Source of the DNA: a virus
Reading direction: 5' to 3' (one strand)
Virus record (IMG/VR): IMGVR_UViG_3300011980_000002
Coordinates: 64,001 to 128,000 of that record
Length of the DNA: 64,000 bases
Below, one piece after another: positions 1-64,000 of the stretch (its first letter is position 1; the number at the start of each line of letters is the position of its first letter). The notes beneath the pieces were generated by a model that worked only from the letters and a program-made list of their open reading frames with translations, did not search any database and was not told the DNA's origin. The position numbers and the translations under genes were made by a program.

Positions 1-873
1 TATAAAGTATATCCACCATTATATTTAATAGATGATAAGACTCATCCTTATATAAGGAATAAAGAAGAATATATAGAAGTATATAGAGATAATATCATTA
101 GGAATTATACCATAACTTCTATAGGTAATAATAACTCTAAATTATCTAAATCTGATTTTAAAGAGTTTATAGATATTACTAAATATTATACTGAGACATT
201 AACAAGAGTAGCATCTCATTACTCTGTTAATAGATATTTAATAGAATTAGTTGGATATCATATAACGATGTATATATTAGCTAAATATCTTAAGAATAAT
301 AAGAATTTAGATATTAATGAGGTATTAGAGTATTATGAGGATTTATCCCAAGAAGTTTATAAATCTCATATTAATACTGCTTTAAATGACCAGAAGTTTG
401 TAAGTTCCTTCATGAAAGATATACAAGATGAATTCCCTGAGATAACTCTAAATGAGAAATACTTGACTGGGGTTATTGATGGTAAATATCAGGTAATAAA
501 GATTAGTTATAACCTAATGAAGAAACTATCAGACTTAACAGAAACTTTTATCACATATGGACTTCATATTACTTATAGTGAAAAGAAATCTGATGAGATT
601 AAATCTACCATAGGATATATGCTAGACTCTGCTAGTAAATATATCCCAAAGATAATAACCAGATACAAGGGACTTGGAGAAGCTAACTATGACCAAATAG
701 CAGAAACTATAATGGACCCATCTAAAAGAATTCTGGTTCAATTAACATTTGACGATATTGAAAGAGATTTAAAGATATTTGATACTCTTCATGGTATATC
801 TACAGATGATAAGAAATCAAGAAAGCAGATGATGAAGTCTTATAAGATTAGAAGAGAGGACATTGATAATTAG
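1..873 (+). CDS. Type II DNA topoisomerase, GyrB/ParE/T4-gp39-like subunit, C-terminal part (5' end outside window)
   Basis: Frame 1 is open from nt 1 (YKVYPPLYLIDDK...), so ORF-track entry 268..873 is only the tail. PPLY and RYKGLGEANYDQIAETIMDP are conserved C-terminal GyrB-family motifs. TAG stop at 871-873. Confidence 0.8.
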   Translation, partial: YKVYPPLYLIDDKTHPYIRNKEEYIEVYRDNIIRNYTITSIGNNNSKLSKSDFKEFIDITKYYTETLTRVASHYSVNRYLIELVGYHITMYILAKYLKNNKNLDINEVLEYYEDLSQEVYKSHINTALNDQKFVSSFMKDIQDEFPEITLNEKYLTGVIDGKYQVIKISYNLMKKLSDLTETFITYGLHITYSEKKSDEIKSTIGYMLDSASKYIPKIITRYKGLGEANYDQIAETIMDPSKRILVQLTFDDIERDLKIFDTLHGISTDDKKSRKQMMKSYKIRREDIDN

Positions 874-874
874 T

Positions 875-3295
875 ATGGGAAAGAAAAAGAAATTTACCAC
901 AGAAGATTTTAAAACTTATATAGATAATTATACTAAAGAAAATATCGCAGATGCCTCAAGAAGATTCTCTATAATATCTGGAGTTAATAGAAATGTGGCT
1001 AGGCATATTCCAGTAGTATTCGATGGATTAAAACCTGTTACAAGAAGAATACTCTTAGTAATGTATGAGAGTAAAACTAATAAGTTCCAAAAGGTAAATA
1101 AAGTAGCCGGAGATGCTATGGGTAAGTATCATCCACATGGCGATGCTTCTATATCGGATGTCATTAGTAAGATGGGACAAGATTGGAATAATAATATTAC
1201 CTATATAGAAACTCAAGGTAACTTTGGTAATAGACAAGGTGATGATGCAGCATCTGGTCGTTATACAGAGTGTAAATTATCTAAGTTTGCTTATAAGTGT
1301 TTCTTTGAAGATTATAAGTATGCTTCATTAGATACTAAGATGAGTTATACTGGTAATGACGAGGAACCAGATTATTTACCATCTAAATATCCTATAGGAT
1401 TGGTTAATCCACAATTTTCCAGTATAGGATATGGTACAGCAGCTAATATACCACCATTTAATTTTACTGAAGTTTTAGAGGCTACTATTAAACTTATTAA
1501 AGACCCTGATAGTAGGATTAATCTAATACCCGATTTCCCATCAGGTTGTGATGTTATAGCTAATAGTGATTTAGCTGAAGTAGAAAAAACTGGTATTGGT
1601 AAAGTATTAGTCAAATCTTCTACTGAAATTGATTATAATAAGAATATTATTCATATAACATCATTACCATTACAAATCGGTACTAAAGCTGTAGCTTATA
1701 ATATATCTAATTTAGTATTAGCTAAGAAGATAGAAGGAATAGCTGATATTAAAGATTATACAGACCCAGAAGTTGGAGTACTATTAGATATACATTTAAA
1801 ACCATCTATAAATCCAGATAAGATATTAGAAGAATTAATGAAGAAAGATGTTGGTTTAAAGAAGACATTTTCTATACAGATTAAGTTTATAGATGATTAT
1901 CAAGAGTATGATTATTCTCCAAAAGAATTTCTATTGACATGGTTAGATTTTAGAAGAGAAATACTTCAATCTATGTATAATAATAAATATGTTAAGTTAT
2001 TGGAAGAGCAGCATATGAATAATGTCAAGTTATTTGTATTCAATAAAGATAACCTTAATCAAACTGTCGATATATGTAGAAAAGCTTCTTCTACTAATGA
2101 TGCAATAGAGAAGTTAATGAAGAAGTATAAAGATAGTGAAGTTGGAATGACTTCTATGCAAGCTAAGACTATACAAGGAATGAGATTCTCAGATTTCAAT
2201 AAAGAATCTTATAATGGCTTCTTAAAACTAAAAGAAGAATTAAAAGCCTCTATTAAAGAAACTGAATTAATATTATCTAATACATCTAAGATAGATGAGA
2301 TAATAGAAAAGGAATTATTAGAGGGTATTTCTTTATTTGGTACCAAGAGAAGGTCTAAGATAATTTATAATAAACCTGATAAGAAAGAGATTATAGATAA
2401 GTCTAAGGTATTAGTAGCAGTATCTAAAGATGGTTATATTAAGAAGATTAATGTTAAAGAATATAAGACAATTGGTTCTTTAGGAAACCAATCTTCAAGA
2501 CAGGTTATATTAGCAGAGACCAGAAACGATAAGAATATATTAATATTTGATAGTACTGGTAAATGTACTAAGATACCTGTATTATCTATTCATGAATCTA
2601 CTCCGGAAGAAAATGGAGTAATGATAGAAAGATTCTTTAAAGTATCCGGTAATGTCGTAGCAGTAATGGAAGAAATTACAGATAAGGAATTATCTAAAGA
2701 TTTATTAATAACTTTCTTTACTAAGAAAGGATTTTCTAAAAGAACTTCTTGTAAAGAATTTTACAATATGAAAGATAATAAAACTGCTATTAGTATAACA
2801 GAAGGTGATGAATTAGTAGCAGTAATAAATACTTTAAAAGATTCTTCTAAAGATATCATTATCTATACAGATAAAGGTGATGGTATAAGATTAGATATTA
2901 ATGATATTAAAATCCAAGGAGCATCTACTCGAGGATTAAATATGATTAATTTAACAGATGATGAATATGTAGTAGGGGTAGATAAAATAGAGGCTAATAA
3001 GAAGTTATTAGTATTTATCACATCTATGGGAAGAGTTAAAGTTAGTGAACTTAAATATCTTCCACCTATGAATAGGAAAGATGGTTCCGTATCATTAATT
3101 AATCTTAATAATAATGAATACTTGGTAGGACTTGCATCTGTAAATAATAAAAATACATTAACTGTATTTAGGAAATTTGGAGAGCCTGTAGATATTAAGA
3201 TAGAGGATATTAAACCGTCTATGAGAATAGCTAAAGGTGAGAAATTAGTTAAAACTCCTAGTGGTGATATTGTAGTAGGATTTAGGATTATTTAA
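875..3295 (+). CDS. Type II DNA topoisomerase, GyrA/ParC-like breakage-reunion subunit with long C-terminal domain
   Basis: DGLKPVTRRIL, GKYHPHGD and RYTECKL (catalytic Tyr context) motifs. ATG 875 is preferred over the TTG at 863 used by the ORF track; purine-rich agagagga lies upstream. Confidence 0.85.
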   Translation: MGKKKKFTTEDFKTYIDNYTKENIADASRRFSIISGVNRNVARHIPVVFDGLKPVTRRILLVMYESKTNKFQKVNKVAGDAMGKYHPHGDASISDVISKMGQDWNNNITYIETQGNFGNRQGDDAASGRYTECKLSKFAYKCFFEDYKYASLDTKMSYTGNDEEPDYLPSKYPIGLVNPQFSSIGYGTAANIPPFNFTEVLEATIKLIKDPDSRINLIPDFPSGCDVIANSDLAEVEKTGIGKVLVKSSTEIDYNKNIIHITSLPLQIGTKAVAYNISNLVLAKKIEGIADIKDYTDPEVGVLLDIHLKPSINPDKILEELMKKDVGLKKTFSIQIKFIDDYQEYDYSPKEFLLTWLDFRREILQSMYNNKYVKLLEEQHMNNVKLFVFNKDNLNQTVDICRKASSTNDAIEKLMKKYKDSEVGMTSMQAKTIQGMRFSDFNKESYNGFLKLKEELKASIKETELILSNTSKIDEIIEKELLEGISLFGTKRRSKIIYNKPDKKEIIDKSKVLVAVSKDGYIKKINVKEYKTIGSLGNQSSRQVILAETRNDKNILIFDSTGKCTKIPVLSIHESTPEENGVMIERFFKVSGNVVAVMEEITDKELSKDLLITFFTKKGFSKRTSCKEFYNMKDNKTAISITEGDELVAVINTLKDSSKDIIIYTDKGDGIRLDINDIKIQGASTRGLNMINLTDDEYVVGVDKIEANKKLLVFITSMGRVKVSELKYLPPMNRKDGSVSLINLNNNEYLVGLASVNNKNTLTVFRKFGEPVDIKIEDIKPSMRIAKGEKLVKTPSGDIVVGFRII

Positions 3296-3303
3296 ATATT
3301 AAG

Positions 3304-3347
3304 AATAATACAACCAGACTTAAATATCTGGTTGTATTATTTTTTTA
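3304..3347 (+). terminator. Rho-independent terminator
   Basis: Perfect 15-bp stem aataatacaaccaga/tctggttgtattatt, 8-nt loop, followed by a T-run. Confidence 0.75.
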
Positions 3348-3415
3348 TCCCAGATATTTACCTACCAAAAAACAATCGTTTAATATTAAATATATAGAAA
3401 GGAAACGGAAACTTT

Positions 3416-5359
3416 ATGTATGAAGTAGATGTAGATAGGGTCCTTAATGGTACATTTCATAAGAGACTTTTAAATGCTTATAATAATTTAAAAGAAAATA
3501 TGAATGATGAAACTATTGAGGATTTCTATACTGTATATAAAGATGGTACATTATCAGACATACTAAATCATGCGGATATTATCTTTAAAGAACCCATAAA
3601 AGGTTTACCTTTTATTGAGGATATATTTACTAATTGGTATGTATTTATTCCCCCATATAAAAGAAAAGAAGTTTGTGATAATATCATATCAGCATTTGAG
3701 AAGATAATCGAAAATACTAGGCTTGGAGAAGAACAAAAGAAAAGATACGATGAAGCTTTATATAATATGGCTAAGACATGTACTGATAGAAAACAAACCA
3801 TAGTATTATCAAGGATAGAAACCGATGATAATTTAAGAGGTCTTATATTAGTACTATATGATACTATATATAATGAGCATGATAAGGAATCACATGATTT
3901 TACCTATGTTAATAAATTTTTTACTGATATTATAAATAATGGTAAAGTTAGAGATGCATTACCATATGCATTTGATATACTACCGGTAATTAATATAGGT
4001 CTATTATCAAGAATTGTAGAATATGCATTATCTGATGAAAATATTTGTTATGATAATATAGCTTGGATAAAATTAATATCTTATGATAATATTAATGAGA
4101 AATTATTAAGATGTGGCAATCATTGGTTAGAAAAAAGACTCAATTATATTAAGAATAATTCTATTAAGTCTATATTAAGTAAGTTATCATCTTTAGATGG
4201 TAATAAAGATTTTATTAATTCATTTGATGATGCTAAGTCTGCAATATCATCTTTATTTGATGATGATGAAACCGTAGACGCTTGTAGGGGTTTATTAAAT
4301 CAGAAGAAGTCTGTATCATTAATAAAAACTAAATCTTTATTAGAATCAATCCATGAGTCTGTATATAGAGAATATCTTGATAAATCTTTACATGATGATT
4401 GTACCAATCCTCTAATACATGAATTAATTGGACATAATGACGTTACAATTGAGCATGCTTTTGATTATCTTGAAGATAAGATAGGAGATTTAGGAGAAGA
4501 GTTATTTATACTAAATGAATCTATCATGGATGATATAGATAGTTCTATTATGTATGAATTTACCAATGATGGAACTCCTACTACGGTTATTAGAAATCAT
4601 TATAAGATATTTAGAGAAGAGAAGAAGATTGATAAGAATCCACCATCTGAAGATGATTTAAGGAAATTAGAAGAAGAGAATGATGACTTTGAAGATGATG
4701 ATGAAGTAGATACTTCTAATGTAAAAAAGACTAAAGAGATTGATAATCCTAGGTCTGATGATACTAATAATAAATTAGTAGAAAGAAATCCTAAAGATAC
4801 TCCAGAAAAACCTAAAGAGTCTTTAACCAGAAAGATACAAAATAAAGCTATTGATACAGATGTTAAAATGCAAAAAGGTATGAGTAATGCTCAACAAGGT
4901 ATGAAGGAATTGAAAAATGCTGCTAAAGCAGTAGCAAGAATTCCTGGAAATATTATTGATGGTATTAAAGGTAAATTAGACGAGTGGAATAAACTTGATG
5001 AAGATAAAAGAAAAGAAAAGATGCTTCAACCTGGTTATAGAAATGATATCCATAAGAGAATAATGAAACTTATTAAATATGGAGCAGCATGGAAATTCTT
5101 AGGACCTTTATTAAGTATAAAAGCTTGGTTTATTTCAAAAGTGTATAAAGCTACTATTGGTAAATCATTAGAGAAAAGAGATATTCGTTTAAGAAATGAA
5201 TTAGTTGCAGAATTAGATGCAGAGATAGAAATTACTAATGAGAAAATACAAGATGCTGGAAGTACCGGAGACCAAAAACAGAAGTATCAATTAATGAGGA
5301 TTAAAAAGAAACTTGAAGCTGAGAGAGTCAGAGTACAGACTAATTCTTCATTAATGTGA
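3416..5359 (+). CDS. Hypothetical protein (647 aa), possible head-morphogenesis protein
   Basis: Long ORF with tagaaaggaaac SD-like box upstream. Acidic central tract and K/E-rich helical C-terminus. No catalytic motif recognised. Ends in TGA. The functional guess rests only on its position upstream of the scaffold-like and capsid candidates. Confidence 0.6.
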   Translation: MYEVDVDRVLNGTFHKRLLNAYNNLKENMNDETIEDFYTVYKDGTLSDILNHADIIFKEPIKGLPFIEDIFTNWYVFIPPYKRKEVCDNIISAFEKIIENTRLGEEQKKRYDEALYNMAKTCTDRKQTIVLSRIETDDNLRGLILVLYDTIYNEHDKESHDFTYVNKFFTDIINNGKVRDALPYAFDILPVINIGLLSRIVEYALSDENICYDNIAWIKLISYDNINEKLLRCGNHWLEKRLNYIKNNSIKSILSKLSSLDGNKDFINSFDDAKSAISSLFDDDETVDACRGLLNQKKSVSLIKTKSLLESIHESVYREYLDKSLHDDCTNPLIHELIGHNDVTIEHAFDYLEDKIGDLGEELFILNESIMDDIDSSIMYEFTNDGTPTTVIRNHYKIFREEKKIDKNPPSEDDLRKLEEENDDFEDDDEVDTSNVKKTKEIDNPRSDDTNNKLVERNPKDTPEKPKESLTRKIQNKAIDTDVKMQKGMSNAQQGMKELKNAAKAVARIPGNIIDGIKGKLDEWNKLDEDKRKEKMLQPGYRNDIHKRIMKLIKYGAAWKFLGPLLSIKAWFISKVYKATIGKSLEKRDIRLRNELVAELDAEIEITNEKIQDAGSTGDQKQKYQLMRIKKKLEAERVRVQTNSSLM

Positions 5360-5399
5360 TTACTACAAAATATTTTTTATAAAAGCAGGTGATTATATA

Positions 5400-6350
5400 A
5401 TGAGCAATGAATTAAACCTCTTTGAAAAGTATGTATTGATGGAAGAAGCTCCAAGAAAGAAAAAGAAACCTGATGAAGAAAAAGAGATAGTTCCAGATAA
5501 TCCTGATACAGATACTGGGGATGAAATAGAAGCTGATGAATTTGAAGATGAACCTGAACCAAAACCTGAAGAGTCTGGTTTAAAAGTACCTAAAAGAAGA
5601 AGAAGTATTAAAACAGATGATTTTGATGCAGATGATGATATAGAAGAAGTTCCAGATGATTTAGATATGGATGGAATGGATGATATTGAAACAGACGACG
5701 ATGAGATATCTGATGAGGATATGGATTTAGTTCCGGATGAACCTGACTTAGATACTGGTGATAATGTAGAACCAGATAATGATGGTGAAGGTGGAGATGA
5801 TACAAATGAAGCTTTAAATGATTTAGCAAATGGTGGAGATGGAACCCCAGAAGATGGTAATGATGGAGCTAATCTTGATATGGATGATGGAGAAGGTGGA
5901 GATGATAGTGGAGATATAGAACCTAATTTAGATGATGATGGAGACGACACAGGTGATGATAGTGGTGGAACTGATGATACAACATCTGATGATGGTGGAG
6001 AAGAAGGTAGTGTTAAAAATAACGCAGATAATCAATTGAAATATTCTTTATATATTAATATGACTAAATTGTCTGAAGCAATAAGAAACTATCAAGATAA
6101 ACTATACTCCAAGAATGAATTCTCTACAATTAGTGGAGATACGATTAAAGTTATATCTGAAAAACTAAAAGATATAGATAGTGCTTTAACTGAGTATATG
6201 ATTTATAAGTTTACTGATAATTCATATACTGAATCTTTAGTTTTTTATAATCGTACAGTTACTTCCATAGGACTATTATTTGAAGTATTAAATAATAAAG
6301 AAATTCCTGATGATATTAAGAAACTTACCAAATCAAAGAAAAAACAATAA
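5400..6350 (+). CDS. Extremely acidic D/E/G-rich protein, scaffold-like by position
   Basis: About 200 residues of D/E/G/P low complexity, then a non-repetitive helical C-terminus. Lies directly upstream of the capsid candidate, as T4 gp22 precedes gp23. Confidence 0.55.
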   Translation: MSNELNLFEKYVLMEEAPRKKKKPDEEKEIVPDNPDTDTGDEIEADEFEDEPEPKPEESGLKVPKRRRSIKTDDFDADDDIEEVPDDLDMDGMDDIETDDDEISDEDMDLVPDEPDLDTGDNVEPDNDGEGGDDTNEALNDLANGGDGTPEDGNDGANLDMDDGEGGDDSGDIEPNLDDDGDDTGDDSGGTDDTTSDDGGEEGSVKNNADNQLKYSLYINMTKLSEAIRNYQDKLYSKNEFSTISGDTIKVISEKLKDIDSALTEYMIYKFTDNSYTESLVFYNRTVTSIGLLFEVLNNKEIPDDIKKLTKSKKKQ

Positions 6351-6483
6351 TTTAAATTTTGTATAAAAAGTTGTTATATTTGTTGAATTTTCTATGACTT
6401 TAGACTAGAAAATTACTTCCAATTTAATAACAAGTATATAAAGATTAACAAAAAATAAATAAAATAAGGAGATATGTAAACTG

Positions 6484-8235
6484 ATGAAAAATATATTGCC
6501 TTTCATGACAGAGTCTGGAAGTACATTTTCTCAGACATCTACCATTGGGTCTTTTTCTAATGGTAGACATATGAATTCATTCGATGATAACTATACAAGA
6601 GTTTATAATCAGTTTAATAATCAAGGACTTAAGATAAATACAGATATTCGTGCTATACTCGAAGATCAGGCTATTTATGAGAGTTTCCGTGATGAACTTA
6701 TAAGTGATATACTTAATGATTGTGATCATTATAGTTATGCTGAGCATGGTAACCTTGCAGCATTAGCTGAGCAGGTTTCTACCATGATGGATAACAGAAG
6801 AGATATGCTTCTTTCAGAGTCTGTTACAACCGGTACTTTGCTTCCAATAAAGATGATTGACTTCCCACTTATCGTTAAGGAACATCTTAAGAATGTTATT
6901 AAGGATATTATGCAGTGTGAAGTTACCAAGTCACCTGTTATTAAGAAGCATATTCAACATACATGGATAGTTGATAAGAAGACAAAGAAGAGATATGAGT
7001 ATCCACAGTGCTTCTATAGAAAAGGACAAGCTGCTGAGTTATTTGATGCAGGTAAGGGATATAAGCTCAATGATACTCCTTGTACTCTTCCAGCATTTAA
7101 TTATAAGATAATTGATAACCATGTTACTGGTATATCACTTCCGGAAAGAGAGAAGCTCTCTATAAATACAAAGATAGTTTATGGTGTACTTGCAGATAAT
7201 ACTAAGGTACCTCTTGACATGAGAATCAATCTTGCAGATGGTTCTTGGTTAGGTGGACTTATAGATACAAAGGTAGAGTCAACAGCTACACCTGGTACAT
7301 TCCATGATGTTAAGGATTGTATTACCGGTTATGTAGATTTCACTAATAATACTACATCCATATCATCTGCTAATGGAACTATTAAGAAGGTTATATTTGA
7401 AGGATATCTTTCAAATGAACTTAATGAAAGAGCTGTAACATTCGATTACTCAAGAGAGGAAAGAGAATGGAAGATTGAAGATGGACATAGAGTTGATGTT
7501 CCATATTCAATAGAGGAGCTTGAAGATGCTAAGGCACTTCTTGACCTTGATTTGTACAAACTTAGCTATAGTAATCTTTCTGATTACTTAGTAAATATGG
7601 AAGACGCTGATGGTCTCGCCTATCTTGATGAAGCATTTAAGAAGTTTGAAGGTCTTACTCTTGACCCACTTGATTTTAATGGTTTCGTTAAGAAGCAGAC
7701 ATTTGATTGTGATTCTACTCATGCTACTGTAGCTCTTCCATGTGAATATATCGAGAAGCAACTTAAGTTCTTGATAGATAGATTTGTTATTGATATAGCT
7801 GATACTGCTAAGCTTGATGATGTTACATTTGTTATTTATGGTAACCCAAGATATGTTTCACTTCTCGGTGGAGCTGTTAACTGGGTTGTTAATAGTGGTG
7901 ATACAATTGGTGGTGTTAAGCTTACAAATAGTTATGGTATAATGAACTCTGGTGGAGTTAAGATACAAGTTATATCTTCTGATAAGATACTTGTTCCGGA
8001 TAATAAGGGTCTTAAGATTATACCATATCCAACATCTGATAAGACAATGACATTTAAACACTATAAGTATACATCTCATATACTTACTGCTGCTAATTCT
8101 GCTTATAAGGATGCTGATAGACCAGGTGGAAGCTATACAAATATCGTTGGTGTTTCAAGATACACCAATGCAGGTATACAGCAAATACAGGGTCATATTA
8201 CATTTACAAATGATACATCATATATTAAGATATAA
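6484..8235 (+). CDS. Putative major capsid protein (gp23/HK97-fold-like)
   Basis: Distinct high-expression codon usage (ctt, ggt, aag). The segment VDVPYSIEELEDAKALLDLDLYKLSYSNLSDYL resembles the T4 gp23 region KAAYSIELAQDLRAVHGMDADAELSGIL (recalled from memory). FVIYGNPRYVSLLGG resembles FIIASRNVVNVLAS. Follows the scaffold-like gene. Confidence 0.55.
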   Translation: MKNILPFMTESGSTFSQTSTIGSFSNGRHMNSFDDNYTRVYNQFNNQGLKINTDIRAILEDQAIYESFRDELISDILNDCDHYSYAEHGNLAALAEQVSTMMDNRRDMLLSESVTTGTLLPIKMIDFPLIVKEHLKNVIKDIMQCEVTKSPVIKKHIQHTWIVDKKTKKRYEYPQCFYRKGQAAELFDAGKGYKLNDTPCTLPAFNYKIIDNHVTGISLPEREKLSINTKIVYGVLADNTKVPLDMRINLADGSWLGGLIDTKVESTATPGTFHDVKDCITGYVDFTNNTTSISSANGTIKKVIFEGYLSNELNERAVTFDYSREEREWKIEDGHRVDVPYSIEELEDAKALLDLDLYKLSYSNLSDYLVNMEDADGLAYLDEAFKKFEGLTLDPLDFNGFVKKQTFDCDSTHATVALPCEYIEKQLKFLIDRFVIDIADTAKLDDVTFVIYGNPRYVSLLGGAVNWVVNSGDTIGGVKLTNSYGIMNSGGVKIQVISSDKILVPDNKGLKIIPYPTSDKTMTFKHYKYTSHILTAANSAYKDADRPGGSYTNIVGVSRYTNAGIQQIQGHITFTNDTSYIKI

Positions 8236-8266
8236 TTCTTAAATATATAAGTATAAATAAATTATT

Positions 8267-8306
8267 ATAGAAGAATTAGAAGAAATTCTAATTCTTCTAT
8301 TTTTTA
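8267..8306 (+). terminator. Rho-independent terminator
   Basis: 14-bp stem atagaagaattaga/tctaattcttctat plus a T-run. Confidence 0.75.
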
Positions 8307-8356
8307 TTTAAATATAAACTTTTAATAATTTAAATTATGAAAGGAAAAAACATAAT

Positions 8357-9703
8357 ATGTTTGAAATAGACAATCTCTATTATGATGATATACAGAGAGA
8401 ATATTCTATGCTTGAACAAGCTTTAGATATTACTGTTAAAAAAGCAGATATAGCGTATGAATACGTATCTAATATGTCAAATGTTTCCATTATGGAAGCT
8501 GATTTGAACATAATGGGTGAATCTGGAGATTATAATGATTTAGCACACCTATATGAAGATGCAACAGCACAGGCTGGTGAGAAGAAAAAAGGAATAATTG
8601 TAACCATTATCGAGGGTATTGGTAAATTTATTTCAGGTCTTCTTGAAAAACTCACAGGTAAGGTTAGTGATAAAAAACTCGAAGAGTTAGCAAATGACCC
8701 AGATGCACCTAAGCAAATAAAAGTTAAAAAAGACCCTAATAAGTTTTTAAAAATGGGTGCAGATATGCTTAATGGTATAATGGATAAAATTAAGCCTGGA
8801 TTTACTTCTAAAGACGAAGATGGTAATAAGAAGTTCGATTTTGTTAGAACTCTTATAACTGGAACAGAAGCACTTGCAGTTGCAGGTGGTGCGTATTTGG
8901 GAGTTAAAAATGCACCAAATATTAAAAAAGGTTTTACCAGCTTGATTGATAAGGGTAAGGATATAATAAACAATCTTAAAGGTAGATTGAAAAGTGCTAA
9001 AGATGAAACTGAAATAGAAGTCATCAATGCGGCAACACATGCTACTCAAAATGCTATAAAGTGTATAGGTCAGAATATGACTGATATTTTCATAGCACCT
9101 TTTATGGGTAATGTGATTGATGCTGAATTCAAAGAGGTTAATACCGAGGAAGATCAGAAGAGTGGTAAAGATAAAAAGGGTGCTGATAAAGGTGATGGTA
9201 AACAATTGCCAGCCGAACAAGAATACAAAACATATAATGGTGGTAGACAAGGTGAACTTCCCCATAAGAAACAAAAAGGACTTCCTGGACCTGGACAAAC
9301 AGCAAGAGATAAAGCTAGACCTAATGAGATGGTTGGTGGAATTGTATACGCCGATGGAGCTAAGCGTAAAAAACCTGATGCACTTCCCGGACCTGGACAA
9401 ACAGCAAGAGATAAAGCTAGACCTAATGAGATGGTTGGTGGAATTGTATACGGTGATGGACCCACTAATTCAAGTAAATATCGTGAAGGTAAGAGGAAGT
9501 TAGCAAACAGAAATAATCGAAGAAAACATCGTAAAGGTGAAATGAATATGGATGAGTCCGCATTAGATATATTTGACGAGTTCAGTTCATATTTAGATGA
9601 TTATGAATATGAGTCTGTTTACGACGATTATGAAACGGACACTTATTCAGATGATTATGAATATGAGTCTGTTTACGATGATTATGACAACTATCTGAAT
9701 TAA
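8357..9703 (+). CDS. Family-F paralogue 1 (putative internal virion/ejection protein)
   Basis: N-terminal leader SIMEADLNIMGESGD followed by helix KKKGIIVTIIEGIGKFISGLLEKL. The block KPGFTSKDEDGNKKF..LITGTEALAVAGGAYLG is shared with the next gene. Has a 34-aa tandem repeat and a D/E/Y-rich C-terminal tail. Confidence 0.7.
   Translation: MFEIDNLYYDDIQREYSMLEQALDITVKKADIAYEYVSNMSNVSIMEADLNIMGESGDYNDLAHLYEDATAQAGEKKKGIIVTIIEGIGKFISGLLEKLTGKVSDKKLEELANDPDAPKQIKVKKDPNKFLKMGADMLNGIMDKIKPGFTSKDEDGNKKFDFVRTLITGTEALAVAGGAYLGVKNAPNIKKGFTSLIDKGKDIINNLKGRLKSAKDETEIEVINAATHATQNAIKCIGQNMTDIFIAPFMGNVIDAEFKEVNTEEDQKSGKDKKGADKGDGKQLPAEQEYKTYNGGRQGELPHKKQKGLPGPGQTARDKARPNEMVGGIVYADGAKRKKPDALPGPGQTARDKARPNEMVGGIVYGDGPTNSSKYREGKRKLANRNNRRKHRKGEMNMDESALDIFDEFSSYLDDYEYESVYDDYETDTYSDDYEYESVYDDYDNYLN
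9281..9460 (+). repeat. In-frame tandem duplication, period 102 nt (34 aa)
   Basis: cttcc(t/c)ggacctggacaaacagcaagagataaagctagacctaatgagatggttggtggaattgtatac occurs at 9281 and 9383, encoding LPGPGQTARDKARPNEMVGGIVY twice. Confidence 0.9.
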
Positions 9704-9712
9704 ATAATATAT

Positions 9713-9765
9713 TGAATAACGAACCATAATTGCTTCAATTTATCGTAATTATGGTTCGTTATTCA
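9713..9765 (+). terminator. Terminator-like hairpin
   Basis: Perfect 19-bp stem tgaataacgaaccataatt/aattatggttcgttattca. The downstream T-run is weak. Confidence 0.55.
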
Positions 9766-9795
9766 AATTTCAATAATTTTAGAAAGGATATATTC

Positions 9796-11025
9796 ATGAC
9801 ATACAATCAAATAGTTAATTCATATGTTAATAAAATGAATATGTTGAACCTTGAGTATATTAATAATGATTGTGATTTTCATATGGAATCTGTTTTATAT
9901 GAAAACGATATATTGTATACTGAAGATGTTGAAAACTCCATAAATAATGCAGTTAATAAAAAAAGAAATATAATTCTCAGAATAGTAGATGGTATAATTT
10001 CGTTCATCAATAAAGTAGTTGGTGATATTGGAAAGATGTTCAATAAACAAGTTGAAAGTGATTTTAATAACGCACCTGATGTAGAAACTAAATTTGAAAC
10101 GAACCCTACCGAGACTCTTAGTAAGTGTGAGAGTACACTTGGTAAAGTTGTTGGATTTTTGAAACCTGGATTCACTACAAAAGATGAAGAGGGTAATAAG
10201 AAGTTTTCTCCATTGAAAACACTGATTACTGGGTTAGAGGCTACCGCTGCCGCTGCTGGTACATATATGATTGCAAAAAAATCATTACCTACAATAAAGG
10301 AAAAAGCAACAAAGATTCTTAATGATTGTAAAGGATTAACGAGCAAGTTCAAAGAGGAATCATTCGAGGATAAAATGCTTAAAATTCTTGAGGATAAAAA
10401 TAAAACCGACGATGAAAGAATTAAAGCTGCTAAAGCATTATATAAAAATGACCCAGAAATGCTTAAAAAAGTTAATGAGTTAGAGAAAGAAATAAAAGCT
10501 AATCGTATGACTCCTAGAGAATTTAAACAGGGTATACGAAAAGCAAAAAGTGATAGAGATATAAATCAGAGACAGAATGATAGAGACTATCGTGCAGCAG
10601 TTGCTGGAATGGCTATGGATGGTAAAAACTGGAAAGAAAAACAGGAAGAACAAAAAGCAGAAGTTCAGGCTAAACTGAAGGCTAAAATGGCTAAAGTTAC
10701 CGGCACAAATCCTGAAAATGCAAAAAAAGAAAGTTGGTTTGCTAGATTGTTCGGTAAAGCTAAACAACAATCTGTTCAGAAAATGAATGATCAACAAATG
10801 GCAGCAGAGGCTATTAGTCAGACATCTAAGTATGCAGCAGACGTTCTTAGAGATGCTACAAGGGCTATTTTAAATATAGCAAGAGGAAAAAGTAATAAAT
10901 CTGATAAGGACGAAGTTAAAAACGAACATGTGTCATATTATAATGATGATTGTTATTTTGATTTATATGAATATAATAATGATTATATAGATTATGATAT
11001 AGACAATATGATAACAAACTTATAA
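9796..11025 (+). CDS. Family-F paralogue 2
   Basis: ATG 9796 with tagaaagga box is preferred; ORF-track start 9730 lies inside the upstream hairpin. Has HMESVLYEND..KKRNIILRIVDGIISFINKV and KPGFTTKDEEGNKKF..LITGLEATAAAAGTYMI. D/Y-rich tail. Confidence 0.7.
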   Translation: MTYNQIVNSYVNKMNMLNLEYINNDCDFHMESVLYENDILYTEDVENSINNAVNKKRNIILRIVDGIISFINKVVGDIGKMFNKQVESDFNNAPDVETKFETNPTETLSKCESTLGKVVGFLKPGFTTKDEEGNKKFSPLKTLITGLEATAAAAGTYMIAKKSLPTIKEKATKILNDCKGLTSKFKEESFEDKMLKILEDKNKTDDERIKAAKALYKNDPEMLKKVNELEKEIKANRMTPREFKQGIRKAKSDRDINQRQNDRDYRAAVAGMAMDGKNWKEKQEEQKAEVQAKLKAKMAKVTGTNPENAKKESWFARLFGKAKQQSVQKMNDQQMAAEAISQTSKYAADVLRDATRAILNIARGKSNKSDKDEVKNEHVSYYNDDCYFDLYEYNNDYIDYDIDNMITNL

Positions 11026-11053
11026 ATTATAACGAAAGGATAAATGATTAGTT

Positions 11054-12010
11054 ATGGCTAATAATTTTCTAACTAAATATGATGTTCATGACATTAAAAC
11101 TTCTTTTAATATAAAAAAAGTTATGTCTGAGCATAGTATAAATTGTAAAAAAGCTGAGCTTAAAGTATTGACTGAATCTGGTACAGATGAGGACTTCTAC
11201 TACTTATACCAAGAATCTATGAGTGATGCTATTGGAAAACTTGGAGAGATAATAGATGATATAATAAAGAAATTCATTGAATTTTGTAAAGATGTACAGA
11301 TACAGATATTATCAAAGATTAACTCAGTTGAATTTAAGTCAAATGTGCAAAAAATAAACGATAAGCTTAAGTTCAATCCATTCTTAAGAAGTAAATCACA
11401 GACAGTTAGTGATTTTAATCCCAAGATGAAAGATTATATAGAAGCTTCTTCAAAACTTGCTAAGATGGTTGCAAAACTTAAAAGTGGTAATTCAGTATCT
11501 ACTGAAATTGACAACTTTGCAGACTGGTTTGATGATTTAGCTGAGAAGCAAATGAAACAGAGAAAATTGAGTAATGCTGCCATATTTGCAACACTTAAGA
11601 GTTTAATGGAGAAGGTTGATGGTGAAATTAAGAAGATTCGCGATGATGCTAGGGATCTTCTTACAGATGTCAAAGGTATCAAACCTAAAAAAGATGATGA
11701 TGATAACGATATAAATCTTAAATCATCAGCTACTAAACTTTGTAATTATATATCAAGAGTTAGTAGAGCAGCTATAAGGCTCCGTGTAACGACATTAAGT
11801 GAGTATCTTGCAGTATGTAAGAGAGAAATTCTTAATGCTAAAGAAGAAGATGTTAAGAATGAGTCATATGAATATGAAGATAGTTATGATTCGGATTACG
11901 AATATGATTACAGTAATGACGATGATTCTTCAGATGATGATTCAGATGATGATTATGAATACGAATCTGGATATGATTACGAAGACAATTACGATGAGTA
12001 TGATTTTTAA
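11054..12010 (+). CDS. Family-F paralogue 3
   Basis: Leader LKVLTESGTDED, then helix DAIGKLGEIIDDIIKKFIEF. Extreme D/E/Y/S C-terminal tail ending DEYDF. Confidence 0.65.
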   Translation: MANNFLTKYDVHDIKTSFNIKKVMSEHSINCKKAELKVLTESGTDEDFYYLYQESMSDAIGKLGEIIDDIIKKFIEFCKDVQIQILSKINSVEFKSNVQKINDKLKFNPFLRSKSQTVSDFNPKMKDYIEASSKLAKMVAKLKSGNSVSTEIDNFADWFDDLAEKQMKQRKLSNAAIFATLKSLMEKVDGEIKKIRDDARDLLTDVKGIKPKKDDDDNDINLKSSATKLCNYISRVSRAAIRLRVTTLSEYLAVCKREILNAKEEDVKNESYEYEDSYDSDYEYDYSNDDDSSDDDSDDDYEYESGYDYEDNYDEYDF

Positions 12011-12015
12011 ATAAT

Positions 12016-12060
12016 AATATACGGTAATAAGGTATGTCCTTATTACCGTATATTATTTAT
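12016..12060 (+). terminator. Rho-independent terminator
   Basis: Perfect 17-bp stem aatatacggtaataagg/ccttattaccgtatatt with a 5-nt loop. Confidence 0.7.
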
Positions 12061-12110
12061 CCGTATTTTCTATATATATATCGATATATTATTTATATGT
12101 AAAATAAAAT
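12057..12110 (+). promoter_or_regulatory. Conserved promoter-like motif (class seen 8 times in window)
   Basis: ttatccgtattttctatat..gatatattatttatatgtaaaataaaat sits immediately after a terminator and about 25 nt before the SD of 12136. See the findings for the alignment. Confidence 0.45.
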
Positions 12111-12135
12111 AATATACGAAAGGAGATTCATAATT

Positions 12136-12363
12136 ATGAAATCTCAATTAAAACTAACATCTTATCTCGTTTCATCTTACGAAAGAGAAATGCCATTTAT
12201 ATTGGCATCTTCTGATATAACATTCATCAGATCTGCAATTGATAACATAAATAGCGTTATCAATAATGCATATTATGATGAGTATGATGAAAGAGAGTGT
12301 AACCTTAATTACAAACTAATTAAAATGTGGTCAGAAATGACATACAAATTGATTAGTTTGTAA
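12136..12363 (+). CDS. Small hypothetical protein (75 aa), self-contained cassette
   Basis: Own promoter-like motif, SD gaaaggag and own terminator. Interrupts the family-F array. Confidence 0.6.
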   Translation: MKSQLKLTSYLVSSYEREMPFILASSDITFIRSAIDNINSVINNAYYDEYDERECNLNYKLIKMWSEMTYKLISL

Positions 12364-12371
12364 TTAAGTTT

Positions 12372-12410
12372 AAAAAGTAATGCATGTGCACATTGTGCAT
12401 TACTTTTTTT
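12372..12410 (+). terminator. Rho-independent terminator
   Basis: Stem aagtaatgca/tgcattactt followed by T7. Confidence 0.7.
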
Positions 12411-12487
12411 GAAAATTGTTACTATTAATCGTATAACTTTATATTTTTTAATATAGTATATTAAAAAATATAAAGGAGACATTAGTA

Positions 12488-13015
12488 ATGAATGAAAAAC
12501 TAAAAGAACTTATTGATTATGCTAAGAAGGGGAGATCTGAAACTGTAAATGGATATTATACTAAACTTAACAAGTTGAAAGAATCTAATAAAGATAACAA
12601 GCTTACTGATAGTTCTATTGTTAAGAATTGTCCAAATTATAGTGATACTCTCAAGAGATATGAGGACTTGTTTAATATTATTATAGATATTGAAGACGCT
12701 CATAATGAGAAAGAAAGTTTTAATGATGAGATAAAGCGTTATCGTGAAACTTATAATAATATGATGTCAGTTGGTATCGTTTGTAATAAGCAAGAAACAT
12801 ATAGCACGTGTATGAATAAAATTAAAGATGGTATAGAACATCTTGATACATTATTCGATGCTGCTGAACATAATGCAAAATCATTATCTGATAATATTTC
12901 AGATAGTGATAGAATATGTAATTTATTACTAGGACATTATAAGAATTATATCAAGAGTCAAAAATTGGAAATTGATGCTTGGATAAATGCAGTTACAGAT
13001 GCTCTTAAAAATTAA
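12488..13015 (+). CDS. Hypothetical protein (175 aa)
   Basis: SD aaaggag 8 nt upstream of the ATG. Helical K/E/N-rich sequence with no recognised motif. Confidence 0.6.
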   Translation: MNEKLKELIDYAKKGRSETVNGYYTKLNKLKESNKDNKLTDSSIVKNCPNYSDTLKRYEDLFNIIIDIEDAHNEKESFNDEIKRYRETYNNMMSVGIVCNKQETYSTCMNKIKDGIEHLDTLFDAAEHNAKSLSDNISDSDRICNLLLGHYKNYIKSQKLEIDAWINAVTDALKN

Positions 13016-13030
13016 TAAAGTTTCTTAATT

Positions 13031-13067
13031 TAACCCTATAGACAATTTAGTCTATAGGGTTATTTTT
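13031..13067 (+). terminator. Rho-independent terminator
   Basis: 13-bp stem taaccctatagac/gtctatagggtta plus a T-run, then tttttatccgaatttc. Confidence 0.75.
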
Positions 13068-13139
13068 ATCCGAATTTCTTATAAATCGTTTAGATTACAC
13101 AGTTATTTAAAGTTAAATTCAATAGAAAGGGAATAGTTT

Positions 13140-14153
13140 ATGGATAATACATTGCTATATTCTATACACTCAGATGTGATGATTGAAGACACTTTACTGT
13201 TCATAGACAGCTTATCTGATATATACTATGAAGACGGAGAAGCTTCAAATAATGAGGTTGTTGATGAAAAAAGTAAAAATATGTTTAGACGAGCATTTGA
13301 TGCTGTAATGAAATTTATAAATGGTCTTATTGAAAAAATTAAAACTCTTTTCCAAAGAATGGGTCTTAGTAAAGAAGAAAAGAAAGAGTTTGATGAGATA
13401 AGAAAAGCTATAATGGCTGACCCTGATATTAAAAATAAATCATTTACTGTAGACGATTACAGAAAAGCTAAAGCTCAGGAAGAAGCTATTATTAAAGAAA
13501 TGGAAGCCATACAAAAAGCTGCTGAACAGGCTGGTAATGATGAACAAGAAGCTGAAGTTATAGACAGAGGTATGGAAAAAGTTAAAGGTATGATGAGTGG
13601 TGTTGTTGATGTTATGGGTACTGCTGGTAAATCTATTGCTACAACTATAGGTGCACAACAGATACTCCATATGGCAGAATCTAATAGAAACTTTGCTCAA
13701 ATGGTTTATGGTATGCTTGAAAATGAAGAGGGTCTTACAAAACAACTTGAAGATGCTATAGGTAATAAGCAAACTAATAAGTTTAAAAAAAGCATTAAGT
13801 CTTGTACCAAATGGTTGTCATGGCATAAGTTTAAGGCTATGATGTTTGGTACTATATGTAAAGATATGAGTAAATCATTTAGTCATACTATAAAAGATTT
13901 AAAAGAATTAACAAATCCTAAGAATTCTATAGGTGCACACTTAAATCGTGCGAAGCATCTCAATATGGTTAATAATGTTGTTGGGGGAGTTAATCAAAAA
14001 TATGGTACAGATTTTAATCTTATAGACATTGCAAAAGCCGGTGTTCAAGTAAAACATGCTATAGATGATACTAAATCAACAGTATCTAAAGCTAGTGGAT
14101 TTGTCAATAGAACTGTGAATAATTTTAAGAATAGGAATAATAATAATGCATAG
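13140..14153 (+). CDS. Family-F paralogue 4
   Basis: VMIEDTLLFIDSLSDIYYEDGEASNN, then helix RRAFDAVMKFINGLIEKIKTLF. Gly/Ala-rich hydrophobic segment VVDVMGTAGKSIATTIGA. Confidence 0.65.
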   Translation: MDNTLLYSIHSDVMIEDTLLFIDSLSDIYYEDGEASNNEVVDEKSKNMFRRAFDAVMKFINGLIEKIKTLFQRMGLSKEEKKEFDEIRKAIMADPDIKNKSFTVDDYRKAKAQEEAIIKEMEAIQKAAEQAGNDEQEAEVIDRGMEKVKGMMSGVVDVMGTAGKSIATTIGAQQILHMAESNRNFAQMVYGMLENEEGLTKQLEDAIGNKQTNKFKKSIKSCTKWLSWHKFKAMMFGTICKDMSKSFSHTIKDLKELTNPKNSIGAHLNRAKHLNMVNNVVGGVNQKYGTDFNLIDIAKAGVQVKHAIDDTKSTVSKASGFVNRTVNNFKNRNNNNA

Positions 14154-15072
14154 TTTAGATGAAGCAAGTATTAGATATGATATAATAACAGAATCGTTAG
14201 ATATCGACTTTTACAAAAATGATGCAATACTTAGTACTTGTATATTATTAGAGTCTGATAATACAAGTAGCGTTGTTGAAAAACGACATAATATACTAAA
14301 AGAATTTATAAAAGTCGTTATTGAAAAAATTCAAAAATTGATAGATTTCATTAAATCTAAATTTAATAAGGATAGAATAGATGTCATTAATAACATCAGT
14401 AAAGAAAATCCAAGAGCTACTATTACAGTTAGCAAGGACCCGAATGTGGTTATACAAGCTGCAAATGAGTCTATAAAAGAAATTGAAACTGCAATTTCTA
14501 AACAGAAAAAAGGTATTTTCAGAAAAGAAGATGGAAGTATTAATGTTAGTAAAGTTATATATACAGCAGTTGGTGCTGCAACAGCAACTACTATCGGTAT
14601 TATAGTGGTACCTAAACTTATAAATACTATAAATGGACTTCTTGGAAAACTTAAAAATCTTGGTAGAGATGTTATGACAAATATTGACCAAGATAAAAAT
14701 TCGTTCAATAAGGCTAAAAGTAAAACTCCAGCTAAAACTTCATTAGCTAGTAAGGTTGTTTATAATGTCGGTAAGGGAATTGGGTTTAGTGTAGGTAATA
14801 CTGTGAAAACATCTGTTACAACTGCTGCGAATAGAGGATTTGTACCAACCTTCAATATATCCCTAAATTTACCGGACCCAAAAATGTATCAACAACAGAT
14901 GCAAGCACAAAATGAAATTGTTAAGGCTATCTCTAATACCACTAAGGTATTGGAAACTACTTTAAATAGGGATTTATTGAATAACCCAGATATCAATAAA
15001 GTTGCAAATGAAGTATCTGATGAAAAAAGTGATATGAATGATAAACAAACATCTCAACAAAATAATCAATAA
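14146..15072 (+). CDS. Family-F paralogue 5
   Basis: The start overlaps the previous stop (ATGCATAG). IITESLD..CILLESDNTS, then ILKEFIKVVIEKIQKLIDFIKSKF. Hydrophobic VIYTAVGAATATTIGIIVVP. Confidence 0.65.
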   Translation: MHSLDEASIRYDIITESLDIDFYKNDAILSTCILLESDNTSSVVEKRHNILKEFIKVVIEKIQKLIDFIKSKFNKDRIDVINNISKENPRATITVSKDPNVVIQAANESIKEIETAISKQKKGIFRKEDGSINVSKVIYTAVGAATATTIGIIVVPKLINTINGLLGKLKNLGRDVMTNIDQDKNSFNKAKSKTPAKTSLASKVVYNVGKGIGFSVGNTVKTSVTTAANRGFVPTFNISLNLPDPKMYQQQMQAQNEIVKAISNTTKVLETTLNRDLLNNPDINKVANEVSDEKSDMNDKQTSQQNNQ

Positions 15073-15090
15073 TAAGTTTGGAGATAAATT

Positions 15091-16341
15091 ATGGCAAAAA
15101 TAATCTCTGAAGTTCGTAATATAAAAGATAACACTTTTGAATATGAAAAGCGTCTTCAAAGTCCTTACAATAGACTAATTGATAAGGCTCCAACACCTGT
15201 AACGTATTTTCATATTAATGATAATGAGTCTACAGTTAATGAAGGATATCAAGATATTGAAGAAATTATTGGACCCAAATCTCCATTAAGATTTGATAGA
15301 ATTGAGGGATTTCCTTTATACGGAGTCCCTCAAATTAATCCAAATATACAAGAAGATGATCAAGGAATAAATATAACATTTGAAGCTGAATGTTTTATTT
15401 TACCACATACGATAAAACCTAATCCAAATGATTTCTTCTTAATCGATGTATTGGATATTCATGATGTATACATATTCAAAATTACAGATATTGCGTATGA
15501 TAATATTCACCCAGACAATTTTTATAAGACACAGTTTAGGTTAGAATTAACTTCTAAAGAGAAATTAGCATACTTAGAAAAACAAGTTATAAATAACTAT
15601 ACTTGTATTATAGATAATATTGGTACCGATAGTCATTGTATTATAGAAACTGATAAGTTTACTAAATATCAGAAAGTTAAAGATACCTATGATGATTTAG
15701 TAAATCTTTATGTTAGTATATTTTATAATGAAAAATATAATTGCTTTTTAGGTGAATATCCATGTAATAAAAAACTCTACGACCCTTATATGGTTGAGTT
15801 TGTTAATAAGTGGAATCTATTCAATAGTAAAGATAAAATTAATTCACTTATCATTAGTCAAGAAATTGATGATAATAAGTTTAAATTAAAATATGAGAAA
15901 TCTGTGTGGAGATTTATTGAGAAAAATGATTATAGTTTATTAAATAAATTCATTTTTTATATTTATCGAGCAGATACTCTGAAGTATACTACATTTGCAT
16001 TATATAGAGATGCTACTGTAAATATACTAGATATTCCTTTATCATTTTATAGTGACACTGACACGAGATGTATATTTAATGATGAGTTTATTAATAATAT
16101 AAAAGATAATAAAGAGTGTAAGAGTTCTTATGGTAATTTATTAAAGAAGTATATACTAAAAGAAAAATTAGATATAAATTCTATACCATTAGATATTAAT
16201 GAAACTTTATATAGCTTAGAAGCAGATGTCGAATTTTTCTTTATAACTCCAATGATTCTTTATATTATGAAAAAGATAATGAAAGATAGTTTTAAGTATA
16301 GTATTAGTTATAATACTATGAATGATAATAAAATGTATTAA
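15091..16341 (+). CDS. Hypothetical protein (416 aa), probably virion-associated
   Basis: Long ORF embedded in the family-F structural block. No motif recognised. Confidence 0.55.
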   Translation: MAKIISEVRNIKDNTFEYEKRLQSPYNRLIDKAPTPVTYFHINDNESTVNEGYQDIEEIIGPKSPLRFDRIEGFPLYGVPQINPNIQEDDQGINITFEAECFILPHTIKPNPNDFFLIDVLDIHDVYIFKITDIAYDNIHPDNFYKTQFRLELTSKEKLAYLEKQVINNYTCIIDNIGTDSHCIIETDKFTKYQKVKDTYDDLVNLYVSIFYNEKYNCFLGEYPCNKKLYDPYMVEFVNKWNLFNSKDKINSLIISQEIDDNKFKLKYEKSVWRFIEKNDYSLLNKFIFYIYRADTLKYTTFALYRDATVNILDIPLSFYSDTDTRCIFNDEFINNIKDNKECKSSYGNLLKKYILKEKLDINSIPLDINETLYSLEADVEFFFITPMILYIMKKIMKDSFKYSISYNTMNDNKMY

Positions 16342-16407
16342 TACGAAGAATTGTTTTTTTTTTTGTATGAATTATATTTAAATTACGAAAGGAAACAATA
16401 ATTAATT

Positions 16408-17409
16408 ATGTATGATGATTTATATTTAGACAATTTAGATTTTGACATATTTATAGAGTCTACAGAACTAATATTTGAAAGTGTTAGTTGTAATAATGAA
16501 ATATCTTTATTATTAGAAGATGGTAATGATAATAAGAAAAAGAATATTATCATGAGAGCCGTTGATGCAATAATGAAAAAGATTAGAGAAATTATAGATT
16601 GGATAAAATCTAAATTATTTGGTGGTAAAAATAAGAAATATGAAGATTTTCTAAAACTTGCAGATAGTAAAGTAAGTGGATTATCTGTGGAATTTGATAA
16701 ATCTCCTAAGAAAGTTTATGAATTATATTCTGATATATTTAAAGCAATTTCTAAGAATTATGATAAATTATCAGGAAATGATAATTCCAAATTTATCGAA
16801 GAGGTTAAAGAGAAATTAAGTAGAGATATTAGCAAAGAATATTTATCTCCAAAAGAATGTATAGATTTATTTTACAAATATAATAAACTATCTTTAGACT
16901 ATAAGGGATTAAGTGATAAGATTAGTAATTATATTAAGAGTAAAGCTAATAGTGGAATAGATTGCTCGCAAGAACAAAAAGCTTTATCTTTAATTACTAG
17001 ATTAATGAATGATATAAGAAATAATATGAGCAAGATATCACCTACAACTATATCTAGTAATAATAGTGTCATAAGTAAAGTGAAGACATGGGCTAATGAC
17101 AATCCTGATGAAGCCGCTTTACTTATCGCAAACCTGAGTGCACTTGGATTAGTTACAGGAATGGCTGTTGGTGTTAAAGCCATGAAAGGTGCTGATGATA
17201 GGATTAAAAATAGTATGAAAGAACATGATGCTCGTATGAAAGCTGAAAAAGAGGTATTAGATAAGAAGCATAAAGATAATATGAAAGTTCTTGATGAGAT
17301 GCATAGAAAGATTGATGATGTAATAAAAAATGTTGATTTAGGTGATACTGAAGCAGTTAAAAAAGCTGAAAAAGAAATGGAAAGAATAAGGAAACAATAT
17401 AGACATTAA
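16408..17409 (+). CDS. Family-F paralogue 6
   Basis: IFIESTELIFESVSCNNEISLLLEDGNDNKKKNIIMRAVDAIMKKIREIIDWIKSK. Hydrophobic ALLIANLSALGLVTGMAVGV. The upstream 55 nt is nearly identical to that of 20460. Confidence 0.7.
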   Translation: MYDDLYLDNLDFDIFIESTELIFESVSCNNEISLLLEDGNDNKKKNIIMRAVDAIMKKIREIIDWIKSKLFGGKNKKYEDFLKLADSKVSGLSVEFDKSPKKVYELYSDIFKAISKNYDKLSGNDNSKFIEEVKEKLSRDISKEYLSPKECIDLFYKYNKLSLDYKGLSDKISNYIKSKANSGIDCSQEQKALSLITRLMNDIRNNMSKISPTTISSNNSVISKVKTWANDNPDEAALLIANLSALGLVTGMAVGVKAMKGADDRIKNSMKEHDARMKAEKEVLDKKHKDNMKVLDEMHRKIDDVIKNVDLGDTEAVKKAEKEMERIRKQYRH

Positions 17410-17428
17410 TATGGTAAGGAATTTTTTT

Positions 17429-18250
17429 ATGATTAATAAATATGACATAGAAACCGAATTATTTATAGAATCTATGGAATTATTATTTGCTAGAATTGAT
17501 AGTGAAAATTCAATCTCATTATTACTTGAATCTGGTGATAATCCTAAAAGAGAAAGTGTATTATTGAAAGCTATATCTGCTATAGTTAAGAAGATAAATG
17601 AAATTCTCAATTCAATTACAGATAATTTATCTGGCAAAGATTCTGATAAATACTATAGGTTTATAAAGCAAGTAAGTGGTAAGATTCCGGATTGTAAAAT
17701 AGCAGTTTCAGTGGATATTAGTAAGTTATATGAGGTATATTCTAAATCTCATAAAATTATTCTTGATAACTATAGAACTTCTAAAGATTATAGTTATATA
17801 GATGAGGTTGATAAATTGTTTACAAATGAAATCAATAAAAGTACCACGGTAACTTTAAATGAAATTGTATTATTATTTAACAAATATAAAGACTTAGCTA
17901 ATAAATACGATAATCTCACATATGATATAGAAAGATTGATATATAGGAAATCTAAATCTAATGAGAGCGTTAGTGATTTAAAAAGTGCATTGCTTAAAAT
18001 TACTAAGATTGCAAATGGTATAAGAAACACTGTATCTAAGATAGCACCTGAAAAAGTAATAAGAACTACAGAATTTAAGAATAGTATTAAATCTTCAATA
18101 GATAACGATACTATTAAAACTAATGCAATTCCAGATGGTATCTTAAATGCTATGAGGATACACGGTGAACATACCAGAATGCATGATGAAAATAACGAAA
18201 TGCATAATCAGAATCATCAATTACATTTAGCAATGAATGGAATGATGTAA
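17429..18250 (+). CDS. Family-F paralogue 7
   Basis: ATG 17429 (SD aaggaa) is preferred over 17411. LFIESMELLFARIDSENSISLLLESGDNPKRESVLLKAISAIVKKINEIL. Confidence 0.65.
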   Translation: MINKYDIETELFIESMELLFARIDSENSISLLLESGDNPKRESVLLKAISAIVKKINEILNSITDNLSGKDSDKYYRFIKQVSGKIPDCKIAVSVDISKLYEVYSKSHKIILDNYRTSKDYSYIDEVDKLFTNEINKSTTVTLNEIVLLFNKYKDLANKYDNLTYDIERLIYRKSKSNESVSDLKSALLKITKIANGIRNTVSKIAPEKVIRTTEFKNSIKSSIDNDTIKTNAIPDGILNAMRIHGEHTRMHDENNEMHNQNHQLHLAMNGMM

Positions 18251-18266
18251 TAAAGGGAATATCTAT

Positions 18267-19010
18267 ATGAATTATGATGATATAGAATATATTAAAAATG
18301 AAATATTTATAGAAAAATCCATTTTATATATTGAAAAATATAATAGTGATTTAAGTATATCATTATTACTAGAAGACGGTGATACTGGTTCTGGTGGCAT
18401 TGCTACTATTATAAATAAATCATTAGATAAATTGGAAGGTTTATATAATTCTCTCATTAATAAGTTTTTTAATAATAAGAATCGTCAGTTTGAAAGTTTC
18501 TTATTAAAGATTGGTAAGAAAATATCTAAAGAAGATTTTTCTATTTCATTTAATATAAATCCTGAAAAATTATACGAAAATCAACTTGACAGTATCAAAC
18601 TTATTAGTGATAATTATGATAAACCTGAAAATGTTAATAAGTTTCTTGATGTAAATACAGTTGTACCAGACTTAGGTAAACCTACAGATTTAACAATTGA
18701 AGAATGTATAGATATATTTCATAAGTTTGAAAGATTATCAATTTTATGTGAGAAAACTTCAAAGACTATGTATAAATCTATCATGGTAAGAATAAAAAAT
18801 CTTGGTGAAAGACAGCATGTTTCTAATGTTGGATTATATGAAATGATACATATAATGAATATTATTCATATAAATATTAAAAGATTTAGTCCAGAAGCAA
18901 TATATAATAATAGTAAATTTAAATATGCTGTTAAAAAACTTGTAAATAAAGATCCTAATAATATCAAACTTATACCAAATAAGTTTAGAGATGATTTTGA
19001 TTTAAAATAA
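18267..19010 (+). CDS. Family-F paralogue 8
   Basis: IFIEKSILYIEKYNSDLSISLLLEDGDTGSGG. The remainder aligns with 16408 and 17429 (EECIDIFHKFERLS versus KECIDLFYKYNKLS). Confidence 0.65.
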   Translation: MNYDDIEYIKNEIFIEKSILYIEKYNSDLSISLLLEDGDTGSGGIATIINKSLDKLEGLYNSLINKFFNNKNRQFESFLLKIGKKISKEDFSISFNINPEKLYENQLDSIKLISDNYDKPENVNKFLDVNTVVPDLGKPTDLTIEECIDIFHKFERLSILCEKTSKTMYKSIMVRIKNLGERQHVSNVGLYEMIHIMNIIHINIKRFSPEAIYNNSKFKYAVKKLVNKDPNNIKLIPNKFRDDFDLK

Positions 19011-19056
19011 AACCTATTTATTAAAAAGAATAAAATGAAAGGATTATTATTTTAAA

Positions 19057-20346
19057 ATGAAAAAAATAGATGCTGTAAGATATACTACAAAAGAATTTAA
19101 AAAATGGGTTAACTATACAGAAAAAAATTCAAAAGCTGGATTGGGAAATACTACATATGATAGTCCAGGTCCATATAATATGAATGCAGGGTCTAATAAC
19201 TATACAGTATTTGCTGATTACTATAGGCAAAAAACCGGAATATCTGTTCAAGGAATGCCATGGTGTTTTAGTGAAGGTAATATAAAACTTGAAGATTCCT
19301 ATAAGGATATTTCAGATATACACCCTGGTGAAAAGGTATTAAGTGGTATTGGTAATAGATATAATATCGTTATATCTAACACACCACATGATGAATATGT
19401 TATAAAAGTATCATCTAATAAGACTAATCCGTTGATAGGGACTCCAGACCATCCAGTATACTCCATTAAGAATAATAATGAACCTCAATTAAATCCACTT
19501 AGTGATTTATCGATAGGTGATATTTTACTGATATATTCATATGAATATAATGATGAATCATCAATAACTTATAATGGGATACAATACTCAAAATCTATTA
19601 TAACAGATATTGAGGTATTGAAAGATAAACAAACTGTTTACACGTTAGCAGTTGATGGTGATCATACATATACAGTTAATAATGTAGCAGTTCACAATTG
19701 TGATAGCTTTGTTGATACTGTATTCATACATTTGTATGGTGTAGAGAGAGCTAAAAAGTTATTAAATGGATTTTCTGCGTATACCCCTACATCTGCTGGA
19801 TACTTTAAAGCTGTTAGCAGGTGGTTTAGTAGACCTGAGCCTGGAGATATAATATTCTTTAAAAATAGTGAAAGAATAAATCATACTGGATATGTACATG
19901 ATGTATCTGGTAATACAGTTTATACCGTAGAAGGAAATACTTCATCAGGTAATAATGTAGTAGTTGCTAATGGTGGTTGTGTTGCTCTTAAATCATATGA
20001 TATACATAATCCAAGGATAGCTGGATATGGTAGACCTGATTATGAAGGTGTATTAAGAGACTTTAATCCTGAAGGATTTGTCGAAGGTTGGTTTAAAGCA
20101 GCAGATAATGTTCGTTGGTGGTATCAGTTTAGTAATGGAACATATGCTAAAAATAATGGTACGAATAACGGATGGTATAAGATTAAAAATAAATGGTATT
20201 TATTTGATACTAATGGTTATATGTTAACAGGGCATCAGACTATTGGTGGACAAGAATACTATTTATGTGAAGATCCAAATAAGGTTGAAGGTGCATTGAT
20301 GAAAACTGATGAAAATGGTGCACTAACTATTTGGGAAAGTGAATAA
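19057..20346 (+). CDS. Peptidoglycan hydrolase (CHAP/NlpC-P60-type amidase or peptidase) with C-terminal cell-wall-binding repeats, interrupted by a mini-intein
   Basis: The exteins read ..QGMPW|CDSFVDTVF..PGDIIFF..INHTGYVHDV..TVEGNTSSG..IAGYGRPDY, a typical CHAP layout. The C-terminus carries GW..WYY/WYLFD..GYMLTG repeats of the choline-binding/CW_binding_1 type. Confidence 0.8.
   Translation: MKKIDAVRYTTKEFKKWVNYTEKNSKAGLGNTTYDSPGPYNMNAGSNNYTVFADYYRQKTGISVQGMPWCFSEGNIKLEDSYKDISDIHPGEKVLSGIGNRYNIVISNTPHDEYVIKVSSNKTNPLIGTPDHPVYSIKNNNEPQLNPLSDLSIGDILLIYSYEYNDESSITYNGIQYSKSIITDIEVLKDKQTVYTLAVDGDHTYTVNNVAVHNCDSFVDTVFIHLYGVERAKKLLNGFSAYTPTSAGYFKAVSRWFSRPEPGDIIFFKNSERINHTGYVHDVSGNTVYTVEGNTSSGNNVVVANGGCVALKSYDIHNPRIAGYGRPDYEGVLRDFNPEGFVEGWFKAADNVRWWYQFSNGTYAKNNGTNNGWYKIKNKWYLFDTNGYMLTGHQTIGGQEYYLCEDPNKVEGALMKTDENGALTIWESE
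19264..19698 (+). mobile_element. Class-1 mini-intein (145 aa, Hint domain, no homing endonuclease)
   Basis: Starts with Cys (CFSEGNIKLED), has block B GTPDHPVY (TxxH) and blocks F/G VYTLAVDGDHTYTVNNVAVHN, and is followed by +1 Cys. The flanks join to the CHAP signature PWCDSFV. Confidence 0.85.
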
Positions 20347-20459
20347 TGTCCTAATTGGCATATATTAATATTAAAGATAAAAAATAGTATAGAAAAAAAA
20401 AATTGTTTTTTTTTTTGTATGAATTATATTTAAATTACGAAAGGAAACAATGATTAATT

Positions 20460-21305
20460 ATGTATAATGATTTGTATATAAAAGCTTTGAATGATGTGAT
20501 ATTCTGGGAATCTATAGATTTAGCATTATCTTCAATAGATATGAATGACGGAATAGCCGTTCTATTAGAGGATGGTGAAACTAATTCTAAACAAGCTAAT
20601 ATCGTCATGAGAGCGGTAGATGCTATAATGAAAAAGATTAAAGAAATTATAGATTGGATAAAAGGAATATTTTCCGATAAAAGTGAACAGAAATATATAG
20701 ATTTTCTAAAACAATTGGAGTCTTATGCTAAGGATACTCGTATAGAGTTTGGAAAAGATCCATCACAAGCATGCAAACGATATATAGATATACTTAAAAT
20801 TGTATCAAAAAATTATAATAGAAATTATGATAAAGATGATTTTAATAACGATGGTTATTGGTATTCGGACATAAATAACCTTTTGAAAAAGGAAGTTGGA
20901 AGTTCTGAATTAACAATATCAGACTGTCTAAAATTCTCAGAGAAGTTCAAAAATCTTAGTTATGAGTATAAAAATCTATCTGATAAGCTATATTCTACAA
21001 TTAAAACTAAGAGTAAGGCTGGGATAGACACTAAGAATGATCGAAAACTATTAACTTTAATCGGAAAGATTGAAAGTGACATTAGAAAACAAATAATGAT
21101 GCTAACACCTAGTATCATAAGTAGGAAAGGTTCGGTAAAAGAAAAACTTAAGTTGCTTTTAGCCGATCCTAGAACTAGTAAGCTTGCGTATATAGCAGCA
21201 TCCTTAGGGATAGGTGTTGTAGCAGGTAAAGCGTATATAAATAAAATGGATAAAACCCGTGAACAGAGAATACGATATGAAGAACTTGAAAAGCTTGTAT
21301 TTTAG
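20460..21305 (+). CDS. Family-F paralogue 9
   Basis: IFWESIDLALSSIDMNDGIAVLLEDGETNSKQANIVMRAVDAIMKKIKEIIDWIKG. Hydrophobic LAYIAASLGIGVVAG. Confidence 0.7.
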   Translation: MYNDLYIKALNDVIFWESIDLALSSIDMNDGIAVLLEDGETNSKQANIVMRAVDAIMKKIKEIIDWIKGIFSDKSEQKYIDFLKQLESYAKDTRIEFGKDPSQACKRYIDILKIVSKNYNRNYDKDDFNNDGYWYSDINNLLKKEVGSSELTISDCLKFSEKFKNLSYEYKNLSDKLYSTIKTKSKAGIDTKNDRKLLTLIGKIESDIRKQIMMLTPSIISRKGSVKEKLKLLLADPRTSKLAYIAASLGIGVVAGKAYINKMDKTREQRIRYEELEKLVF

Positions 21306-21449
21306 GGTTTTATAGCTCAGTACTAAAATGATTGGAATCACTGTATTCTGATAGGGATACAATTATGAGATATTAATATTGTGATATATATATATATATC
21401 GTAATAGAGATAGGAAATGTGTAATATTAACAAGAAAGGAAAACATAAA

Positions 21450-22481
21450 ATGAATGATTTTTATTTAGAAATTCTTAACGATGATATATTTTGGGAATCT
21501 ATGGATTCAACATTATCTTCAATAGATATGAATGATGAAATAATAACTATGTTAGAAGATGGAGAATCTAATTCTAAACAGGCTAATATTATCATGAGAG
21601 TAGTTGATGCTATAATGAGGAAAATTAGAGAAATCATAGATTGGATAAAAGGGATATCATCTAATAAAAATGAACAGACTTATGCAGATTTTTTAAAACA
21701 ATTAGAATCTCGTGCTAGAGATATTCGTATAGAATTTGATAAGGATCCATCATATGCGTATACACAATATGTCGACATATTCAAAATCATATCAAAAAAT
21801 TATGATAAAAGTGGATCTAATGATAATAAAGACTGGTTTTCAGATATAGATGATATTTTAAGTAGAGAACCGAAAAACTCAGAATTAACAATATCAGATT
21901 GTCTAAAATTATCAACAAAGTTCAAAGACCTTAGTAATAATTATAAAAATTTATCTGATAAAGCATATAATATAATTAGAACTAAAAGTAAGAATGGTGT
22001 TGATACCAAAGATGAGCGAAGAGTACTAACTATAATCGGAAAGATTGAGACGGATATCAAGAAACGAATGATGATGTTAACACCTAGTGTCCTGAGTAAG
22101 AAAGGTTCTATAAAAGAGAAACTTAAATTAGTTTTGGGTGACCCAAGAACACCAGGTAAACTTGCACAACTTGCATTATCCTTAGGAATAATTGCAGCAA
22201 GTGCAATATATAAAAAAACAAGCGATGCTATCACGAAGAAGAAAAGATTTGATGATGCGATTTCTGATGTAATGGACAATAGAATAGAGAACGATATGCT
22301 CTTAAATAAAGTTAAAGGTGGATATAATGTTAGAGATGCTGATGTTAAGAAAAAACATGGTCGTTTAGATGAGGTGTATATAAAATATCAAAATTCCGAT
22401 GGGGATAATAAATATAATAAATATAGTAGAAAAGATTATAAAGAAAAATATAAAGGCAATGATCTTTGGCAAATATATTAA
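21450..22481 (+). CDS. Family-F paralogue 10
   Basis: ATG 21450 with agaaaggaaaac is preferred over 21417. IFWESMDSTLSSIDMNDEIITMLEDGESNSKQANIIMRVVDAIMRKIREIIDWIKG. Confidence 0.7.
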   Translation: MNDFYLEILNDDIFWESMDSTLSSIDMNDEIITMLEDGESNSKQANIIMRVVDAIMRKIREIIDWIKGISSNKNEQTYADFLKQLESRARDIRIEFDKDPSYAYTQYVDIFKIISKNYDKSGSNDNKDWFSDIDDILSREPKNSELTISDCLKLSTKFKDLSNNYKNLSDKAYNIIRTKSKNGVDTKDERRVLTIIGKIETDIKKRMMMLTPSVLSKKGSIKEKLKLVLGDPRTPGKLAQLALSLGIIAASAIYKKTSDAITKKKRFDDAISDVMDNRIENDMLLNKVKGGYNVRDADVKKKHGRLDEVYIKYQNSDGDNKYNKYSRKDYKEKYKGNDLWQIY

Positions 22482-22525
22482 TCGTTATTTATCAGAAGAC
22501 TAATACTATGTATCAAATCATGAAT

Positions 22526-22561
22526 AATAGAGTATATAGGAATATTCCTATATACTCTATT
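22526..22561. terminator. Bidirectional terminator between convergent genes
   Basis: Perfect 15-bp stem aatagagtatatagg/cctatatactctatt around the palindromic loop aatatt. Confidence 0.7.
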
Positions 22562-22570
22562 TAATATTAT

Positions 22571-22894
22571 CTATTTATCATTTTCTTGTTTAAAATATTT
22601 ACGAAGCTCGTTTTTATCTTCACACCTTTTAACAAACTCTTCTGGTGACAGTTCAATTGACATTTTTTGTAATGCTGATACATAATTTAACATCATATTA
22701 CCAATATTGCTATTATTTTTATATTCTTCACTGAGCTCTTTCTCAACCTTATCTCTAATTGGTTTTGAGAACAGTTCCATAGCGTAACTTAGGTCTTGAT
22801 AATCATTTAATAGTTTCTCACCATCAGCAAGTGCTTTACTTGCTTTTGCATATGAAACATCAATAGGATTTGAGTTCTTGTAATCTTTCAACAT
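22571..22894 (-). CDS. C-terminal fragment ORF of family-F paralogue 11
   Basis: ATG at 22894 has no SD. The frame is continuous with 23108..23320 through a single TGA. Confidence 0.35.
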   Translation of the reverse strand: MLKDYKNSNPIDVSYAKASKALADGEKLLNDYQDLSYAMELFSKPIRDKVEKELSEEYKNNSNIGNMMLNYVSALQKMSIELSPEEFVKRCEDKNELRKYFKQENDK

Positions 22895-23107
22895 CTTATT
22901 ACAGTCGTCTAATTGCTTGCTAATATCCTTATTCCTAGCATTCCTAGCTTCTTTAAGTTTAGCATATGCTATTTTCGAATTTTTTATTAGAAGTTCTGGA
23001 TCATTTCCGTATTTAGCAATATAAGCTTTTTTATATTCTCTTTCATATTGTCGTATGAGCCTATCAATTTTACGAGTATGTGCATCTTTAAAAATATTTT
23101 TTTTAAC

Positions 23108-23320
23108 TCATTTACATATAGCTCTTATCTTTTCAACTATAGTGTTTATAACTTTCATAAAAATATTTTCTTTATTAGAACTATCATTTGAAGATTCTAA
23201 CAACAATTCTACAGATGATTCCATAGATAGTCTATCAATGATTAATTGAATATTTTCAATAAATATTTCGTTACTTAATATGATACAATCCTTGTTTTTT
23301 TTTTTGCATAATTGTATCAA
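23108..23320 (-). CDS. N-terminal fragment ORF of family-F paralogue 11
   Basis: ORF-track entry beginning at TTG. Carries the family leader. See the pseudogene entry. Confidence 0.35.
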   Translation of the reverse strand: MIQLCKKKNKDCIILSNEIFIENIQLIIDRLSMESSVELLLESSNDSSNKENIFMKVINTIVEKIRAICK

Positions 23321-23321
23321 C

Positions 23322-24170
23322 CTACTTTCTATAATATTCTAAAGCTAATCTATCAACATCTCTTTTATTATAAGATTTAAATCTCATAGCTTTATTCATA
23401 TTAAGTAATGTTAGTTCACATACAGCTTCATTATATGCTTCATTAACATCATTAGTTGAGTTTTCATTAGTCTTATTCATTAATACAGATTCAAATAATC
23501 CTGGTTGATATATGGTCTTATTTCTTTCATCTCTATTAAGAATAGCTAATCTTAGTTTTATTGCTGATTCAGATTTTACTTCATCATCATTTGCTAAACT
23601 ATCTTCTATTTCTTTAGCTTCTTCTCGTCTTTTTCTTATCTTTTCCTTCTCATAATCAACAACATCTTTTACATTGTTTTTTACGATTTCACTTACTTCA
23701 TCCAATGATGCATCTTTAGAGATTTCATCCAATACAGATTTTCTTTCGTCATCTAATCTGAATTCTGCTATCTCTTCTGGATTCTCTTTAGTATCTTTAT
23801 CTATAGATTCTTTTACTAATTTAGTAACTTTCTCCAATACAGTTTCTAAAGATTTATTACCATTCTTAATAGCCTCTTTAATATAACATAACAATCCTTC
23901 ATCGGCAGTTTGTTTATTAACGAAGTATTTGAACTTCTCATCTATATCTTTATTATTCGTATTAATATACTCATTATCTAAAGGAATACTTTGTTTATAG
24001 AATTTCCCAAATATATGACAAAGACAATCATTTATTCCTTTATCAGTATTTACTATTAATACATTATTTCTGTATAATGGAGAGTTTTTAAATTTAATAC
24101 TATCTTCAGATTTTCTTTTTTCATCATTTACTCTACTGATGAAATCTAAAACTCTATTATCATTTTCCAT
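23322..24170 (-). CDS. Hypothetical charged helical protein (282 aa), weakly scaffold-like
   Basis: K/E/D-rich central region. PGLFESVLMNK loosely recalls the ELFESMLGG segment of T4 gp22 (from memory, weak). Confidence 0.5.
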   Translation of the reverse strand: MENDNRVLDFISRVNDEKRKSEDSIKFKNSPLYRNNVLIVNTDKGINDCLCHIFGKFYKQSIPLDNEYINTNNKDIDEKFKYFVNKQTADEGLLCYIKEAIKNGNKSLETVLEKVTKLVKESIDKDTKENPEEIAEFRLDDERKSVLDEISKDASLDEVSEIVKNNVKDVVDYEKEKIRKRREEAKEIEDSLANDDEVKSESAIKLRLAILNRDERNKTIYQPGLFESVLMNKTNENSTNDVNEAYNEAVCELTLLNMNKAMRFKSYNKRDVDRLALEYYRK

Positions 24171-24225
24171 AATAATATTAATAATCCTTTCTTTATAATT
24201 TTATTAAGCATTATTCCTATGTTTT

Positions 24226-27021
24226 TTATTCATCATAGAAGGTAAGATGAATATTATCATAGTTAACGACTAATACCTCTGGTACATATCTAAGATGTTC
24301 TTCTTTAGTTAAACTATCCAAATCTGTGGTATTATTCTTAACAGTCTGATACTTAGGATCATAGTTATTAATACCAATAAACTTAATATGATGAACATAA
24401 GCAAATCTATTTTCTATAGCTTTTAACATGTTAGAGTTAAAGAAGTTATTAGTTCCTTCTTCATTAATAGACTCTAAATATTTCTTTATGAAATGCCTTA
24501 ATTCTTCATCAGCTTTCAACTTATCTGTATTAGCATATACCCAGACATAATATCTGATAGATATATTAATCGTATCGATAATCTGTTCACCATCTACATT
24601 ATCACCAATAATAAAGTTCTTAGATTTACCATAAGTATTATAGAATTTCAAATCTATATGAGTAGAGGTTTTAAGAAATTCTACAGATTTCTCTAAGTTA
24701 ATATATTGGTCTATAAATGTCTTATTAAAATAATCCATCTTCTCTTCATTTTTAATTACATCTACTCCTAATAATGGTACTGAATTTAATGTAACATCAT
24801 TAATAGTATTACCAGCTAATCTCCAGTCTTTAAATACTAAGTGTGATTTAATTAAGTTTAATGGTTTAATAAAGATTAATGGGTCATTTGTAGTACTGTA
24901 TTTATTAGTCCAATCATAACCAGCTAATGTGCTATCAAATCTACTGAATCTATTATTAGCTCCAGTCTTTTTCCATAATACATAAATATCACATACTGTT
25001 TTCATTGGAATTAACATATCTTCACTATCTACCATTTTAACAAACCCGTTAGTTAATCTGAATTTATCATTATTAGTTACATGGTTATCTGTCCATATTT
25101 GTCCTTTAAAATGAAAATCATTAACTAACCCAGCATTAGTAGGGATAAGCTCTGTAAAGCATAATTCTCTATCTTTTTTATCTTTAATCACAACGATTAC
25201 TCTGAGATTATTATCTTTAACCTTATCAGCCCTACCAAAATGCTCAACAGGCTTCATATCTTCAGGTATAGTATGAGCTGGAATTACTGCTGTATTAAAA
25301 GTATACTTATTAGTATTATCTAACTTTCTATTTAGTTTGATATTAGTTAAAATAAATTGCTCAAACATAGTTAGATTCTGGTCTATAAAATCTACTATAG
25401 AGTTTTGACTAATAGTGGTTAAATATAAACCTACTAAGTTAGGAGATTTATTTATAGATATTAGAAATGGATTTACATATAAAAATGGATATTGTGATTT
25501 AGCTGTATCTAAATTAGTATTAAATATATCCATCTTTAAATCTATATTTTTATTCTTTAAGAATTTCCATATAGAGAATTTATGCTCATCTAAACTTCTA
25601 TCTGTTAAATATTGTCTATATTCATTATTCAAATCTGTCCAATTAGTTTTATTAGTAACTACTTCACAATTAATGCCATCACTCTTATAAGTAAATAAAG
25701 TTCCAGGATTAATAACAAAACGAGTTTCCTCTGTCCTAGCAAATTGGTCTAAGTTCATATCTATATAAACCGTATTTGTAGGATAAATGAAATCATCTTT
25801 TCTCATTATTAAATATCCATTATAAAGTCTATCTACAACATCATCTCTCGATTTAATGAATTTACATTCGTTACCAAATCTATACTTATAATTATTGAAA
25901 TATTCTTCCAAATCATTATCAGTACTATAAACTGTAGCGGTTCTAAATCCTTCAACTGCTAAAGCTTGTAATTCTTCATCTGTCATAGCATCTTTACCAC
26001 CGGAAGAACTTCCCATTACTTTAGCGGTAATAAAGAAGTTATCGTTATAAGGATATCTTTCAGATGTTGTTACCATAGTAACATCTTTTCCGGTATATAC
26101 ATCAAAATCTCCTTCTTTACCTTTAGTGAGATAAAGTATAATCTTACACTCTGAATTAAAGTCTGGTTGAAAGTAATTATTCCTATTACCAAAAGTTATC
26201 GTTAATGATTTCAAATCATCAACTGAATAAAAACAGAATGGTTCTTTTAATGGAGATGAGAATTTTAATAATGGTTTTAATTTAGTATTAAAATCTTTAT
26301 CTGTAGAAGATTTATAGAATATATCAAATCCGGCTATCTGACTTGTTAGTTTTATTTTAATACTAGGAAGATTAATCTTAGTATTATTAATAATTTGCTC
26401 ATATTCAGTTCTTCTATTATATTGCTGACATCTTACATATAAACCTAAATATCCATTAGCTCCTTTATTTATTCGTATATAAGGAGTTTCTACTATAGAT
26501 ATAGAATTAGGTTTATCTATTACATATTGAGCTGAATATACATATGTATTTAATGTATTATTCCTATAAGCTCTTATCATTATATCATAATCAAAACTAT
26601 ATACCCTATCTTCTACTACTATTTTAGTATCTTTGTCTATATAGAATACATTTTGTCCATTATCTTGTTCGAAATTCTTTTGTACATAATCTTCATTTAA
26701 TACTAAAAGAAAATCGCATGAAGATGGTCTTGCTATTCCACCATCTATATGGAATAATGAAGCATAACTCATAATACTTGATGGGAGCTTAGCTCTATTA
26801 GGATACATCTCATCATGTAATATACTAATAGAGTTATAGGTATCTTCTAATCCATCTGATATTAACTCTGTAACATAACCCATTAGTCCTATATTCAAAT
26901 CAGATACTTTCTCAGTATCAAAATATTTAGGTACTAAAGTTTTTTTAGCATAATCTTTAATAGAGAAATTATCCATATAATCTCTATGGATAATTTCTGG
27001 ATTTTTCTTATTTATTGCCAT
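24226..27021 (-). CDS. Large virion structural protein (931 aa), possibly baseplate
   Basis: Long uninterrupted ORF in a minus-strand structural operon next to the tube-fold protein. No diagnostic motif recognised. Confidence 0.5.
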   Translation of the reverse strand: MAINKKNPEIIHRDYMDNFSIKDYAKKTLVPKYFDTEKVSDLNIGLMGYVTELISDGLEDTYNSISILHDEMYPNRAKLPSSIMSYASLFHIDGGIARPSSCDFLLVLNEDYVQKNFEQDNGQNVFYIDKDTKIVVEDRVYSFDYDIMIRAYRNNTLNTYVYSAQYVIDKPNSISIVETPYIRINKGANGYLGLYVRCQQYNRRTEYEQIINNTKINLPSIKIKLTSQIAGFDIFYKSSTDKDFNTKLKPLLKFSSPLKEPFCFYSVDDLKSLTITFGNRNNYFQPDFNSECKIILYLTKGKEGDFDVYTGKDVTMVTTSERYPYNDNFFITAKVMGSSSGGKDAMTDEELQALAVEGFRTATVYSTDNDLEEYFNNYKYRFGNECKFIKSRDDVVDRLYNGYLIMRKDDFIYPTNTVYIDMNLDQFARTEETRFVINPGTLFTYKSDGINCEVVTNKTNWTDLNNEYRQYLTDRSLDEHKFSIWKFLKNKNIDLKMDIFNTNLDTAKSQYPFLYVNPFLISINKSPNLVGLYLTTISQNSIVDFIDQNLTMFEQFILTNIKLNRKLDNTNKYTFNTAVIPAHTIPEDMKPVEHFGRADKVKDNNLRVIVVIKDKKDRELCFTELIPTNAGLVNDFHFKGQIWTDNHVTNNDKFRLTNGFVKMVDSEDMLIPMKTVCDIYVLWKKTGANNRFSRFDSTLAGYDWTNKYSTTNDPLIFIKPLNLIKSHLVFKDWRLAGNTINDVTLNSVPLLGVDVIKNEEKMDYFNKTFIDQYINLEKSVEFLKTSTHIDLKFYNTYGKSKNFIIGDNVDGEQIIDTINISIRYYVWVYANTDKLKADEELRHFIKKYLESINEEGTNNFFNSNMLKAIENRFAYVHHIKFIGINNYDPKYQTVKNNTTDLDSLTKEEHLRYVPEVLVVNYDNIHLTFYDE

Positions 27022-27064
27022 GATAATTCCCTTCCTATTATAATAAGTTAAGGTTTAGTACTAT

Positions 27065-28822
27065 CTATTTTTTCTTACCAGTAGATTTCTTACTTGGTGG
27101 TTTGTATGCAGGTTTCTTATTAGCATTCTTTCCTTTACCTTTACTACTCTTAGATTTTGTACCTGCTGTTTTATTACCCATATCTGTTTTTACATTAGAT
27201 GTGGCTACAACTTGTCTACCAGACTTTTTAGCTTCTCTAAATCTTAATTTAAAGGTATAAGCAGGCATTCCTGTAGTATTAAAGGTTTCTATAAATGGTG
27301 CACCAACCCATGTTGTATTTACCATATAATCACCATTATTAATTACTGGTACATATGCAAATCCATTGCTCTTTTTAGAATTCATATTAAATTCTACTAA
27401 TGATAATGGATTGTAATCTTCTTTAAATGAGTATTGATATCTTATCTCTATACTCGGATTACTAAGAATATTACCAGCAGCCCATGAGTATTGAGCAGAT
27501 GGAATTGTTTGTGGGAATACTCCATAATACTTAGACCAGAAAATTACAGTTTCACCATCTTCCGCAGTTACGATATAATATAGACAAGTTGCATAATCCA
27601 TTATCTTATCTATTATATATTCATGCTTAGGATTTATCATTCCTTGGAATACACCTGATATATAATCTGCCCACATCTTATGTAAATGGAACACATGAAG
27701 ATTTCTATCGTCATAATACTCTATACTAAAATCTCCAGCAGTCTTAGACTCTATATTACTTTTACCATATGCTACTTGATGACCTGTGAAAGTTTTACCA
27801 TATTTACTCACATTAATGAATTCATCAGTAACATTAAATGACCTTGCTCTATTAGATAGATACATCATAAAGTCTGAATCATATCCACCGTCCATTACTA
27901 ATTGTCTTAGTATCTCAGGAGAGTTGTGATATGCATAAACAAAGTTAGGGTCATTTTTTAACCCTTCTACTAAGTCATAATTTTCACCAGCTCTAACTAA
28001 TATATTACAATCAGGTCTTACAAAAAATACATGGGGATAGCATTTAGCAAGTACATCATTACCTTGGTTTGTCTTAAACCTATTATATGAATTAGTGTAT
28101 TTTCTAAAGAGTTCATCTCTACTATAAAGACCAAAATTAAGACTATCTCTAATCTTATCCATATCTTCCAGTATCTTATCTCTCTCATAATCCATATGGT
28201 AGTTATATTCATACCATTGCTTATCTTGATCACTATTAAATCTGATTTTAGGTGGATAACCTGCTTTATTTTGAACTAAAGAAGGATCTCTTTCATTAAG
28301 TTTCTTTAACTCTGCTTGAGTCATTCTTCCTGCAACTTTTCTTAAATACCAATCTTTATTCCTATCTATTTTAGCTCCATCATATAAAGCATCATCAAAG
28401 TAATAAGTATTTTCTTTCTTATTCTTCCATAAAGCTGCGGAACCATCTAGTGGGAATTTATCATAACCTTCTATCTGTTGTTCACCACCAAGCATATTAT
28501 TCAATGCAGACTCAATATCTTCTTGACTTGGACCTTCAGGTGGCTTAGGTGCTTCTTCTGCTTTAGGTTGTTCGGCAGGTTGTTGTTCTTGTGTTCCTTG
28601 GTCTATATGTAAGAATGGATAAGAGTAACGAGGGTCTTGTTGACATACCCAGTTACCATTGTATTTAACCCATACCCATCCACCACCAGGAGCAGTTGTC
28701 TCTAATTCACCTACATCTATAGTAGTACCTTTAGCAAGTTTACCTACTATACGAGTTTGTATAGATGGACCTTGACGAATATTAAGTCTTGTTTGTCTTG
28801 TTGTAACGGTCGCAGTTGCCAT
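27065..28822 (-). CDS. SH3b domain + Pro/Glu/Gln linker + tail-tube-fold (gp19/gp48/gp54-like) domain + Lys-rich tail; putative baseplate tube/initiator protein
   Basis: N-terminus LNIRQGPSIQTRIVGKLAKGTTIDV..GGWVWVKYNGNWV is a bacterial SH3 pattern. The C-terminal domain parallels the tube gene 38319..39128 (HVFFVRPDCN vs GRIFMVRKPL; FSIEYYDDRNLHVFHLHKMWADYISGV vs FTIKTYEFSGSPMREIIHFWINGV; YYGVFPQTIPSAQYSW..IEIRYQYSF vs MFANCFPKSINVDSYNY..LDIEFSCTKYE). ATG 28822 with SD aggaaggag; the ORF track uses TTG 28831. Confidence 0.5.
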   Translation of the reverse strand: MATATVTTRQTRLNIRQGPSIQTRIVGKLAKGTTIDVGELETTAPGGGWVWVKYNGNWVCQQDPRYSYPFLHIDQGTQEQQPAEQPKAEEAPKPPEGPSQEDIESALNNMLGGEQQIEGYDKFPLDGSAALWKNKKENTYYFDDALYDGAKIDRNKDWYLRKVAGRMTQAELKKLNERDPSLVQNKAGYPPKIRFNSDQDKQWYEYNYHMDYERDKILEDMDKIRDSLNFGLYSRDELFRKYTNSYNRFKTNQGNDVLAKCYPHVFFVRPDCNILVRAGENYDLVEGLKNDPNFVYAYHNSPEILRQLVMDGGYDSDFMMYLSNRARSFNVTDEFINVSKYGKTFTGHQVAYGKSNIESKTAGDFSIEYYDDRNLHVFHLHKMWADYISGVFQGMINPKHEYIIDKIMDYATCLYYIVTAEDGETVIFWSKYYGVFPQTIPSAQYSWAAGNILSNPSIEIRYQYSFKEDYNPLSLVEFNMNSKKSNGFAYVPVINNGDYMVNTTWVGAPFIETFNTTGMPAYTFKLRFREAKKSGRQVVATSNVKTDMGNKTAGTKSKSSKGKGKNANKKPAYKPPSKKSTGKKK

Positions 28823-28969
28823 AGTATACAACTCCTTCCTTTCCTTTATAAATTATTATGTGTTGCTTTAAGCTAATGTTTTTTATAGGGTTTTTCAATA
28901 AATGTGATGAATTTATATATTATAAATATGGATACTTAATTTAATAGAAAGGATAATTGGTTACAACAA

Positions 28970-29215
28970 ATGGCTAGAAGAAAGAGTAGTAATAATAGAG
29001 GTATAGATTTAAAGAACGGATTAAAATTGATAGAATCCGTGATTAATCTAATGACAAATGAAACTATCCAAAAGAGTATATTTGGAGAGTACTCGGATGG
29101 TAATACTAGAAGTATTATGGATAGTTTAAATGGAGAAGTGCTATCACCTAAGCAAAAAGCCAGAAAGCTTTATAAGAAGAAAAAGAAAGCTGGTAAAAAG
29201 AAATTAAAATTATAA
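28970..29215 (+). CDS. Small basic protein (81 aa)
   Basis: tagaaagga box upstream. Lys-rich C-terminus KKKKKAGKKKLKL. Confidence 0.55.
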   Translation: MARRKSSNNRGIDLKNGLKLIESVINLMTNETIQKSIFGEYSDGNTRSIMDSLNGEVLSPKQKARKLYKKKKKAGKKKLKL

Positions 29216-29282
29216 GATAATTATATAATATTATGATGTAGTCGTATAATTAATATTAACATATTAAAGGAGAAAGAAATAT

Positions 29283-29456
29283 ATGAAAAAGAAAGATGAA
29301 ATATTAAGTTGTGGTTTATTTGCAGTAGGTTCTATAGCTTGTACATTTCTCTCAGCAGCTCTCGGAGCTATATCTGTAGCGAAAGGTATTAAATGTGCAA
29401 ATGATGAGAAAAACAAGGATATACTCCGAAAGGAGTTAGAGAGGTTTGATTCATAA
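29283..29456 (+). CDS. Small membrane protein (57 aa), not in ORF track
   Basis: SD aaaggag 9 nt upstream. MKKKDEILSCGLFAVGSIACTFLSAALGAISVAKGIK.. contains one predicted TM helix. Followed by a terminator. Confidence 0.5.
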   Translation: MKKKDEILSCGLFAVGSIACTFLSAALGAISVAKGIKCANDEKNKDILRKELERFDS

Positions 29457-29464
29457 AAATATTC

Positions 29465-29500
29465 GGGTAGAAGATTAAATTCTTCTACCCTTTATTTTTT
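29465..29500. terminator. Bidirectional terminator
   Basis: Stem gggtagaaga/tcttctaccc plus a T-run, between convergent genes. Confidence 0.75.
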
Positions 29501-30472
29501 TTATTTAAATCTTGCATTATATTTTCTACCATACTCGTCAGTTGCTATCATGGTAGATCTATTAAGAGATAATTTAGACTGTATTGGTAATGGATAATCT
29601 GATATTACATTTCCATTACTATCTGTAGCAATATACTCATAGTCATCTAAATCATCTTGATTTATTAATACTGATAATTTAACATCTTGATTTTCATACT
29701 TAAGATATGCATCAACATCTTCACCCCTATTATCTATTTCTCCTAAGTCAATATTTCCTATTGCTGAAGCAAATGCATCATCATCCATATCATCAATAGT
29801 AAGATTATCCGTATCATTAATGATAGCTCCTCTATTACTAATGATACCTTTAAGGTATTGAGCCGCATATGAATTAAGGTCTTCACCTTCTAATCCACCA
29901 ATTCCTTTTTCTTTAGCTTCTTTCATTGCTAGTTCAGCTATAGTTTTCTTTAATCCGATTTTTTCTTTAACTAAAGAAACAGATAACTGTCTTGCTTGAG
30001 TTAATGTAGAAATTAAATCTGTAGTAAATTTACCCAATCCACTAGAAGTAGTCTTCCTACTATTCATAGCATCATATTTAGACTGTAAACTCTCTACAAA
30101 TCTATTCTGGTCTACTAATAGGTTATTAAGTAAAGCTCCTTCAGTTTCAAATTCTTTATTATAATCAGTTAACTCATCTTTCTTCTTGTGTTTATTTTTT
30201 TTCTTCTTACCACCATCTTCAGCAAATATATTCTTAACAGATTTAGTTCTTATCTTATTATTAGACAATGTGGTTAATGTAGTTAGCCACATACTGGCAG
30301 TATCTTCATTATCCTCATCTTCCTTATCTTTTTCTTTCTTTTCTTTTTTACTATTAGTAATTAGAAATGGTACAGGTTCATTAGATAAATTATCTAAATC
30401 TTCGAATACTTTTTTCTTTCGATTTATCGGTAATTCATACTCATCAAACAATGAGCTGTCTTTATCTTTCAT
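29501..30472 (-). CDS. Hypothetical protein (323 aa)
   Basis: K/E-rich N-terminal half and acidic C-terminal half. No motif recognised. Confidence 0.55.
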   Translation of the reverse strand: MKDKDSSLFDEYELPINRKKKVFEDLDNLSNEPVPFLITNSKKEKKEKDKEDEDNEDTASMWLTTLTTLSNNKIRTKSVKNIFAEDGGKKKKNKHKKKDELTDYNKEFETEGALLNNLLVDQNRFVESLQSKYDAMNSRKTTSSGLGKFTTDLISTLTQARQLSVSLVKEKIGLKKTIAELAMKEAKEKGIGGLEGEDLNSYAAQYLKGIISNRGAIINDTDNLTIDDMDDDAFASAIGNIDLGEIDNRGEDVDAYLKYENQDVKLSVLINQDDLDDYEYIATDSNGNVISDYPLPIQSKLSLNRSTMIATDEYGRKYNARFK

Positions 30473-30601
30473 ACAATAAGTATTTCCTTTCTTCTATATG
30501 ATTTACTGTTTTGTTAAATCTAAGTATTTTAATATAAGCTAAAAAACAGAACCCTAATTGAGAATTATGTAAAGAATAAGAAAGGGTTTTATAGAAGAAT
30601 T

Positions 30602-32488
30602 ATGATGAATATTACTAAAGATAATGCAATGCTATTAGATATTCAATATGTAAGACCGAATAGAAATAAGAACTTAAAAGATTGTCTTTATTATATATAT
30701 AAGAATTTAGACAATGGCGAAAAATATTTAGAGATTAAAGAAGAACCTGAAATAGACATATATTTTACTAAACCAGAATATAGAGACCATAAATATCATA
30801 AAGATTATGAGCATTTAAGTAAATTAAATAAAGTAACTACAAAGGTTACTAATATAATTCCTACTATAGCAAAAGATGCTGGACCAGAAGCACAAGAGTT
30901 TTTAAGACAGATTTATAATTCTAAAGATTATAGTAAATTGAAAGAGTTTATGACATATCCTTATTGTTATGCAGCAGATTATGGTCCCCAATCATTTCAT
31001 AGAATAAAATGGTTAAATGAATTATCTAATAATAGACCTAAACCAATAACAAAAGGATTCTTAGATATAGAGACAGACTCTATAGATATAAAAGGATTTA
31101 CTGATGCAACAACTTGTCCAATAGACTTAGTTACTCTTATGGATAGTAATACTATGACGAGTTATACATTTGCTTTAGTAAATAGACAAATTAAAGAAGT
31201 TGAATTAACTTCTGATATGAAGAAAAGCGATTACAAGTATGAGATAGAAAGAAGAAAGTTATACGAGAGAAGACATAATAGTGAAAAAGAACTAATGGAC
31301 AATATTGATGACTTCATTAAAGAATTACATGATGATTTCGATGAATCTTATGGTAATATAGACTATAAATTTTACTTCTATGAAGATGAAGCTAAGATGT
31401 TAGTTCATTTATTACAATTAGTCCATTATCTTAAATTAGATTTTATACTTATATGGAATATGGGATTTGATATTCCATATATATTAAAAAGATTAGAGGT
31501 ATTAGGATTTAATCCATCTGATATTATGTGTCATAAGGATTTTCCTAATAAGCAATGTTATTATAAATATGATAAGCATAATTATAATCCTAAAGAGAAA
31601 TCTGAATATTTCTTTTGTAGTAGTTATACGATATGGTACGACCAGATGGCTTTATATGCATCTATAAGAAAAGGTGGTAAAGAAATAAGGTCATTAAGAT
31701 TAACCGATATTGGTCATGAAGAAATTAATGATGATAAGTTAGATTATTCAGAAGAAGGAGATATTAAGAGATTCTCTTATAGAAATTATAAGAAATATAT
31801 TAAGTATAATATAAAGGATGTTTTACTTCAATATGGTATAGAAAGAAAAGTTAATGATATAGACTTATTATATGTCTATAGTTATAATAATGGAACTCCT
31901 TATGAGTCAGTATTTAAACAAACTGTAAAGCTTAGACAATTACAATATATTTACTATTTAAAACAAGGATTAGTTCCTGGAAATAATATTAATATATTTA
32001 ATGATAATAATGAAGATGATAATAGAGTATTAGATGAAGAAGAAAAAGATATAGAAGATGAGGATATTGATACAGATGTTGCATTTGAAGGTGCATTAGT
32101 TGGAAACCCCGTATTAAATTCTAATGTGGGTATGACTTTATTCGGGCATCAGTTTAATTCTGTATTTGGATATTCTATAGATATGGATATGGGTGCATTT
32201 TATCCATCTACAGTTATATCTCATAATATTGCAGCAGCTTGTTTATACTTTAAAGCATTCTGTTCACATAAGCAATTTGAATATAATGGTGGTAAATTAA
32301 AATTCAATGGATATACAAATATCCCAGTAATTAAAACTAATGATACTTTATTAGATGATGATGTCGCTAAAGAATTATTTGATAATTTCCAAACCGGTAA
32401 TTACATTTCATTTGGACATAAGTGGATGAATTTACCAACTGTAGCAGATATTTATAATAAGTACTTAGAAGAAACAAAAGGAGTTTAA
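30602..32488 (+). CDS. Family-B DNA polymerase, N-terminal portion (3'-5' exonuclease domain plus polymerase motif A only)
   Basis: Exo I FLDIETDS, Exo II IWNMGFDIPYIL, Exo III YNIKDVLL, motif A DMDMGAFYPSTVI. No motif B (KxxxNSxYG) or motif C (YGDTDS) before the stop. Confidence 0.8.
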   Translation: MMNITKDNAMLLDIQYVRPNRNKNLKDCLYYIYKNLDNGEKYLEIKEEPEIDIYFTKPEYRDHKYHKDYEHLSKLNKVTTKVTNIIPTIAKDAGPEAQEFLRQIYNSKDYSKLKEFMTYPYCYAADYGPQSFHRIKWLNELSNNRPKPITKGFLDIETDSIDIKGFTDATTCPIDLVTLMDSNTMTSYTFALVNRQIKEVELTSDMKKSDYKYEIERRKLYERRHNSEKELMDNIDDFIKELHDDFDESYGNIDYKFYFYEDEAKMLVHLLQLVHYLKLDFILIWNMGFDIPYILKRLEVLGFNPSDIMCHKDFPNKQCYYKYDKHNYNPKEKSEYFFCSSYTIWYDQMALYASIRKGGKEIRSLRLTDIGHEEINDDKLDYSEEGDIKRFSYRNYKKYIKYNIKDVLLQYGIERKVNDIDLLYVYSYNNGTPYESVFKQTVKLRQLQYIYYLKQGLVPGNNINIFNDNNEDDNRVLDEEEKDIEDEDIDTDVAFEGALVGNPVLNSNVGMTLFGHQFNSVFGYSIDMDMGAFYPSTVISHNIAAACLYFKAFCSHKQFEYNGGKLKFNGYTNIPVIKTNDTLLDDDVAKELFDNFQTGNYISFGHKWMNLPTVADIYNKYLEETKGV

Positions 32489-32493
32489 GATAA

Positions 32494-33102
32494 ATGGCTA
32501 AAAAAGAAAAAAGCAGTAGAGAATTATATTTAGATATGTTAACTAAGATTAAATCAGTATTTAATAAAGATATCTATATTTATAATAGAAGATATATAAT
32601 TGCTGGAAATGAATCTTATAATAACATAATTGGAAATATATATTGTAAGTTAAATACTAATTATGATTTTTTTAGTGACTTACCAGTAAATACTAATAAT
32701 AATATTATTATTTATATTCCATCTGTAGTAGATGAGAAGAAAACTGAAGTTGGTACTTTAGCTCATATAGTAGATAATGATTTAGAGATTCATAAAGTTA
32801 ATAAAATAATCAATCAATTTAATGATATTCCATCAGAATTTATTATATGGAAAAAGTTAACCGAGCAATTATCCGATGAAGCTATCTCATTAATTTTTAA
32901 TGAGAATAACTGTTATAATCTTCAATGTAATTCCAAGGAAATTACAATATCCAAACAGATATTACCATTAGTAACGGCTAAGAACATTGATGATGTCACA
33001 TTCTCATTTAAGATAGATGAAGAGAATAAAATAAATAAGATATTATTTTTAATTATGCATAAATATTTTGATATTTATGCTTTATATAAATTTATAGCAT
33101 AA
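32494..33102 (+). CDS. Hypothetical protein (202 aa)
   Basis: Starts 5 nt after the polymerase stop. No polymerase motifs. Confidence 0.55.
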   Translation: MAKKEKSSRELYLDMLTKIKSVFNKDIYIYNRRYIIAGNESYNNIIGNIYCKLNTNYDFFSDLPVNTNNNIIIYIPSVVDEKKTEVGTLAHIVDNDLEIHKVNKIINQFNDIPSEFIIWKKLTEQLSDEAISLIFNENNCYNLQCNSKEITISKQILPLVTAKNIDDVTFSFKIDEENKINKILFLIMHKYFDIYALYKFIA

Positions 33103-33111
33103 ATTTAATAG

Positions 33112-33163
33112 AATTACCATTAATAAGAAGACATAGTAGAATTCTTATTAATGGTAATTATTT
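33112..33163 (+). terminator. Rho-independent terminator
   Basis: Perfect 18-bp stem aattaccattaataagaa/ttcttattaatggtaatt. Confidence 0.7.
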
Positions 33164-33267
33164 ACCGTAAAATATACCAATTTAACAATTTCCTAATATA
33201 AAACCCTTATTAAAATAAATAATAAGAATATTATTTACGGAAAGGAGTTAATTAAAAAAGAATTTGA

Positions 33268-35625
33268 ATGGCTAATGAAAGTAAGACAACAAAAAATGTC
33301 AATAAGACTAATAAGAATTTATTCGGTAATATAAATTCGTTAATAGATAAATTACATGCATCTGCTTTTGGTACATCTTCTAACACAGATATAGATAGAC
33401 TAAATGATAGATTTTCGAATTTCTTACAAGCTGAATCGGATACTTTTAACAGGAGTAATACTCAAGATAACAACCAGTCATTTATACAGAAATTATTTGA
33501 TAAGAACGATAATAATCTTTCAAATAATAATCAAGAAATTATTGATCAATTAACTAATATCTTTGATAATAAAGATATGGATAGTATGGCTCAATCATTC
33601 ATGGATGAAGTTTATAAAAATAAGCTTCTTAAGTTAAATGACTTACATGAAGTATCTACTCAGTTAATAGAGTTAAGAGAGTCTATATTAATTACAAGAG
33701 ATGCGATTATATCTTCAGATATTGTAGAAGGAAGAATGTCGAGATTACTTAAATTCGATGCTACAGGATCTAATAATAATGCAAAGAATATAAGTATTGT
33801 AGAATCTATGGAAAAGAAGTTTAGTCTTCAGAATAAGATTAAAGACTTTATTATCCCAAGAACTCTGGAATATGGTATGTATTATGCATATGTGATACCA
33901 TATTCCAAAATTTTCTCTGACTTTATGAAGTATAAAGAAAAGAGAAAAAATAAAATGGGAATTATGATGGGAGAGTCTACACTATATGAGAATGTAAGAC
34001 TTAATGAAGACTATGATGACTTCACTAAAGTATTTAATGAAAATTATTCTATACATAGTGAAAGTAATAATCCTAAAGAGAATAAAGAAGCTATTATTAA
34101 GAATAATGAACTTAAAAATATCTTTGATAATAATCTAAAATCTATATTAGAGAATGTAAGTATATGTAATGACGCTATACCATTACCAGTAATGGAAGAA
34201 GGATATGATAGTATTAAATTCTTCGGAGATAAATGTGTTGATGAAGTATTTAATGAAAAGAATTATCAGATAGATGATATCGGTAGTGATAGTTACTTTA
34301 ATACCGTAATGAAAACAAGTGATGCAGGAACATACGATATTAAAGATAAAAAAGAAGATAGTAATAAGAATTATGAAAAAGATTTTAAGAAAATTCATGA
34401 TTGTTATATTAAGATGATAGATCCAAAAAATATGAAACCGATTAAGATAATGAATAAAGTAATTGGTTATTACTATCAGACTGCTGAAGAAATATCTGGA
34501 GTTAATGGAAGTATATTATCTCCTACAAGAAATAGTATATCTGAATTAACTAACTTACAGAATAATTCTAACTTAGTAGATATAATTGCTAAGAAGATAG
34601 TTAAATCGTTTAATAAAGATTTCTTAATGAATAACCCTAAGTTTAAAGAGTTAATTATGGAATCTTTAATGTATTATAACTTAAACACTACTAAGATAAG
34701 ATATCAATTTATCCCAGCAGAATATATTATAGAGTTTAAAATATCTGAAGATGAATATGGTAATGGTACATCAATGATAGAAGGTTCTTTATTCTATGCA
34801 AAACTCTATCTTATGTTATTACTATTTAAGATGATGAGTATTATTCTTTATAGTAATGATACCAGAGTTAACTATATTAAGAATTCTGGTATAGATAAGA
34901 ATGTAAGAAAGAAGATAGAAGAGATTGCAAGAATAAAGCAACAAAGACAGATTAATGTAATGGATATGTTCTCTTATACCGGATTGATTAATAAAATAGG
35001 TATCGGTACAGAAACCTATATTCCTACAGGAAGATCTGGTGAAAGAGGAATAGAGACTGAGATATTACAAGGTCAAGATGTACAGATGAATTCTGACTTA
35101 ATGGATAATCTTAAAAAAGGTTATATCTTAGGTACAGGAGTTCCTGATGCAATTATTAACTATCTTAATGAAGCAGATTTTGCTAAATCTGTAGAATTAG
35201 CTAATACGAGATATTTAGGAAGAGTCGTAAATTATCAATTAGACTTTGCTGAAGGAATCACTAAACTATATCAGCAGATAATGAGATATTCTACAGAGAT
35301 AGAAGATATGGATATTAATGGATTTGAATTTTCATTTGCTCCACCAAAAAATACTAATACACAAATTAAAGGTGATATGATAGGTAACTTTGAAACTTTT
35401 GCCACATGGGTATTAGGAATGACAATTGGACAAAATGAATTAGATAACCCTGAGAATACAGAAGTTGTTAAATTACTTAAGAGAAGTTTAGCAGAAGACT
35501 ATTTACCAATGATTAACTTCAAGAGTATTGATGATGCATATGAAAATGCGATGATTAAAGGAACTGGAAGAAATATAAGACCTAAAGGTGAAGAAGTATT
35601 AGACGATGGTAACTTAGGATTATAA
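33268..35625 (+). CDS. Portal protein (T4 gp20-like)
   Basis: Segments parallel gp20 as recalled from memory: LIELRESILITRDAIISSDIVEG (cf. EVDNAVSEIVSDAIVYED), SNDTRVNYIKNSG..KKIEEIARIK (cf. APDRRVWYVDTGNM..AAEHMQHV), and ETEILQGQDVQMNSDLMDNLKKGYILGTGVPDAII (cf. [35 protein letters not shown]). Confidence 0.65.
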   Translation: MANESKTTKNVNKTNKNLFGNINSLIDKLHASAFGTSSNTDIDRLNDRFSNFLQAESDTFNRSNTQDNNQSFIQKLFDKNDNNLSNNNQEIIDQLTNIFDNKDMDSMAQSFMDEVYKNKLLKLNDLHEVSTQLIELRESILITRDAIISSDIVEGRMSRLLKFDATGSNNNAKNISIVESMEKKFSLQNKIKDFIIPRTLEYGMYYAYVIPYSKIFSDFMKYKEKRKNKMGIMMGESTLYENVRLNEDYDDFTKVFNENYSIHSESNNPKENKEAIIKNNELKNIFDNNLKSILENVSICNDAIPLPVMEEGYDSIKFFGDKCVDEVFNEKNYQIDDIGSDSYFNTVMKTSDAGTYDIKDKKEDSNKNYEKDFKKIHDCYIKMIDPKNMKPIKIMNKVIGYYYQTAEEISGVNGSILSPTRNSISELTNLQNNSNLVDIIAKKIVKSFNKDFLMNNPKFKELIMESLMYYNLNTTKIRYQFIPAEYIIEFKISEDEYGNGTSMIEGSLFYAKLYLMLLLFKMMSIILYSNDTRVNYIKNSGIDKNVRKKIEEIARIKQQRQINVMDMFSYTGLINKIGIGTETYIPTGRSGERGIETEILQGQDVQMNSDLMDNLKKGYILGTGVPDAIINYLNEADFAKSVELANTRYLGRVVNYQLDFAEGITKLYQQIMRYSTEIEDMDINGFEFSFAPPKNTNTQIKGDMIGNFETFATWVLGMTIGQNELDNPENTEVVKLLKRSLAEDYLPMINFKSIDDAYENAMIKGTGRNIRPKGEEVLDDGNLGL

Positions 35626-35639
35626 AAAAATAATAGGTT

Positions 35640-35681
35640 GTGGATAGTATATGTAATTCAGCTTTTACATATACTATCCAC
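35640..35681. terminator. Bidirectional terminator
   Basis: Perfect 16-bp stem gtggatagtatatgta/tacatatactatccac. Confidence 0.75.
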
Positions 35682-35695
35682 ATTTGCTTTGACTC

Positions 35696-36031
35696 TTACA
35701 TCAAAGCAAATGCTTTACAACCTATTATTCTTCCTTCCTCGTCTCTGACAGGGTCAGAGGTGATGAGTAAATCATCACATCTTCTTCCTTGAGACTTTGC
35801 TGCACTCACTGTGAGTGCAGAGAGGATGTAGAAGGTTCCATCCTCATATGCGGGAAGCCCCATCACTTCCCCGTATGTGTTTCTGGTGAGACGGTATGGG
35901 AAACCGTCTACCTCTACCTCTTCGGTAGACATACTGGCTCTTGCGATTCCCTCTGAAGGGAACTCTGCAAGAACCTGATTGTCCTGGCTGAACAGGACAA
36001 TCTTATGTGGGGTTAAATTAATAACTTTCAT
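35696..36031 (-). CDS. Small protein (111 aa) of foreign base composition
   Basis: Hand counts give roughly 43-52% G+C per 60-nt line, against about 30% or less in the flanks. Has its own promoter-like motif and SD aaaggag. Sequence MKVINLTPHKIVL..GRIIGCKAF; family not identified. Confidence 0.7.
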   Translation of the reverse strand: MKVINLTPHKIVLFSQDNQVLAEFPSEGIARASMSTEEVEVDGFPYRLTRNTYGEVMGLPAYEDGTFYILSALTVSAAKSQGRRCDDLLITSDPVRDEEGRIIGCKAFALM

Positions 36032-36053
36032 ATTTTTCTCCTTTAATATGTAT

Positions 36054-36108
36054 ATTTATTTTACTACAGATAAATAGTATATCATCGTATATAGATAAAA
36101 TACGGTAT
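36054..36108 (-). promoter_or_regulatory. Conserved promoter-like motif
   Basis: The minus strand reads accgtattttatctatatacgatgatatactatttatctgtagtaaaataaat. Confidence 0.45.
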
Positions 36109-36180
36109 AAATAAATCAATTTAACATAGTAGTAAGTAACTTACCTTACTTATAGATACTTATTTATTGATTAAATGAAG

Positions 36181-36226
36181 AATATAGAGTATGTGGAATT
36201 AATCTTCCCATACTCTATATTTTTTA
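36181..36226 (+). terminator. Terminator hairpin preceding the sheath promoter region
   Basis: Stem aatatagagtatg/catactctatatt plus T-run, followed by tttttataaggatttctat. Confidence 0.55.
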
Positions 36227-36318
36227 TAAGGATTTCTATGTAACTTATGATAAATCCTTATTTTCTCATCAAAACAAGTATATAATCAAAAATTAAGATA
36301 TAATGAAAGGAGATATAT

Positions 36319-38283
36319 ATGGCACAAACAGTACAAATAGTACCTCGTTATTTGCACTCTCATGTTGAGACAGTCATTAATGATTATACAACATTTGATG
36401 ATACTCCACCAGTGGAAGTCGATGACAGTGTCAAATTTCTAGCCGTATTTATGGGTCCTCAGGGTATTGATAATACTTTGGTTAAAGTAAAAAATACTAA
36501 GGATTTTGAAACAATATTTGGTAGATCAAATTATGCTTTATATGGTCAGCCTATGATGATGGCGGAAGCGGAACTTAGAAGTGGAGAAGCAAGTGTATGG
36601 TGTATGAGAATTATGCCAGATGATGCTAAATTTGCTAACTCAGTTCTTTCTGTTTATTATAAACCTGATGTTGCTAAGAAGAAATTCCGTATTAAGTTTA
36701 AGGCTAAGGCTCTTATTAATGCATCTGCTGTTACATCTAAGACAGACTTACTTGCTAAAGGTCAAACTTTAGATGGTACTCCTGGTGGTGATGGATTATA
36801 CAAAGATGCTGATGGTTATATCCAGCTTCCTCTAATTACATTTAGAGCTATGGGTAGAGGAGCTTATGCTAATAACTACAGATGGAGAATGGCTCGTAAT
36901 AAGGACTGTGAGAATGATTATAATGTTAAGATGTATTCATTCGAAGCCCTTAGTGCTACTAATGGAATATCCACAATAGCAACTTATAGAGGAACAGTTG
37001 TTGATTCAGAGAAGTTTAATAGATCTACACTTATCAATGATATCGTAGATGATTCAGAAACCGGAATAGCTCCTATAGATATTCAGGCTTATGAGAACAA
37101 TTATCAACTTCTTTATGAAGCTTATGTTAAGTTCTTAAAGGATGTTGAAACAGCTACTACTCCTGGAACAGTTAAGCATGTTCCTACTATAGATGAATTT
37201 GACCCATTCTTTGCTTATGGAATGGCTAATAATATCAAAGATGAATTTATATACTTCACAAAGGTTAAGAGTCCTGGTGTTGAATCACAAGCCGGATACG
37301 ATGCTGATAATTATACAGAGACTAATGACATTATCCAAGTAGATAATGTTGAAGGAACTTTACTTGCAGGTGGTTCAGATGGAGCTTTTGCTAATGCTGA
37401 TGCTAATGCAAGAGACCAGGCTATTGCTGCTACATATATTAAAGCTTTTAATGGTTCATTAGACCCAATTATATTAGCTAATAAGAGAGTTCCGGTTGAT
37501 GCTATATTTGATGCTAACTATCCATATGAAGTAAAGAAAGAACTTGCAGCTTTATCACTTGCAAGAAATGATTGTATGTGCTACATTGACTGTGGACTTG
37601 TAGAGTCTTTCTCTTCTGGTAATCAGATGAAGTTGATTGAGAACTATGGTGTATTTAATACTAGAGGAATTTCAAAGAATCCTCAGTGGTATACAATCAA
37701 GGATCCAATTACAAGAAAGAGAGTTCCGGTTACTATTACATATTTCTTTGCAGAAAACTATGCATCTCATGTAAGAGATAATGGATTCCATATTCCATTT
37801 ACTAATGTATATGCACAGCTTAGTGGACATATTAAGAATTCACTTCAGCCTGCTGTTAATGAGCATGAGTCATCTCTTAAGGAGTGGTTATACACTAATA
37901 GATTCAACTACTTTGAAGCAGTTGGTGAAAATGTATTCAGAAGAGCTTCACAGAATACTTCTCAGATAGTTAATAGTGATCTTCTTGAAGAGAATAACAT
38001 GACTACTCTCTTTAGAATTAAGCATATACTTGAAACAGATGCTAAGGAGAGATTATATAACTTTGCAGAAGCTGATGATAGAAATCTCTTTACTGCTTAT
38101 GAGACAGCTAAGTTCTCTTCATGGATTGGTCGTATGTTACAGTCATTTACTATAGATTTCCAGATGAATGAATTTGAAGCTGAAAGGTCAATTCTTCACT
38201 GCTATGTAACTGTACAGTTCAAGACCCTTAACAAGAGAACTATAATCGAAATTGATGTTAATAAACGCGACTTCGGTGCATAA
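36319..38283 (+). CDS. Tail sheath protein
   Basis: The N-terminal layout VETVINDYTT..VKFLAVFMGPQGIDNTLVKVKNTKDFETIFG..GEASVWCMRI matches the contractile-sheath N-terminal pattern. High-expression codon usage. Immediately followed by the tube gene. Confidence 0.7.
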   Translation: MAQTVQIVPRYLHSHVETVINDYTTFDDTPPVEVDDSVKFLAVFMGPQGIDNTLVKVKNTKDFETIFGRSNYALYGQPMMMAEAELRSGEASVWCMRIMPDDAKFANSVLSVYYKPDVAKKKFRIKFKAKALINASAVTSKTDLLAKGQTLDGTPGGDGLYKDADGYIQLPLITFRAMGRGAYANNYRWRMARNKDCENDYNVKMYSFEALSATNGISTIATYRGTVVDSEKFNRSTLINDIVDDSETGIAPIDIQAYENNYQLLYEAYVKFLKDVETATTPGTVKHVPTIDEFDPFFAYGMANNIKDEFIYFTKVKSPGVESQAGYDADNYTETNDIIQVDNVEGTLLAGGSDGAFANADANARDQAIAATYIKAFNGSLDPIILANKRVPVDAIFDANYPYEVKKELAALSLARNDCMCYIDCGLVESFSSGNQMKLIENYGVFNTRGISKNPQWYTIKDPITRKRVPVTITYFFAENYASHVRDNGFHIPFTNVYAQLSGHIKNSLQPAVNEHESSLKEWLYTNRFNYFEAVGENVFRRASQNTSQIVNSDLLEENNMTTLFRIKHILETDAKERLYNFAEADDRNLFTAYETAKFSSWIGRMLQSFTIDFQMNEFEAERSILHCYVTVQFKTLNKRTIIEIDVNKRDFGA

Positions 38284-38318
38284 TTAAAAATACTATAGAA
38301 AGGAAATATTAGAAGAAT

Positions 38319-39128
38319 ATGGCACATACTATACAATCCAATATTCATAATCATACATTTGATCAGTTGGATAAATATGCATTATTCCTAAGTGGTTTAA
38401 ATGTAACCCATGATGTTCTTCAGTCTTACGACCCACTTAAAACTGGTTGGGGAAGAATCTTCATGGTAAGAAAACCTCTTATGGTATGGAATTTGCTACC
38501 AGGTAAGTTAAAGAAGTTTAAACATATATTAGAGTTTGCAAATACAGGTGTTTCCGGTCTTAGTGATATGACAGTTAACTTTGCTAATATTAGTGGTGGT
38601 TATGCTGGTAGATCATTTGAAGTACCGACAGTTGTAGATGATAGTACAAACTCTTTTACTATAAAGACATATGAGTTTTCAGGTTCACCGATGAGAGAGA
38701 TAATCCATTTCTGGATTAATGGTGTTACTGATGTTCAGACAACATTCTCTCATTATTATAATCAAGCAGGTTTGGAAGTTCAGCAGGCAAATCATACTGC
38801 TGAGTTTATTTATGTTGCTACAGACCAGACTGGTAAGAATATAGAGTATGCTTGTATGTTTGCTAACTGCTTCCCTAAGTCAATAAACGTTGACAGTTAC
38901 AACTATGAAGCATCACAACATGATACAGTTCCACTTGATATAGAATTTTCATGTACTAAGTATGAGTCTCCGCAGATAAATGCTAAGGCTATGGAACTTT
39001 TACAGAAGTATACAATACTTACTAACTCACTTAACTTCCACTCCGGTATTACAAGTTCTGTTATTAATCAGAACGGTACTTCTAAGAAGACATACAATAT
39101 TCAGACTGGTATGTTGGAAGAAAGATAA
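38319..39128 (+). CDS. Tail tube protein (gp19-like)
   Basis: The C-terminal pattern CFPKSINVDSYNYEASQHDTVPLDIEFSCTKYE parallels T4 gp19 LWPTNVGELQLDWDSNNEIQTFEVTLALDYWE. Positioned after the sheath gene. Confidence 0.65.
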   Translation: MAHTIQSNIHNHTFDQLDKYALFLSGLNVTHDVLQSYDPLKTGWGRIFMVRKPLMVWNLLPGKLKKFKHILEFANTGVSGLSDMTVNFANISGGYAGRSFEVPTVVDDSTNSFTIKTYEFSGSPMREIIHFWINGVTDVQTTFSHYYNQAGLEVQQANHTAEFIYVATDQTGKNIEYACMFANCFPKSINVDSYNYEASQHDTVPLDIEFSCTKYESPQINAKAMELLQKYTILTNSLNFHSGITSSVINQNGTSKKTYNIQTGMLEER

Positions 39129-39135
39129 GCTGAAT

Positions 39136-39218
39136 ATATTAAACACTTGAGGCTACGCAAGTTTAAAGACTCTTACGAAGAGATGAGATTATGTATTTAA
39201 ATAACATAATCAGTAGCA
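39136..39218 (+). repeat. Orphan copy of the TnpB 3' end / omega-RNA-like three-hairpin module (no adjacent tnpB)
   Basis: atattaaacActtgaggctacgcaagtttaaagactcttacgaagagatgagattatgtatttaaataacataatcagtagca is near-identical to the sequences following both tnpB genes. It includes remnants of the last four codons and the TGA. Confidence 0.8.
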
Positions 39219-39286
39219 AGAGAGATAAGTTACTCTAAATTAATTAGTGTTAATAAATAATATAATAAAATCCTTAAAATTATTAA

Positions 39287-39327
39287 ATTCATATACCCAG
39301 ATTACAAATGGGTATATGAATTTTTTA
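39287..39327 (+). terminator. Rho-independent terminator
   Basis: 13-bp stem attcatataccca/tgggtatatgaat plus T6. Confidence 0.75.
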
Positions 39328-39429
39328 AAGTAATTTTACCCTTAAAAAACATAGCTATAATGTTATATAAGGTATAAATATAACACTAAAAATACTATTT
39401 TTAAAGAAAGGAGTTATGTAAGATATTGA

Positions 39430-40566
39430 ATGGCTAATAGAAAACTCCAAGTTCATTATAAGAAAATTTATAAAAATGGAAATGTAGATACTATATATTT
39501 CGTCAATAGAGCTAAAGATGTTATTGTTGATGAGAATGGTAATGTTAGATTAAATACAGTATTAGAAAGATTAGATAGAGTTGCTAATGGAGCTAATAAA
39601 ACAGCTAAATCTGATAGTAACGGATATATCAAAATCAATGATGTTGATACCTTGGTATATGAACATCCTAAAACTGGTGTTACTGCTGGAAAGTATAATG
39701 AAGTAGTTGTAGACGATAAAGGTCATGTTGTCAGTGCAAGATATTCTAATATTTGGGGTGGGATTGTAAATGGTGATATCAGTACTGCGGTTGTTAATAC
39801 CATAGGAAATTTCTATGAGACTAATCCTAATAATATACATCAGATAAGAAATGGTTGGAATATACAAGCTATTGTTAGTACTATAGGTGGTATACTTAAA
39901 TTAGTAAAACCTCATGCATATCAAGATTATATTTATACAGGAAATCTCGAACCAGCTTTACAGAATAAACTTGCCAGAATGGTTGATGGTAGTAAAGTAC
40001 AACATACTATACAACGCCCATATGATACAACTAACCGTGATATTAATAGAATAGCCAGTATGTATGCATTAGAGAAGGTGCAAGGTAGTGCTGATAGTTG
40101 TTGGAATGTGGCTAGTAGTAACGCTAGAAGATTGAATGATGTTGATACTATAATGAATAGACATTCGGTTATTTTAAGTAGACCTGGTAGTAACCTGAGA
40201 AATCAAGCAATAACATATCATATTCCTTTAACAAGCACATTTAGAGAGATATGGACTGAGAATAATTTCGAAGAAGGCACATATCTTGTCACATGTATTA
40301 TAACATGTATAAATCAACCAACCAATCGTTTCTATAATTTCCAATTGTGTAGGAATAGTGAAGATAATGTATTTGATTCCGAAGGAGATATTAGTGCCCC
40401 TTATAGTATTGGTAGTAAAACTATAAAAACATTAGGTACTTTCATATATATACCACAAGGTGGTCGTATGTTTTTAAGATGTAATTCTGGAACTGATAGT
40501 ACTAATCCAAATTCTCAAGGAATTGTTATTGAGCATGTGTGGTATCAAATATGTAGAGTTTGGTAA
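39430..40566 (+). CDS. Tail fibre protein (phage tail-fibre repeat)
   Basis: YEHPKTGVTAGKYNEVVVDDKGHVVSAR matches the common tail-fibre repeat H-x-x-(S/T)-G-V-x-A-G-x-Y-x-x-V-x-V-(D/N)-x-x-G-H-V. Confidence 0.6.
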   Translation: MANRKLQVHYKKIYKNGNVDTIYFVNRAKDVIVDENGNVRLNTVLERLDRVANGANKTAKSDSNGYIKINDVDTLVYEHPKTGVTAGKYNEVVVDDKGHVVSARYSNIWGGIVNGDISTAVVNTIGNFYETNPNNIHQIRNGWNIQAIVSTIGGILKLVKPHAYQDYIYTGNLEPALQNKLARMVDGSKVQHTIQRPYDTTNRDINRIASMYALEKVQGSADSCWNVASSNARRLNDVDTIMNRHSVILSRPGSNLRNQAITYHIPLTSTFREIWTENNFEEGTYLVTCIITCINQPTNRFYNFQLCRNSEDNVFDSEGDISAPYSIGSKTIKTLGTFIYIPQGGRMFLRCNSGTDSTNPNSQGIVIEHVWYQICRVW

Positions 40567-40608
40567 AAGAATATTTATAAATTTAGAAAGGAAAATTATA
40601 AAACTACT

Positions 40609-41460
40609 ATGACGAAAAATTTCATAAATATGGACATATTCATAGAAGCTAAAAACTTCTATGTAGATAGACTTAATGATATCGATAATGTATATTATGA
40701 TTATGAATATTCCCTATTAGAGTCTAAGTTAAATTTTGATTTCTTTGATGATTACTTATTAACAGAGGCAACTGATGACGCTGTTAATGAAAAAAAGAAA
40801 CAAGGAATTTTAGCTAAGATTGGTGATGCAGTAATGGGTGCAATAAAGAAACTAATTGGAATTATGGACACATTCGTACAAAAATTTCAAGAGTTTGTCT
40901 GGAGTAGAAAGAGTGATGATAGGAAGATAGATGAACTCATAAGATTACATCCAAGACTTAAAGATGAAATAGTTGCACATAAGAAAGATTTAAATTTACA
41001 AGATATAAAATCTGTTAATGATATTCTTAATGGTACTTATAGTGTAATTAATCAGATTAATAAAGGTAAAATAAGTGAACCTGAAGCTAAGAGTAAGTTT
41101 GATAAACTTGTAGATTTTGCTAAGAATAAAGCAACACCTATATTATCAACTGCTACTGCTGTTATTACATTTACTGTCGCAGCTAATGAATTACTTCCTA
41201 AGATGACTAAAGCTAAATTAGATTATGAACAGAATAAAGCTTCACTGATGCAGTTAAAAAAAACGGCTGATGAGGCTGCAAAGAATAGTAAAGACGCTGG
41301 AACCATAAGTAAATCAAGATTAATATCTTCTTTGATAGTAGGTGCTTGTAGTGCTGCCGCGTTTATTATTGGAAAGAATTCAGCTACTATGAATAAACTT
41401 AATAGTGCAGTAAATAGAACTGTTGCAAAGTATGAAAATAAAGAACCGGAATCTAAATAA
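40609..41460 (+). CDS. Family-F paralogue 12
   Basis: MDIFIEAKNF..DDYLLTEATDDAVNEKKKQGILAKIGDAVMGAIKKLIGIMDTFVQKF. Hydrophobic ATPILSTATAVITFTVAA and LISSLIVGACSAAAFIIG. Confidence 0.65.
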   Translation: MTKNFINMDIFIEAKNFYVDRLNDIDNVYYDYEYSLLESKLNFDFFDDYLLTEATDDAVNEKKKQGILAKIGDAVMGAIKKLIGIMDTFVQKFQEFVWSRKSDDRKIDELIRLHPRLKDEIVAHKKDLNLQDIKSVNDILNGTYSVINQINKGKISEPEAKSKFDKLVDFAKNKATPILSTATAVITFTVAANELLPKMTKAKLDYEQNKASLMQLKKTADEAAKNSKDAGTISKSRLISSLIVGACSAAAFIIGKNSATMNKLNSAVNRTVAKYENKEPESK

Positions 41461-41480
41461 GAAAGGTAGGTATTTCGTAT

Positions 41481-44447
41481 ATGCCAAATAATGACGCATT
41501 AGTAAATATTCTATTTTCTAATATAGATAATCTTAATAATTATGATATTAATGTATTTGATAGTAAATTAAATACATATACAGAAGATGGTGATACTTTT
41601 ATTAATAATCTTAAAGCTTCTATGGACAGTAATCCTTATAGTAAAGAATTTGCATTATTGAAGTCTAAATTATCAGAAGTTACAGATTCATTATATAAGA
41701 CAAGAGAAGTTAATAAATTTTTTACAAATATTAAGGATTATATTAAACTAGAGAAACTTCCAATAACTATAGCTGTAGAAGATACTGACATAGTAGATAG
41801 CGTTAATCCTCAATATCTATCTCAATTTATTAATAATATTACTATTAATATACAGTCGGTTATTGATGGTAAGAATAATTATGAGACTTTACAATCTTCT
41901 TATCTATCTAATGATTATTTAGTTACCATGAAAAAATCATTAGTAAAAACTTTGATACCGTATGAATTGGATAATACTGAATTATATACTTATCAGAATA
42001 AGAAGATAGTTACGGTTAATAAGGAATTCATTATATCTGTATTATTACCATTTACCAGTTATGTAAGTTCATATATAGAGAAAACTACAGAATTAATTAA
42101 AGATACTAATAGAGTAATTAATGATAATGAAGTTACTATTAATAATATAATGAGTGCAATGAGTTCATTAGAAGAATTGGATAGTGATACATTAAGAGAT
42201 ATAGAAAGATACGTTTACGAATCAATAAGAATGTATAAGACCCTTGTTTATTATATTATCTATATGATAATGAAAAAACTATCATCTATGCAATTTGATA
42301 TTGATGCTTATTACTCATTAAGACAGAAATTATTAAGTTTTCATCCAGAAGGTTCAAGAGTAATGCATGAACATGTATTGGATGGAAATCCTGAAGATGT
42401 TGACAGTACTAATACATTGAGTAGAGTACTTAATGGGGATTATTCTGTATTTAAAGCTATATTAGATAATCTTTATCATACATATAAGTATAATATGGCT
42501 AATAATACAGATATTAATGTATTCACCTCTATGAACAAAACCGATGAATATGATAGAGATATTTACATAGTACTTAATAAATTATTCATTATTATTAATT
42601 ACGGTTTAGAAACTTTAAATTCTTTATCTGATAAGGATATGATATCAACATCTGATGTATTAATTAAATCTGATTTAGATAAACCATTATCAGAAACTTA
42701 TTCAGATGTAATATCAAGACTATCTGATATAGATTTATATAAAGATAATAGTGATGTTAGAAATCCTTTAGGTAGTGCTAAGATTTATCTATCTATGTTA
42801 AATGAATTAGATATTGCTCGTACTTCTATGTATGAAATAGTTAAGTCTATTTATAATACATATAATAATTATCTTAATATAAAAGAAAATCTTATTGGTA
42901 AATTGAATAATATAGAGTATAATAATCAAGAGAAGATAAAAGAATTATGTAATAGGTTAAATTCATTTAATAGTGAATATAGAGAATTTGTAAATAATAT
43001 AACTAATACAATGATTAATAGATATAGGGATATATCTAATCTATTAGATAATTTAGAGTCTACAATATTTAAGAGTAAAGAATTATTTACCCTTAATCTA
43101 AATAATCCTGATACAGATAATTCATTAAATAGTGCATTAATAGAATCATATTCTAATATGTGTAAGATTGATATGGATTATATATTAGAAAGTAGAATGG
43201 GTGAGTATAATACTATAAGGAATTTACATGAGTTTGGAATAACCTTATTTGAAGATGGTGATAATTTAGCTACTAATGCTAATCAGAGTAATACTAATAG
43301 TAATTCTAATACAACCACAAATACCAATACATCTAATACTAATACCAGTAGTAGTGGTAGTACAGATACTAGTGTTAAAGGTGCATTAGATAAACTTATT
43401 ACTACAATAACTAATTTCTTCCAGAAAGCTGTAAATAGTATTAGAGGTGTTGTTGAAAAGCAAAAAGGTAATGTATCATGGTTAAATGATAAAGCTAATG
43501 ATATATTAAATAAGGTTAACTATAATAATGTGAATATTAGTATAGTCCCATATGATAAATACTTTAAGGCTGATGAATTACTTAATAATATGAATGATTT
43601 AGATAATAAGATTAAATCTATTACAGTAGACCAGATTAAGAATACTTTTAATGGTAATAGAGATGCTCTTAATAGTTATTTATTCTCATTTATAGATAAT
43701 GGATTGCTTCAATCTAATTTAGGAAACTTCTTCCCATTCTTAAAGACTTATTACAAGACTAAAGGTAAGAAGGTTGAGGCTGTTCCATATAAAGGTGCTG
43801 AAGTAAAACAGGTTGCAGAATTTGCAATTAATTACTGTAAGAGTTATTATACTGATTATTCAGATAAAGTATTAAAAGCATCTGAGAATATAAAGAATAG
43901 CTTAAATAATAAAATAACAGCATTAACTGATGATGTTATGAAAGAATCTGTGGATTTATTCTTAGAGGATACTAATACAAATAATAACCAGAATAATAAT
44001 GCTAATCAGAATAAACCTAATAACAGTAATAACCAGAATAAGGGTAATAACAAAGGTAATAATAAAGGTGGCAATAAATCTAATGTAGGAAATACTAAAG
44101 TACAAGTAAATGCTACAGATGATAATGGTAATAAAGTAGATACTAAAACGAATACTAAAGCTACAACTACATATGTTAAAGTATTTAGAGATTTGGCATC
44201 TTCTGTGGAAAATTATACCGCTTCAGTACTTAATACTACTAAAGATATTAACTTTGATTATTTACAATTATTAGATGGGTTGTATAAGTTGATTGGTAAT
44301 AAATCTGGTGATAATAATGTAGAGGTTAATAATAACGAGAATAAAGAAAATACCAATACAGATAATTTTAATAATAATACAGAAAATACAAATAATAACC
44401 AAAATAATAATAGCAATAATAATCAAAATGCTAATAATAAGAAATAA
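41481..44447 (+). CDS. Large virion-associated protein (988 aa) with Asn-rich low-complexity tracts; tape-measure-like by size and position only
   Basis: Starts 20 nt after the previous stop. The N-terminus contains NTYTEDGDTF (family-F-like leader end). Three N/T/Q/K low-complexity tracts. Confidence 0.45.
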   Translation: MPNNDALVNILFSNIDNLNNYDINVFDSKLNTYTEDGDTFINNLKASMDSNPYSKEFALLKSKLSEVTDSLYKTREVNKFFTNIKDYIKLEKLPITIAVEDTDIVDSVNPQYLSQFINNITINIQSVIDGKNNYETLQSSYLSNDYLVTMKKSLVKTLIPYELDNTELYTYQNKKIVTVNKEFIISVLLPFTSYVSSYIEKTTELIKDTNRVINDNEVTINNIMSAMSSLEELDSDTLRDIERYVYESIRMYKTLVYYIIYMIMKKLSSMQFDIDAYYSLRQKLLSFHPEGSRVMHEHVLDGNPEDVDSTNTLSRVLNGDYSVFKAILDNLYHTYKYNMANNTDINVFTSMNKTDEYDRDIYIVLNKLFIIINYGLETLNSLSDKDMISTSDVLIKSDLDKPLSETYSDVISRLSDIDLYKDNSDVRNPLGSAKIYLSMLNELDIARTSMYEIVKSIYNTYNNYLNIKENLIGKLNNIEYNNQEKIKELCNRLNSFNSEYREFVNNITNTMINRYRDISNLLDNLESTIFKSKELFTLNLNNPDTDNSLNSALIESYSNMCKIDMDYILESRMGEYNTIRNLHEFGITLFEDGDNLATNANQSNTNSNSNTTTNTNTSNTNTSSSGSTDTSVKGALDKLITTITNFFQKAVNSIRGVVEKQKGNVSWLNDKANDILNKVNYNNVNISIVPYDKYFKADELLNNMNDLDNKIKSITVDQIKNTFNGNRDALNSYLFSFIDNGLLQSNLGNFFPFLKTYYKTKGKKVEAVPYKGAEVKQVAEFAINYCKSYYTDYSDKVLKASENIKNSLNNKITALTDDVMKESVDLFLEDTNTNNNQNNNANQNKPNNSNNQNKGNNKGNNKGGNKSNVGNTKVQVNATDDNGNKVDTKTNTKATTTYVKVFRDLASSVENYTASVLNTTKDINFDYLQLLDGLYKLIGNKSGDNNVEVNNNENKENTNTDNFNNNTENTNNNQNNNSNNNQNANNKK

Positions 44448-44450
44448 ATT

Positions 44451-44490
44451 AATTGTGTATATAGGTGATAATAAACCTATATACACAATT
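44451..44490. terminator. Bidirectional terminator
   Basis: Perfect 15-bp stem aattgtgtatatagg/cctatatacacaatt. Confidence 0.75.
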
Positions 44491-44498
44491 ATCTTTCT

Positions 44499-45686
44499 TT
44501 AATCTTTTAAATTTAGTATATCATCAGTGATAAAGTGCTGTTTAATTTTATCACTACTGATATCTTCATTATACTTAATTTTAATATACTGTGAACTTTT
44601 ATCTTCTAAACTCAATGATTTATCGAAGACAGAACCATATTTTTTTACAGTTTCGTTCAAATATGTCTTATTCACAGTAGATACTCGATTAACAAATCCA
44701 TTATTAAATTCTACTTTAATATTCTTAATTCCTTTAAATCTTTCTTGTATATAAAGAATAACAGATTCCCCATTTTCATAATCTTCTGGTAAGTTAAATA
44801 CTAACCTCAATTTACCATCTATTCTATCATTCTTAATATTATTAGTAATCTTATCTAATTCTTTAGATAGATTATCCATAGATTTAAATATAATACTATT
44901 ATATCCATAATAAATAGTATTATATTTAGTAGCCAAAGTATTAATAATAAAATTAGATTTATACTTATTATTCTTATAGGTAAAATGGTAAAATCCTTTA
45001 TCTTCTTCTTCTCCAAATTTTGTTCTTGAGAAACTTCCACAATAATGAATATTATCATTAATTGTAGAATTTATATGATAGTGCCCAAAGAATACTTCTC
45101 CTTTACATATATGAGATAATTCATTAGAATTAAAAGTAGGGACTTTTAATCTATTAGAATTAGTAGATTTTTTATTTACATGAACTGAAGATGGCATTAA
45201 TTCGTTAATAACCCCATGTCCAAATATATAATCATATTTATTCTCATTATTAAAATAATTCTTATAATAATCTGACTTATTATAGATATATTCTTCGGGA
45301 ACATATAAAATCATCATATTATTAATACACTCTTCTTGTACAGTTTTAATTAATCTATAATCTATATTAGAGTTATTTATCCATTCATTTAAATATTCAT
45401 ACTGGTTACATTCGTGTGATTCTGTACCATAAACAATTCTTAACTTAGCGTTAAACTTCTTAATTATATCTATTAATTTAATCATAAATAAAGAAGCATA
45501 ATAAGTATGATTATCATTAAGATATAATAACTTATCAAAATAATCTCCAGATATAACCACTAAATCTAAATTATCTACTTTCAATGAAATATAGTCTAAT
45601 AACGAATATTGTAACTCATTAAATAATTTAGACGAGTCCATAGACCCAAAATGTATATCTGAAAAAACAATCCCTTCAAATTTCAT
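44499..45686 (-). CDS. SbcD/Mre11-family metallophosphoesterase nuclease (T4 gp47-like)
   Basis: Calcineurin-like phosphoesterase motifs in order: FSDIHFG, ISGDYFD, YGTESHE, IFGHG, FFGHYH. Confidence 0.65.
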   Translation of the reverse strand: MKFEGIVFSDIHFGSMDSSKLFNELQYSLLDYISLKVDNLDLVVISGDYFDKLLYLNDNHTYYASLFMIKLIDIIKKFNAKLRIVYGTESHECNQYEYLNEWINNSNIDYRLIKTVQEECINNMMILYVPEEYIYNKSDYYKNYFNNENKYDYIFGHGVINELMPSSVHVNKKSTNSNRLKVPTFNSNELSHICKGEVFFGHYHINSTINDNIHYCGSFSRTKFGEEEDKGFYHFTYKNNKYKSNFIINTLATKYNTIYYGYNSIIFKSMDNLSKELDKITNNIKNDRIDGKLRLVFNLPEDYENGESVILYIQERFKGIKNIKVEFNNGFVNRVSTVNKTYLNETVKKYGSVFDKSLSLEDKSSQYIKIKYNEDISSDKIKQHFITDDILNLKD

Positions 45687-45728
45687 TTAAGATAAAATCC
45701 TTTCATTGTCCGATTATAAGAAAGTAAA

Positions 45729-45778
45729 TTCGTATTTTAAGTATTATTAAATATATACTATTTATGTGTAAAATAAAT
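45729..45778 (+). promoter_or_regulatory. Conserved promoter-like motif
   Basis: ttcgtattttaagtattattaaatatatactatttatgtgtaaaataaat. Confidence 0.45.
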
Positions 45779-45820
45779 ATATTTAAGGGTGGAGATAATA
45801 TCAAGAGCCCAGGAGTTAAT

Positions 45821-46075
45821 ATGAGAAAGAAATTCGATTACACAGAAACACTTAATTCAGCTATGGAAGTTGTGTCTGCTCCACACAACAACTTTAGCAG
45901 ACCGACCCTGATGAAAATCGCAGCTCAGCTCGAAGCCGCGAAGTCAGGGTTAGAGAGAGGTGAGGAGTGGTACCTCTCTAAATTCAAGGACACTCCACCA
46001 TACGTTGAGAAGGACTTAGCTGAAGCTGAGTTCCTTCTTGACAATATTGAGGCTAGGTTAGAGTGCGTTCTCTAA
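45821..46075 (+). CDS. Small protein (84 aa) of foreign base composition
   Basis: ATG 45821 after SD caggag; ORF-track start 45764 lies in the promoter motif. Sample lines count 42-57% G+C. Has its own terminator. Confidence 0.7.
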   Translation: MRKKFDYTETLNSAMEVVSAPHNNFSRPTLMKIAAQLEAAKSGLERGEEWYLSKFKDTPPYVEKDLAEAEFLLDNIEARLECVL

Positions 46076-46090
46076 TCTAACCACAATAAA

Positions 46091-46136
46091 AAATAAGAAC
46101 TGTGGCATGAGCAACCATAGTTCTTATTTTTTTTTG
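46091..46136 (+). terminator. Rho-independent terminator
   Basis: Stem aaataagaactgtgg/ccatagttcttattt (one G-U pair) plus T9. Confidence 0.75.
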
Positions 46137-46203
46137 TATAAGCTTATATAATATTAATATGTAATAAAAATATTATTAATAATATTAAAGGAGAAAAAGA
46201 AAT

Positions 46204-47097
46204 ATGAATAATGAAAATGTAGTTACAAATCCAAGGTTATTGAACTTTGAAAATATGTGTTCCGAGAAGAATATTAATTTTACTGGTTATATTGACCATG
46301 TGGAGTTTTTACAAGCATATGATGATAAAGTCGTTTCAAATTTACTAGATGAACCACTTTTTATTGATGATGACTGTGATCTTATAATAAACCGTATTAT
46401 CAGATATCTCATGAATAATACTGATAAGAATTTCATAATGTATATGTCTACTCATTACGTATTACTTAGGTCTAGCTATAACGAACTAGACAATATGGAT
46501 ACTGTAGATGATATTATGTATAATGGAAATACTCTACATATCTATAGTAAATATATCTCATCAAATAGAAAGACTAAAATTATTAATCATAATAGGTTAT
46601 GGGCATATAAAAATAATACTATATATGATAAATTAATATTTGATAAGGAACTATTTCAGTGTCTTAAGCTTAGATATAATAATAGATTACATACATCATT
46701 TAATATAAATACCGATAAATACTCAAATAACATAATAGCAATAGACTGTTGGGAAGATTACGATTACTACTCATCTAAGGATACACTTATATCAGATTGG
46801 TCTCATAATAAAACCATAATAAATAAACTTGTTAAATATCCAGATGATTCTAAATTCTCTATAAAGAATTCATATAAATTAATATATTCAAAATATGAGT
46901 TAGATGAAGAACCAACTGGTGAATTCTCACACTTTATAACTGGTAGAATAGAATTTGTTTGTGGTTTAAATATCTTTTCATGCAATGTTGAAACTGGTGA
47001 TGATGTTACAAAGGATATACTAACATATATAGATTATTTAGGTGGTCGCAAATCAAAACTTAAAGGAGAAAAGAAATATGAAGGTTATGCTAATTAA
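46204..47097 (+). CDS. Family-G paralogue 1
   Basis: SD aaaggag. Shared motifs DNMDTVDDIMYNGNTLHIYSKYI and SHFITGRIEFVCGL. Confidence 0.65.
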   Translation: MNNENVVTNPRLLNFENMCSEKNINFTGYIDHVEFLQAYDDKVVSNLLDEPLFIDDDCDLIINRIIRYLMNNTDKNFIMYMSTHYVLLRSSYNELDNMDTVDDIMYNGNTLHIYSKYISSNRKTKIINHNRLWAYKNNTIYDKLIFDKELFQCLKLRYNNRLHTSFNINTDKYSNNIIAIDCWEDYDYYSSKDTLISDWSHNKTIINKLVKYPDDSKFSIKNSYKLIYSKYELDEEPTGEFSHFITGRIEFVCGLNIFSCNVETGDDVTKDILTYIDYLGGRKSKLKGEKKYEGYAN

Positions 47098-48136
47098 AAT
47101 AACTAAGAATATCTACGGATTCGAGGCTATTAGATATGATGAGAATATTTATGATCCGCATATATATGATATCATTGCTTTTAAAAATAAGCACCATAAT
47201 GATGTTTCCGTTATCAGAATAGAATATATTGATAAGGTAATTGATGCTGAGGATTATGATATAGATAATGTGCATGAATTTCTTTCATGTATAAAAATAC
47301 CAAACTTTATTAAATTCGCTATTAATAATAATATAGCATATGATTACATAATTAATGGAGTTGATTTGTTATATGTTGATAATAGTAGTATCTTTGTAAA
47401 AGAAGTCACTAGCAGTAAGTATATAAAAGGCAGTTGTCATTTATCTCTTCCGTTATATGATATAATTAAAACTAATGATAAATATTTCATATATAAAATT
47501 TACGATAAATTCATATCGATGATGATGAGTAATATCAAATATGATGATATAGAATGTGTTGATAAAATCATATATAATGGGGAAGTTAAATATATTTACA
47601 CAGAACTGTTAGAACTTGACAATATTAGACTTATGTATGATTCAGACATCACACATCTGGCAAAGATTAAGTTACCTCATAATGAATATATGTATAGTAA
47701 AATATATAATAAGTATAATAATGTAGTTAAAGTCTGGGATATTATTGAAGAAGAAGATGATCTGGATGGTATGTATACAGAATGTGATAGAATTTCTGAA
47801 ATTTATGACAATACTACAATATTTGGAAATATTGATTGTAATTGGAAATTTGATAATACATACGAAGATTTATTGAACCTATTTAAACATGATGACTCTA
47901 TAATATCTGAATTGAATAAACAGTTCAAATACAGGGGCGATAGTCTAACGATATCAACAGATTCAAATGTTATGTATACAATATCAGATTACGAATTATC
48001 GAAAGATGATAAATTGTATAAATATGTTACTAAGAGATTAGAATATGTTGGAATTGTTCATCAATATAATATAGGATGTAAATCTATTTCTAATGCTGTA
48101 GTTAGCGTGTATAAAATATCATCTGAGAGATGGTAG
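47078..48136 (+). CDS. Family-G paralogue 2
   Basis: ATG 47078 after aaaggag (ORF-track start 47042). Overlaps the previous gene by 20 nt. DDIECVDKIIYNGEVKYIYTELL; YKYVTKRLEYVGIV. Confidence 0.65.
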   Translation: MKVMLIKITKNIYGFEAIRYDENIYDPHIYDIIAFKNKHHNDVSVIRIEYIDKVIDAEDYDIDNVHEFLSCIKIPNFIKFAINNNIAYDYIINGVDLLYVDNSSIFVKEVTSSKYIKGSCHLSLPLYDIIKTNDKYFIYKIYDKFISMMMSNIKYDDIECVDKIIYNGEVKYIYTELLELDNIRLMYDSDITHLAKIKLPHNEYMYSKIYNKYNNVVKVWDIIEEEDDLDGMYTECDRISEIYDNTTIFGNIDCNWKFDNTYEDLLNLFKHDDSIISELNKQFKYRGDSLTISTDSNVMYTISDYELSKDDKLYKYVTKRLEYVGIVHQYNIGCKSISNAVVSVYKISSERW

Positions 48137-48146
48137 TATTCTATAT

Positions 48147-48188
48147 AAAATATAACCTGAGTTTAATACTTGGGTTATATTTTTTTTA
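48147..48188 (+). terminator. Rho-independent terminator
   Basis: Stem aaaatataacc/ggttatatttt plus a T-run. Confidence 0.6.
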
Positions 48189-48238
48189 TCGTATATATAT
48201 ATATTGATTATATACTATTTATCTGTAAATAAAATAAA
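48186..48238 (+). promoter_or_regulatory. Conserved promoter-like motif
   Basis: ttatcgtatatatatatattgattatatactatttatctgtaaataaaataa. It contains TTGATT, 16-17 nt, then TAAATA, i.e. a sigma-70-like spacing. Confidence 0.45.
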
Positions 48239-48263
48239 TAGTATATATTAAAGGAGAAAAAAT

Positions 48264-48899
48264 ATGAAAAGTATAATAGTTGAAATAGAAGTTAATGATA
48301 AAAATTGTAATAGAGCTTTTGAAACAGATGATACGATATTATTGAATTATGATGAAAGTTTATATACCCCAAAGGTGTATGATAACATCATATACACAGA
48401 TATTGATTATGATGACATTATCCACATGTCAAAAATACTTTCAATATACGAACCTAATGAGGAGCTATATCAAGAGGTTGATGAGATATATAATTTAGTA
48501 GCAAGTTTTAGGCTACCAAATATAGAGGAGTTCTGTATCGGTAATAGAATACCATATGATGGAGTCTATTATAATGCAAATTTAAAATACATCAATAACT
48601 CTACAATATTTAACAAATATGGTATATCTTCAATAGATAGTGTTTCAAATAGTAATATCGGTTTTCCAATATATCATGCTTTGAAAAAGCAGGATATTGA
48701 AGAGGTGTATGAAATATCAGATAAATATATTTCGTTCATGATATCAAAGGATAAAGTGGACGGTTTTGATGCATGCGACTCATTTACATATAAAGGAACC
48801 ACCATGTATATCTATATAAAATATCTAAATGTAACATTTGATAAATTGGGTATCGTTATAATTGATGATTTGGAGAAGCTTTCTAAGTTCCATGATTGA
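48264..48899 (+). CDS. Family-G paralogue 3, N-terminal half (ends at in-frame TGA)
   Basis: SFRLPNIEEFCIGN and DGFDACDSFTYKGTTMYIYIKYL align with the N-terminal halves of paralogues 2 and 4. Confidence 0.6.
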   Translation: MKSIIVEIEVNDKNCNRAFETDDTILLNYDESLYTPKVYDNIIYTDIDYDDIIHMSKILSIYEPNEELYQEVDEIYNLVASFRLPNIEEFCIGNRIPYDGVYYNANLKYINNSTIFNKYGISSIDSVSNSNIGFPIYHALKKQDIEEVYEISDKYISFMISKDKVDGFDACDSFTYKGTTMYIYIKYLNVTFDKLGIVIIDDLEKLSKFHD

Positions 48900-49376
48900 A
48901 TGATTTTTAATGGAGAGCTTTTCGCTTTCATCAAAGAGAAATGTCATAAGAAGATCTATAACTGGTTTATTGGTCATAGTTCAGATAATGAATATGGTTA
49001 TCCGAAATATGATTATAATAAAGTCGAGAATATTCTTGAACTACTCGATCTTGAAGATTTATATAGGTATAATTACATACCTAGCGATTGTGAAATTTAT
49101 AATCGTGATGATGTGCTAGAATATATTAAAGATATACCCGAACTAATCGGTGAAGGTAATCGCCTATATGATAACTTCGATGAAACTCAAGAGGTGAAAT
49201 ATTCATATTCTTATTCTTATATTTATAATGTAAATCATCTTAACTGTGAGGTAAATCCAGAACTTAAGAAATATATCGATAAACAGTTTGAATTTGTTGC
49301 GACTGTTAAAGATATAACTCTTATGTCACTATCTAACAATAAATATCCACTATCTACTTATGTCGTTAGTAGATAA
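48900..49376 (+). CDS. Family-G paralogue 3, C-terminal half (same frame, ATG abuts the TGA)
   Basis: LKKYIDKQFEFVATV aligns with the C-terminal motif of the other paralogues. The 211+158 aa total matches full-length family members. Confidence 0.55.
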   Translation: MIFNGELFAFIKEKCHKKIYNWFIGHSSDNEYGYPKYDYNKVENILELLDLEDLYRYNYIPSDCEIYNRDDVLEYIKDIPELIGEGNRLYDNFDETQEVKYSYSYSYIYNVNHLNCEVNPELKKYIDKQFEFVATVKDITLMSLSNNKYPLSTYVVSR

Positions 49377-49388
49377 TGGATAACTTAA

Positions 49389-49429
49389 AAATATTAACCC
49401 ATGAAATTAATCAGGGTTAATATTTTTTT
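49389..49429 (+). terminator. Rho-independent terminator
   Basis: 12-bp stem aaatattaaccc/gggttaatattt plus a T-run. Confidence 0.7.
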
Positions 49430-49430
49430 A

Positions 49431-49468
49431 CTTTGACTATATAATATTTATCTGTAGTAAAATTATTT
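49431..49468 (+). promoter_or_regulatory. Conserved promoter-like motif (short variant)
   Basis: ctttgactatataatatttatctgtagtaaaattattt (TTGACT ... TAAAAT). Confidence 0.45.
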
Positions 49469-49489
49469 ATGTTAAAGGAGAAAATAAAT

Positions 49490-50506
49490 ATGAAAGTTAT
49501 ACAGTTAGAAACTATTAATGTTGAGAGTAGTAGAGTTTTCAAATATGATGAAAATAAAATTAGTATTCATATTGATGATCATGTTGTATTTAGATCTGAT
49601 GATAATAGAATACATATAGTAGAAGTTGAAGAAGTTTATAGAGAGCCTGTTCTTTGGTATGATATTAAAGATATATCTGAAGTTATAGGGTCATTCAGGT
49701 TAGATAACTTTAAGAATTTTTGTATAAGTAATTATATATGTTATAGAAAATATATTAGGCATATTAACATATATCAGGTTATTGGGGATAAATTATGTGT
49801 TGCAGACAAGTCTTTTGTGATTGACTCTGAGCTTCCTAAGCAATATACTATGTATAATTTTATTGATGTAGTACATGATTGCCTATCTGATATTAATAAC
49901 TATCAATTCGGGTATTTCGACTATGAGTACTTTGCATTTATTGCAAGTACAGAAGAAATTGAAGATATGGATAGTTGTGATACATTCAATTTTGAAGGCA
50001 AAGATATCCATATCTATAGTAAGAGAATTACTGATTTAGTTGAATCTCGTATATTTGAAACCATAGATAAAGTAATCGTGAACTACGAACAATTCTATTT
50101 CGATAAAGAAAGATTAGACCTATTAGATACTGCGTATAATAGTATGGTTCATTACGGAAATGATATACCAAGTATTTTTAAAGATAATGATGATTTGGAA
50201 GTATATCAATTAAATCCGTCATGGTACGATAGTGAATTATCTATAGATAAAGAATATGAAGATAGTATAGAAAATTCCTTGGTTAAGATGAACGAATGTT
50301 ATAAAGACACTTCTATCCATAGGATAGTAAATGTGTATGTTTTATTTACAAAGAAAGAAATCACAGCATATCTTCCAAGTAATCTTAGTAAATTCATAAA
50401 ACATAGACTAGCTTATATATCAGATTTAATAGAAGTTGGATTTAAATCAACTGCTCCTACACAAGATTCTAAAAAGACTAGAGCTAGAATTTATTATATC
50501 AAATAA
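49490..50506 (+). CDS. Family-G paralogue 4
   Basis: ATG 49490 after aaaggag. SFRLDNFKNFCISN; EDMDSCDTFNFEGKDIHIYSKRI; SKFIKHRLAYISDL. Confidence 0.65.
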   Translation: MKVIQLETINVESSRVFKYDENKISIHIDDHVVFRSDDNRIHIVEVEEVYREPVLWYDIKDISEVIGSFRLDNFKNFCISNYICYRKYIRHINIYQVIGDKLCVADKSFVIDSELPKQYTMYNFIDVVHDCLSDINNYQFGYFDYEYFAFIASTEEIEDMDSCDTFNFEGKDIHIYSKRITDLVESRIFETIDKVIVNYEQFYFDKERLDLLDTAYNSMVHYGNDIPSIFKDNDDLEVYQLNPSWYDSELSIDKEYEDSIENSLVKMNECYKDTSIHRIVNVYVLFTKKEITAYLPSNLSKFIKHRLAYISDLIEVGFKSTAPTQDSKKTRARIYYIK

Positions 50507-50526
50507 TTATTAATTCATTATCTAAC

Positions 50527-50570
50527 ATATAGACTAATTAGAAATTAGCATTTTTCTAATTAGTCTATAT
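50527..50570 (+). terminator. Terminator-like hairpin
   Basis: Perfect 18-bp stem atatagactaattagaaa/tttctaattagtctatat. No clear T-run. Confidence 0.5.
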
Positions 50571-50672
50571 AATATTAATTAGATATCAATCATGTGTAGA
50601 ATAATTACAATCATTATTCATTACATCATGTCGATATAAATTTATTTTTTAAATATGAAAGGAGTAACGAAA

Positions 50673-51410
50673 ATGGCAGAAATGTATCGTTACAAGGGCG
50701 GTGAGTCCGAACATCATGATCCGGTCAGATTGTATAAGACATCGGACATACAGAATTATATTCAAGGTAATGTAAACACAGTTCTTTCTTTATTAAGAAA
50801 GAAAGATAAGGCTTATGTAAATATGCAAGATATTAATGTAAAAGTAGTATCATGGCAAGCAAGTCCAAACTGTATACCTTTCATCGTTCTTCTCCCACCG
50901 GCAGTATTAAAGAATGTTAATGAAAGTAAGAATAACGATTCTAACATACCATCTATATTCTATAATCTTGATGAAGAAGACCATCAGATTATGATAGATG
51001 AATTAGAGGCTATGTTTAAGATTTATGCTTACACAGAAGAAGACATTCGCGCATTAAAGAAATCAGAGAAACTACTTAATGAATTAAAGTTAAGTAGGAA
51101 AAATGCTATGATCCTTGCTAATATGGCTAGACCAAGATTTAGAAAGTTTAGGTCTGGTAATAGTGATGATGATAACTCTGATGCATATGTTATGTTTATC
51201 ATTGACCCGATAAGGGTATTCCATGATATGATGGTAGATACCAGTAATCTTGGGGAACAATTTAGTGTTGACATAACATCAGTAGATAAAATCCGTAATG
51301 GGGAATATCGCTTTAGAGTTAAGAGGTCAAGAAATAGAGGAAAGAAGAAGAACAAGAATGGTATGAATATGTATAACGAGATATTAGCAGCATTAAGAAA
51401 TAATGGCTAA
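50673..51410 (+). CDS. Hypothetical protein (245 aa) with basic C-terminus
   Basis: ATG 50673 after aaaggag (ORF-track start 50655). Somewhat elevated G+C. RFRVKRSRNRGKKKNKNG tail. Confidence 0.6.
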   Translation: MAEMYRYKGGESEHHDPVRLYKTSDIQNYIQGNVNTVLSLLRKKDKAYVNMQDINVKVVSWQASPNCIPFIVLLPPAVLKNVNESKNNDSNIPSIFYNLDEEDHQIMIDELEAMFKIYAYTEEDIRALKKSEKLLNELKLSRKNAMILANMARPRFRKFRSGNSDDDNSDAYVMFIIDPIRVFHDMMVDTSNLGEQFSVDITSVDKIRNGEYRFRVKRSRNRGKKKNKNGMNMYNEILAALRNNG

Positions 51411-51435
51411 ATCTTAAGTTATACATTTTAAAATT

Positions 51436-51483
51436 AATAATAGATATACTAGAATTTGATCTAGTATATCTATTATTTTTTTA
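51436..51483 (+). terminator. Rho-independent terminator
   Basis: Perfect 17-bp stem aataatagatatactag/ctagtatatctattatt plus a T-run. Confidence 0.75.
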
Positions 51484-51537
51484 TCCGTATTTCCTATATA
51501 AATAGTGATATACTATTTATGTGTAATAATAAAATAA
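51481..51537 (+). promoter_or_regulatory. Conserved promoter-like motif
   Basis: ttatccgtatttcctatataaatagtgatatactatttatgtgtaataataaaataa. Confidence 0.45.
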
Positions 51538-51559
51538 TATATAATAAGGAGTATTAATT

Positions 51560-51802
51560 ATGTTAAAGCAAGAATGGTTAGTTAGAAGAGAAGGGAACTG
51601 TGCTCATGTTCCTTTTATCTCTAATAATGTAATTGAATATGTAACCGGAAACCAACTAACTTCAGATGAGGTTAACAGCCTCAGAGAGTTAGTCATTCAG
51701 AACAGAGACCTTGCGGACTGCTACATTTCCGACCAGGAGTTTATGTTTGATATGTTGAATATGGCAGATAAGTTAGAGGCTGCCATAGCCAAATATATCT
51801 AA
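51560..51802 (+). CDS. Small protein (80 aa), elevated G+C
   Basis: SD aaggag. Sample lines count 32-48% G+C. Own promoter-like motif and terminator. Confidence 0.65.
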   Translation: MLKQEWLVRREGNCAHVPFISNNVIEYVTGNQLTSDEVNSLRELVIQNRDLADCYISDQEFMFDMLNMADKLEAAIAKYI

Positions 51803-51824
51803 CATAAACTATCTCTATTATAAA

Positions 51825-51868
51825 ATAAAACCTGTATATAGAATATCGTATATAGGTTTTATTTTTTG
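51825..51868 (+). terminator. Rho-independent terminator
   Basis: Stem aaaacct(g)tatata/tatataggtttt plus a T-run. Confidence 0.65.
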
Positions 51869-51968
51869 TCATTATCTATACTCTAAAAAACTTTCTCTTA
51901 ATCAGAAACATTATTTTTTTTTTATAAAGAATATTTATAAACAGTGAAAGGGATCATAGAAAAAGCGT

Positions 51969-53060
51969 ATGAATGGGAAGTATGATTTATATAATTCATT
52001 CTCCGTATGTTTTAATTTATTAAAAATTAAGTATGTAGATTTTGACGAGAGTTTTAACCAAATTGATTTAATTACACCTAGAGACAGTGTAAATGTATTT
52101 ATTAATTTAGAGACGGTTTTAAATTATATAACCGGAGTTAAAGACATAGATAAGAAATTATTAACCGAAAAAGATTATGAAGATGTAATGGTTGTAGATA
52201 TATTAAATCTTGCAGCCCATTATAAGAAGTTCTTTACTGGTAATAGATTAGATACGAAAGTTTTTTTATATATGACAGATTTAACCAGTAATGATTTTAA
52301 AGAGTATAAGTATAATGAAGATTATAGAAGTTATTATTTAAACAAGTTTAATACTAATCCTAAATTTACAATATTAGCAGATTCTATAATTAATAAAATA
52401 GTACCAGAGTCTTCCATGATATCAGAGTTTTTACCTAATGTATATTTTATTAATGCTAAGAATATAGAATCTTCTTTAGTACCTTATATAGTGTCTAAGA
52501 AATATCCTAATAGAAAAAATGTAATTATTACCGGAGATGTATATGATACTCAGTATATATTCATTCCTAATTTTGTAACTCATTTTATTAGGAAGTCTCC
52601 ATTAAGAAGTAGTATAACCTGGACACTATATGATTATATTAAAGAGATTATTAAAAGAGATATAGATAATATGGAATTTAACTTACTTAAAAATATAAGT
52701 ATGTACTTAAGTATGCTATCCGTAATTGGAGATAAAAATAGGTCAATTGATTCTATAAGGAGTGTCGGAGCACTTACTGTGATAAAGCAGTTACTAACAG
52801 GAATTAGTAAAAATATCATTAATTATGACACAAAATCCATAGACATAATTAAAGAAGTTTTCCCGATTAATATACAAGATGAATTAGCTAATAATTATTA
52901 TCAATTCGATATTAAAGATAAATATGATAATTTATTAGAGAATGATATATTTAATATAGAAAGTCAGATAGTTGATAGATACGATAAAGATAGTTTAATT
53001 AAGTTAAATAATACTAAGTATTATAATCATCAACTAATGTTAGAAGCTTTAACCTCTTAA
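51969..53060 (+). CDS. Hypothetical protein; weak FEN / T4 RNase H-like (5'-3' exonuclease fold) resemblance
   Basis: NVIITGDVYDTQYI resembles the I-x-S-x-D-x-D-x-x-Q-L motif (T4 RNase H ILIISSDGDFTQL, from memory). Other acidic positions appear substituted. Confidence 0.3.
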   Translation: MNGKYDLYNSFSVCFNLLKIKYVDFDESFNQIDLITPRDSVNVFINLETVLNYITGVKDIDKKLLTEKDYEDVMVVDILNLAAHYKKFFTGNRLDTKVFLYMTDLTSNDFKEYKYNEDYRSYYLNKFNTNPKFTILADSIINKIVPESSMISEFLPNVYFINAKNIESSLVPYIVSKKYPNRKNVIITGDVYDTQYIFIPNFVTHFIRKSPLRSSITWTLYDYIKEIIKRDIDNMEFNLLKNISMYLSMLSVIGDKNRSIDSIRSVGALTVIKQLLTGISKNIINYDTKSIDIIKEVFPINIQDELANNYYQFDIKDKYDNLLENDIFNIESQIVDRYDKDSLIKLNNTKYYNHQLMLEALTS

Positions 53061-53095
53061 ATAAATATTAATTAAGAAAGGTGTATTAATTTATT

Positions 53096-55966
53096 ATGGC
53101 AGATACAGCTTTTATTTCATCGGAAGATACTAAAGAACTATGGAAATATGAAGTTACAGAATTTACTATACTTTATGCATCTTCCACATATAATGTGCCA
53201 GTAGAAAGAATTACTGCATTAGACATTATTAATGACTATGAAAAGAATATAGTCCCTATTATGAAATTAAATATGACTATAGAACCATCTGTATATAATG
53301 AAATCATTAAGAATAAGCAAAATATCAAATTAAAGATAAGAATGCAAAAGTTTTATACAGAACCTGGAAGTGAAGAAAAGTCATTAAAGAGAGATTATAT
53401 ATTAGATACATTTAATCTTATTATAGATGAACAAGATGTGAATGTAGATAATTTTATTGATAAAGAAACTAAGAAGAATAAAAATACTAATGAGCCTAAG
53501 AATGATACTAATGAATTAAATCATCAGTTAGCAAATAATAATGAATTCTATTTATATAAACAAGATACATTATCAGCAATGAGATGGGCTCTTAATAATG
53601 TACTTGTTAATTGTACTATGGTTGGAGCTATTTCATATGTAGCTGCTATAGTAGGATTAAAGAATATAATAATGAGTCCATTAGAGAATAACCAGGTATA
53701 TCCTGAAGTATTATTACCACCACAGTCTGCATTAAATACATTGCAGTATTTAGATACTAATTTTGGTTTTTATAAAGCTGGGACATTAATGTATTTTGCA
53801 GAAGATTATGGATATATCCTTAATTATAAAGGTGGTTGTACAGCATGGAGAAAAGACGAGATTAAAGATACCACTATATTAATTCCAAATAAAGGTGGTA
53901 CTTTTGGTACATTATCTTGTAGCTTAACTAAAAAAGGACAAGAGAATGAAAGAAAGTTTATTGTAGTAAAAGCAGAGAATGTTAGTATTAGTAATGATAG
54001 TATAAGTAATAATGTTACAGAAGGTAATAATGCTACTATTATTAATAATACTACACAGACTACAAGTAATACTACATCTGGTGCTGAAGGTGCTGGTGTT
54101 AGTAATACTAATGTAATTACTACCAGTAGTAATAACCCATGGTTAGCAGATACTTTTGCTACACAAAAATCGGCTAACTCTATTGTTATTAGTTGTGGGT
54201 GTACTGATTTTGATATTGGAGTAATTGCCCCTAATAAAAGATTTACCTTCATATTTGAAGATACGGCTAATACTGAAAAGTTTAAAGGGGAATATACAAT
54301 TGCCAGCAGTAATATTAACTTTAAAAAAGATGGTAACGATTTCACGATAAATGCATCTATGACATTTAAAAAAGCGGGTATAAATAATAATACTACTACA
54401 GTAGATACATCTGGTAAACAGGAACAAAAGACTGCTTTAGGAGAAGGAGTTTCTCATGAGGTTAATCCTGAGCAACAATCTGAAGATGCTGGTATATCAT
54501 ATGATGAAAACGAATCAGATGAACCAACTCCTGGATATGATGTTAAGTATAAAGATAATTATGAAGATGAAGCTGATGGTACAAAAGACCCGTTAGCTCC
54601 ACCAGAGGAAAAAACTGAAGAGGAACCTAAACCTATTCCGGATGATAGTCCTAAACCTAAGAATCCATTATTTATAACAGAAGATGATGCTTACTTAATG
54701 GATAATCTTTGGTATGATGATAGTTACTTAGATGAATCAAGAGCTATTATAGAAGAAGAGAATAAAAGAAAAAAGAGTATTATGGATGTTGAAAGTGGAC
54801 AAGCTATATGGGATACGGAACATCCGAAAATACCTGAACCTGATATAGATACTAATAGCAGTGAGAATGAGATAAATAATGCTAAGAAAGAATTAGAAGA
54901 TCAATATAAAGCTCAGAAAAAGGTTATTGAAGAAGATAGTGGTATGAATATACATACTAAAGAAGAAGAACTTCGTAAATTAGCTGCTGAATTAGATTAT
55001 AGGAAATATAAGTTAGAAGTAACTGAGAAATTAAAAAATAATCCATTTTATCCACCTAATCCAATTAACTTTGCTGATAGAAATTGGCGTACTAAGGAAA
55101 ATATGAGAATAGATAAAATCTACGATACTGAAGTTAATAGGATTAATAATTATGATATCTCAGAGAGTGAAAAAACTCGTAAGATAAATGAATTAAATAA
55201 AAAGAAAAATGAACATGTTAAACTTATGATGGATGGTATGGAAGCTACTTATAAAAGATTAAATAAAGAGCAAAGAGATAATATGGAAGAACTATATGAA
55301 AGACAAGAGAGTATGAAACGAAGAGGGTTTACTAAAGAAGAAACTTTAGAAGATGATAACTTCGAAGAATATAATCTCAATATAGATTGGTTTGATGTTA
55401 CTGCTCCATGTAAGTATATAGAAGATCTCAAGTCAAAAAATAAATATCCTAAATCAAATATAACACATGGTAAATTAAGTGAAGATTATAGTAACTATCT
55501 TACCAAGATACTCAAAAGATATCAGAAATATCCAAATGTTTTGAAGAATCATAGAGAAAAACTGGAAGCTGATTATTTGTATTATAGTAATTATATTGAT
55601 CTGTATTTAAAAAAATGCATCGGGAATTTAGTAACACCGCCTAGACCAGAATACAATAATGAATATGTTCCAGATCATGCTTTAAATCTTTCAGAACCCA
55701 ACGCTGTTGAAAATGAGAAGAGACGAGTTAATACACTATGGGAATCTATAAAAAATGAGATTAATACAAGTAAACTTGACCCTAGTATTATTAAAAATAA
55801 AATAGACTCAACGAATGCTCATAAAGTAGATTATATAAGAGAGCTCGATGATTTAGTTAGTTCTTATAAAAAAAGAGATAAAACTTATCGTGAAAAAATG
55901 AAAGAAGAAGAGAATAAGCGTAAAGTGGAAGATAGAAAAAAGAACGGTTATCGTAGGTGGAGATAG
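53096..55966 (+). CDS. Large hypothetical protein (956 aa), probably virion/baseplate-associated
   Basis: Long ORF. N/T-rich tract, acidic/Pro linker and K/E-rich helical C-terminal half. No diagnostic motif. Confidence 0.5.
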   Translation: MADTAFISSEDTKELWKYEVTEFTILYASSTYNVPVERITALDIINDYEKNIVPIMKLNMTIEPSVYNEIIKNKQNIKLKIRMQKFYTEPGSEEKSLKRDYILDTFNLIIDEQDVNVDNFIDKETKKNKNTNEPKNDTNELNHQLANNNEFYLYKQDTLSAMRWALNNVLVNCTMVGAISYVAAIVGLKNIIMSPLENNQVYPEVLLPPQSALNTLQYLDTNFGFYKAGTLMYFAEDYGYILNYKGGCTAWRKDEIKDTTILIPNKGGTFGTLSCSLTKKGQENERKFIVVKAENVSISNDSISNNVTEGNNATIINNTTQTTSNTTSGAEGAGVSNTNVITTSSNNPWLADTFATQKSANSIVISCGCTDFDIGVIAPNKRFTFIFEDTANTEKFKGEYTIASSNINFKKDGNDFTINASMTFKKAGINNNTTTVDTSGKQEQKTALGEGVSHEVNPEQQSEDAGISYDENESDEPTPGYDVKYKDNYEDEADGTKDPLAPPEEKTEEEPKPIPDDSPKPKNPLFITEDDAYLMDNLWYDDSYLDESRAIIEEENKRKKSIMDVESGQAIWDTEHPKIPEPDIDTNSSENEINNAKKELEDQYKAQKKVIEEDSGMNIHTKEEELRKLAAELDYRKYKLEVTEKLKNNPFYPPNPINFADRNWRTKENMRIDKIYDTEVNRINNYDISESEKTRKINELNKKKNEHVKLMMDGMEATYKRLNKEQRDNMEELYERQESMKRRGFTKEETLEDDNFEEYNLNIDWFDVTAPCKYIEDLKSKNKYPKSNITHGKLSEDYSNYLTKILKRYQKYPNVLKNHREKLEADYLYYSNYIDLYLKKCIGNLVTPPRPEYNNEYVPDHALNLSEPNAVENEKRRVNTLWESIKNEINTSKLDPSIIKNKIDSTNAHKVDYIRELDDLVSSYKKRDKTYREKMKEEENKRKVEDRKKNGYRRWR

Positions 55967-55969
55967 AAA

Positions 55970-56016
55970 AATAATAAGATATACTAGGAATATTAAACCT
56001 AGTATATCTTATTATT
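55970..56016. terminator. Bidirectional terminator
   Basis: Perfect 19-bp stem aataataagatatactagg/cctagtatatcttattatt. Confidence 0.75.
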
Positions 56017-56027
56017 TATATTACAAC

Positions 56028-57293
56028 CTATACCAATTTTGGATCTGTTAATCTGTCATTTGTTATGGTAAATTTATATACTTTACCATTTGTTAATCCG
56101 AGCATATATATATTACATACATCAGATTTGACCTTGATAAATCTATATAAATCTGGTTCTACTTTACCAAATGAATATTCAATATCGTCAGGTACATCGA
56201 TAAATAATGATACTATATTAGACTTATTCTTAATGCAAATAACATCTATACCAAGGGTTTCTTTGATTATATATTTATTATAATTATTTGGATTTGTGAA
56301 ATCTTCTACACTATCACCTATCGCAACAGTTTTTATTTCCATTTTATCAATCATGATTGGAAGAATTTCTACTATATCACTAATATCAGCCGTGGTAGTT
56401 ATTTCATTATCTTCATATTTATAGATATAGATTATATTAGTTAAATCTACATTATAAGTATTATCAGATTTAATAGGTCTACTATAAACTACAGCATCAT
56501 CTACTGATTTTATATCATATGATTTCTTTAATTCACTTGGATTTACAAATAGTATATCCTTAAGGTTATCAGCCCAAGCTTCTATATAAGTTATCGGAGA
56601 AGCTACTTTATTGGTTATATAGTTAAATAACTTATCTTTATAATCGTTATCATCATTATCCCATATATCGTCTGTTATAGGATCGTAGTTATCTGATATC
56701 TTATCGTTGGACATATTTGATAAAATATCTATATGACTCTTTATTCTAAACTTATACGGAAGTATTAAGTATATAAGAAGATTTCTTAAATACTCAGATA
56801 CTTTATCCTGATACCCTGTATCATTTATATACCCCAGTATTACTGGTAATGACTTACTTAGTACATTAGATATACTTACTACAGAAGACATATTCATATT
56901 CTCTATAGCTTTAACCGCTTCAACTAAATCATCATAGTCAATTACATCATAATTAATATAATCTGTAATTAACATATTGACACCATGTTTACATAATGAC
57001 TTAGGTAAATTCTCATACCTAATTATATTATTCCATATCTCTCTTCTGTGAGAATTATCATTATACTTAGCAACTATTTCCAATATAGTAGTTTTGAGAT
57101 TACTGAGTCTCTTAGTGCTACTATTTTGAATATAGGAAGTTTTAGCAGTTTCAATAATCTTATTAGCCAGACTTTTATTTTCTCCTTGGAATGATAATAA
57201 TCCAGACCCATCTAATACTACCTCATATGCTAAAGCAGCCATCTCCGGTCTCTTTAATAAGATGTCATAAGAGTTATTTTTTGTTGTTTCCAT
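56028..57293 (-). CDS. Hypothetical protein (421 aa)
   Basis: ATG 57293 is preferred over GTG 57302, which lies inside the TnpB 3' module. Confidence 0.6.
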   Translation of the reverse strand: METTKNNSYDILLKRPEMAALAYEVVLDGSGLLSFQGENKSLANKIIETAKTSYIQNSSTKRLSNLKTTILEIVAKYNDNSHRREIWNNIIRYENLPKSLCKHGVNMLITDYINYDVIDYDDLVEAVKAIENMNMSSVVSISNVLSKSLPVILGYINDTGYQDKVSEYLRNLLIYLILPYKFRIKSHIDILSNMSNDKISDNYDPITDDIWDNDDNDYKDKLFNYITNKVASPITYIEAWADNLKDILFVNPSELKKSYDIKSVDDAVVYSRPIKSDNTYNVDLTNIIYIYKYEDNEITTTADISDIVEILPIMIDKMEIKTVAIGDSVEDFTNPNNYNKYIIKETLGIDVICIKNKSNIVSLFIDVPDDIEYSFGKVEPDLYRFIKVKSDVCNIYMLGLTNGKVYKFTITNDRLTDPKLV

Positions 57294-57296
57294 ATT

Positions 57297-57372
57297 TGCC
57301 ACTGATTATTTGCACATAATCTCATCTCTTCGTAAGAGTCTTTAAACTTGCGTAGCCTCAAGCGTTTAATAT
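57297..57372 (-). ncRNA. Omega-RNA-like 3' scaffold module of tnpB copy 1 (conserved part only)
   Basis: The minus strand reads atattaaacgcttgaggctacgcaagtttaaagactcttacgaagagatgagattatgtgcaaataatcagtggca: three hairpins, then divergence from the other copies. Confidence 0.55.
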
Positions 57373-58599
57373 TACACATCTTCTATCTTTAGCACTATAT
57401 ATGTTAATAGCAGCATTAATATCCCTATCTATTTCATATCCACATGATTTACAAATGAATACTCTATCAGGTAAAGATATATGTTGTTTATTACCACAAC
57501 ATGAACATTTTTTAGTACTTGGATATAGCTTATCTAACAATCTAAGTTTAATATCATATTCTTTACATTTATTAATCATACGAGATTTAAAGTAATAAAA
57601 ATTACTATACATGATTAATTTATGTAAACTATGAGTAGTATTATTACTTATCATATCAGATATATCTAAATCTTCTATTGTAATACAATTAGGCTTGGTT
57701 TTCGCCGTTAATTTATTTATTAATTTCTTAATAAAATCTTCTCTTATATTAATTAACTTATTATTATATCTTTTAATTTTACTAAATAATATTCTTATAC
57801 GAGATGAATCATATGCTTTTCCTTTCATTTTATTTTTATAATTTTCATTTGGAGTACTATGATGTTTATCATAGTACTTATTTAGCAACTTACCATAATT
57901 AGTCTCTACTTTATTACTAATTATAACACTTAACTTATTAATCTTATCTTCGTAATACTTATATTTCTTATAATCTTTATAATGATTAGTTTTATAAACA
58001 GTATTACCATCATAAATAATAGCATAATTCTTTATGCCTAAATCTATACCCAGTTTTGTATCACTTAAATATAATGGTTTATTATCATAATTATAAAATA
58101 ATAATACATAATATTTATTATATTCTTTAATAATTCTACCAGATATAATATCTTCTTCTTTAGGTAACGATTTATGATTAGTAATTCTTACTTTCTTTAA
58201 TAATGGTAATTTAATAATATTCTTATTATTAGTATAATGGAACCCGTCAAGACAAAAGTAATATGACTCTTTATTTAATCTTTTACGAGATTTAAATTTC
58301 GGAAATCCTTTCTTTTTCTTAAAGAATGATTTAAATGATCTTTCTATATTCATTATACTTTCTTTAATAGCTTTACTACTATAATTCTTTATCCATTTAT
58401 AATAATCAATATTATTCTTTAAGTAAGTTATTATCTTATCAAAATCATAAAATGATAAGAATTTACCTTCGTTCTTATAATAGTCTATATTAAGTCTTAT
58501 ATAAGAATTCATAATAAACCTACAACAAGATAAAGTATTATTAATAAGATTTAATTGATACTTATTTGGATATATTCTTAATTTAATAGATTTAATCAT
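57358..58599 (-). CDS. tnpB: TnpB (IS200/IS605-family OrfB, RuvC-type RNA-guided nuclease)
   Basis: N-terminus IKLRIYPNKYQ. RuvC motifs LGIDLGIKN, CITIEDLDIS, EIDRDINAAINI. Zinc ribbon CSCCGN..CKSCGY. Confidence 0.85.
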   Translation of the reverse strand: MIKSIKLRIYPNKYQLNLINNTLSCCRFIMNSYIRLNIDYYKNEGKFLSFYDFDKIITYLKNNIDYYKWIKNYSSKAIKESIMNIERSFKSFFKKKKGFPKFKSRKRLNKESYYFCLDGFHYTNNKNIIKLPLLKKVRITNHKSLPKEEDIISGRIIKEYNKYYVLLFYNYDNKPLYLSDTKLGIDLGIKNYAIIYDGNTVYKTNHYKDYKKYKYYEDKINKLSVIISNKVETNYGKLLNKYYDKHHSTPNENYKNKMKGKAYDSSRIRILFSKIKRYNNKLINIREDFIKKLINKLTAKTKPNCITIEDLDISDMISNNTTHSLHKLIMYSNFYYFKSRMINKCKEYDIKLRLLDKLYPSTKKCSCCGNKQHISLPDRVFICKSCGYEIDRDINAAINIYSAKDRRCVILNA

Positions 58600-58614
58600 T
58601 GTACTTTCACATAT

Positions 58615-58668
58615 TTAACCCCCAATATACTTTTCTTCAGATAATTCATAAGTATGTTTAATTTCCAT
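58615..58668 (-). CDS. 17-codon leader mini-ORF upstream of tnpB copy 1
   Basis: aaaggagaaaaagaaatATG, encoding MEIKHTYELSEEKYIGG. Its stop is 12 nt before the tnpB ATG. Preceded by the promoter-like motif. Confidence 0.3.
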   Translation of the reverse strand: MEIKHTYELSEEKYIGG

Positions 58669-58690
58669 ATTTCTTTTTCTCCTTTAAAAA

Positions 58691-58726
58691 TAAAATTTAT
58701 TATTACATGATAATATTATATAGATA
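58691..58726 (-). promoter_or_regulatory. Conserved promoter-like motif (variant)
   Basis: The minus strand reads tatctatataatattatcatgtaataataaatttta. Confidence 0.35.
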
Positions 58727-58770
58727 AATTATAAATTTTATTTAATATAGGAGAATATCATCTATATCAT

Positions 58771-59151
58771 TTACTTCTGTAGATAATATAATATTTTAAG
58801 ATAAAAAGTATCATCCATATCATTTACTACCATAGATGATATATTGTCATTATAAATATCATATAAATAAAATGTACATGTTAAATATGATGGTATTTTA
58901 TCACTTAATTCAGATTTCTTTAATAAAATATAATCATTCTTACTACCATCATCTTCTATAGTGGTAACTAAAGTAATATGGGTATTATCTATATCAAAAT
59001 CTTCTATATTATCTACATTAGTTCTTTCTTCAATAACAGAAATATCAAGATTATTTATCATATATGAATTTACACCATCGTTACCAAGTCTATTAAGTAT
59101 TTCGTTGTAATCTAAACTATGTAGTTTATTCATCAATTCATTATAGCACAT
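58771..59151 (-). CDS. Hypothetical protein (126 aa)
   Basis: ORF in the minus-strand accessory block. No motif. Confidence 0.55.
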   Translation of the reverse strand: MCYNELMNKLHSLDYNEILNRLGNDGVNSYMINNLDISVIEERTNVDNIEDFDIDNTHITLVTTIEDDGSKNDYILLKKSELSDKIPSYLTCTFYLYDIYNDNISSMVVNDMDDTFYLKILYYLQK

Positions 59152-59155
59152 ACTG

Positions 59156-59590
59156 TTAACATTCCTCGCATATTAATTTATTTTCATTATTTAGTTTTGT
59201 TAAATATAAATTCATCGTATCTATATTAATTAAATAAATACTTCTATAATTCTCTAATTGATCTTCATAATTAATTATCATATAATCACCTTTGGGAACT
59301 CCGGCATTATTATTCTTATCTAATGATAATACTACAGTTTCTCCATTATTATCGTTGAGAATAGTAATAGCTTTTATATTCCAAGATTTAATCATTATAA
59401 ATCTGAAATTTGGATCTAAATCAAAGTAATATCTAAACATACTACCTGACCTAGATAATATTTCTAAGACATTATACAATTTCTTTTCTACTAATACTCT
59501 TATCTTATTAACAATTTTTAATACATTACCTTTATTAAGAGAACCAGATATTGCTATCCAATCTCCAAAATCATAAATATTATTCTTCAT
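59156..59590 (-). CDS. Hypothetical protein (144 aa)
   Basis: ORF 4 nt upstream of the next gene. No motif. Confidence 0.55.
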   Translation of the reverse strand: MKNNIYDFGDWIAISGSLNKGNVLKIVNKIRVLVEKKLYNVLEILSRSGSMFRYYFDLDPNFRFIMIKSWNIKAITILNDNNGETVVLSLDKNNNAGVPKGDYMIINYEDQLENYRSIYLINIDTMNLYLTKLNNENKLICEEC

Positions 59591-59649
59591 TATTGATAAT
59601 TTTTTCTATGTTCCTTTCATTATATTAAGTATAAGTAAGGTATGATAAT

Positions 59650-59698
59650 AAAAAAAAAATAAAGCCAATTGAAATTAATCCATCGGCTTTATTTTTTT
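59650..59698. terminator. Bidirectional terminator
   Basis: A10, then stem ataaagcc/ggctttat, then T7. Confidence 0.55.
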
Positions 59699-59704
59699 AT
59701 TTGA

Positions 59705-60106
59705 TTATAAGCATACCTCTACGATATCATCGTAATCCTCAAGGTTAACAGCTACCAGTTGTCCATTTCCATATAACGGACAACTGAAAGGTGTAACCCA
59801 CAGTACTATTCTTATACAGTCTGGATACATAACAAAACTATTGTTTCCAAGAGAACTGGTCATAAAAATATAGTTTGTAAACTCCATCATTTTATTATTA
59901 ATGGTTTCCGGAATATCTTCATGAGCAATTATCTCTTCGTCAAATTTGCTAAATGATTGTACACTACGGATAAGTTTTTCAACATTATCCGCAAGATTTA
60001 CAGTCATCTCGCAAATTTCATTAGTAGTTACCTCATCTGTTGTTGATACAACTTCTAAATCATGTCCTTTTATATCTACATTATACTTATTCATTTCTTT
60101 TGTCAT
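59705..60106 (-). CDS. Small acidic protein (133 aa), moderately elevated G+C
   Basis: Own promoter-like motif. Its 5' leader is shared with gene 45821. Confidence 0.65.
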   Translation of the reverse strand: MTKEMNKYNVDIKGHDLEVVSTTDEVTTNEICEMTVNLADNVEKLIRSVQSFSKFDEEIIAHEDIPETINNKMMEFTNYIFMTSSLGNNSFVMYPDCIRIVLWVTPFSCPLYGNGQLVAVNLEDYDDIVEVCL

Positions 60107-60166
60107 TATATCTACTCCTTTGGGCTCTTGATACTATCTCCACCCCGCTCATCTGTGAGCATAATA

Positions 60167-60220
60167 TATTTTATTTACAAGTAAATAGTATATATATATG
60201 AATAGAGAAAATACGGATAA
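60167..60220 (-). promoter_or_regulatory. Conserved promoter-like motif
   Basis: The minus strand reads ttatccgtattttctctattcatatatatatactatttacttgtaaataaaat. Confidence 0.45.
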
Positions 60221-60223
60221 TTA

Positions 60224-60256
60224 ATAAGGTATATTGGATAATCCAATATACCTTAT
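60224..60256 (-). terminator. Terminator of the nuclease gene
   Basis: Perfect 15-bp stem ataaggtatattgga/tccaatataccttat. Confidence 0.65.
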
Positions 60257-60259
60257 ATT

Positions 60260-61054
60260 TTAATATATACTTATTAATTCATTTTCTTTTCCAACTTCAG
60301 TATTATATTTAAGCCTTTCTAAAAATTGGAAAAATCTCTTATACTCTTTATTTACAATTTTTATATAATGAAACGATTTACTACTAACGACTACTTCATC
60401 TTTAAGCTTTTCTTTTACCTTATCTACATCTACTATCTTATGATGAGTATTTGGATTATCCCCACCATCTTTAATTTCAATCTCTAAATTTAATGATGGT
60501 ATATATACATCCGGAAAATAGAAATGTCTCTTATTATCATATACATAATAATATACATGTGGACTTGGAGCCATTATATCGTTATAGTTATAATTCATAA
60601 CATTGTCTAAGAATTTAAGAAAGTCTAATTCATAACTTCCCGTATAACCAACTTCACCTTCTCTATTACTCCAAGTATATTTACCACTTATCTTCCTATT
60701 TGCTAACATTATTTTTTGTTGCTCTGGGTCATTTAATAATGTTATTTTCCCATACTTACCAATCATTCTTTTTTTAAACATTTCTCTATATTGCTCTTTA
60801 CATTTTGGATTATTACAAAATCTATTATACTTACAAGTTTTTTCATTAAATGATGTAGGTTTTTTATCTACGATACATTTACCTTCTTTTTTACCGGTCT
60901 TTAAATAATAATAAAATTGTTTTGGGCTCATATCATTTGGAATCATATCTTCATGCTCAGATTCTAAATGCGCAATATAAGCATCTACATCTCTATGGTA
61001 AGAATCACAGAATTTACATTTTAATCTGGATTGTATTTTGATCTTGTTTGCCAT
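60260..61054 (-). CDS. TnsA-like PD-(D/E)xK endonuclease with N-terminal C2H2-type zinc finger (homing-endonuclease-like)
   Basis: CKFCDSYHRDVDAYIAHLESEH (CxxC..HxxxxxH). YTGSYELDFLKFLDN..HFYFPDVYIPSLNLEIEIKD matches the S-x-x-E ... (Y/F)-x-P-D-(F/V) ... E-x-K restriction-endonuclease-fold layout. ATG 61054 after gaaagga. Confidence 0.55.
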   Translation of the reverse strand: MANKIKIQSRLKCKFCDSYHRDVDAYIAHLESEHEDMIPNDMSPKQFYYYLKTGKKEGKCIVDKKPTSFNEKTCKYNRFCNNPKCKEQYREMFKKRMIGKYGKITLLNDPEQQKIMLANRKISGKYTWSNREGEVGYTGSYELDFLKFLDNVMNYNYNDIMAPSPHVYYYVYDNKRHFYFPDVYIPSLNLEIEIKDGGDNPNTHHKIVDVDKVKEKLKDEVVVSSKSFHYIKIVNKEYKRFFQFLERLKYNTEVGKENELISIY

Positions 61055-61194
61055 TGTAAAAATTATTTTCCTTTCAAAGATTTTTCTTAATATATTCAAG
61101 TATCTGTCAATTAAACCAATGTTTTTTAAAGGTTTATTAAGAAAATTACAATAAATTAAGTATATAGAAATAACTATGGAAAGGAAATTTATTT

Positions 61195-61329
61195 ATGATA
61201 AGAGTATTAATTAAAGCTTTATTAGCAATTATTCATACAGCTCTAATATGTATGGTATTAGGAATATTTTCACTATCAGGAATCCATTACCTGTATGAAT
61301 TTATTAATAAGCACGGTGATAATAAATTA
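61195..61329 (+). CDS. Small membrane protein (44 aa), not in ORF track
   Basis: ggaaaggaaat box 6 nt upstream. MIRVLIKALLAIIHTALICMVLGIFSLSGIHYL is hydrophobic. Confidence 0.3.
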
Positions 61330-61386
61330 AAAGATTTTTTAGATAATGAAAGTACAAATCTAAAATAAAGAAAGTATTAGATAGTG

Positions 61387-62628
61387 ATGATTAAATCTGT
61401 TAAATTAAGAATATATCCAAATAAATACCAATTAAATTTTATTAATAATACCCTATCTTGTTGTAGGTATATTAAGAATAATTATATTGCTTATAATATT
61501 AAAGAATATAAAGAAAATGGTAAATTTATTACTGGATATGATTATAGTAAAATAGTAAATAAACTAAAGAAAACTGATGATGAGTTCTCATGGATTTGTA
61601 ATTATAGTAGTAAAGCTATACAGCGTGCTATGGTGGATGTAGAGAAATCATTTAAAGAATTCTTTAAAAAGAATAGAGGATTTCCGAAATTTAAATCTCG
61701 TAAAAGATTAAATAAAGAGTCATATTATTTTACAAAGAATAGTATCCATTATACAGATAATAAGAATATTATTAAATTACCTATATTAAAGAAAATAAGA
61801 ATTACAGATAGTAAATCTTTACCTAATATAAATACTATTATTAGTGGTAGAATTATTAGAGAATATGATAAATACTATGTGTTATTTATTTATAATTTAG
61901 ATAATAAACGCCTATCTCTAAATAATACTAAATTAGGTATAGATTTAGGTGTAAAGAATTATGCTATTATTTATAATGGTAATATTAGTTATAAGATTAC
62001 TCATTATAAAGATTATAAAAGATATAAGTATTACGAAAATAAGATTAATAAGTTAATGAATATAATTAGTAATAAAGTAGAGACTAATTATGGTAAGTTG
62101 TTAAATGAATACTATGATAAGCATCATAGTACTCCTAATGAAGTTTATAAAAATAAAATGAAAGGAGAAAGCTACAATACATCTCGTATAAGAAAATTAT
62201 TTAATAAAATTAAAAGATATAATAATAAATTGAATAATATAAGAGAAGATTTTATTAAGAAATTAATAAATTATTTAACGGCGAAAACCAAGCCTAATTG
62301 TATTACAATAGAAGATTTAGATATATCTGATATGATAAGTATTGATAATAATCATAGTTTACATAAATTAATTATGTATAGTAATTTTTATTACTTTAAA
62401 TCTCATTTAGTTGATAAATGTAAAGAATATGGTATTAAACTTAGATTATTAGATAAATATTATCCAAGTACTAAAAAATGTAGTATATGTGGTAATAAAC
62501 AACATATATCTTTATCTGATAGAATATTCATATGTAAATCATGTGGATATGAAATAGATAGAGATATTAACTCAGCAATTAACATATATAGTGCTAAAGA
62601 TAAGAAATGTGTAATACTAAACGCTTGA
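61387..62628 (+). CDS. tnpB: TnpB (IS200/IS605-family OrfB, RuvC-type RNA-guided nuclease), copy 2
   Basis: Paralogue of 57358..58599. LGIDLGVKN, CITIEDLDIS, EIDRDINSAINI. CSICGN..CKSCGY. ATG 61387 (the ORF track starts at GTG 61384). Confidence 0.85.
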   Translation: MIKSVKLRIYPNKYQLNFINNTLSCCRYIKNNYIAYNIKEYKENGKFITGYDYSKIVNKLKKTDDEFSWICNYSSKAIQRAMVDVEKSFKEFFKKNRGFPKFKSRKRLNKESYYFTKNSIHYTDNKNIIKLPILKKIRITDSKSLPNINTIISGRIIREYDKYYVLFIYNLDNKRLSLNNTKLGIDLGVKNYAIIYNGNISYKITHYKDYKRYKYYENKINKLMNIISNKVETNYGKLLNEYYDKHHSTPNEVYKNKMKGESYNTSRIRKLFNKIKRYNNKLNNIREDFIKKLINYLTAKTKPNCITIEDLDISDMISIDNNHSLHKLIMYSNFYYFKSHLVDKCKEYGIKLRLLDKYYPSTKKCSICGNKQHISLSDRIFICKSCGYEIDRDINSAINIYSAKDKKCVILNA

Positions 62629-62695
62629 GGCTACGCAAGTTAAAAGACTCTTACGAAGAGATGAGATTATGTATTTAAATACATAATCAGTAGCA
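62614..62695 (+). ncRNA. Omega-RNA-like 3' scaffold module of tnpB copy 2 (conserved part only)
   Basis: atactaaacgcttgaggctacgcaagttaaaagactcttacgaagagatgagattatgtatttaaatacataatcagtagca. Hairpin 3 is a perfect 12-bp palindrome. Confidence 0.55.
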
Positions 62696-62716
62696 TAATT
62701 TAGAGGACTAGAAATT

Positions 62717-63109
62717 ATGGCTATTACAAAAATGAAAATGTCTCAGCATTATGTAGGTACAACTTCCAGAGGAATGACTATGGTAAGTGAGAAAGGTTGT
62801 AAACCTGGTGGTACTATGCAAGTCTATGTTCCTGAACTTATGCCAGGTATAGAATTTGCTGCACCAGTACTTAGACTTACCATTACCAAAGGAGAAACTA
62901 TATTCGTTAATGCTGATGAATGTAAAATAACAACACCACCTTCAGTTAGGTCAAGAAACTATATAGAACCTAAGATGGAGAATAATGCTTCTTGGAATAA
63001 TATCGTAGAAGACCCTGATAAGACTAATATACCAAGAGGTACTAATGTAACTGTAAACTTTGTAGGAGAGAATATTTATAATCCTACATTCAATACTAAT
63101 CAAACTTAA
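62717..63109 (+). CDS. Hypothetical protein (130 aa), possibly small baseplate/spike OB-fold protein
   Basis: MQVYVPELMPG recalls the v-x-V-x-(I/V)-P-x-(L/I) start of gpV/gp5-type OB folds (weak). Confidence 0.35.
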   Translation: MAITKMKMSQHYVGTTSRGMTMVSEKGCKPGGTMQVYVPELMPGIEFAAPVLRLTITKGETIFVNADECKITTPPSVRSRNYIEPKMENNASWNNIVEDPDKTNIPRGTNVTVNFVGENIYNPTFNTNQT

Positions 63110-63129
63110 GAAAGTGAGGTATTTAAGTT

Positions 63130-63531
63130 ATGCAAATACCTGCTACAATTACTGAGCTAATTAGATGGGGTGAAACTGAAGAAGTATCTTATAGAAATCT
63201 TCATACAGAATTAATCGTTACTAATGAGCAAACTGACCATAATATAAAAATTCCATTAAATGATTATTTAGGAGACTATCGTTTCTTTATGAATAAGATT
63301 ATAATGGAAGTAGAAATGAATGATGATGAGATGGTTGTATATAAATGCAATCCTAAAGCATTATCATTAAAATTGTATGGAACTACAGAATATTGGTATG
63401 AGTTATTGGTACTTAATAACTGTATATCCAAATTAGACTTTGTGGAAAAGAAAGTTAAAGTATTTTTACCTAATAAGATTAAAGGATTTACCAATGAGGT
63501 AATGATATTAGAAAAGCTCCTTTCTAAGTAG
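63130..63531 (+). CDS. Hypothetical protein (133 aa), possible LysM/tail-X-like fold
   Basis: ALSLKLYGTTEYWYELLVLNNC..KVKVFLPN loosely fits the LysM-like pattern (weak). Confidence 0.3.
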   Translation: MQIPATITELIRWGETEEVSYRNLHTELIVTNEQTDHNIKIPLNDYLGDYRFFMNKIIMEVEMNDDEMVVYKCNPKALSLKLYGTTEYWYELLVLNNCISKLDFVEKKVKVFLPNKIKGFTNEVMILEKLLSK

Positions 63532-63597
63532 TAAATATGGGAAATTTATATACTATTAATTTAGGTATATTAAATATGGAAAGGAAAGAAGAAATAT

Positions 63598-64000
63598 ATG
63601 AAAAAAATTAAAGAGTTAAATAATATTAATGATACTTCATCATTCTTAGAAAAACTTCATACTTATCTTATTGGTAATAAGATATCTATAGATGATGTAT
63701 TAGAAGTTTTCCATAAGAGAATAGTACCATTAATAAGTTATTATATTTCCAAAGGTTCTAGTCAACCTTTGGAAAATTTTAACGACGAAGAAAGACAGAA
63801 TATATTTATGATAATAGAGATTTTACAATTTATCTATAATAATTCTGGTAAAGATACTGGAGTATCAGATATCGACTTTGATAACTTGTACGAGTTATAT
63901 CTATTATTTGGGAATGATGATATTATTGGTTCATCATTAAATACTAAAGTAAATATAGATAATCATAAATATCCATCATTAAGAGGTACATTAGATAAAA
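63598..64000 (+). CDS. NAD-dependent DNA ligase-like protein, N-terminal part (3' end outside window)
   Basis: Open frame to the window edge after ggaaaggaaag box. GVSDIDFDNLYELY and NHKYPSLRGTLDK resemble LigA (I/V)SDAEYDxLxxEL and HxxPMLSL. Confidence 0.4.
   Translation, partial: MKKIKELNNINDTSSFLEKLHTYLIGNKISIDDVLEVFHKRIVPLISYYISKGSSQPLENFNDEERQNIFMIIEILQFIYNNSGKDTGVSDIDFDNLYELYLLFGNDDIIGSSLNTKVNIDNHKYPSLRGTLDK

Follow-up and report, generated by a model that had tools for sequence, protein, structure and literature searches.

Twelve paralogous genes beside a phage major capsid gene as candidate protease-processed internal head proteins

Giant phages characteristically carry paralogous internal head proteins. 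The internal proteins of T4 are basic and are packaged and injected with the DNA; one of them, IPI*, counters a restriction system, and the IP loci are hypervariable among T4-like phages. The N-terminal targeting propeptide of the T4 proteins is described as ending in L/I-x-E and as being removed by the prohead protease (PMC5694885). Pfam family PF12699 comprises phiKZ gp92-95, gp97, gp162 and gp163 and the SPN3US proteins gp53 and gp54, called ‘paralog family A’; according to the available text of two sources, these paralogues are proteolysed, abundant, packaged with DNA and injected, and their propeptides are cut off after Glu by the prohead protease (PMC5694885; bioRxiv 10.1101/2024.03.24.586471). 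SPN3US is further described as having a ‘paralog family B’ of 20 head proteins, the numbers of which vary between phages (PMC5694885).

The window analysed here, a stretch of 64,000 nucleotides, contains twelve genes that we assigned to one family with several subfamilies (S). The genes and two of their neighbours are given below; the vertical bar marks the predicted cut.

6484..8235, plus strand: major capsid protein precursor, four cleavage-like motifs within the first 112 aa
8357..9703, plus strand: S2 member, 448 aa, predicted sites NIMGE55|S and HLYE67|D
9796..11025, plus strand: S3 member, 409 aa from the RBS-supported ATG, predicted site ILYTE|D
11054..12010, plus strand: S4 member, 318 aa, predicted sites VLTE41|S and LYQE54|S
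13140..14153, plus strand: S5 member, 337 aa, predicted sites VMIE16|D and IYYE31|D
14146..15072, plus strand: S6 member, 308 aa, predicted sites IITE16|S and ILLE36|S
16408..17409, plus strand: S1 member, 333 aa, predicted sites IFIE17|S and LLLE37|D
17429..18250, plus strand: S1 member, 273 aa, without hydrophobic segment, in the BLASTP core
18267..19010, plus strand: S1 member, 247 aa, without hydrophobic segment, in the BLASTP core
20460..21305, plus strand: S1 member, 281 aa, recent duplicate partner of 21450
21450..22481, plus strand: S1 member, 343 aa, in the BLASTP core
22571..23320, minus strand: twelfth member, S1-type, 249 codons, from the six-frame HMM scan and HHalign
40609..41460, plus strand: S8 member, 283 aa, predicted sites SLLE38|S and LLTE53|A
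41481..44447, plus strand: 988-aa partner gene outside the family, with an N-terminal NTYTE35|DGD motif

The array begins directly after the major capsid gene and encloses the head-tail joining gene, and ten of the twelve copies are contiguous after the capsid gene. The interruptions agree with the preliminary description and consist of a 175-aa gene, the gene of the head-tail joining protein (416 aa) and that of a CHAP endolysin with an intein, and the start coordinates that it gave were consistent with RBS spacing. Its estimate that the family occupies about a quarter of the window holds only for the span including the interrupting genes (23%), as the 12 genes total 11.5 kb (18%). Homologues of the AR9 portal, sheath and tube lie nearby; a prohead protease gene was not found within the 64-kb window.

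Ortholog-group profiles without any sequence in common were compared in HHalign matrices, and all 11 plus-strand genes were joined into one family. S1 was linked to S2 (95%), S5 (92%) and S6 (97%), and S2 to S3 (99%), S5 (97%) and S6 (97%), with S4–S5 at 97%. The S2–S4 (99.3%) and S4–S8 (95%) links were obtained with enriched subfamily profiles filled from matches to the family-wide profile and could be inflated by cross-assignment; profiles of close orthologues only gave 59% and 2%, respectively, and the best link of S8 to any subfamily was 12%. Five non-family neighbours (g12488, g15091, the capsid gene, g19057 and the 23322–24170 minus-strand ORF) served as controls and all gave 0%. By BLASTP, a tight core was formed by g16408, g17429, g18267, g20460 and the 21450 gene (E 1e-10 to 1e-115), g8357 and g9796 paired at 2e-23, and the remaining members were linked weakly. 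A six-frame HMM scan of the 249 window ORFs matched exactly the 12 members, and an N-terminal HMM applied to six related genomes matched each array protein, at its N-terminus, and no other protein. The dN/dS was 0.11–0.33, in line with functional genes.

It could be argued that these are merely Lys/Glu-rich helical proteins of an AT-rich genome that resemble one another in composition without homology. The BLAST pairs outside the core are weak, and the AR9 match described below carries a high HMMER bias score, both in favour of such a resemblance. Against this, g12488 and the 282-aa 23322–24170 minus-strand ORF, which are similar in composition, gave 0%; the matches are in register, N-terminal every time and 110–220 columns long; and gene order is kept in distant phages. 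The compositional explanation was put to the test and not supported, and we consider it scarcely credible. The profile-profile comparison named in the preliminary description as a check on composition thus upheld homology, with control neighbours at 0%, and the membership it proposed was borne out for all twelve genes.

The twelfth member is S1-type. Its conceptual translation matched S1 in HHalign at 98.9% (E 2.5e-17), and it is broken at codon 71 by an in-frame TGA (23108–23110), on which the preliminary description was silent. The TGA aligns with the conserved Trp of IIDWIK, and we considered whether it is a recoded codon; this was rejected, as 4 of 50 genes use TGA as their stop and 113 TGG codons stand for Trp. 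The start consists of ATG, C and a run of 11 A (23295–23305), and this ATG is not in the reading frame of the family ORF. The run varies as A9–11; only a length of A10 brings the ATG into frame, and in three genomes it is out of frame. The genomes L003 and L007 have the equivalent gene without an interruption. The 23322–24170 minus-strand ORF was ruled out as the twelfth member; it is unrelated (HHalign 0%) and was used as an extra negative control.

All members have an acidic N-terminal leader with Φ-x-E|(S/D/A) at its end, followed by an amphipathic helix with a hydrophobic moment of 0.50–0.84 versus 0.28–0.40 for shuffles. The leaders comprise 31–67 residues with a net charge of -2 to -12 and one to three predicted sites. 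The predicted mature parts have a pI of 9.0–9.7, partly a background trait of AT-rich genomes, and a net charge of +5 to +16. The C-terminal tails of S2, S3 and S4 are strongly acidic and aromatic (net -8 to -24) and lie behind an x-x-E|S site: g8357 has a basic middle with an internal 94-nt tandem duplication and an acidic Tyr-rich tail after MNMDE400|S, the tail of g9796 is acidic and aromatic, and that of g11054 (net -24) follows VKNE270|S. This charge polarity was matched by no other protein of the window. The shared architecture reported in the preliminary description included a Gly/Ala-rich hydrophobic segment, and here the claim has to be narrowed, the leader and the amphipathic helix being universal and the segment not. 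The segment is TM-grade only in g14146 (137–156, hydropathy 1.95), g16408 (238–256, with the helix at 41–70) and g40609 (175–192 and 238–255), borderline in g20460 and g21417 and mild in g8357 and g9796; hydropathy analysis found none in g11054, g17429 and g18267. The subfamilies also differ in where the segment lies.

Glu was the sole invariant column in the alignment. The capsid protein of phiR1-37 has a mapped maturation site, MLQE86|S87, where the capsid protein of the window aligns LLSE112|S, and the family leaders end in the same L-x-E context. The strict motif was present in 8 of 11 members versus 0.6 expected. The relaxed motif was observed 24 times in the first 70 residues (4.4 expected) and was depleted in the protein bodies (6 versus 16.5 expected), eight members having no cleavage-like motif beyond residue 70. 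In the AF2 model of g16408 (pLDDT 80), E37|D38 falls in the loop between helices 4–36 and 41–70. The model of g13140 is all-helical with the predicted site in a low-confidence linker, and with a pLDDT of 59.6 it serves as a consistency check only; in both models the site lies in a low-confidence interhelical loop. The earlier statement that no function can be read from the sequence was too pessimistic for the processing mechanism and correct for the final role.

A remote homologue was found in AR9. An HMM built from distant relatives matched g096 (E 7e-8; a second HMM gave 8e-7), which is annotated as ‘virion protein’, and it was the only match among 180 AR9 ORFs. With single-subfamily profiles, the HHalign match was weak (≤20%). 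In two independent Foldseek searches, g096 was a top match for both models with a probability of 1.0 (TM 0.41/0.48 for g16408 and 0.34/0.39 for g13140), although TM-scores were only 0.32–0.49 and helical proteins easily match one another; Foldseek against PDB gave nothing meaningful (best E 0.09, TM below 0.2). The AR9/PBS1 protein (268 aa) has the same layout, with ...ELLNE|GLSNGLKKIIKKLSELIQRIKEWI, and the HMM match spans its whole post-leader length. Unlike the array, g096 does not adjoin the capsid gene, and one copy was found in the 170 kb examined versus twelve in this phage. Synteny of AR9 g051 (M48 protease)–g058 with the array was considered and was unsupported (HHalign ≤1.5%), g058 being unrelated to g41481.

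Similarity to other known proteins was limited. g11054 was the only member above the PF12699 threshold (32.5 bits versus GA 27), its match being limited to residues 176–256 on model positions 308–386 of 387. At E≤1, 4 of 43 family members matched PF12699, all of them S4 orthologues, with weaker matches for the orthologues of g11054, and none of 69 distant relatives did. HHalign to phiKZ gp93/94/95 gave at most 5% with a thin phiKZ profile, and HHalign found nothing for phiKZ gp89, gp90, gp92, gp93–95 and gp96. In PHROGs, neither the window members nor the 69 distant relatives matched one family consistently, and no family of T4 IPI, IPII, IPIII or Alt was among the Pfam or PHROG matches. A tblastn search of 50,697 phage records was negative for g11054, g16408, P0039 (a consensus-like relative) and g41481. 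The last of these also had no match in Pfam or PHROG.

Taken together, the results point, with a probability of about 0.65, to one paralogous family of internal head proteins that are processed by a protease. The acidic leader of the precursor (~31–67 residues) would probably direct the protein into the assembling prohead, and the prohead protease would cut it off at one to three Φ-x-E|(S/D/A) sites, leaving a basic, all-α-helical body that starts with the amphipathic helix. In S2, S3 and S4, the acidic aromatic tail is probably also removed, at the x-x-E|S site. The trimmed bodies would remain in the capsid with the DNA and, by analogy with the phiKZ and T4 internal proteins, would probably be ejected with it; those members whose Gly/Ala segment is TM-grade may interact with the host membrane. 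The preliminary description had likewise suggested head packaging and a likeness to the internal proteins of jumbo phages, and we infer the same from the position of the array directly after the major capsid gene, the agreement of the leader motif with the phiR1-37 capsid site, its enrichment in leaders and depletion in bodies, the AR9 ‘virion protein’ and the PF12699 match of g11054. Its main sequence argument for ejection or membrane insertion was weak because the hydrophobic segment is found in only about half of the members.

The helical nature of the proteins, their position next to the capsid gene, the several Glu sites per leader and the fact that no scaffold protein was identified within the window would also suit scaffold or core proteins like T4 gp22, gp67 and gp68; the proteins would then form the inside of the prohead, be cleaved into fragments and expelled, and so be missing from mature virions. 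We regard this as unlikely, since cleavage-like motifs are depleted in the bodies, with none beyond the first 70 residues in eight members, and the annotation of AR9 g096 places it in virions; moreover, g5400, which lies immediately upstream of the capsid gene and encodes 316 aa of acidic character, is by its sequence a more conventional scaffold candidate. A place in the tail or its lumen, for instance as tape-measure-like or membrane-piercing accessory proteins, is quite improbable. Among the 69 distant relatives, six matched tape-measure PHROGs and two the SseC translocator in the hydrophobic middle, and g40609 lies downstream of the sheath and tube genes; these matches are, however, weak and on low-complexity hydrophobic stretches, and g40609-type genes lie inside the array in distant phages. 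In addition, as far as the available text of the source covers, propeptides of the prohead-protease type belong to the head in T4 and phiKZ-type phages (PMC5694885).

The TM-grade segments of some members, the endolysin gene inside the array and the hypervariability of the family might instead indicate non-virion proteins of a late region, such as membrane-associated host-takeover, superinfection-exclusion or lysis-related factors. This is very improbable given that about half of the members have no hydrophobic segment, that the N-termini are acidic, unlike signal peptides, that the conserved Glu motif matches the capsid protein maturation site, and that the AR9 homologue is annotated as ‘virion protein’.

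The family set varies far more between close relatives than the surrounding genes: relatives with 94–99% identity in the capsid gene share just 27–88% in the family members. Fully sampled arrays of relatives contain about 10 to 12 copies, and allele replacement and duplication give the array a rapid turnover. S2, S4, S5 and S8 are ancient lineages whose order is kept in distant phages, and S1, S3, S6 and S7 are expansions confined to this clade. Among distant relatives, S2 is the type with the widest distribution; in L015 and L017, S4 (11054-type) orthologues adjoin S2-type genes, and S8-type orthologues lie directly 3' of S5-type genes. The 40609 gene is an ancient array member that has moved away from the main array, and in the distant relatives, too, its conserved 988-aa partner comes next after the S8-type gene (BLAST, L015_12516 2e-83 and L017_7625 5e-44). 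The recent duplicates 20460 and 21450 share 62% aa and 74–80% nt identity (dN/dS 0.28). S1 genes have probably duplicated by unequal recombination at an upstream cassette that is repeated. This cassette, of which two copies are listed, is a candidate promoter/5'UTR and substrate for recombination.

16309..16407, plus strand: S1 upstream cassette, ATTG-T11-GTATGAATTATATTTAAATTACGAAAGGAAAC, repeated before S1 genes
20361..20459, plus strand: second copy of the S1 upstream cassette, A10-TTG-T11..., repeated before S1 genes

The homopolymer tracts of the cassette vary (T9–11), and a (TA)7 tract lies upstream of the 21450 gene (21385–21398). A sigma-70 promoter scan was uninformative (137 found versus 137.9 expected), and the exact 13-mer common to the capsid and sheath upstream regions was found upstream of no family gene. 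The tracts allow the speculation, to which we give little chance, that the array is a contingency locus of recombination-shuffled, individually switchable proteins co-injected with the DNA. The hypermutable T9–11 tracts of the shared promoter cassette and the upstream (TA)n tracts would switch or tune the S1 copies, and the A9–11 run after the start codon would switch the minus-strand copy; populations might then vary the injected protein repertoire, for example against host defences.

Processing as internal head proteins makes a signature that can be tested, with predicted N-terminal sites and, in three subfamilies, C-terminal ones, and AR9 g096 provides a link to a culturable model in Bacillus subtilis. 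The targeting sequence of T4 has already been used to load foreign proteins, and if the leader is a targeting signal, it could do so for these capsids. Within a structural module that is otherwise conserved, no part changes faster than the family set.

When compared with PF12699, as far as that family is covered in the available text, the array is alike in its tandem paralogues in the head gene region, in variable copy number (2–7 between related phages for PF12699) and in N-termini conserved among paralogues. It differs in that one of twelve members matches, over the last 80 model positions only, in a leader of 31–67 residues versus ~125 in SPN3US, and in its copy number of 12, above the PF12699 sets; for the acidic C-terminal tails and the S1 upstream cassette, no counterpart is reported in the available text (PMC5694885; bioRxiv 10.1101/2024.03.24.586471). 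‘Paralog family B’ of SPN3US is alike, by description only, as a very large head-protein paralogue family of a jumbo phage, its processing not being reported in the available part of PMC5694885. With T4 IPI, IPII, IPIII and Alt, the family has in common the Φ-x-E site and the basic mature part, but the T4 targeting sequence has 10–20 residues versus leaders of 31–67 with one to three sites, and the T4 payloads are mutually unrelated whereas the bodies here are homologous over 110–220 residues. By analogy, the twelve genes would correspond to the PF12699 and T4 internal proteins, yet as a distinct family that neither Pfam nor PHROGs contains, and they may represent a separate sequence family of paralogous internal head proteins, in the AR9/phiR1-37-related lineage.

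All-against-all BLASTP of 51 window proteins recovered a tight core of five family members (genes 16408, 17429, 18267, 20460 and 21450, named by start coordinate) and the pair 8357 and 9796; the links of 11054, 13140, 14146 and 40609 were weak. The eleven plus-strand proteins align in register over ~130 columns, in which a Glu is the single invariant residue. In six related genomes, an HMM of the N-terminal module matched all array proteins, each of them N-terminally (E 1e-6 to 1e-24), and no non-array protein. HHalign was run between ortholog groups, and the paired profiles had no sequence in common. With close orthologues only, nine members were joined at 57–99%, and the best links of g11054 and g40609 were 59% and 12%, respectively. 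When distant orthologues were added, every subfamily was joined at ≥95% over aligned regions of 110–192 columns; these enriched profiles were drawn from matches of a family-wide profile, with some cross-assignment possible. Five neighbouring genes, two of them encoding Lys/Glu-rich helical proteins, scored 0% against the family profiles.

HHalign values (%) between subfamilies, distant orthologues added (S1, the core genes; S2, 8357; S3, 9796; S4, 11054; S5, 13140; S6, 14146; S8, 40609)
S1–S2: 95
S1–S6: 97
S2–S3: 99
S2–S4: 99.3
S2–S5: 97
S4–S5: 97
S4–S8: 95

The preliminary description had proposed a family of twelve paralogues, to be checked by profile-profile comparison. HHalign and a six-frame scan confirmed 12/12, the similarity being homology with neighbour controls at 0%, and the scan found no thirteenth member in the window. 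The description was essentially right, with corrections.

The minus-strand member was located by a strong match of the six-frame scan at 23108–23338(-). The ORF at 23322–24170 was considered as the twelfth member and rejected, as it is unrelated to the family.

23320→22571, minus strand: S1-type member; HHalign to S1 98.9%, E 2.5e-17, 219 columns

Both halves of its translation are homologous to S1 in the same frame, with an in-frame TGA at codon 71, aligned with the conserved Trp of IIDWIK; the equivalent genes in the related genomes L003 and L007 are uninterrupted. Recoding of TGA is argued against by the normal usage of TGA and TGG in the window, and the stop is most simply explained as a nonsense mutation (TGG→TGA) or as an error in the assembly. 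The start of the gene (23290–23345(-)) has a well-spaced RBS and an ATG; the next bases are C and a poly-A run, A11 both in the window and in L003 (about 17700–17750) and A9 in L007 (about 17950–18000). In 3/3 genomes this ATG and the family ORF are in different frames, which a run of A10 would bring back into register. Transcriptional slippage, phase variation and homopolymer assembly error are all possible explanations of this offset.

All members share an acidic leader, a predicted cleavage site Φ-x-E↓(S/D/A) (the arrow marks the cut) and an amphipathic helix, and a second conserved site, e.g. DIFIE↓S, often lies N-terminal of the first. Of the architecture described initially, the leader and the helix are universal, whereas the hydrophobic Gly/Ala segment is not present in all members. 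Missing from that description were the acidic aromatic C-terminal tails of the S2, S3 and S4 proteins, distant relatives included, which follow one or more x-x-E↓S sites.

The invariant Glu shares its sequence context with the capsid maturation site. In the phiR1-37 record, the mature capsid protein begins at Ser87, preceded by MLQE, and the aligned position reads ILQE↓S in AR9 and LLSE↓S in the window. The strict motif was found in 8/11 members, compared with 0.6 expected. For the relaxed motif, the first 70 residues held more sites than expected (24 observed, 4.4 expected) and the remainder fewer (6 observed, 16.5 expected; none in 8 members). This pattern suggests a body shielded from cleavage, and such protection counts against a role as a degraded scaffold. 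The AF2 models place the predicted site in a flexible loop joining two helices. After the predicted cuts every member would be basic (pI 9.0–9.7), with acidic leaders and tails, a polarity seen in no other window protein.

Adjoining the S8-type gene, and its neighbour in distant phages as well (E 2e-83 and 5e-44), is a gene for a 988-aa protein (g41481, 41481–44447), which has no database annotation. The protein carries NTYTE↓DGD at residue 35 and so may likewise be a head protein cut by a protease.

The window, AT-rich at ~27% GC, is part of a metagenomic contig of 223 kb. Distant homologues (21–31% identity) of its tail sheath, tube, portal, capsid, head-tail joining protein and DNA polymerase occur in the Bacillus phage AR9/PBS1 and the Yersinia phage phiR1-37, which makes the phage an outlying member of their jumbo-phage lineage. 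Landmarks in and around the array are as follows.

g6484: major capsid protein
12488–13015: 175-aa non-family gene inside the array, with terminators of its own on either side
g15091: head-tail joining protein
g19057 (19057–20346): CHAP endolysin, with choline-binding repeats and an intein-like insert
16309–16407 and 20361–20459: S1 upstream cassette, ATTG-T(9-11)-GTATGAATTA..ACGAAAGGAAAC; equivalents in L003, L005, L007 and L010

The endolysin insert resembles an intein by a Pfam Intein_splicing match below threshold. In L010 the endolysin (19195–20049; 284 aa) has no such insert and its shared half is 98% identical to g19057; thus, the insert is a mobile element, present or absent by strain. 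The 175-aa gene is kept within the array of all related genomes (88–91% identity, dN/dS 0.13). The 13-mer AACAAGTATATAA occurs exactly twice, at 6429–6441 and 36273–36285, upstream of the capsid and tail sheath genes; it matches the AR9 late promoter consensus AACA-(6N)-TA/G and is absent upstream of all family genes in the window.

In every genome, the 60-nt cassette, with its T9-11 tract of variable length, is found upstream of some S1 genes and of nothing else in the array. The array holds 4/7 of the window's homopolymer runs of ≥9 nt. Immediately upstream of S1-type genes are (TA)n tracts, with 7 repeats in the window (21385–21398); L010 has 16 repeats (18376–18407) and L011 has 9 (18373–18390), although these two contigs are otherwise near-identical.

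Gene order in two distant contigs is S2, S4, S5, S8 and a large g41481-like protein; g40609 and g41481 therefore formed the end of an ancient array and have since been displaced. Recent duplications are documented by DNA repeats. S1-type copies, counting the minus-strand copy, number six in the window and seven each in L003 and L007. Among clade genomes, S3 is present in some and absent in others, and S6 and S7 alternate. In L009 and L011 the S6-type gene encodes an unbroken 305 aa, whereas L010 (13714–14632) and L012 (10093–11011) carry it as two ORFs of 126 and 183 aa, a break that suggests a frameshift or a pseudogene. Comparison of the window with its relatives gave 91–99% identity for the capsid, joining and endolysin proteins and only 27–88% for family members. 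dN/dS was 0.11–0.33 for family genes versus 0.02–0.14 for backbone genes, and dS of several family genes was 1.1–1.75 versus 0.11–0.45 for the flanks; the raised values point to allele replacement by recombination, plus relaxed constraint.

Other repeats were also observed. Within g8357, a 94-nt tandem duplication (9265–9460; 90% identical) duplicates the peptide LPGPGQTARDKARPNEMVGGIVY in the basic central part of the protein. A second paralogue family, unrelated to that of the array, consists of four neighbouring genes (46204, 47078, 48264 and 49469; 46204–50506; pairwise BLAST E 0.006 to 3e-20). Two 413-aa ORFs in opposite orientation, 57358–58599(-) and 61387–62628(+), are 77% identical, and their N-termini may resemble those of IS200/IS605-type TnpB/OrfB proteins.

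An exhaustive profile search of 1.84 billion representatives returned 104 relatives, with the common signature AELKV-x-x-ESGTYDDL-x-x-LYEAA...KKKGII and in no Pfam or PHROG family. Both the g16408 model (pLDDT 80) and the weaker g13140 model had AR9 A0A172JI05, which is annotated as 'Virion protein', as one of their top Foldseek matches. We take this entry to be AR9 g096, because g096 is the sole 268-aa AR9 'virion protein' found. When the family HMM was run against 180 AR9 ORFs, g096 was the only match (E 7e-8), and its N-terminal layout is that of the family. [quoted passage not shown] In Pfam, g11054 scored above threshold for PF12699, the phiKZ-like internal head proteins, over the C-terminal 80 model positions only, and the other members gave no PF12699 match. 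PMC5694885 and bioRxiv 10.1101/2024.03.24.586471 describe PF12699 paralogues as proteolysed, packaged, injected and associated with a lipid vesicle. The array family is a new sequence family, probably of this already known kind of protein.

Follow-up and report, generated by a model that had tools for sequence, protein, structure and literature searches.

Full elements of the IS607 family carry, in order, a left end, tnpA (encoding a serine recombinase with a MerR-type HTH and a resolvase catalytic domain), tnpB, and the omega-RNA/right end. The C. botulinum CboIStron is an IS607 element with TnpB and an omega-RNA, and homing by its TnpB has been demonstrated experimentally (Zedaveinyte et al., PMC10690162). 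In CboIStron tnpB lies downstream of tnpA, the tnpA stop codon overlaps the tnpB start, three stem-loops plus a nexus pseudoknot directly precede a flank-encoded guide, the TAM is the G-rich TGGG, and copies lacking tnpA occur beside full copies (PMC10690162). ISFba1 TnpB, an IS607-type protein from a gut Firmicute (PDB 8IAZ; Ren et al. 2024, PMC11061315), has the TAM AGGAG and a guide RNA with a 187-nt RAGATH-18-type scaffold apart from the coding sequence. TnpB-only elements in large phages are already known, having been reported since 2010: the tnpB-only insertion sequences ISCaje1-3 of the large virulent Campylobacter phages CP220 and CPt10 vary in position between closely related phage genomes and, guide RNAs being unknown at the time, were assigned to IS200/IS605 (IS1341-like subgroup; Timms et al. 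2010, PMC2853527). Lastly, the free-standing Seg and Mob homing endonucleases of T4-like phages, as well as "transposon non-restorative homing", result in cutting of an insertion-less genome and its repair from the carrier; that TnpB elements might home from one co-infecting phage to another has been raised as a possibility, not demonstrated (review, PMC13565253).

The window analyzed here is a 64,000-nt stretch (positions 64,001 to 128,000) of IMG/VR record IMGVR_UViG_3300011980_000002. This ~220-kb jumbo phage has two intact tnpB genes with omega-RNA modules plus one orphan omega-RNA module. The window elements are transposase-less members of the known IS607 family, and their position differs between closely related phages. 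We put at roughly 0.6 the probability of our explanation as a whole: an IS607-family insertion sequence colonized ~210-233-kb myoviruses of one lineage, and the window elements are its non-autonomous derivatives, which would home by RNA-guided cleavage. Demonstrated below are their family and anatomy, the conserved structure of the RNA, the intactness of the catalytic residues, purifying selection, polymorphism of insertion, and start-codon proximity.

The likeness to CboIStron extends to the gene order, tnpA being seen here in relatives, to the overlap of tnpA stop and tnpB start, to the stem-loops and pseudoknot directly before the guide, to the G-rich TAM-like motif (TGGG versus a provisional WWRGA here), and to tnpA-less copies beside full ones. 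In contrast to CboIStron, the window copies lack a group I intron, tnpA, and a recognizable left end, and they reside in a jumbo myovirus of virulent type. Around one copy there is also a 10-nt flank duplication, which is not known for IS607. An IStron (IS605 or IS607 combined with a group I intron at its 5' side) was rejected: across the whole window no Rfam family, RAGATH-18 and group I intron included, came up to its gathering score, and only 40-62 nt separate the insertion boundary from the tnpB ATG in the window copies. ISCaje1-3 share the tnpB-only state and the variable positions, whereas the window elements are IS607-derived, and no nucleotide similarity between those elements or their phages and the window was found in the phage collection searched.

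The sequence-only reading had called the two tnpB ORFs paralogues, and this was borne out. The minus copy (57358..58599, minus strand) and the plus copy (61387..62628, plus strand) each encode 413 aa, similar in size to ISFba1 TnpB. The proteins align without gaps at 77% identity, the 66-nt identical run quoted for the pair is present, and DNA homology runs from at most ~40 nt upstream of the ATG exactly to CAGT(G/A)GCA, 67-70 nt past the TGA. Both ORFs contain the Pfam domains HTH_OrfB_IS605 (N-terminal), OrfB_IS605 (RuvC-containing), and Cas12f1-like_TNB (C-terminal zinc-ribbon/TNB), all above cut-off. Against NCBIfam guided_TnpB they score 203-205 bits (cut-off 100), with scores below cut-off for IS607_TnpB (90-101 bits; cut-off 350) and IS200_TnpB (205-208 bits; cut-off 425), and they are placed in the generic guided_TnpB subfamily; the TnpB assignment first made from the sequence alone agrees with both profile collections.

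The best match among solved structures is ISFba1 TnpB (PDB 8IAZ; E 3e-54), and the acidic residues D186, E309, and D391 align with its active-site positions. By our reading of the alignments, the counterparts of its TAM-contacting residues N121/N122 would be N-S in the plus copy and, via the alignment of the paralogues, D-G in the minus copy. The three acidic residues and the zinc-ribbon cysteines C365, C368, C383, and C386 (CxxC..CxxC) are unchanged in 27 homologues, which upholds the earlier claim that, unlike in TldR proteins, the RuvC triad and zinc ribbon are kept. A TldR-type protein (nuclease-dead through RuvC loss or C-terminal truncation) was rejected on this ground. The dN/dS ratio was 0.19 for the plus copy versus relatives L001 and L029, 0.34-0.45 for the minus copy versus relatives, and 0.45 between the two window copies. 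Because the highest values come from comparisons that include the minus copy, its tnpB may be under somewhat relaxed selection.

Each tnpB is followed by the three-hairpin module ending in CAGT(A/G)GCA that had been described from the letters. In the minus copy the scaffold (57297..57366, minus strand; covariance-model score 81.2 bits) consists of SL1, which includes the tnpB TGA, SL2, SL3, and a pseudoknot, and ends ..CAGTGGCA at 57297. The plus-copy scaffold (62620..62695, plus strand; 96.3 bits) likewise has SL1-SL3 plus the pseudoknot and ends ..CAGTAGCA at 62695. The 49-nt module core occurs three times in the window versus zero expected (100 shuffles), and the covariance model applied to the whole window gave the same three copies at 81-96 bits, all else scoring at most 18 bits. 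The 231-nt 3' region of the plus copy has a fold z-score of -5.6. Covariation across 21 distinct sequences supports folding in four helices, the three stem-loops plus a pseudoknot that pairs the hairpin-1 loop GCUAC with the 3'-terminal GUAGC. The 22 pairs of these helices are 97.7% paired (33-49% in slid controls), with double changes at 13 pairs (1-6 in controls), a value reached in none of 500 shuffles. Three stem-loops with a nexus pseudoknot have been described for TnpB omega-RNAs (PMC10690162), and the predicted architecture of the window module is that of this published universal scaffold. In contrast to ISFba1, the scaffold runs ~70 nt from the stop codon; the RAGATH-18 covariance model gave no match in 62300..62760, even at E<=10. 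More than 20 copies at different sites share the end ..AGYARCA, after which the flanks are unrelated. This constant terminus, together with the boundary given by empty sites in a sister phage, confirms the position at which scaffold had been said to give way to guide.

No tnpA was detected in the window by tblastn. The sequence-only reading had reported no Y1/HUH TnpA; the absence of tnpA stands, but Y1/HUH was the wrong transposase family to test, the family here being the serine IS607 TnpA. In relatives L002 and L010 (TnpB 82-86% identical) a truncated ORF directly upstream of tnpB matches part of the NCBIfam model transpos_IS607 (NF033518; 70.9 and 65.5 bits). Truncated upstream ORFs in relatives have a MerR HTH and a YTRVS motif, and L038, L061, and L110 have intact TnpA ORFs of 201-227 aa. 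The search of relatives that had been suggested thus yielded TnpA, decaying or intact and of the serine IS607 type. An IS200/IS605 (Y1/HUH) origin was rejected, as each tnpA or remnant beside tnpB in the examined loci is of the serine (IS607) type.

What is left of tnpA in the plus copy is its last ~14 codons (61347..61386, plus strand; ..KYKSKIKKVLDSDD, then a stop codon overlapping the tnpB ATG), identified by alignment with the longer remnants in L002, L010, and L001. The left insertion boundary was set by comparison with the empty site L014. The left-hand remnant of the minus copy (58600..58661, minus strand), likewise bounded by empty-site comparison, is a decayed leader, possibly tnpA 3' debris, that is entered by a 17-aa stub ORF (MEIKHTYELSEEKYIGG) from a displaced Shine-Dalgarno (SD) sequence and ATG; its similarity to a true IS607 left end is not significant. 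The view that no left-end sequence is shared did not hold, since the window copies retain ~14 terminal tnpA codons: a tnpA 3'-end remnant upstream of the ATG is common to the copies and their relatives (for the minus copy, possibly so). As tnpA is absent and only these codons are kept, the window copies are IS607 derivatives, not complete members.

A third scaffold, missing from the sequence-only account, lies without a tnpB at 39142..39218 (plus strand; 90.6 bits). It follows the tail-tube gene (38319..39128) within that gene's 3' UTR, and a hairpin plus T-run lies downstream of it at 39288..39326. L016 and L017 lack the 117-nt insert (39128..39244) that contains it, and L028 has exactly the same SL3 variant. 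The sequence in guide position (39219..39234, plus strand) is AGAGAGATAAGTTACT; its first 11 nt are similar to AGAAAGATAAG, the left flank at 39119..39129, itself preceded by TTGGA. Most likely the orphan module is what a third element left behind on losing its tnpB, and it could be an in-trans source of a third guide.

Empty sites, which it had been proposed to look for in relatives, were found in the sister phage IMGVR_UViG_3300008575_000010 (210 kb, ~85% identical), and these mark the insertion boundaries. The sister phage lacks all three window insertions and has three copies of its own elsewhere, one such site being empty in the window at ~28835. Since insertion sites differ between near-identical phages, the suggestion that the elements are immobilized or domesticated is not favored. 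The 10-nt sequence AATATGGAAA, single in the empty site L015, is duplicated around the minus copy, with its left copy at 58662..58671 (minus strand; TAM-like AAAGA 5' of it at 58672..58676) and its right copy at 57287..57296. L042 has a 12-nt flank duplication, and over 22 sites duplications were seen in 3 versus 4% in controls, a weak signal. The 10-nt duplication is not the product of IS607 transposition or of clean homologous repair, and our reading does not account for it.

The two candidate guides quoted earlier were located as described. The predicted minus-copy guide, AATATGGAAACAACAA (57281..57296, minus strand), comprises the first bases after the conserved right end and spans the ATG (57293) of gene 56028..57293, and the predicted plus-copy guide, TAATTTAGAGGACTAG (62696..62711, plus strand), spans the SD of gene 62717..63109. 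In the sister phage the empty site of the minus copy matches its guide at 15 of 16 positions with AAAGA immediately 5', and that of the plus copy reads TTAGA followed directly by TAAATTAGAGGATTGA, with 4 mismatches in 16. As both the plus-copy and orphan guides differ from the sister-phage empty sites at at least 4 of 16 positions, among the window guides only that of the minus copy (15/16) looks able to cut the sister phage. The 5' flanks of empty sites (AAAGA, TTAGA, TTGGA, and AAGGA) point to a provisional, SD-like TAM of WWRGA (n=5 sites). Note that this motif does not match the flanks of certain full-length relatives (..GGCAA in L010 and ..GGAAC in L001). The ISFba1 TAM also resembles an SD sequence, consistent with the window insertions just upstream of start codons. 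Insertions usually adjoin an SD-like motif and precede a start codon in the same orientation: in 13 of 22 independent sites the distance from the right end to the downstream ATG of a co-oriented ORF is -1 to 21 nt, versus 8.5% of random positions. An element between SD and ATG should harm the downstream gene, and how that gene is translated is not accounted for by our explanation.

For the window elements we infer RNA production, cleavage, the TAM, and homing. We propose that tnpB and the ~70-nt omega-RNA scaffold starting at its stop codon would form a self-contained unit that has lost tnpA and a recognizable left end, with ~16 nt of phage DNA 3' of the scaffold serving as guide. The unit would be transcribed together with the surrounding phage operon, and an upstream ORF reading into the element would feed tnpB translation. 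TnpB would bind the scaffold of its own transcript, and the RNP would cut uninterrupted sites having the SD-like TAM (provisionally WWRGA) followed by a guide match. With the element lying between TAM and target, an occupied site would escape cutting. During mixed infection an empty-site sister phage would be cut and then repaired from the occupied genome, so that the element is copied (homing) or the competitor is penalized, the same outcome as that of Seg and Mob enzymes but with recognition by a flank-encoded RNA guide plus TAM rather than by protein. RNA-guided cleavage of empty sites, driving homing between co-infecting phages, is the likely function, and it fits the presence/absence polymorphism. 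How a unit lacking tnpA and a left end first arrives at a new site is not accounted for.

An unlikely alternative is that the elements are inert debris that arrived as full IS607 elements via TnpA, deleted tnpA and the left end, and are drifting to extinction, the intact ORFs reflecting recent arrival. The tnpA of relatives is indeed found at every stage of decay (129 aa and truncated, 110 aa and internally deleted, ~100 nt left, or none), the L010 sister copy has a frameshifted tnpB 3' end, an orphan right end is present in the window, and dN/dS between the window copies is 0.45. However, no comparison gives a ratio as high as 1, the value for the plus copy is 0.19, the catalytic and zinc residues are invariant down to 51% identity, and compensatory changes maintain the RNA helices. 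Moreover, over many phage genomes most copies are tnpA-less, and several such copies have the same left boundary at different sites, which argues for persistence and spread without a resident tnpA.

The same data bear on two further explanations. It is rather improbable that the phage has co-opted the elements, either as a weapon against related phages lacking the insertion (exclusion with no copying) or as an RNP that tunes the downstream gene near its start codon. The guides overlap the SD or start codon of that gene, genomes have several copies, the TnpB clade hardly occurs outside phage contigs of ~210-233 kb, and in the literature a carrier phage is held to benefit when its homing endonucleases kill competitors. 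Against co-option, close relatives do not share the insertion sites, contrary to a fixed host-like function, the nuclease residues are intact, unlike those of TldR-type regulators, and the RNP should not bind its own genome at the downstream gene because the target in the occupied genome lacks a TAM. Very improbable is the idea that the 3' module is a DNA or generic mRNA element (TnpA right-end binding sites, a terminator, or a stabilizer) rather than a guide-RNA scaffold, even though TnpA recognition needs ~60 bp of the IS607 right end (PMC10690162) and one module, with no tnpB of its own, comes after a structural gene that is highly expressed. IS607 ends are recognized as double-stranded DNA (PMC10690162), which would leave the compensatory changes in four helices, pseudoknot included, without a reason. 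No terminator was called after SL3, which has no T-run 3' of it, and the other 12 module copies retrieved from IMG/VR all (12/12) have tnpB directly upstream.

Our reading of the units as non-autonomous IS607 derivatives admits a bolder form, which we regard as doubtful: a phage-restricted tnpB plus omega-RNA lineage that has given up its transposase, its units passing between co-infecting jumbo phages solely as genes for RNA-guided homing endonucleases. If this is true, overlap of the TAM with the Shine-Dalgarno sequence would let the units land between SD and start codon and borrow expression signals, the 10-12-nt duplications of TAM-proximal target at some copies would be footprints of TnpA-independent break-repair insertion, and the orphan scaffold of the tail-tube 3' UTR would provide an additional guide in trans.

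Both tnpB genes proposed in the sequence-only reading were found, at 57358..58599(-) (the minus copy) and 61387..62628(+) (the plus copy). Each encodes 413 residues, and the proteins are paralogues as claimed, with 77% identity and zero gaps. When the two loci were aligned with their flanks, near-continuous identity began just 5' of the ATG and ended at CAGT(G/A)GCA, 67-70 nt past the TGA, beyond which the sequences are unrelated. Profile searches placed both proteins within TnpB: they carry HTH_OrfB_IS605, OrfB_IS605 and Cas12f1-like_TNB and pass the NCBIfam guided_TnpB model. The closest solved structure is 8IAZ (E 3e-54), the TnpB of ISFba1, an IS607-type RNA-guided nuclease of a gut Firmicute (PMC11061315). 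The RuvC triad and zinc ribbon are intact, as had been asserted, with D186, E309, D391 and four cysteines invariant among 27 aligned homologues having identities down to 51%, and pairwise dN/dS values were 0.19-0.45. Given the profiles, the structural match, the invariant residues and the dN/dS values, both genes look functional and are predicted to encode competent nucleases.

The hairpins and candidate guides read from the 3' modules were exact. The scaffolds occupy 57297..57366 (minus copy, predicted guide 57281..57296) and 62620..62695 (plus copy, predicted guide 62696..62711). A 49-nt core of the module occurs three times in the window and in none of 100 shuffles, and a covariance model found just three window copies (81-96 bits), everything else scoring at most 18 bits. 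The 3' regions were gathered from 21 distinct copies comprising a close group, three outliers and a second subclade of 52-62% protein identity found almost only on phage contigs of ~210-233 kb. All 21 share one layout and end in ..AG(T/C)A(G/A)CA before diverging, which upholds the earlier call of where the scaffold ends and the guide begins. RNAalifold proposed a further pairing, absent from that reading, between the hairpin 1 loop (GCUAC) and the 3'-terminal GUAGC. When the four helices including this pseudoknot were checked for covariation, 97.7% of the cells held standard pairs versus 33-49% in controls with partners slid by 1-3 columns. Two-sided changes were seen in 13/22 pairs versus 1-6 in the slid controls, and the observed values were reached by 0/500 shuffles. 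In hairpin 1, CTTG/CAAG becomes CCTG/CAGG or CCTA/TAGG, and in the pseudoknot both GGTTAC...GTAAC and GGTTGC...GCAAC occur. The claim that hairpin 3 keeps its structure while its sequence changes extends to copies having entirely different sequences.

TnpB omega-RNAs generally consist of three consecutive stem-loops, the first of which (the nexus) base-pairs with the 3' end of the scaffold, immediately ahead of the guide (PMC10690162), and the window module has this same architecture. Two other readings were weighed by Rfam search, which gave zero matches in the window at gathering score and, with the cut-off relaxed to E<=10, nothing above noise in the surroundings of the plus module. The ISFba1 scaffold is of the RAGATH-18 type whereas the window module is not, as no RAGATH-18 match appeared even at E<=10, and a group I intron, as in an IStron, was likewise rejected on the empty gathering-score result. 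Scans of this AT-rich DNA for sigma-70 promoters and terminators performed no better than on shuffles.

The transposase expected as partner had been a Y1/HUH TnpA, which is the wrong family, since relatives carry an IS607-type tnpA upstream of tnpB. The 210-kb sister phage IMGVR_UViG_3300008575_000010 has two tnpB copies (L010 and L002), 82-84% identical to those of the window, each preceded by an ORF whose start reads MEKIYSVSEFAEMIGKSVNTLQRWDRLG...NVIYTRVSNIGQK. These ORFs match NCBIfam transpos_IS607 with 70.9 and 65.5 bits, covering only the first half of the model, and also match Pfam MerR_1 and the resolvase N-terminus; one is truncated (129 aa) and the other internally deleted (110 aa). 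At the related locus L001 only ~100 nt of left end plus the tnpA start remain. Intact TnpA genes of 201-227 aa, with a stop codon overlapping the tnpB start, are present in L038 (from a 222.5-kb phage), L061 and L110. In the window tblastn detected no tnpA. Upstream of its ATG the plus copy shares with its relatives the last ~14 tnpA codons (..KYKSKIKKVLDSDD and the stop). The earlier statement that no left-end sequence is shared is thus wrong, as this tnpA 3' remnant is shared; the true IS607 left end, for its part, is missing. IS607 elements are known in viruses and often have tnpA as a pseudogene (30% in one survey; PMC10690162, PMC11061315).

The window is a portion of a large myovirus genome, with PHROG matches to major head protein, tail sheath, virion structural proteins and topoisomerase II. 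The plus-copy protein has a database record on a contig of 223,074 bp. That contig is not among the 120 best intact TnpA homologues, several of which lie on sister phage contigs of 226-232 kb. This is weak evidence that it lacks an intact TnpA, because the table shows the longest contig per cluster alone. Positions 56000..63500 gave no megablast match in 50,697 GenBank phage records and therefore have no annotated close relative there. The window and the sister phage (recorded also as ODJA01000004.1) are collinear, with ~80-89% nucleotide identity.

The search of relatives for empty sites that had been suggested was successful: all three window insertions are missing at the orthologous sister-phage positions (L014-L017). 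The plus-copy insertion is 61347..62695 (empty site ..TTTTTAGATAA|ATTAGAGGATTG..) and begins inside the tnpA remnant; the minus-copy insertion is ~57297..58661 (empty site in L015, AAAGA|AATATGGAAACCACAA). The third, a 117-nt insertion at 39128..39244, includes the module without tnpB that is described below. Conversely, a sister-phage element of 1,919 nt (tnpA remnant plus tnpB) is missing from the window at ~28835, an empty site on the immediate 5' side of the virion structural gene 27065..28831. In L029, a 1.7-kb contig, the left junction is that of the plus copy and the right flank differs. These presence/absence differences show that gain or loss of the elements, tnpA-less copies included, was recent. 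Retention by the minus copy of the true IS607 left terminus (TTAAACA..TACTTATGAAT, compared with L010 and L002) was considered and rejected, the local-alignment scores being equalled by 204/500 and 154/500 shuffles. The same test was marginally positive (4-15/500 shuffles) for L034, L039 and L036 of the second subclade against the L038 left end. In this subclade several copies at unrelated sites begin at an identical left boundary (GTTATYRWTTAA..), and in three of them the left region is similar to the genuine left end of full-length L038. These L038-like copies arose by internal deletion and could still be mobilised in trans.

Several neighboring observations concern decay and nesting. In L010 (191236..198438 of the sister-phage record) tnpB is frameshifted at 4212..4250, ~12 codons before the usual end, and terminates in ..AAINNI with the omega-RNA module intact, an example of a decaying tnpB with a retained RNA module. 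In L044 / L141 (IMGVR_UViG_3300019477_000099) the right flank straight after the element end encodes ..FHKFKNRLINKCKEYGIK, part of another tnpB; here one element is inserted inside another. Between the two window copies lies a 279-aa ORF at 60260..61099(-) with a match to PHROG 15137 'endonuclease' (E 7e-66) and a weak PvuRts1I-like N-terminal match; a free-standing nuclease, of either homing or restriction type, is a possible identity. This region aligns in L014 and is thus present in the sister phage too.

The third module copy, at 39142..39218(+), was missed earlier and has no tnpB in front. It adjoins, directly downstream, the stop codon of the tail tube protein gene 38319..39128 (Pfam). 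Its left junction coincides with AAAGATAAG, also found near the tnpB 3' end, and on its right are 26 nt (AGAGAGATAAGTTACTCTAAATTAAT) absent from the sister phage, the first 11 of which resemble the left flank AGAAAGATAAG. Its hairpin 3 variant is identical to that of the related locus L028 and to neither resident copy, and therefore the module is probably the relic of a third element. Such orphan modules are rare, as tnpB precedes each of the 12 further module copies detected in IMG/VR. About 70 nt downstream, at 39288..39326(+), a strong hairpin TTCATATACCCA-(9 nt)-TGGGTATATGAA followed by TTTTTT looks like the tail-tube operon terminator, which would put the orphan module within the 3' UTR of the tail-tube transcript; the consensus terminator scan did not list this hairpin. 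The orphan guide (39219..39234, AGAGAGATAAGATACT) matches 28170..28185(-), inside virion structural gene 27065..28831, at 15/16 positions. This is probably a chance match, as the 5' flank is TTATG, not a TAM, and similarity stops after 16 nt.

Directly 5' of the guide match the empty-site comparisons gave AAAGA, TTAGA, TTGGA and AAGGA. WWRGA, the provisional candidate TAM, rests on five sites, the four window and sister-phage comparisons plus the AAGGA flank of the related locus L042, where a 12-nt flank repeat at the locus itself served to infer the left boundary. Its provisional status reflects the full-length relatives, in which the left flank can be placed only to within a few bases. The TAM required by ISFba1 TnpB, AGGAG (PMC11061315), is a precedent for such a Shine-Dalgarno (SD)-like TAM. 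Of 22 independent insertions, 13 have their right end -1 to 21 nt ahead of the ATG of an ORF that reads in the same direction and spans 60 aa or more; among random positions drawn from these loci the share is 8.5%. The predicted minus-copy guide spans the start codon of gene 56028..57293. At its right end, at 57300(-), this copy has CAGTGGCA in place of CAGTAGCA, a change that preserves the pseudoknot as a G-U pair and sits 6-7 nt upstream of the next ATG. In L041 (IMGVR_UViG_3300045988_149815) the tail-sheath ATG follows the element after 10 nt, and in L002 the same distance separates the element from the ATG of a structural gene of 583 aa. The elements cut both genes, presumably essential, off from their SD. 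On the other side, phage reading frames 61195..61368(+) (57 aa, with an altered C-terminus) and 58622..58675(-) continue into the elements, with stop codons 15-18 nt short of the tnpB ATG. This arrangement suggests that translation of tnpB is coupled to signals of the host phage, much as tnpB is coupled to tnpA where the element is complete.

IS607 is reported to make no target duplications (PMC10690162), whereas the minus copy lies between two identical copies of a 10-nt sequence (AATATGGAAA, 58662..58671 and 57287..57296), of which the empty site has only one. As a consequence, the original SD and ATG of gene 56028..57293 stay left of the element and open a 17-aa stub ORF, 58622..58675(-), which stops 15 nt before the tnpB ATG; the gene proper follows the right end with no obvious SD. 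A comparable repeat, of 12 nt, is present in L042, and L041, L045 and L010 have shorter or imperfect ones. As a hallmark of the clade, duplication was dropped: in a 12-nt anchored comparison across 22 sites, at least 10 matches occurred at 3/22 sites versus 19/462 mismatched controls, which is not significant. Speculatively, the minus-copy duplication could stem from repair of a TnpB cut in which copying was broken off and the ends were then joined.

On the best-supported reading, the units are non-autonomous derivatives of IS607. TnpB would load a scaffold-plus-flank RNA processed out of its own transcript and cut DNA with an uninterrupted TAM-target junction, such a junction being the empty site of a co-infecting relative, or of a sibling genome from which the element has been lost. 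Repair templated by the occupied genome would then restore the element or spread it. For IS605, and likewise for an IS607 IStron, homing that depends on TnpB has been demonstrated (PMC10690162), and homing into co-infecting phages is a theoretical extension according to a 2026 review (PMC13565253). The minus-copy guide matches the sister-phage empty site at 15/16 positions (mismatch at position 12). The guides of the plus copy and orphan module differ from their empty sites at four or more positions, which makes their activity against that sister phage doubtful.

IS607 elements, TnpB with omega-RNA, tnpB-only copies and TnpB in large phages are all known, and insertion sequences consisting of tnpB alone, at positions that vary, were reported in 2010 from large virulent Campylobacter phages (PMC2853527). 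The attractive features here are a phage-restricted clade with several copies per genome, the orphan scaffold, the natural occupied/empty pairs and SD-to-start-codon insertion, which raises the question of how essential downstream genes are translated once an element separates ribosome-binding site and start codon. Closely related jumbo phages with and without transposase-less TnpB units make the locus a clean natural test bed. Given the occupied/empty phage pairs and the 15/16 match of the minus-copy guide to an empty site, TnpA-independent ('non-restorative') homing between co-infecting phages is directly testable here.
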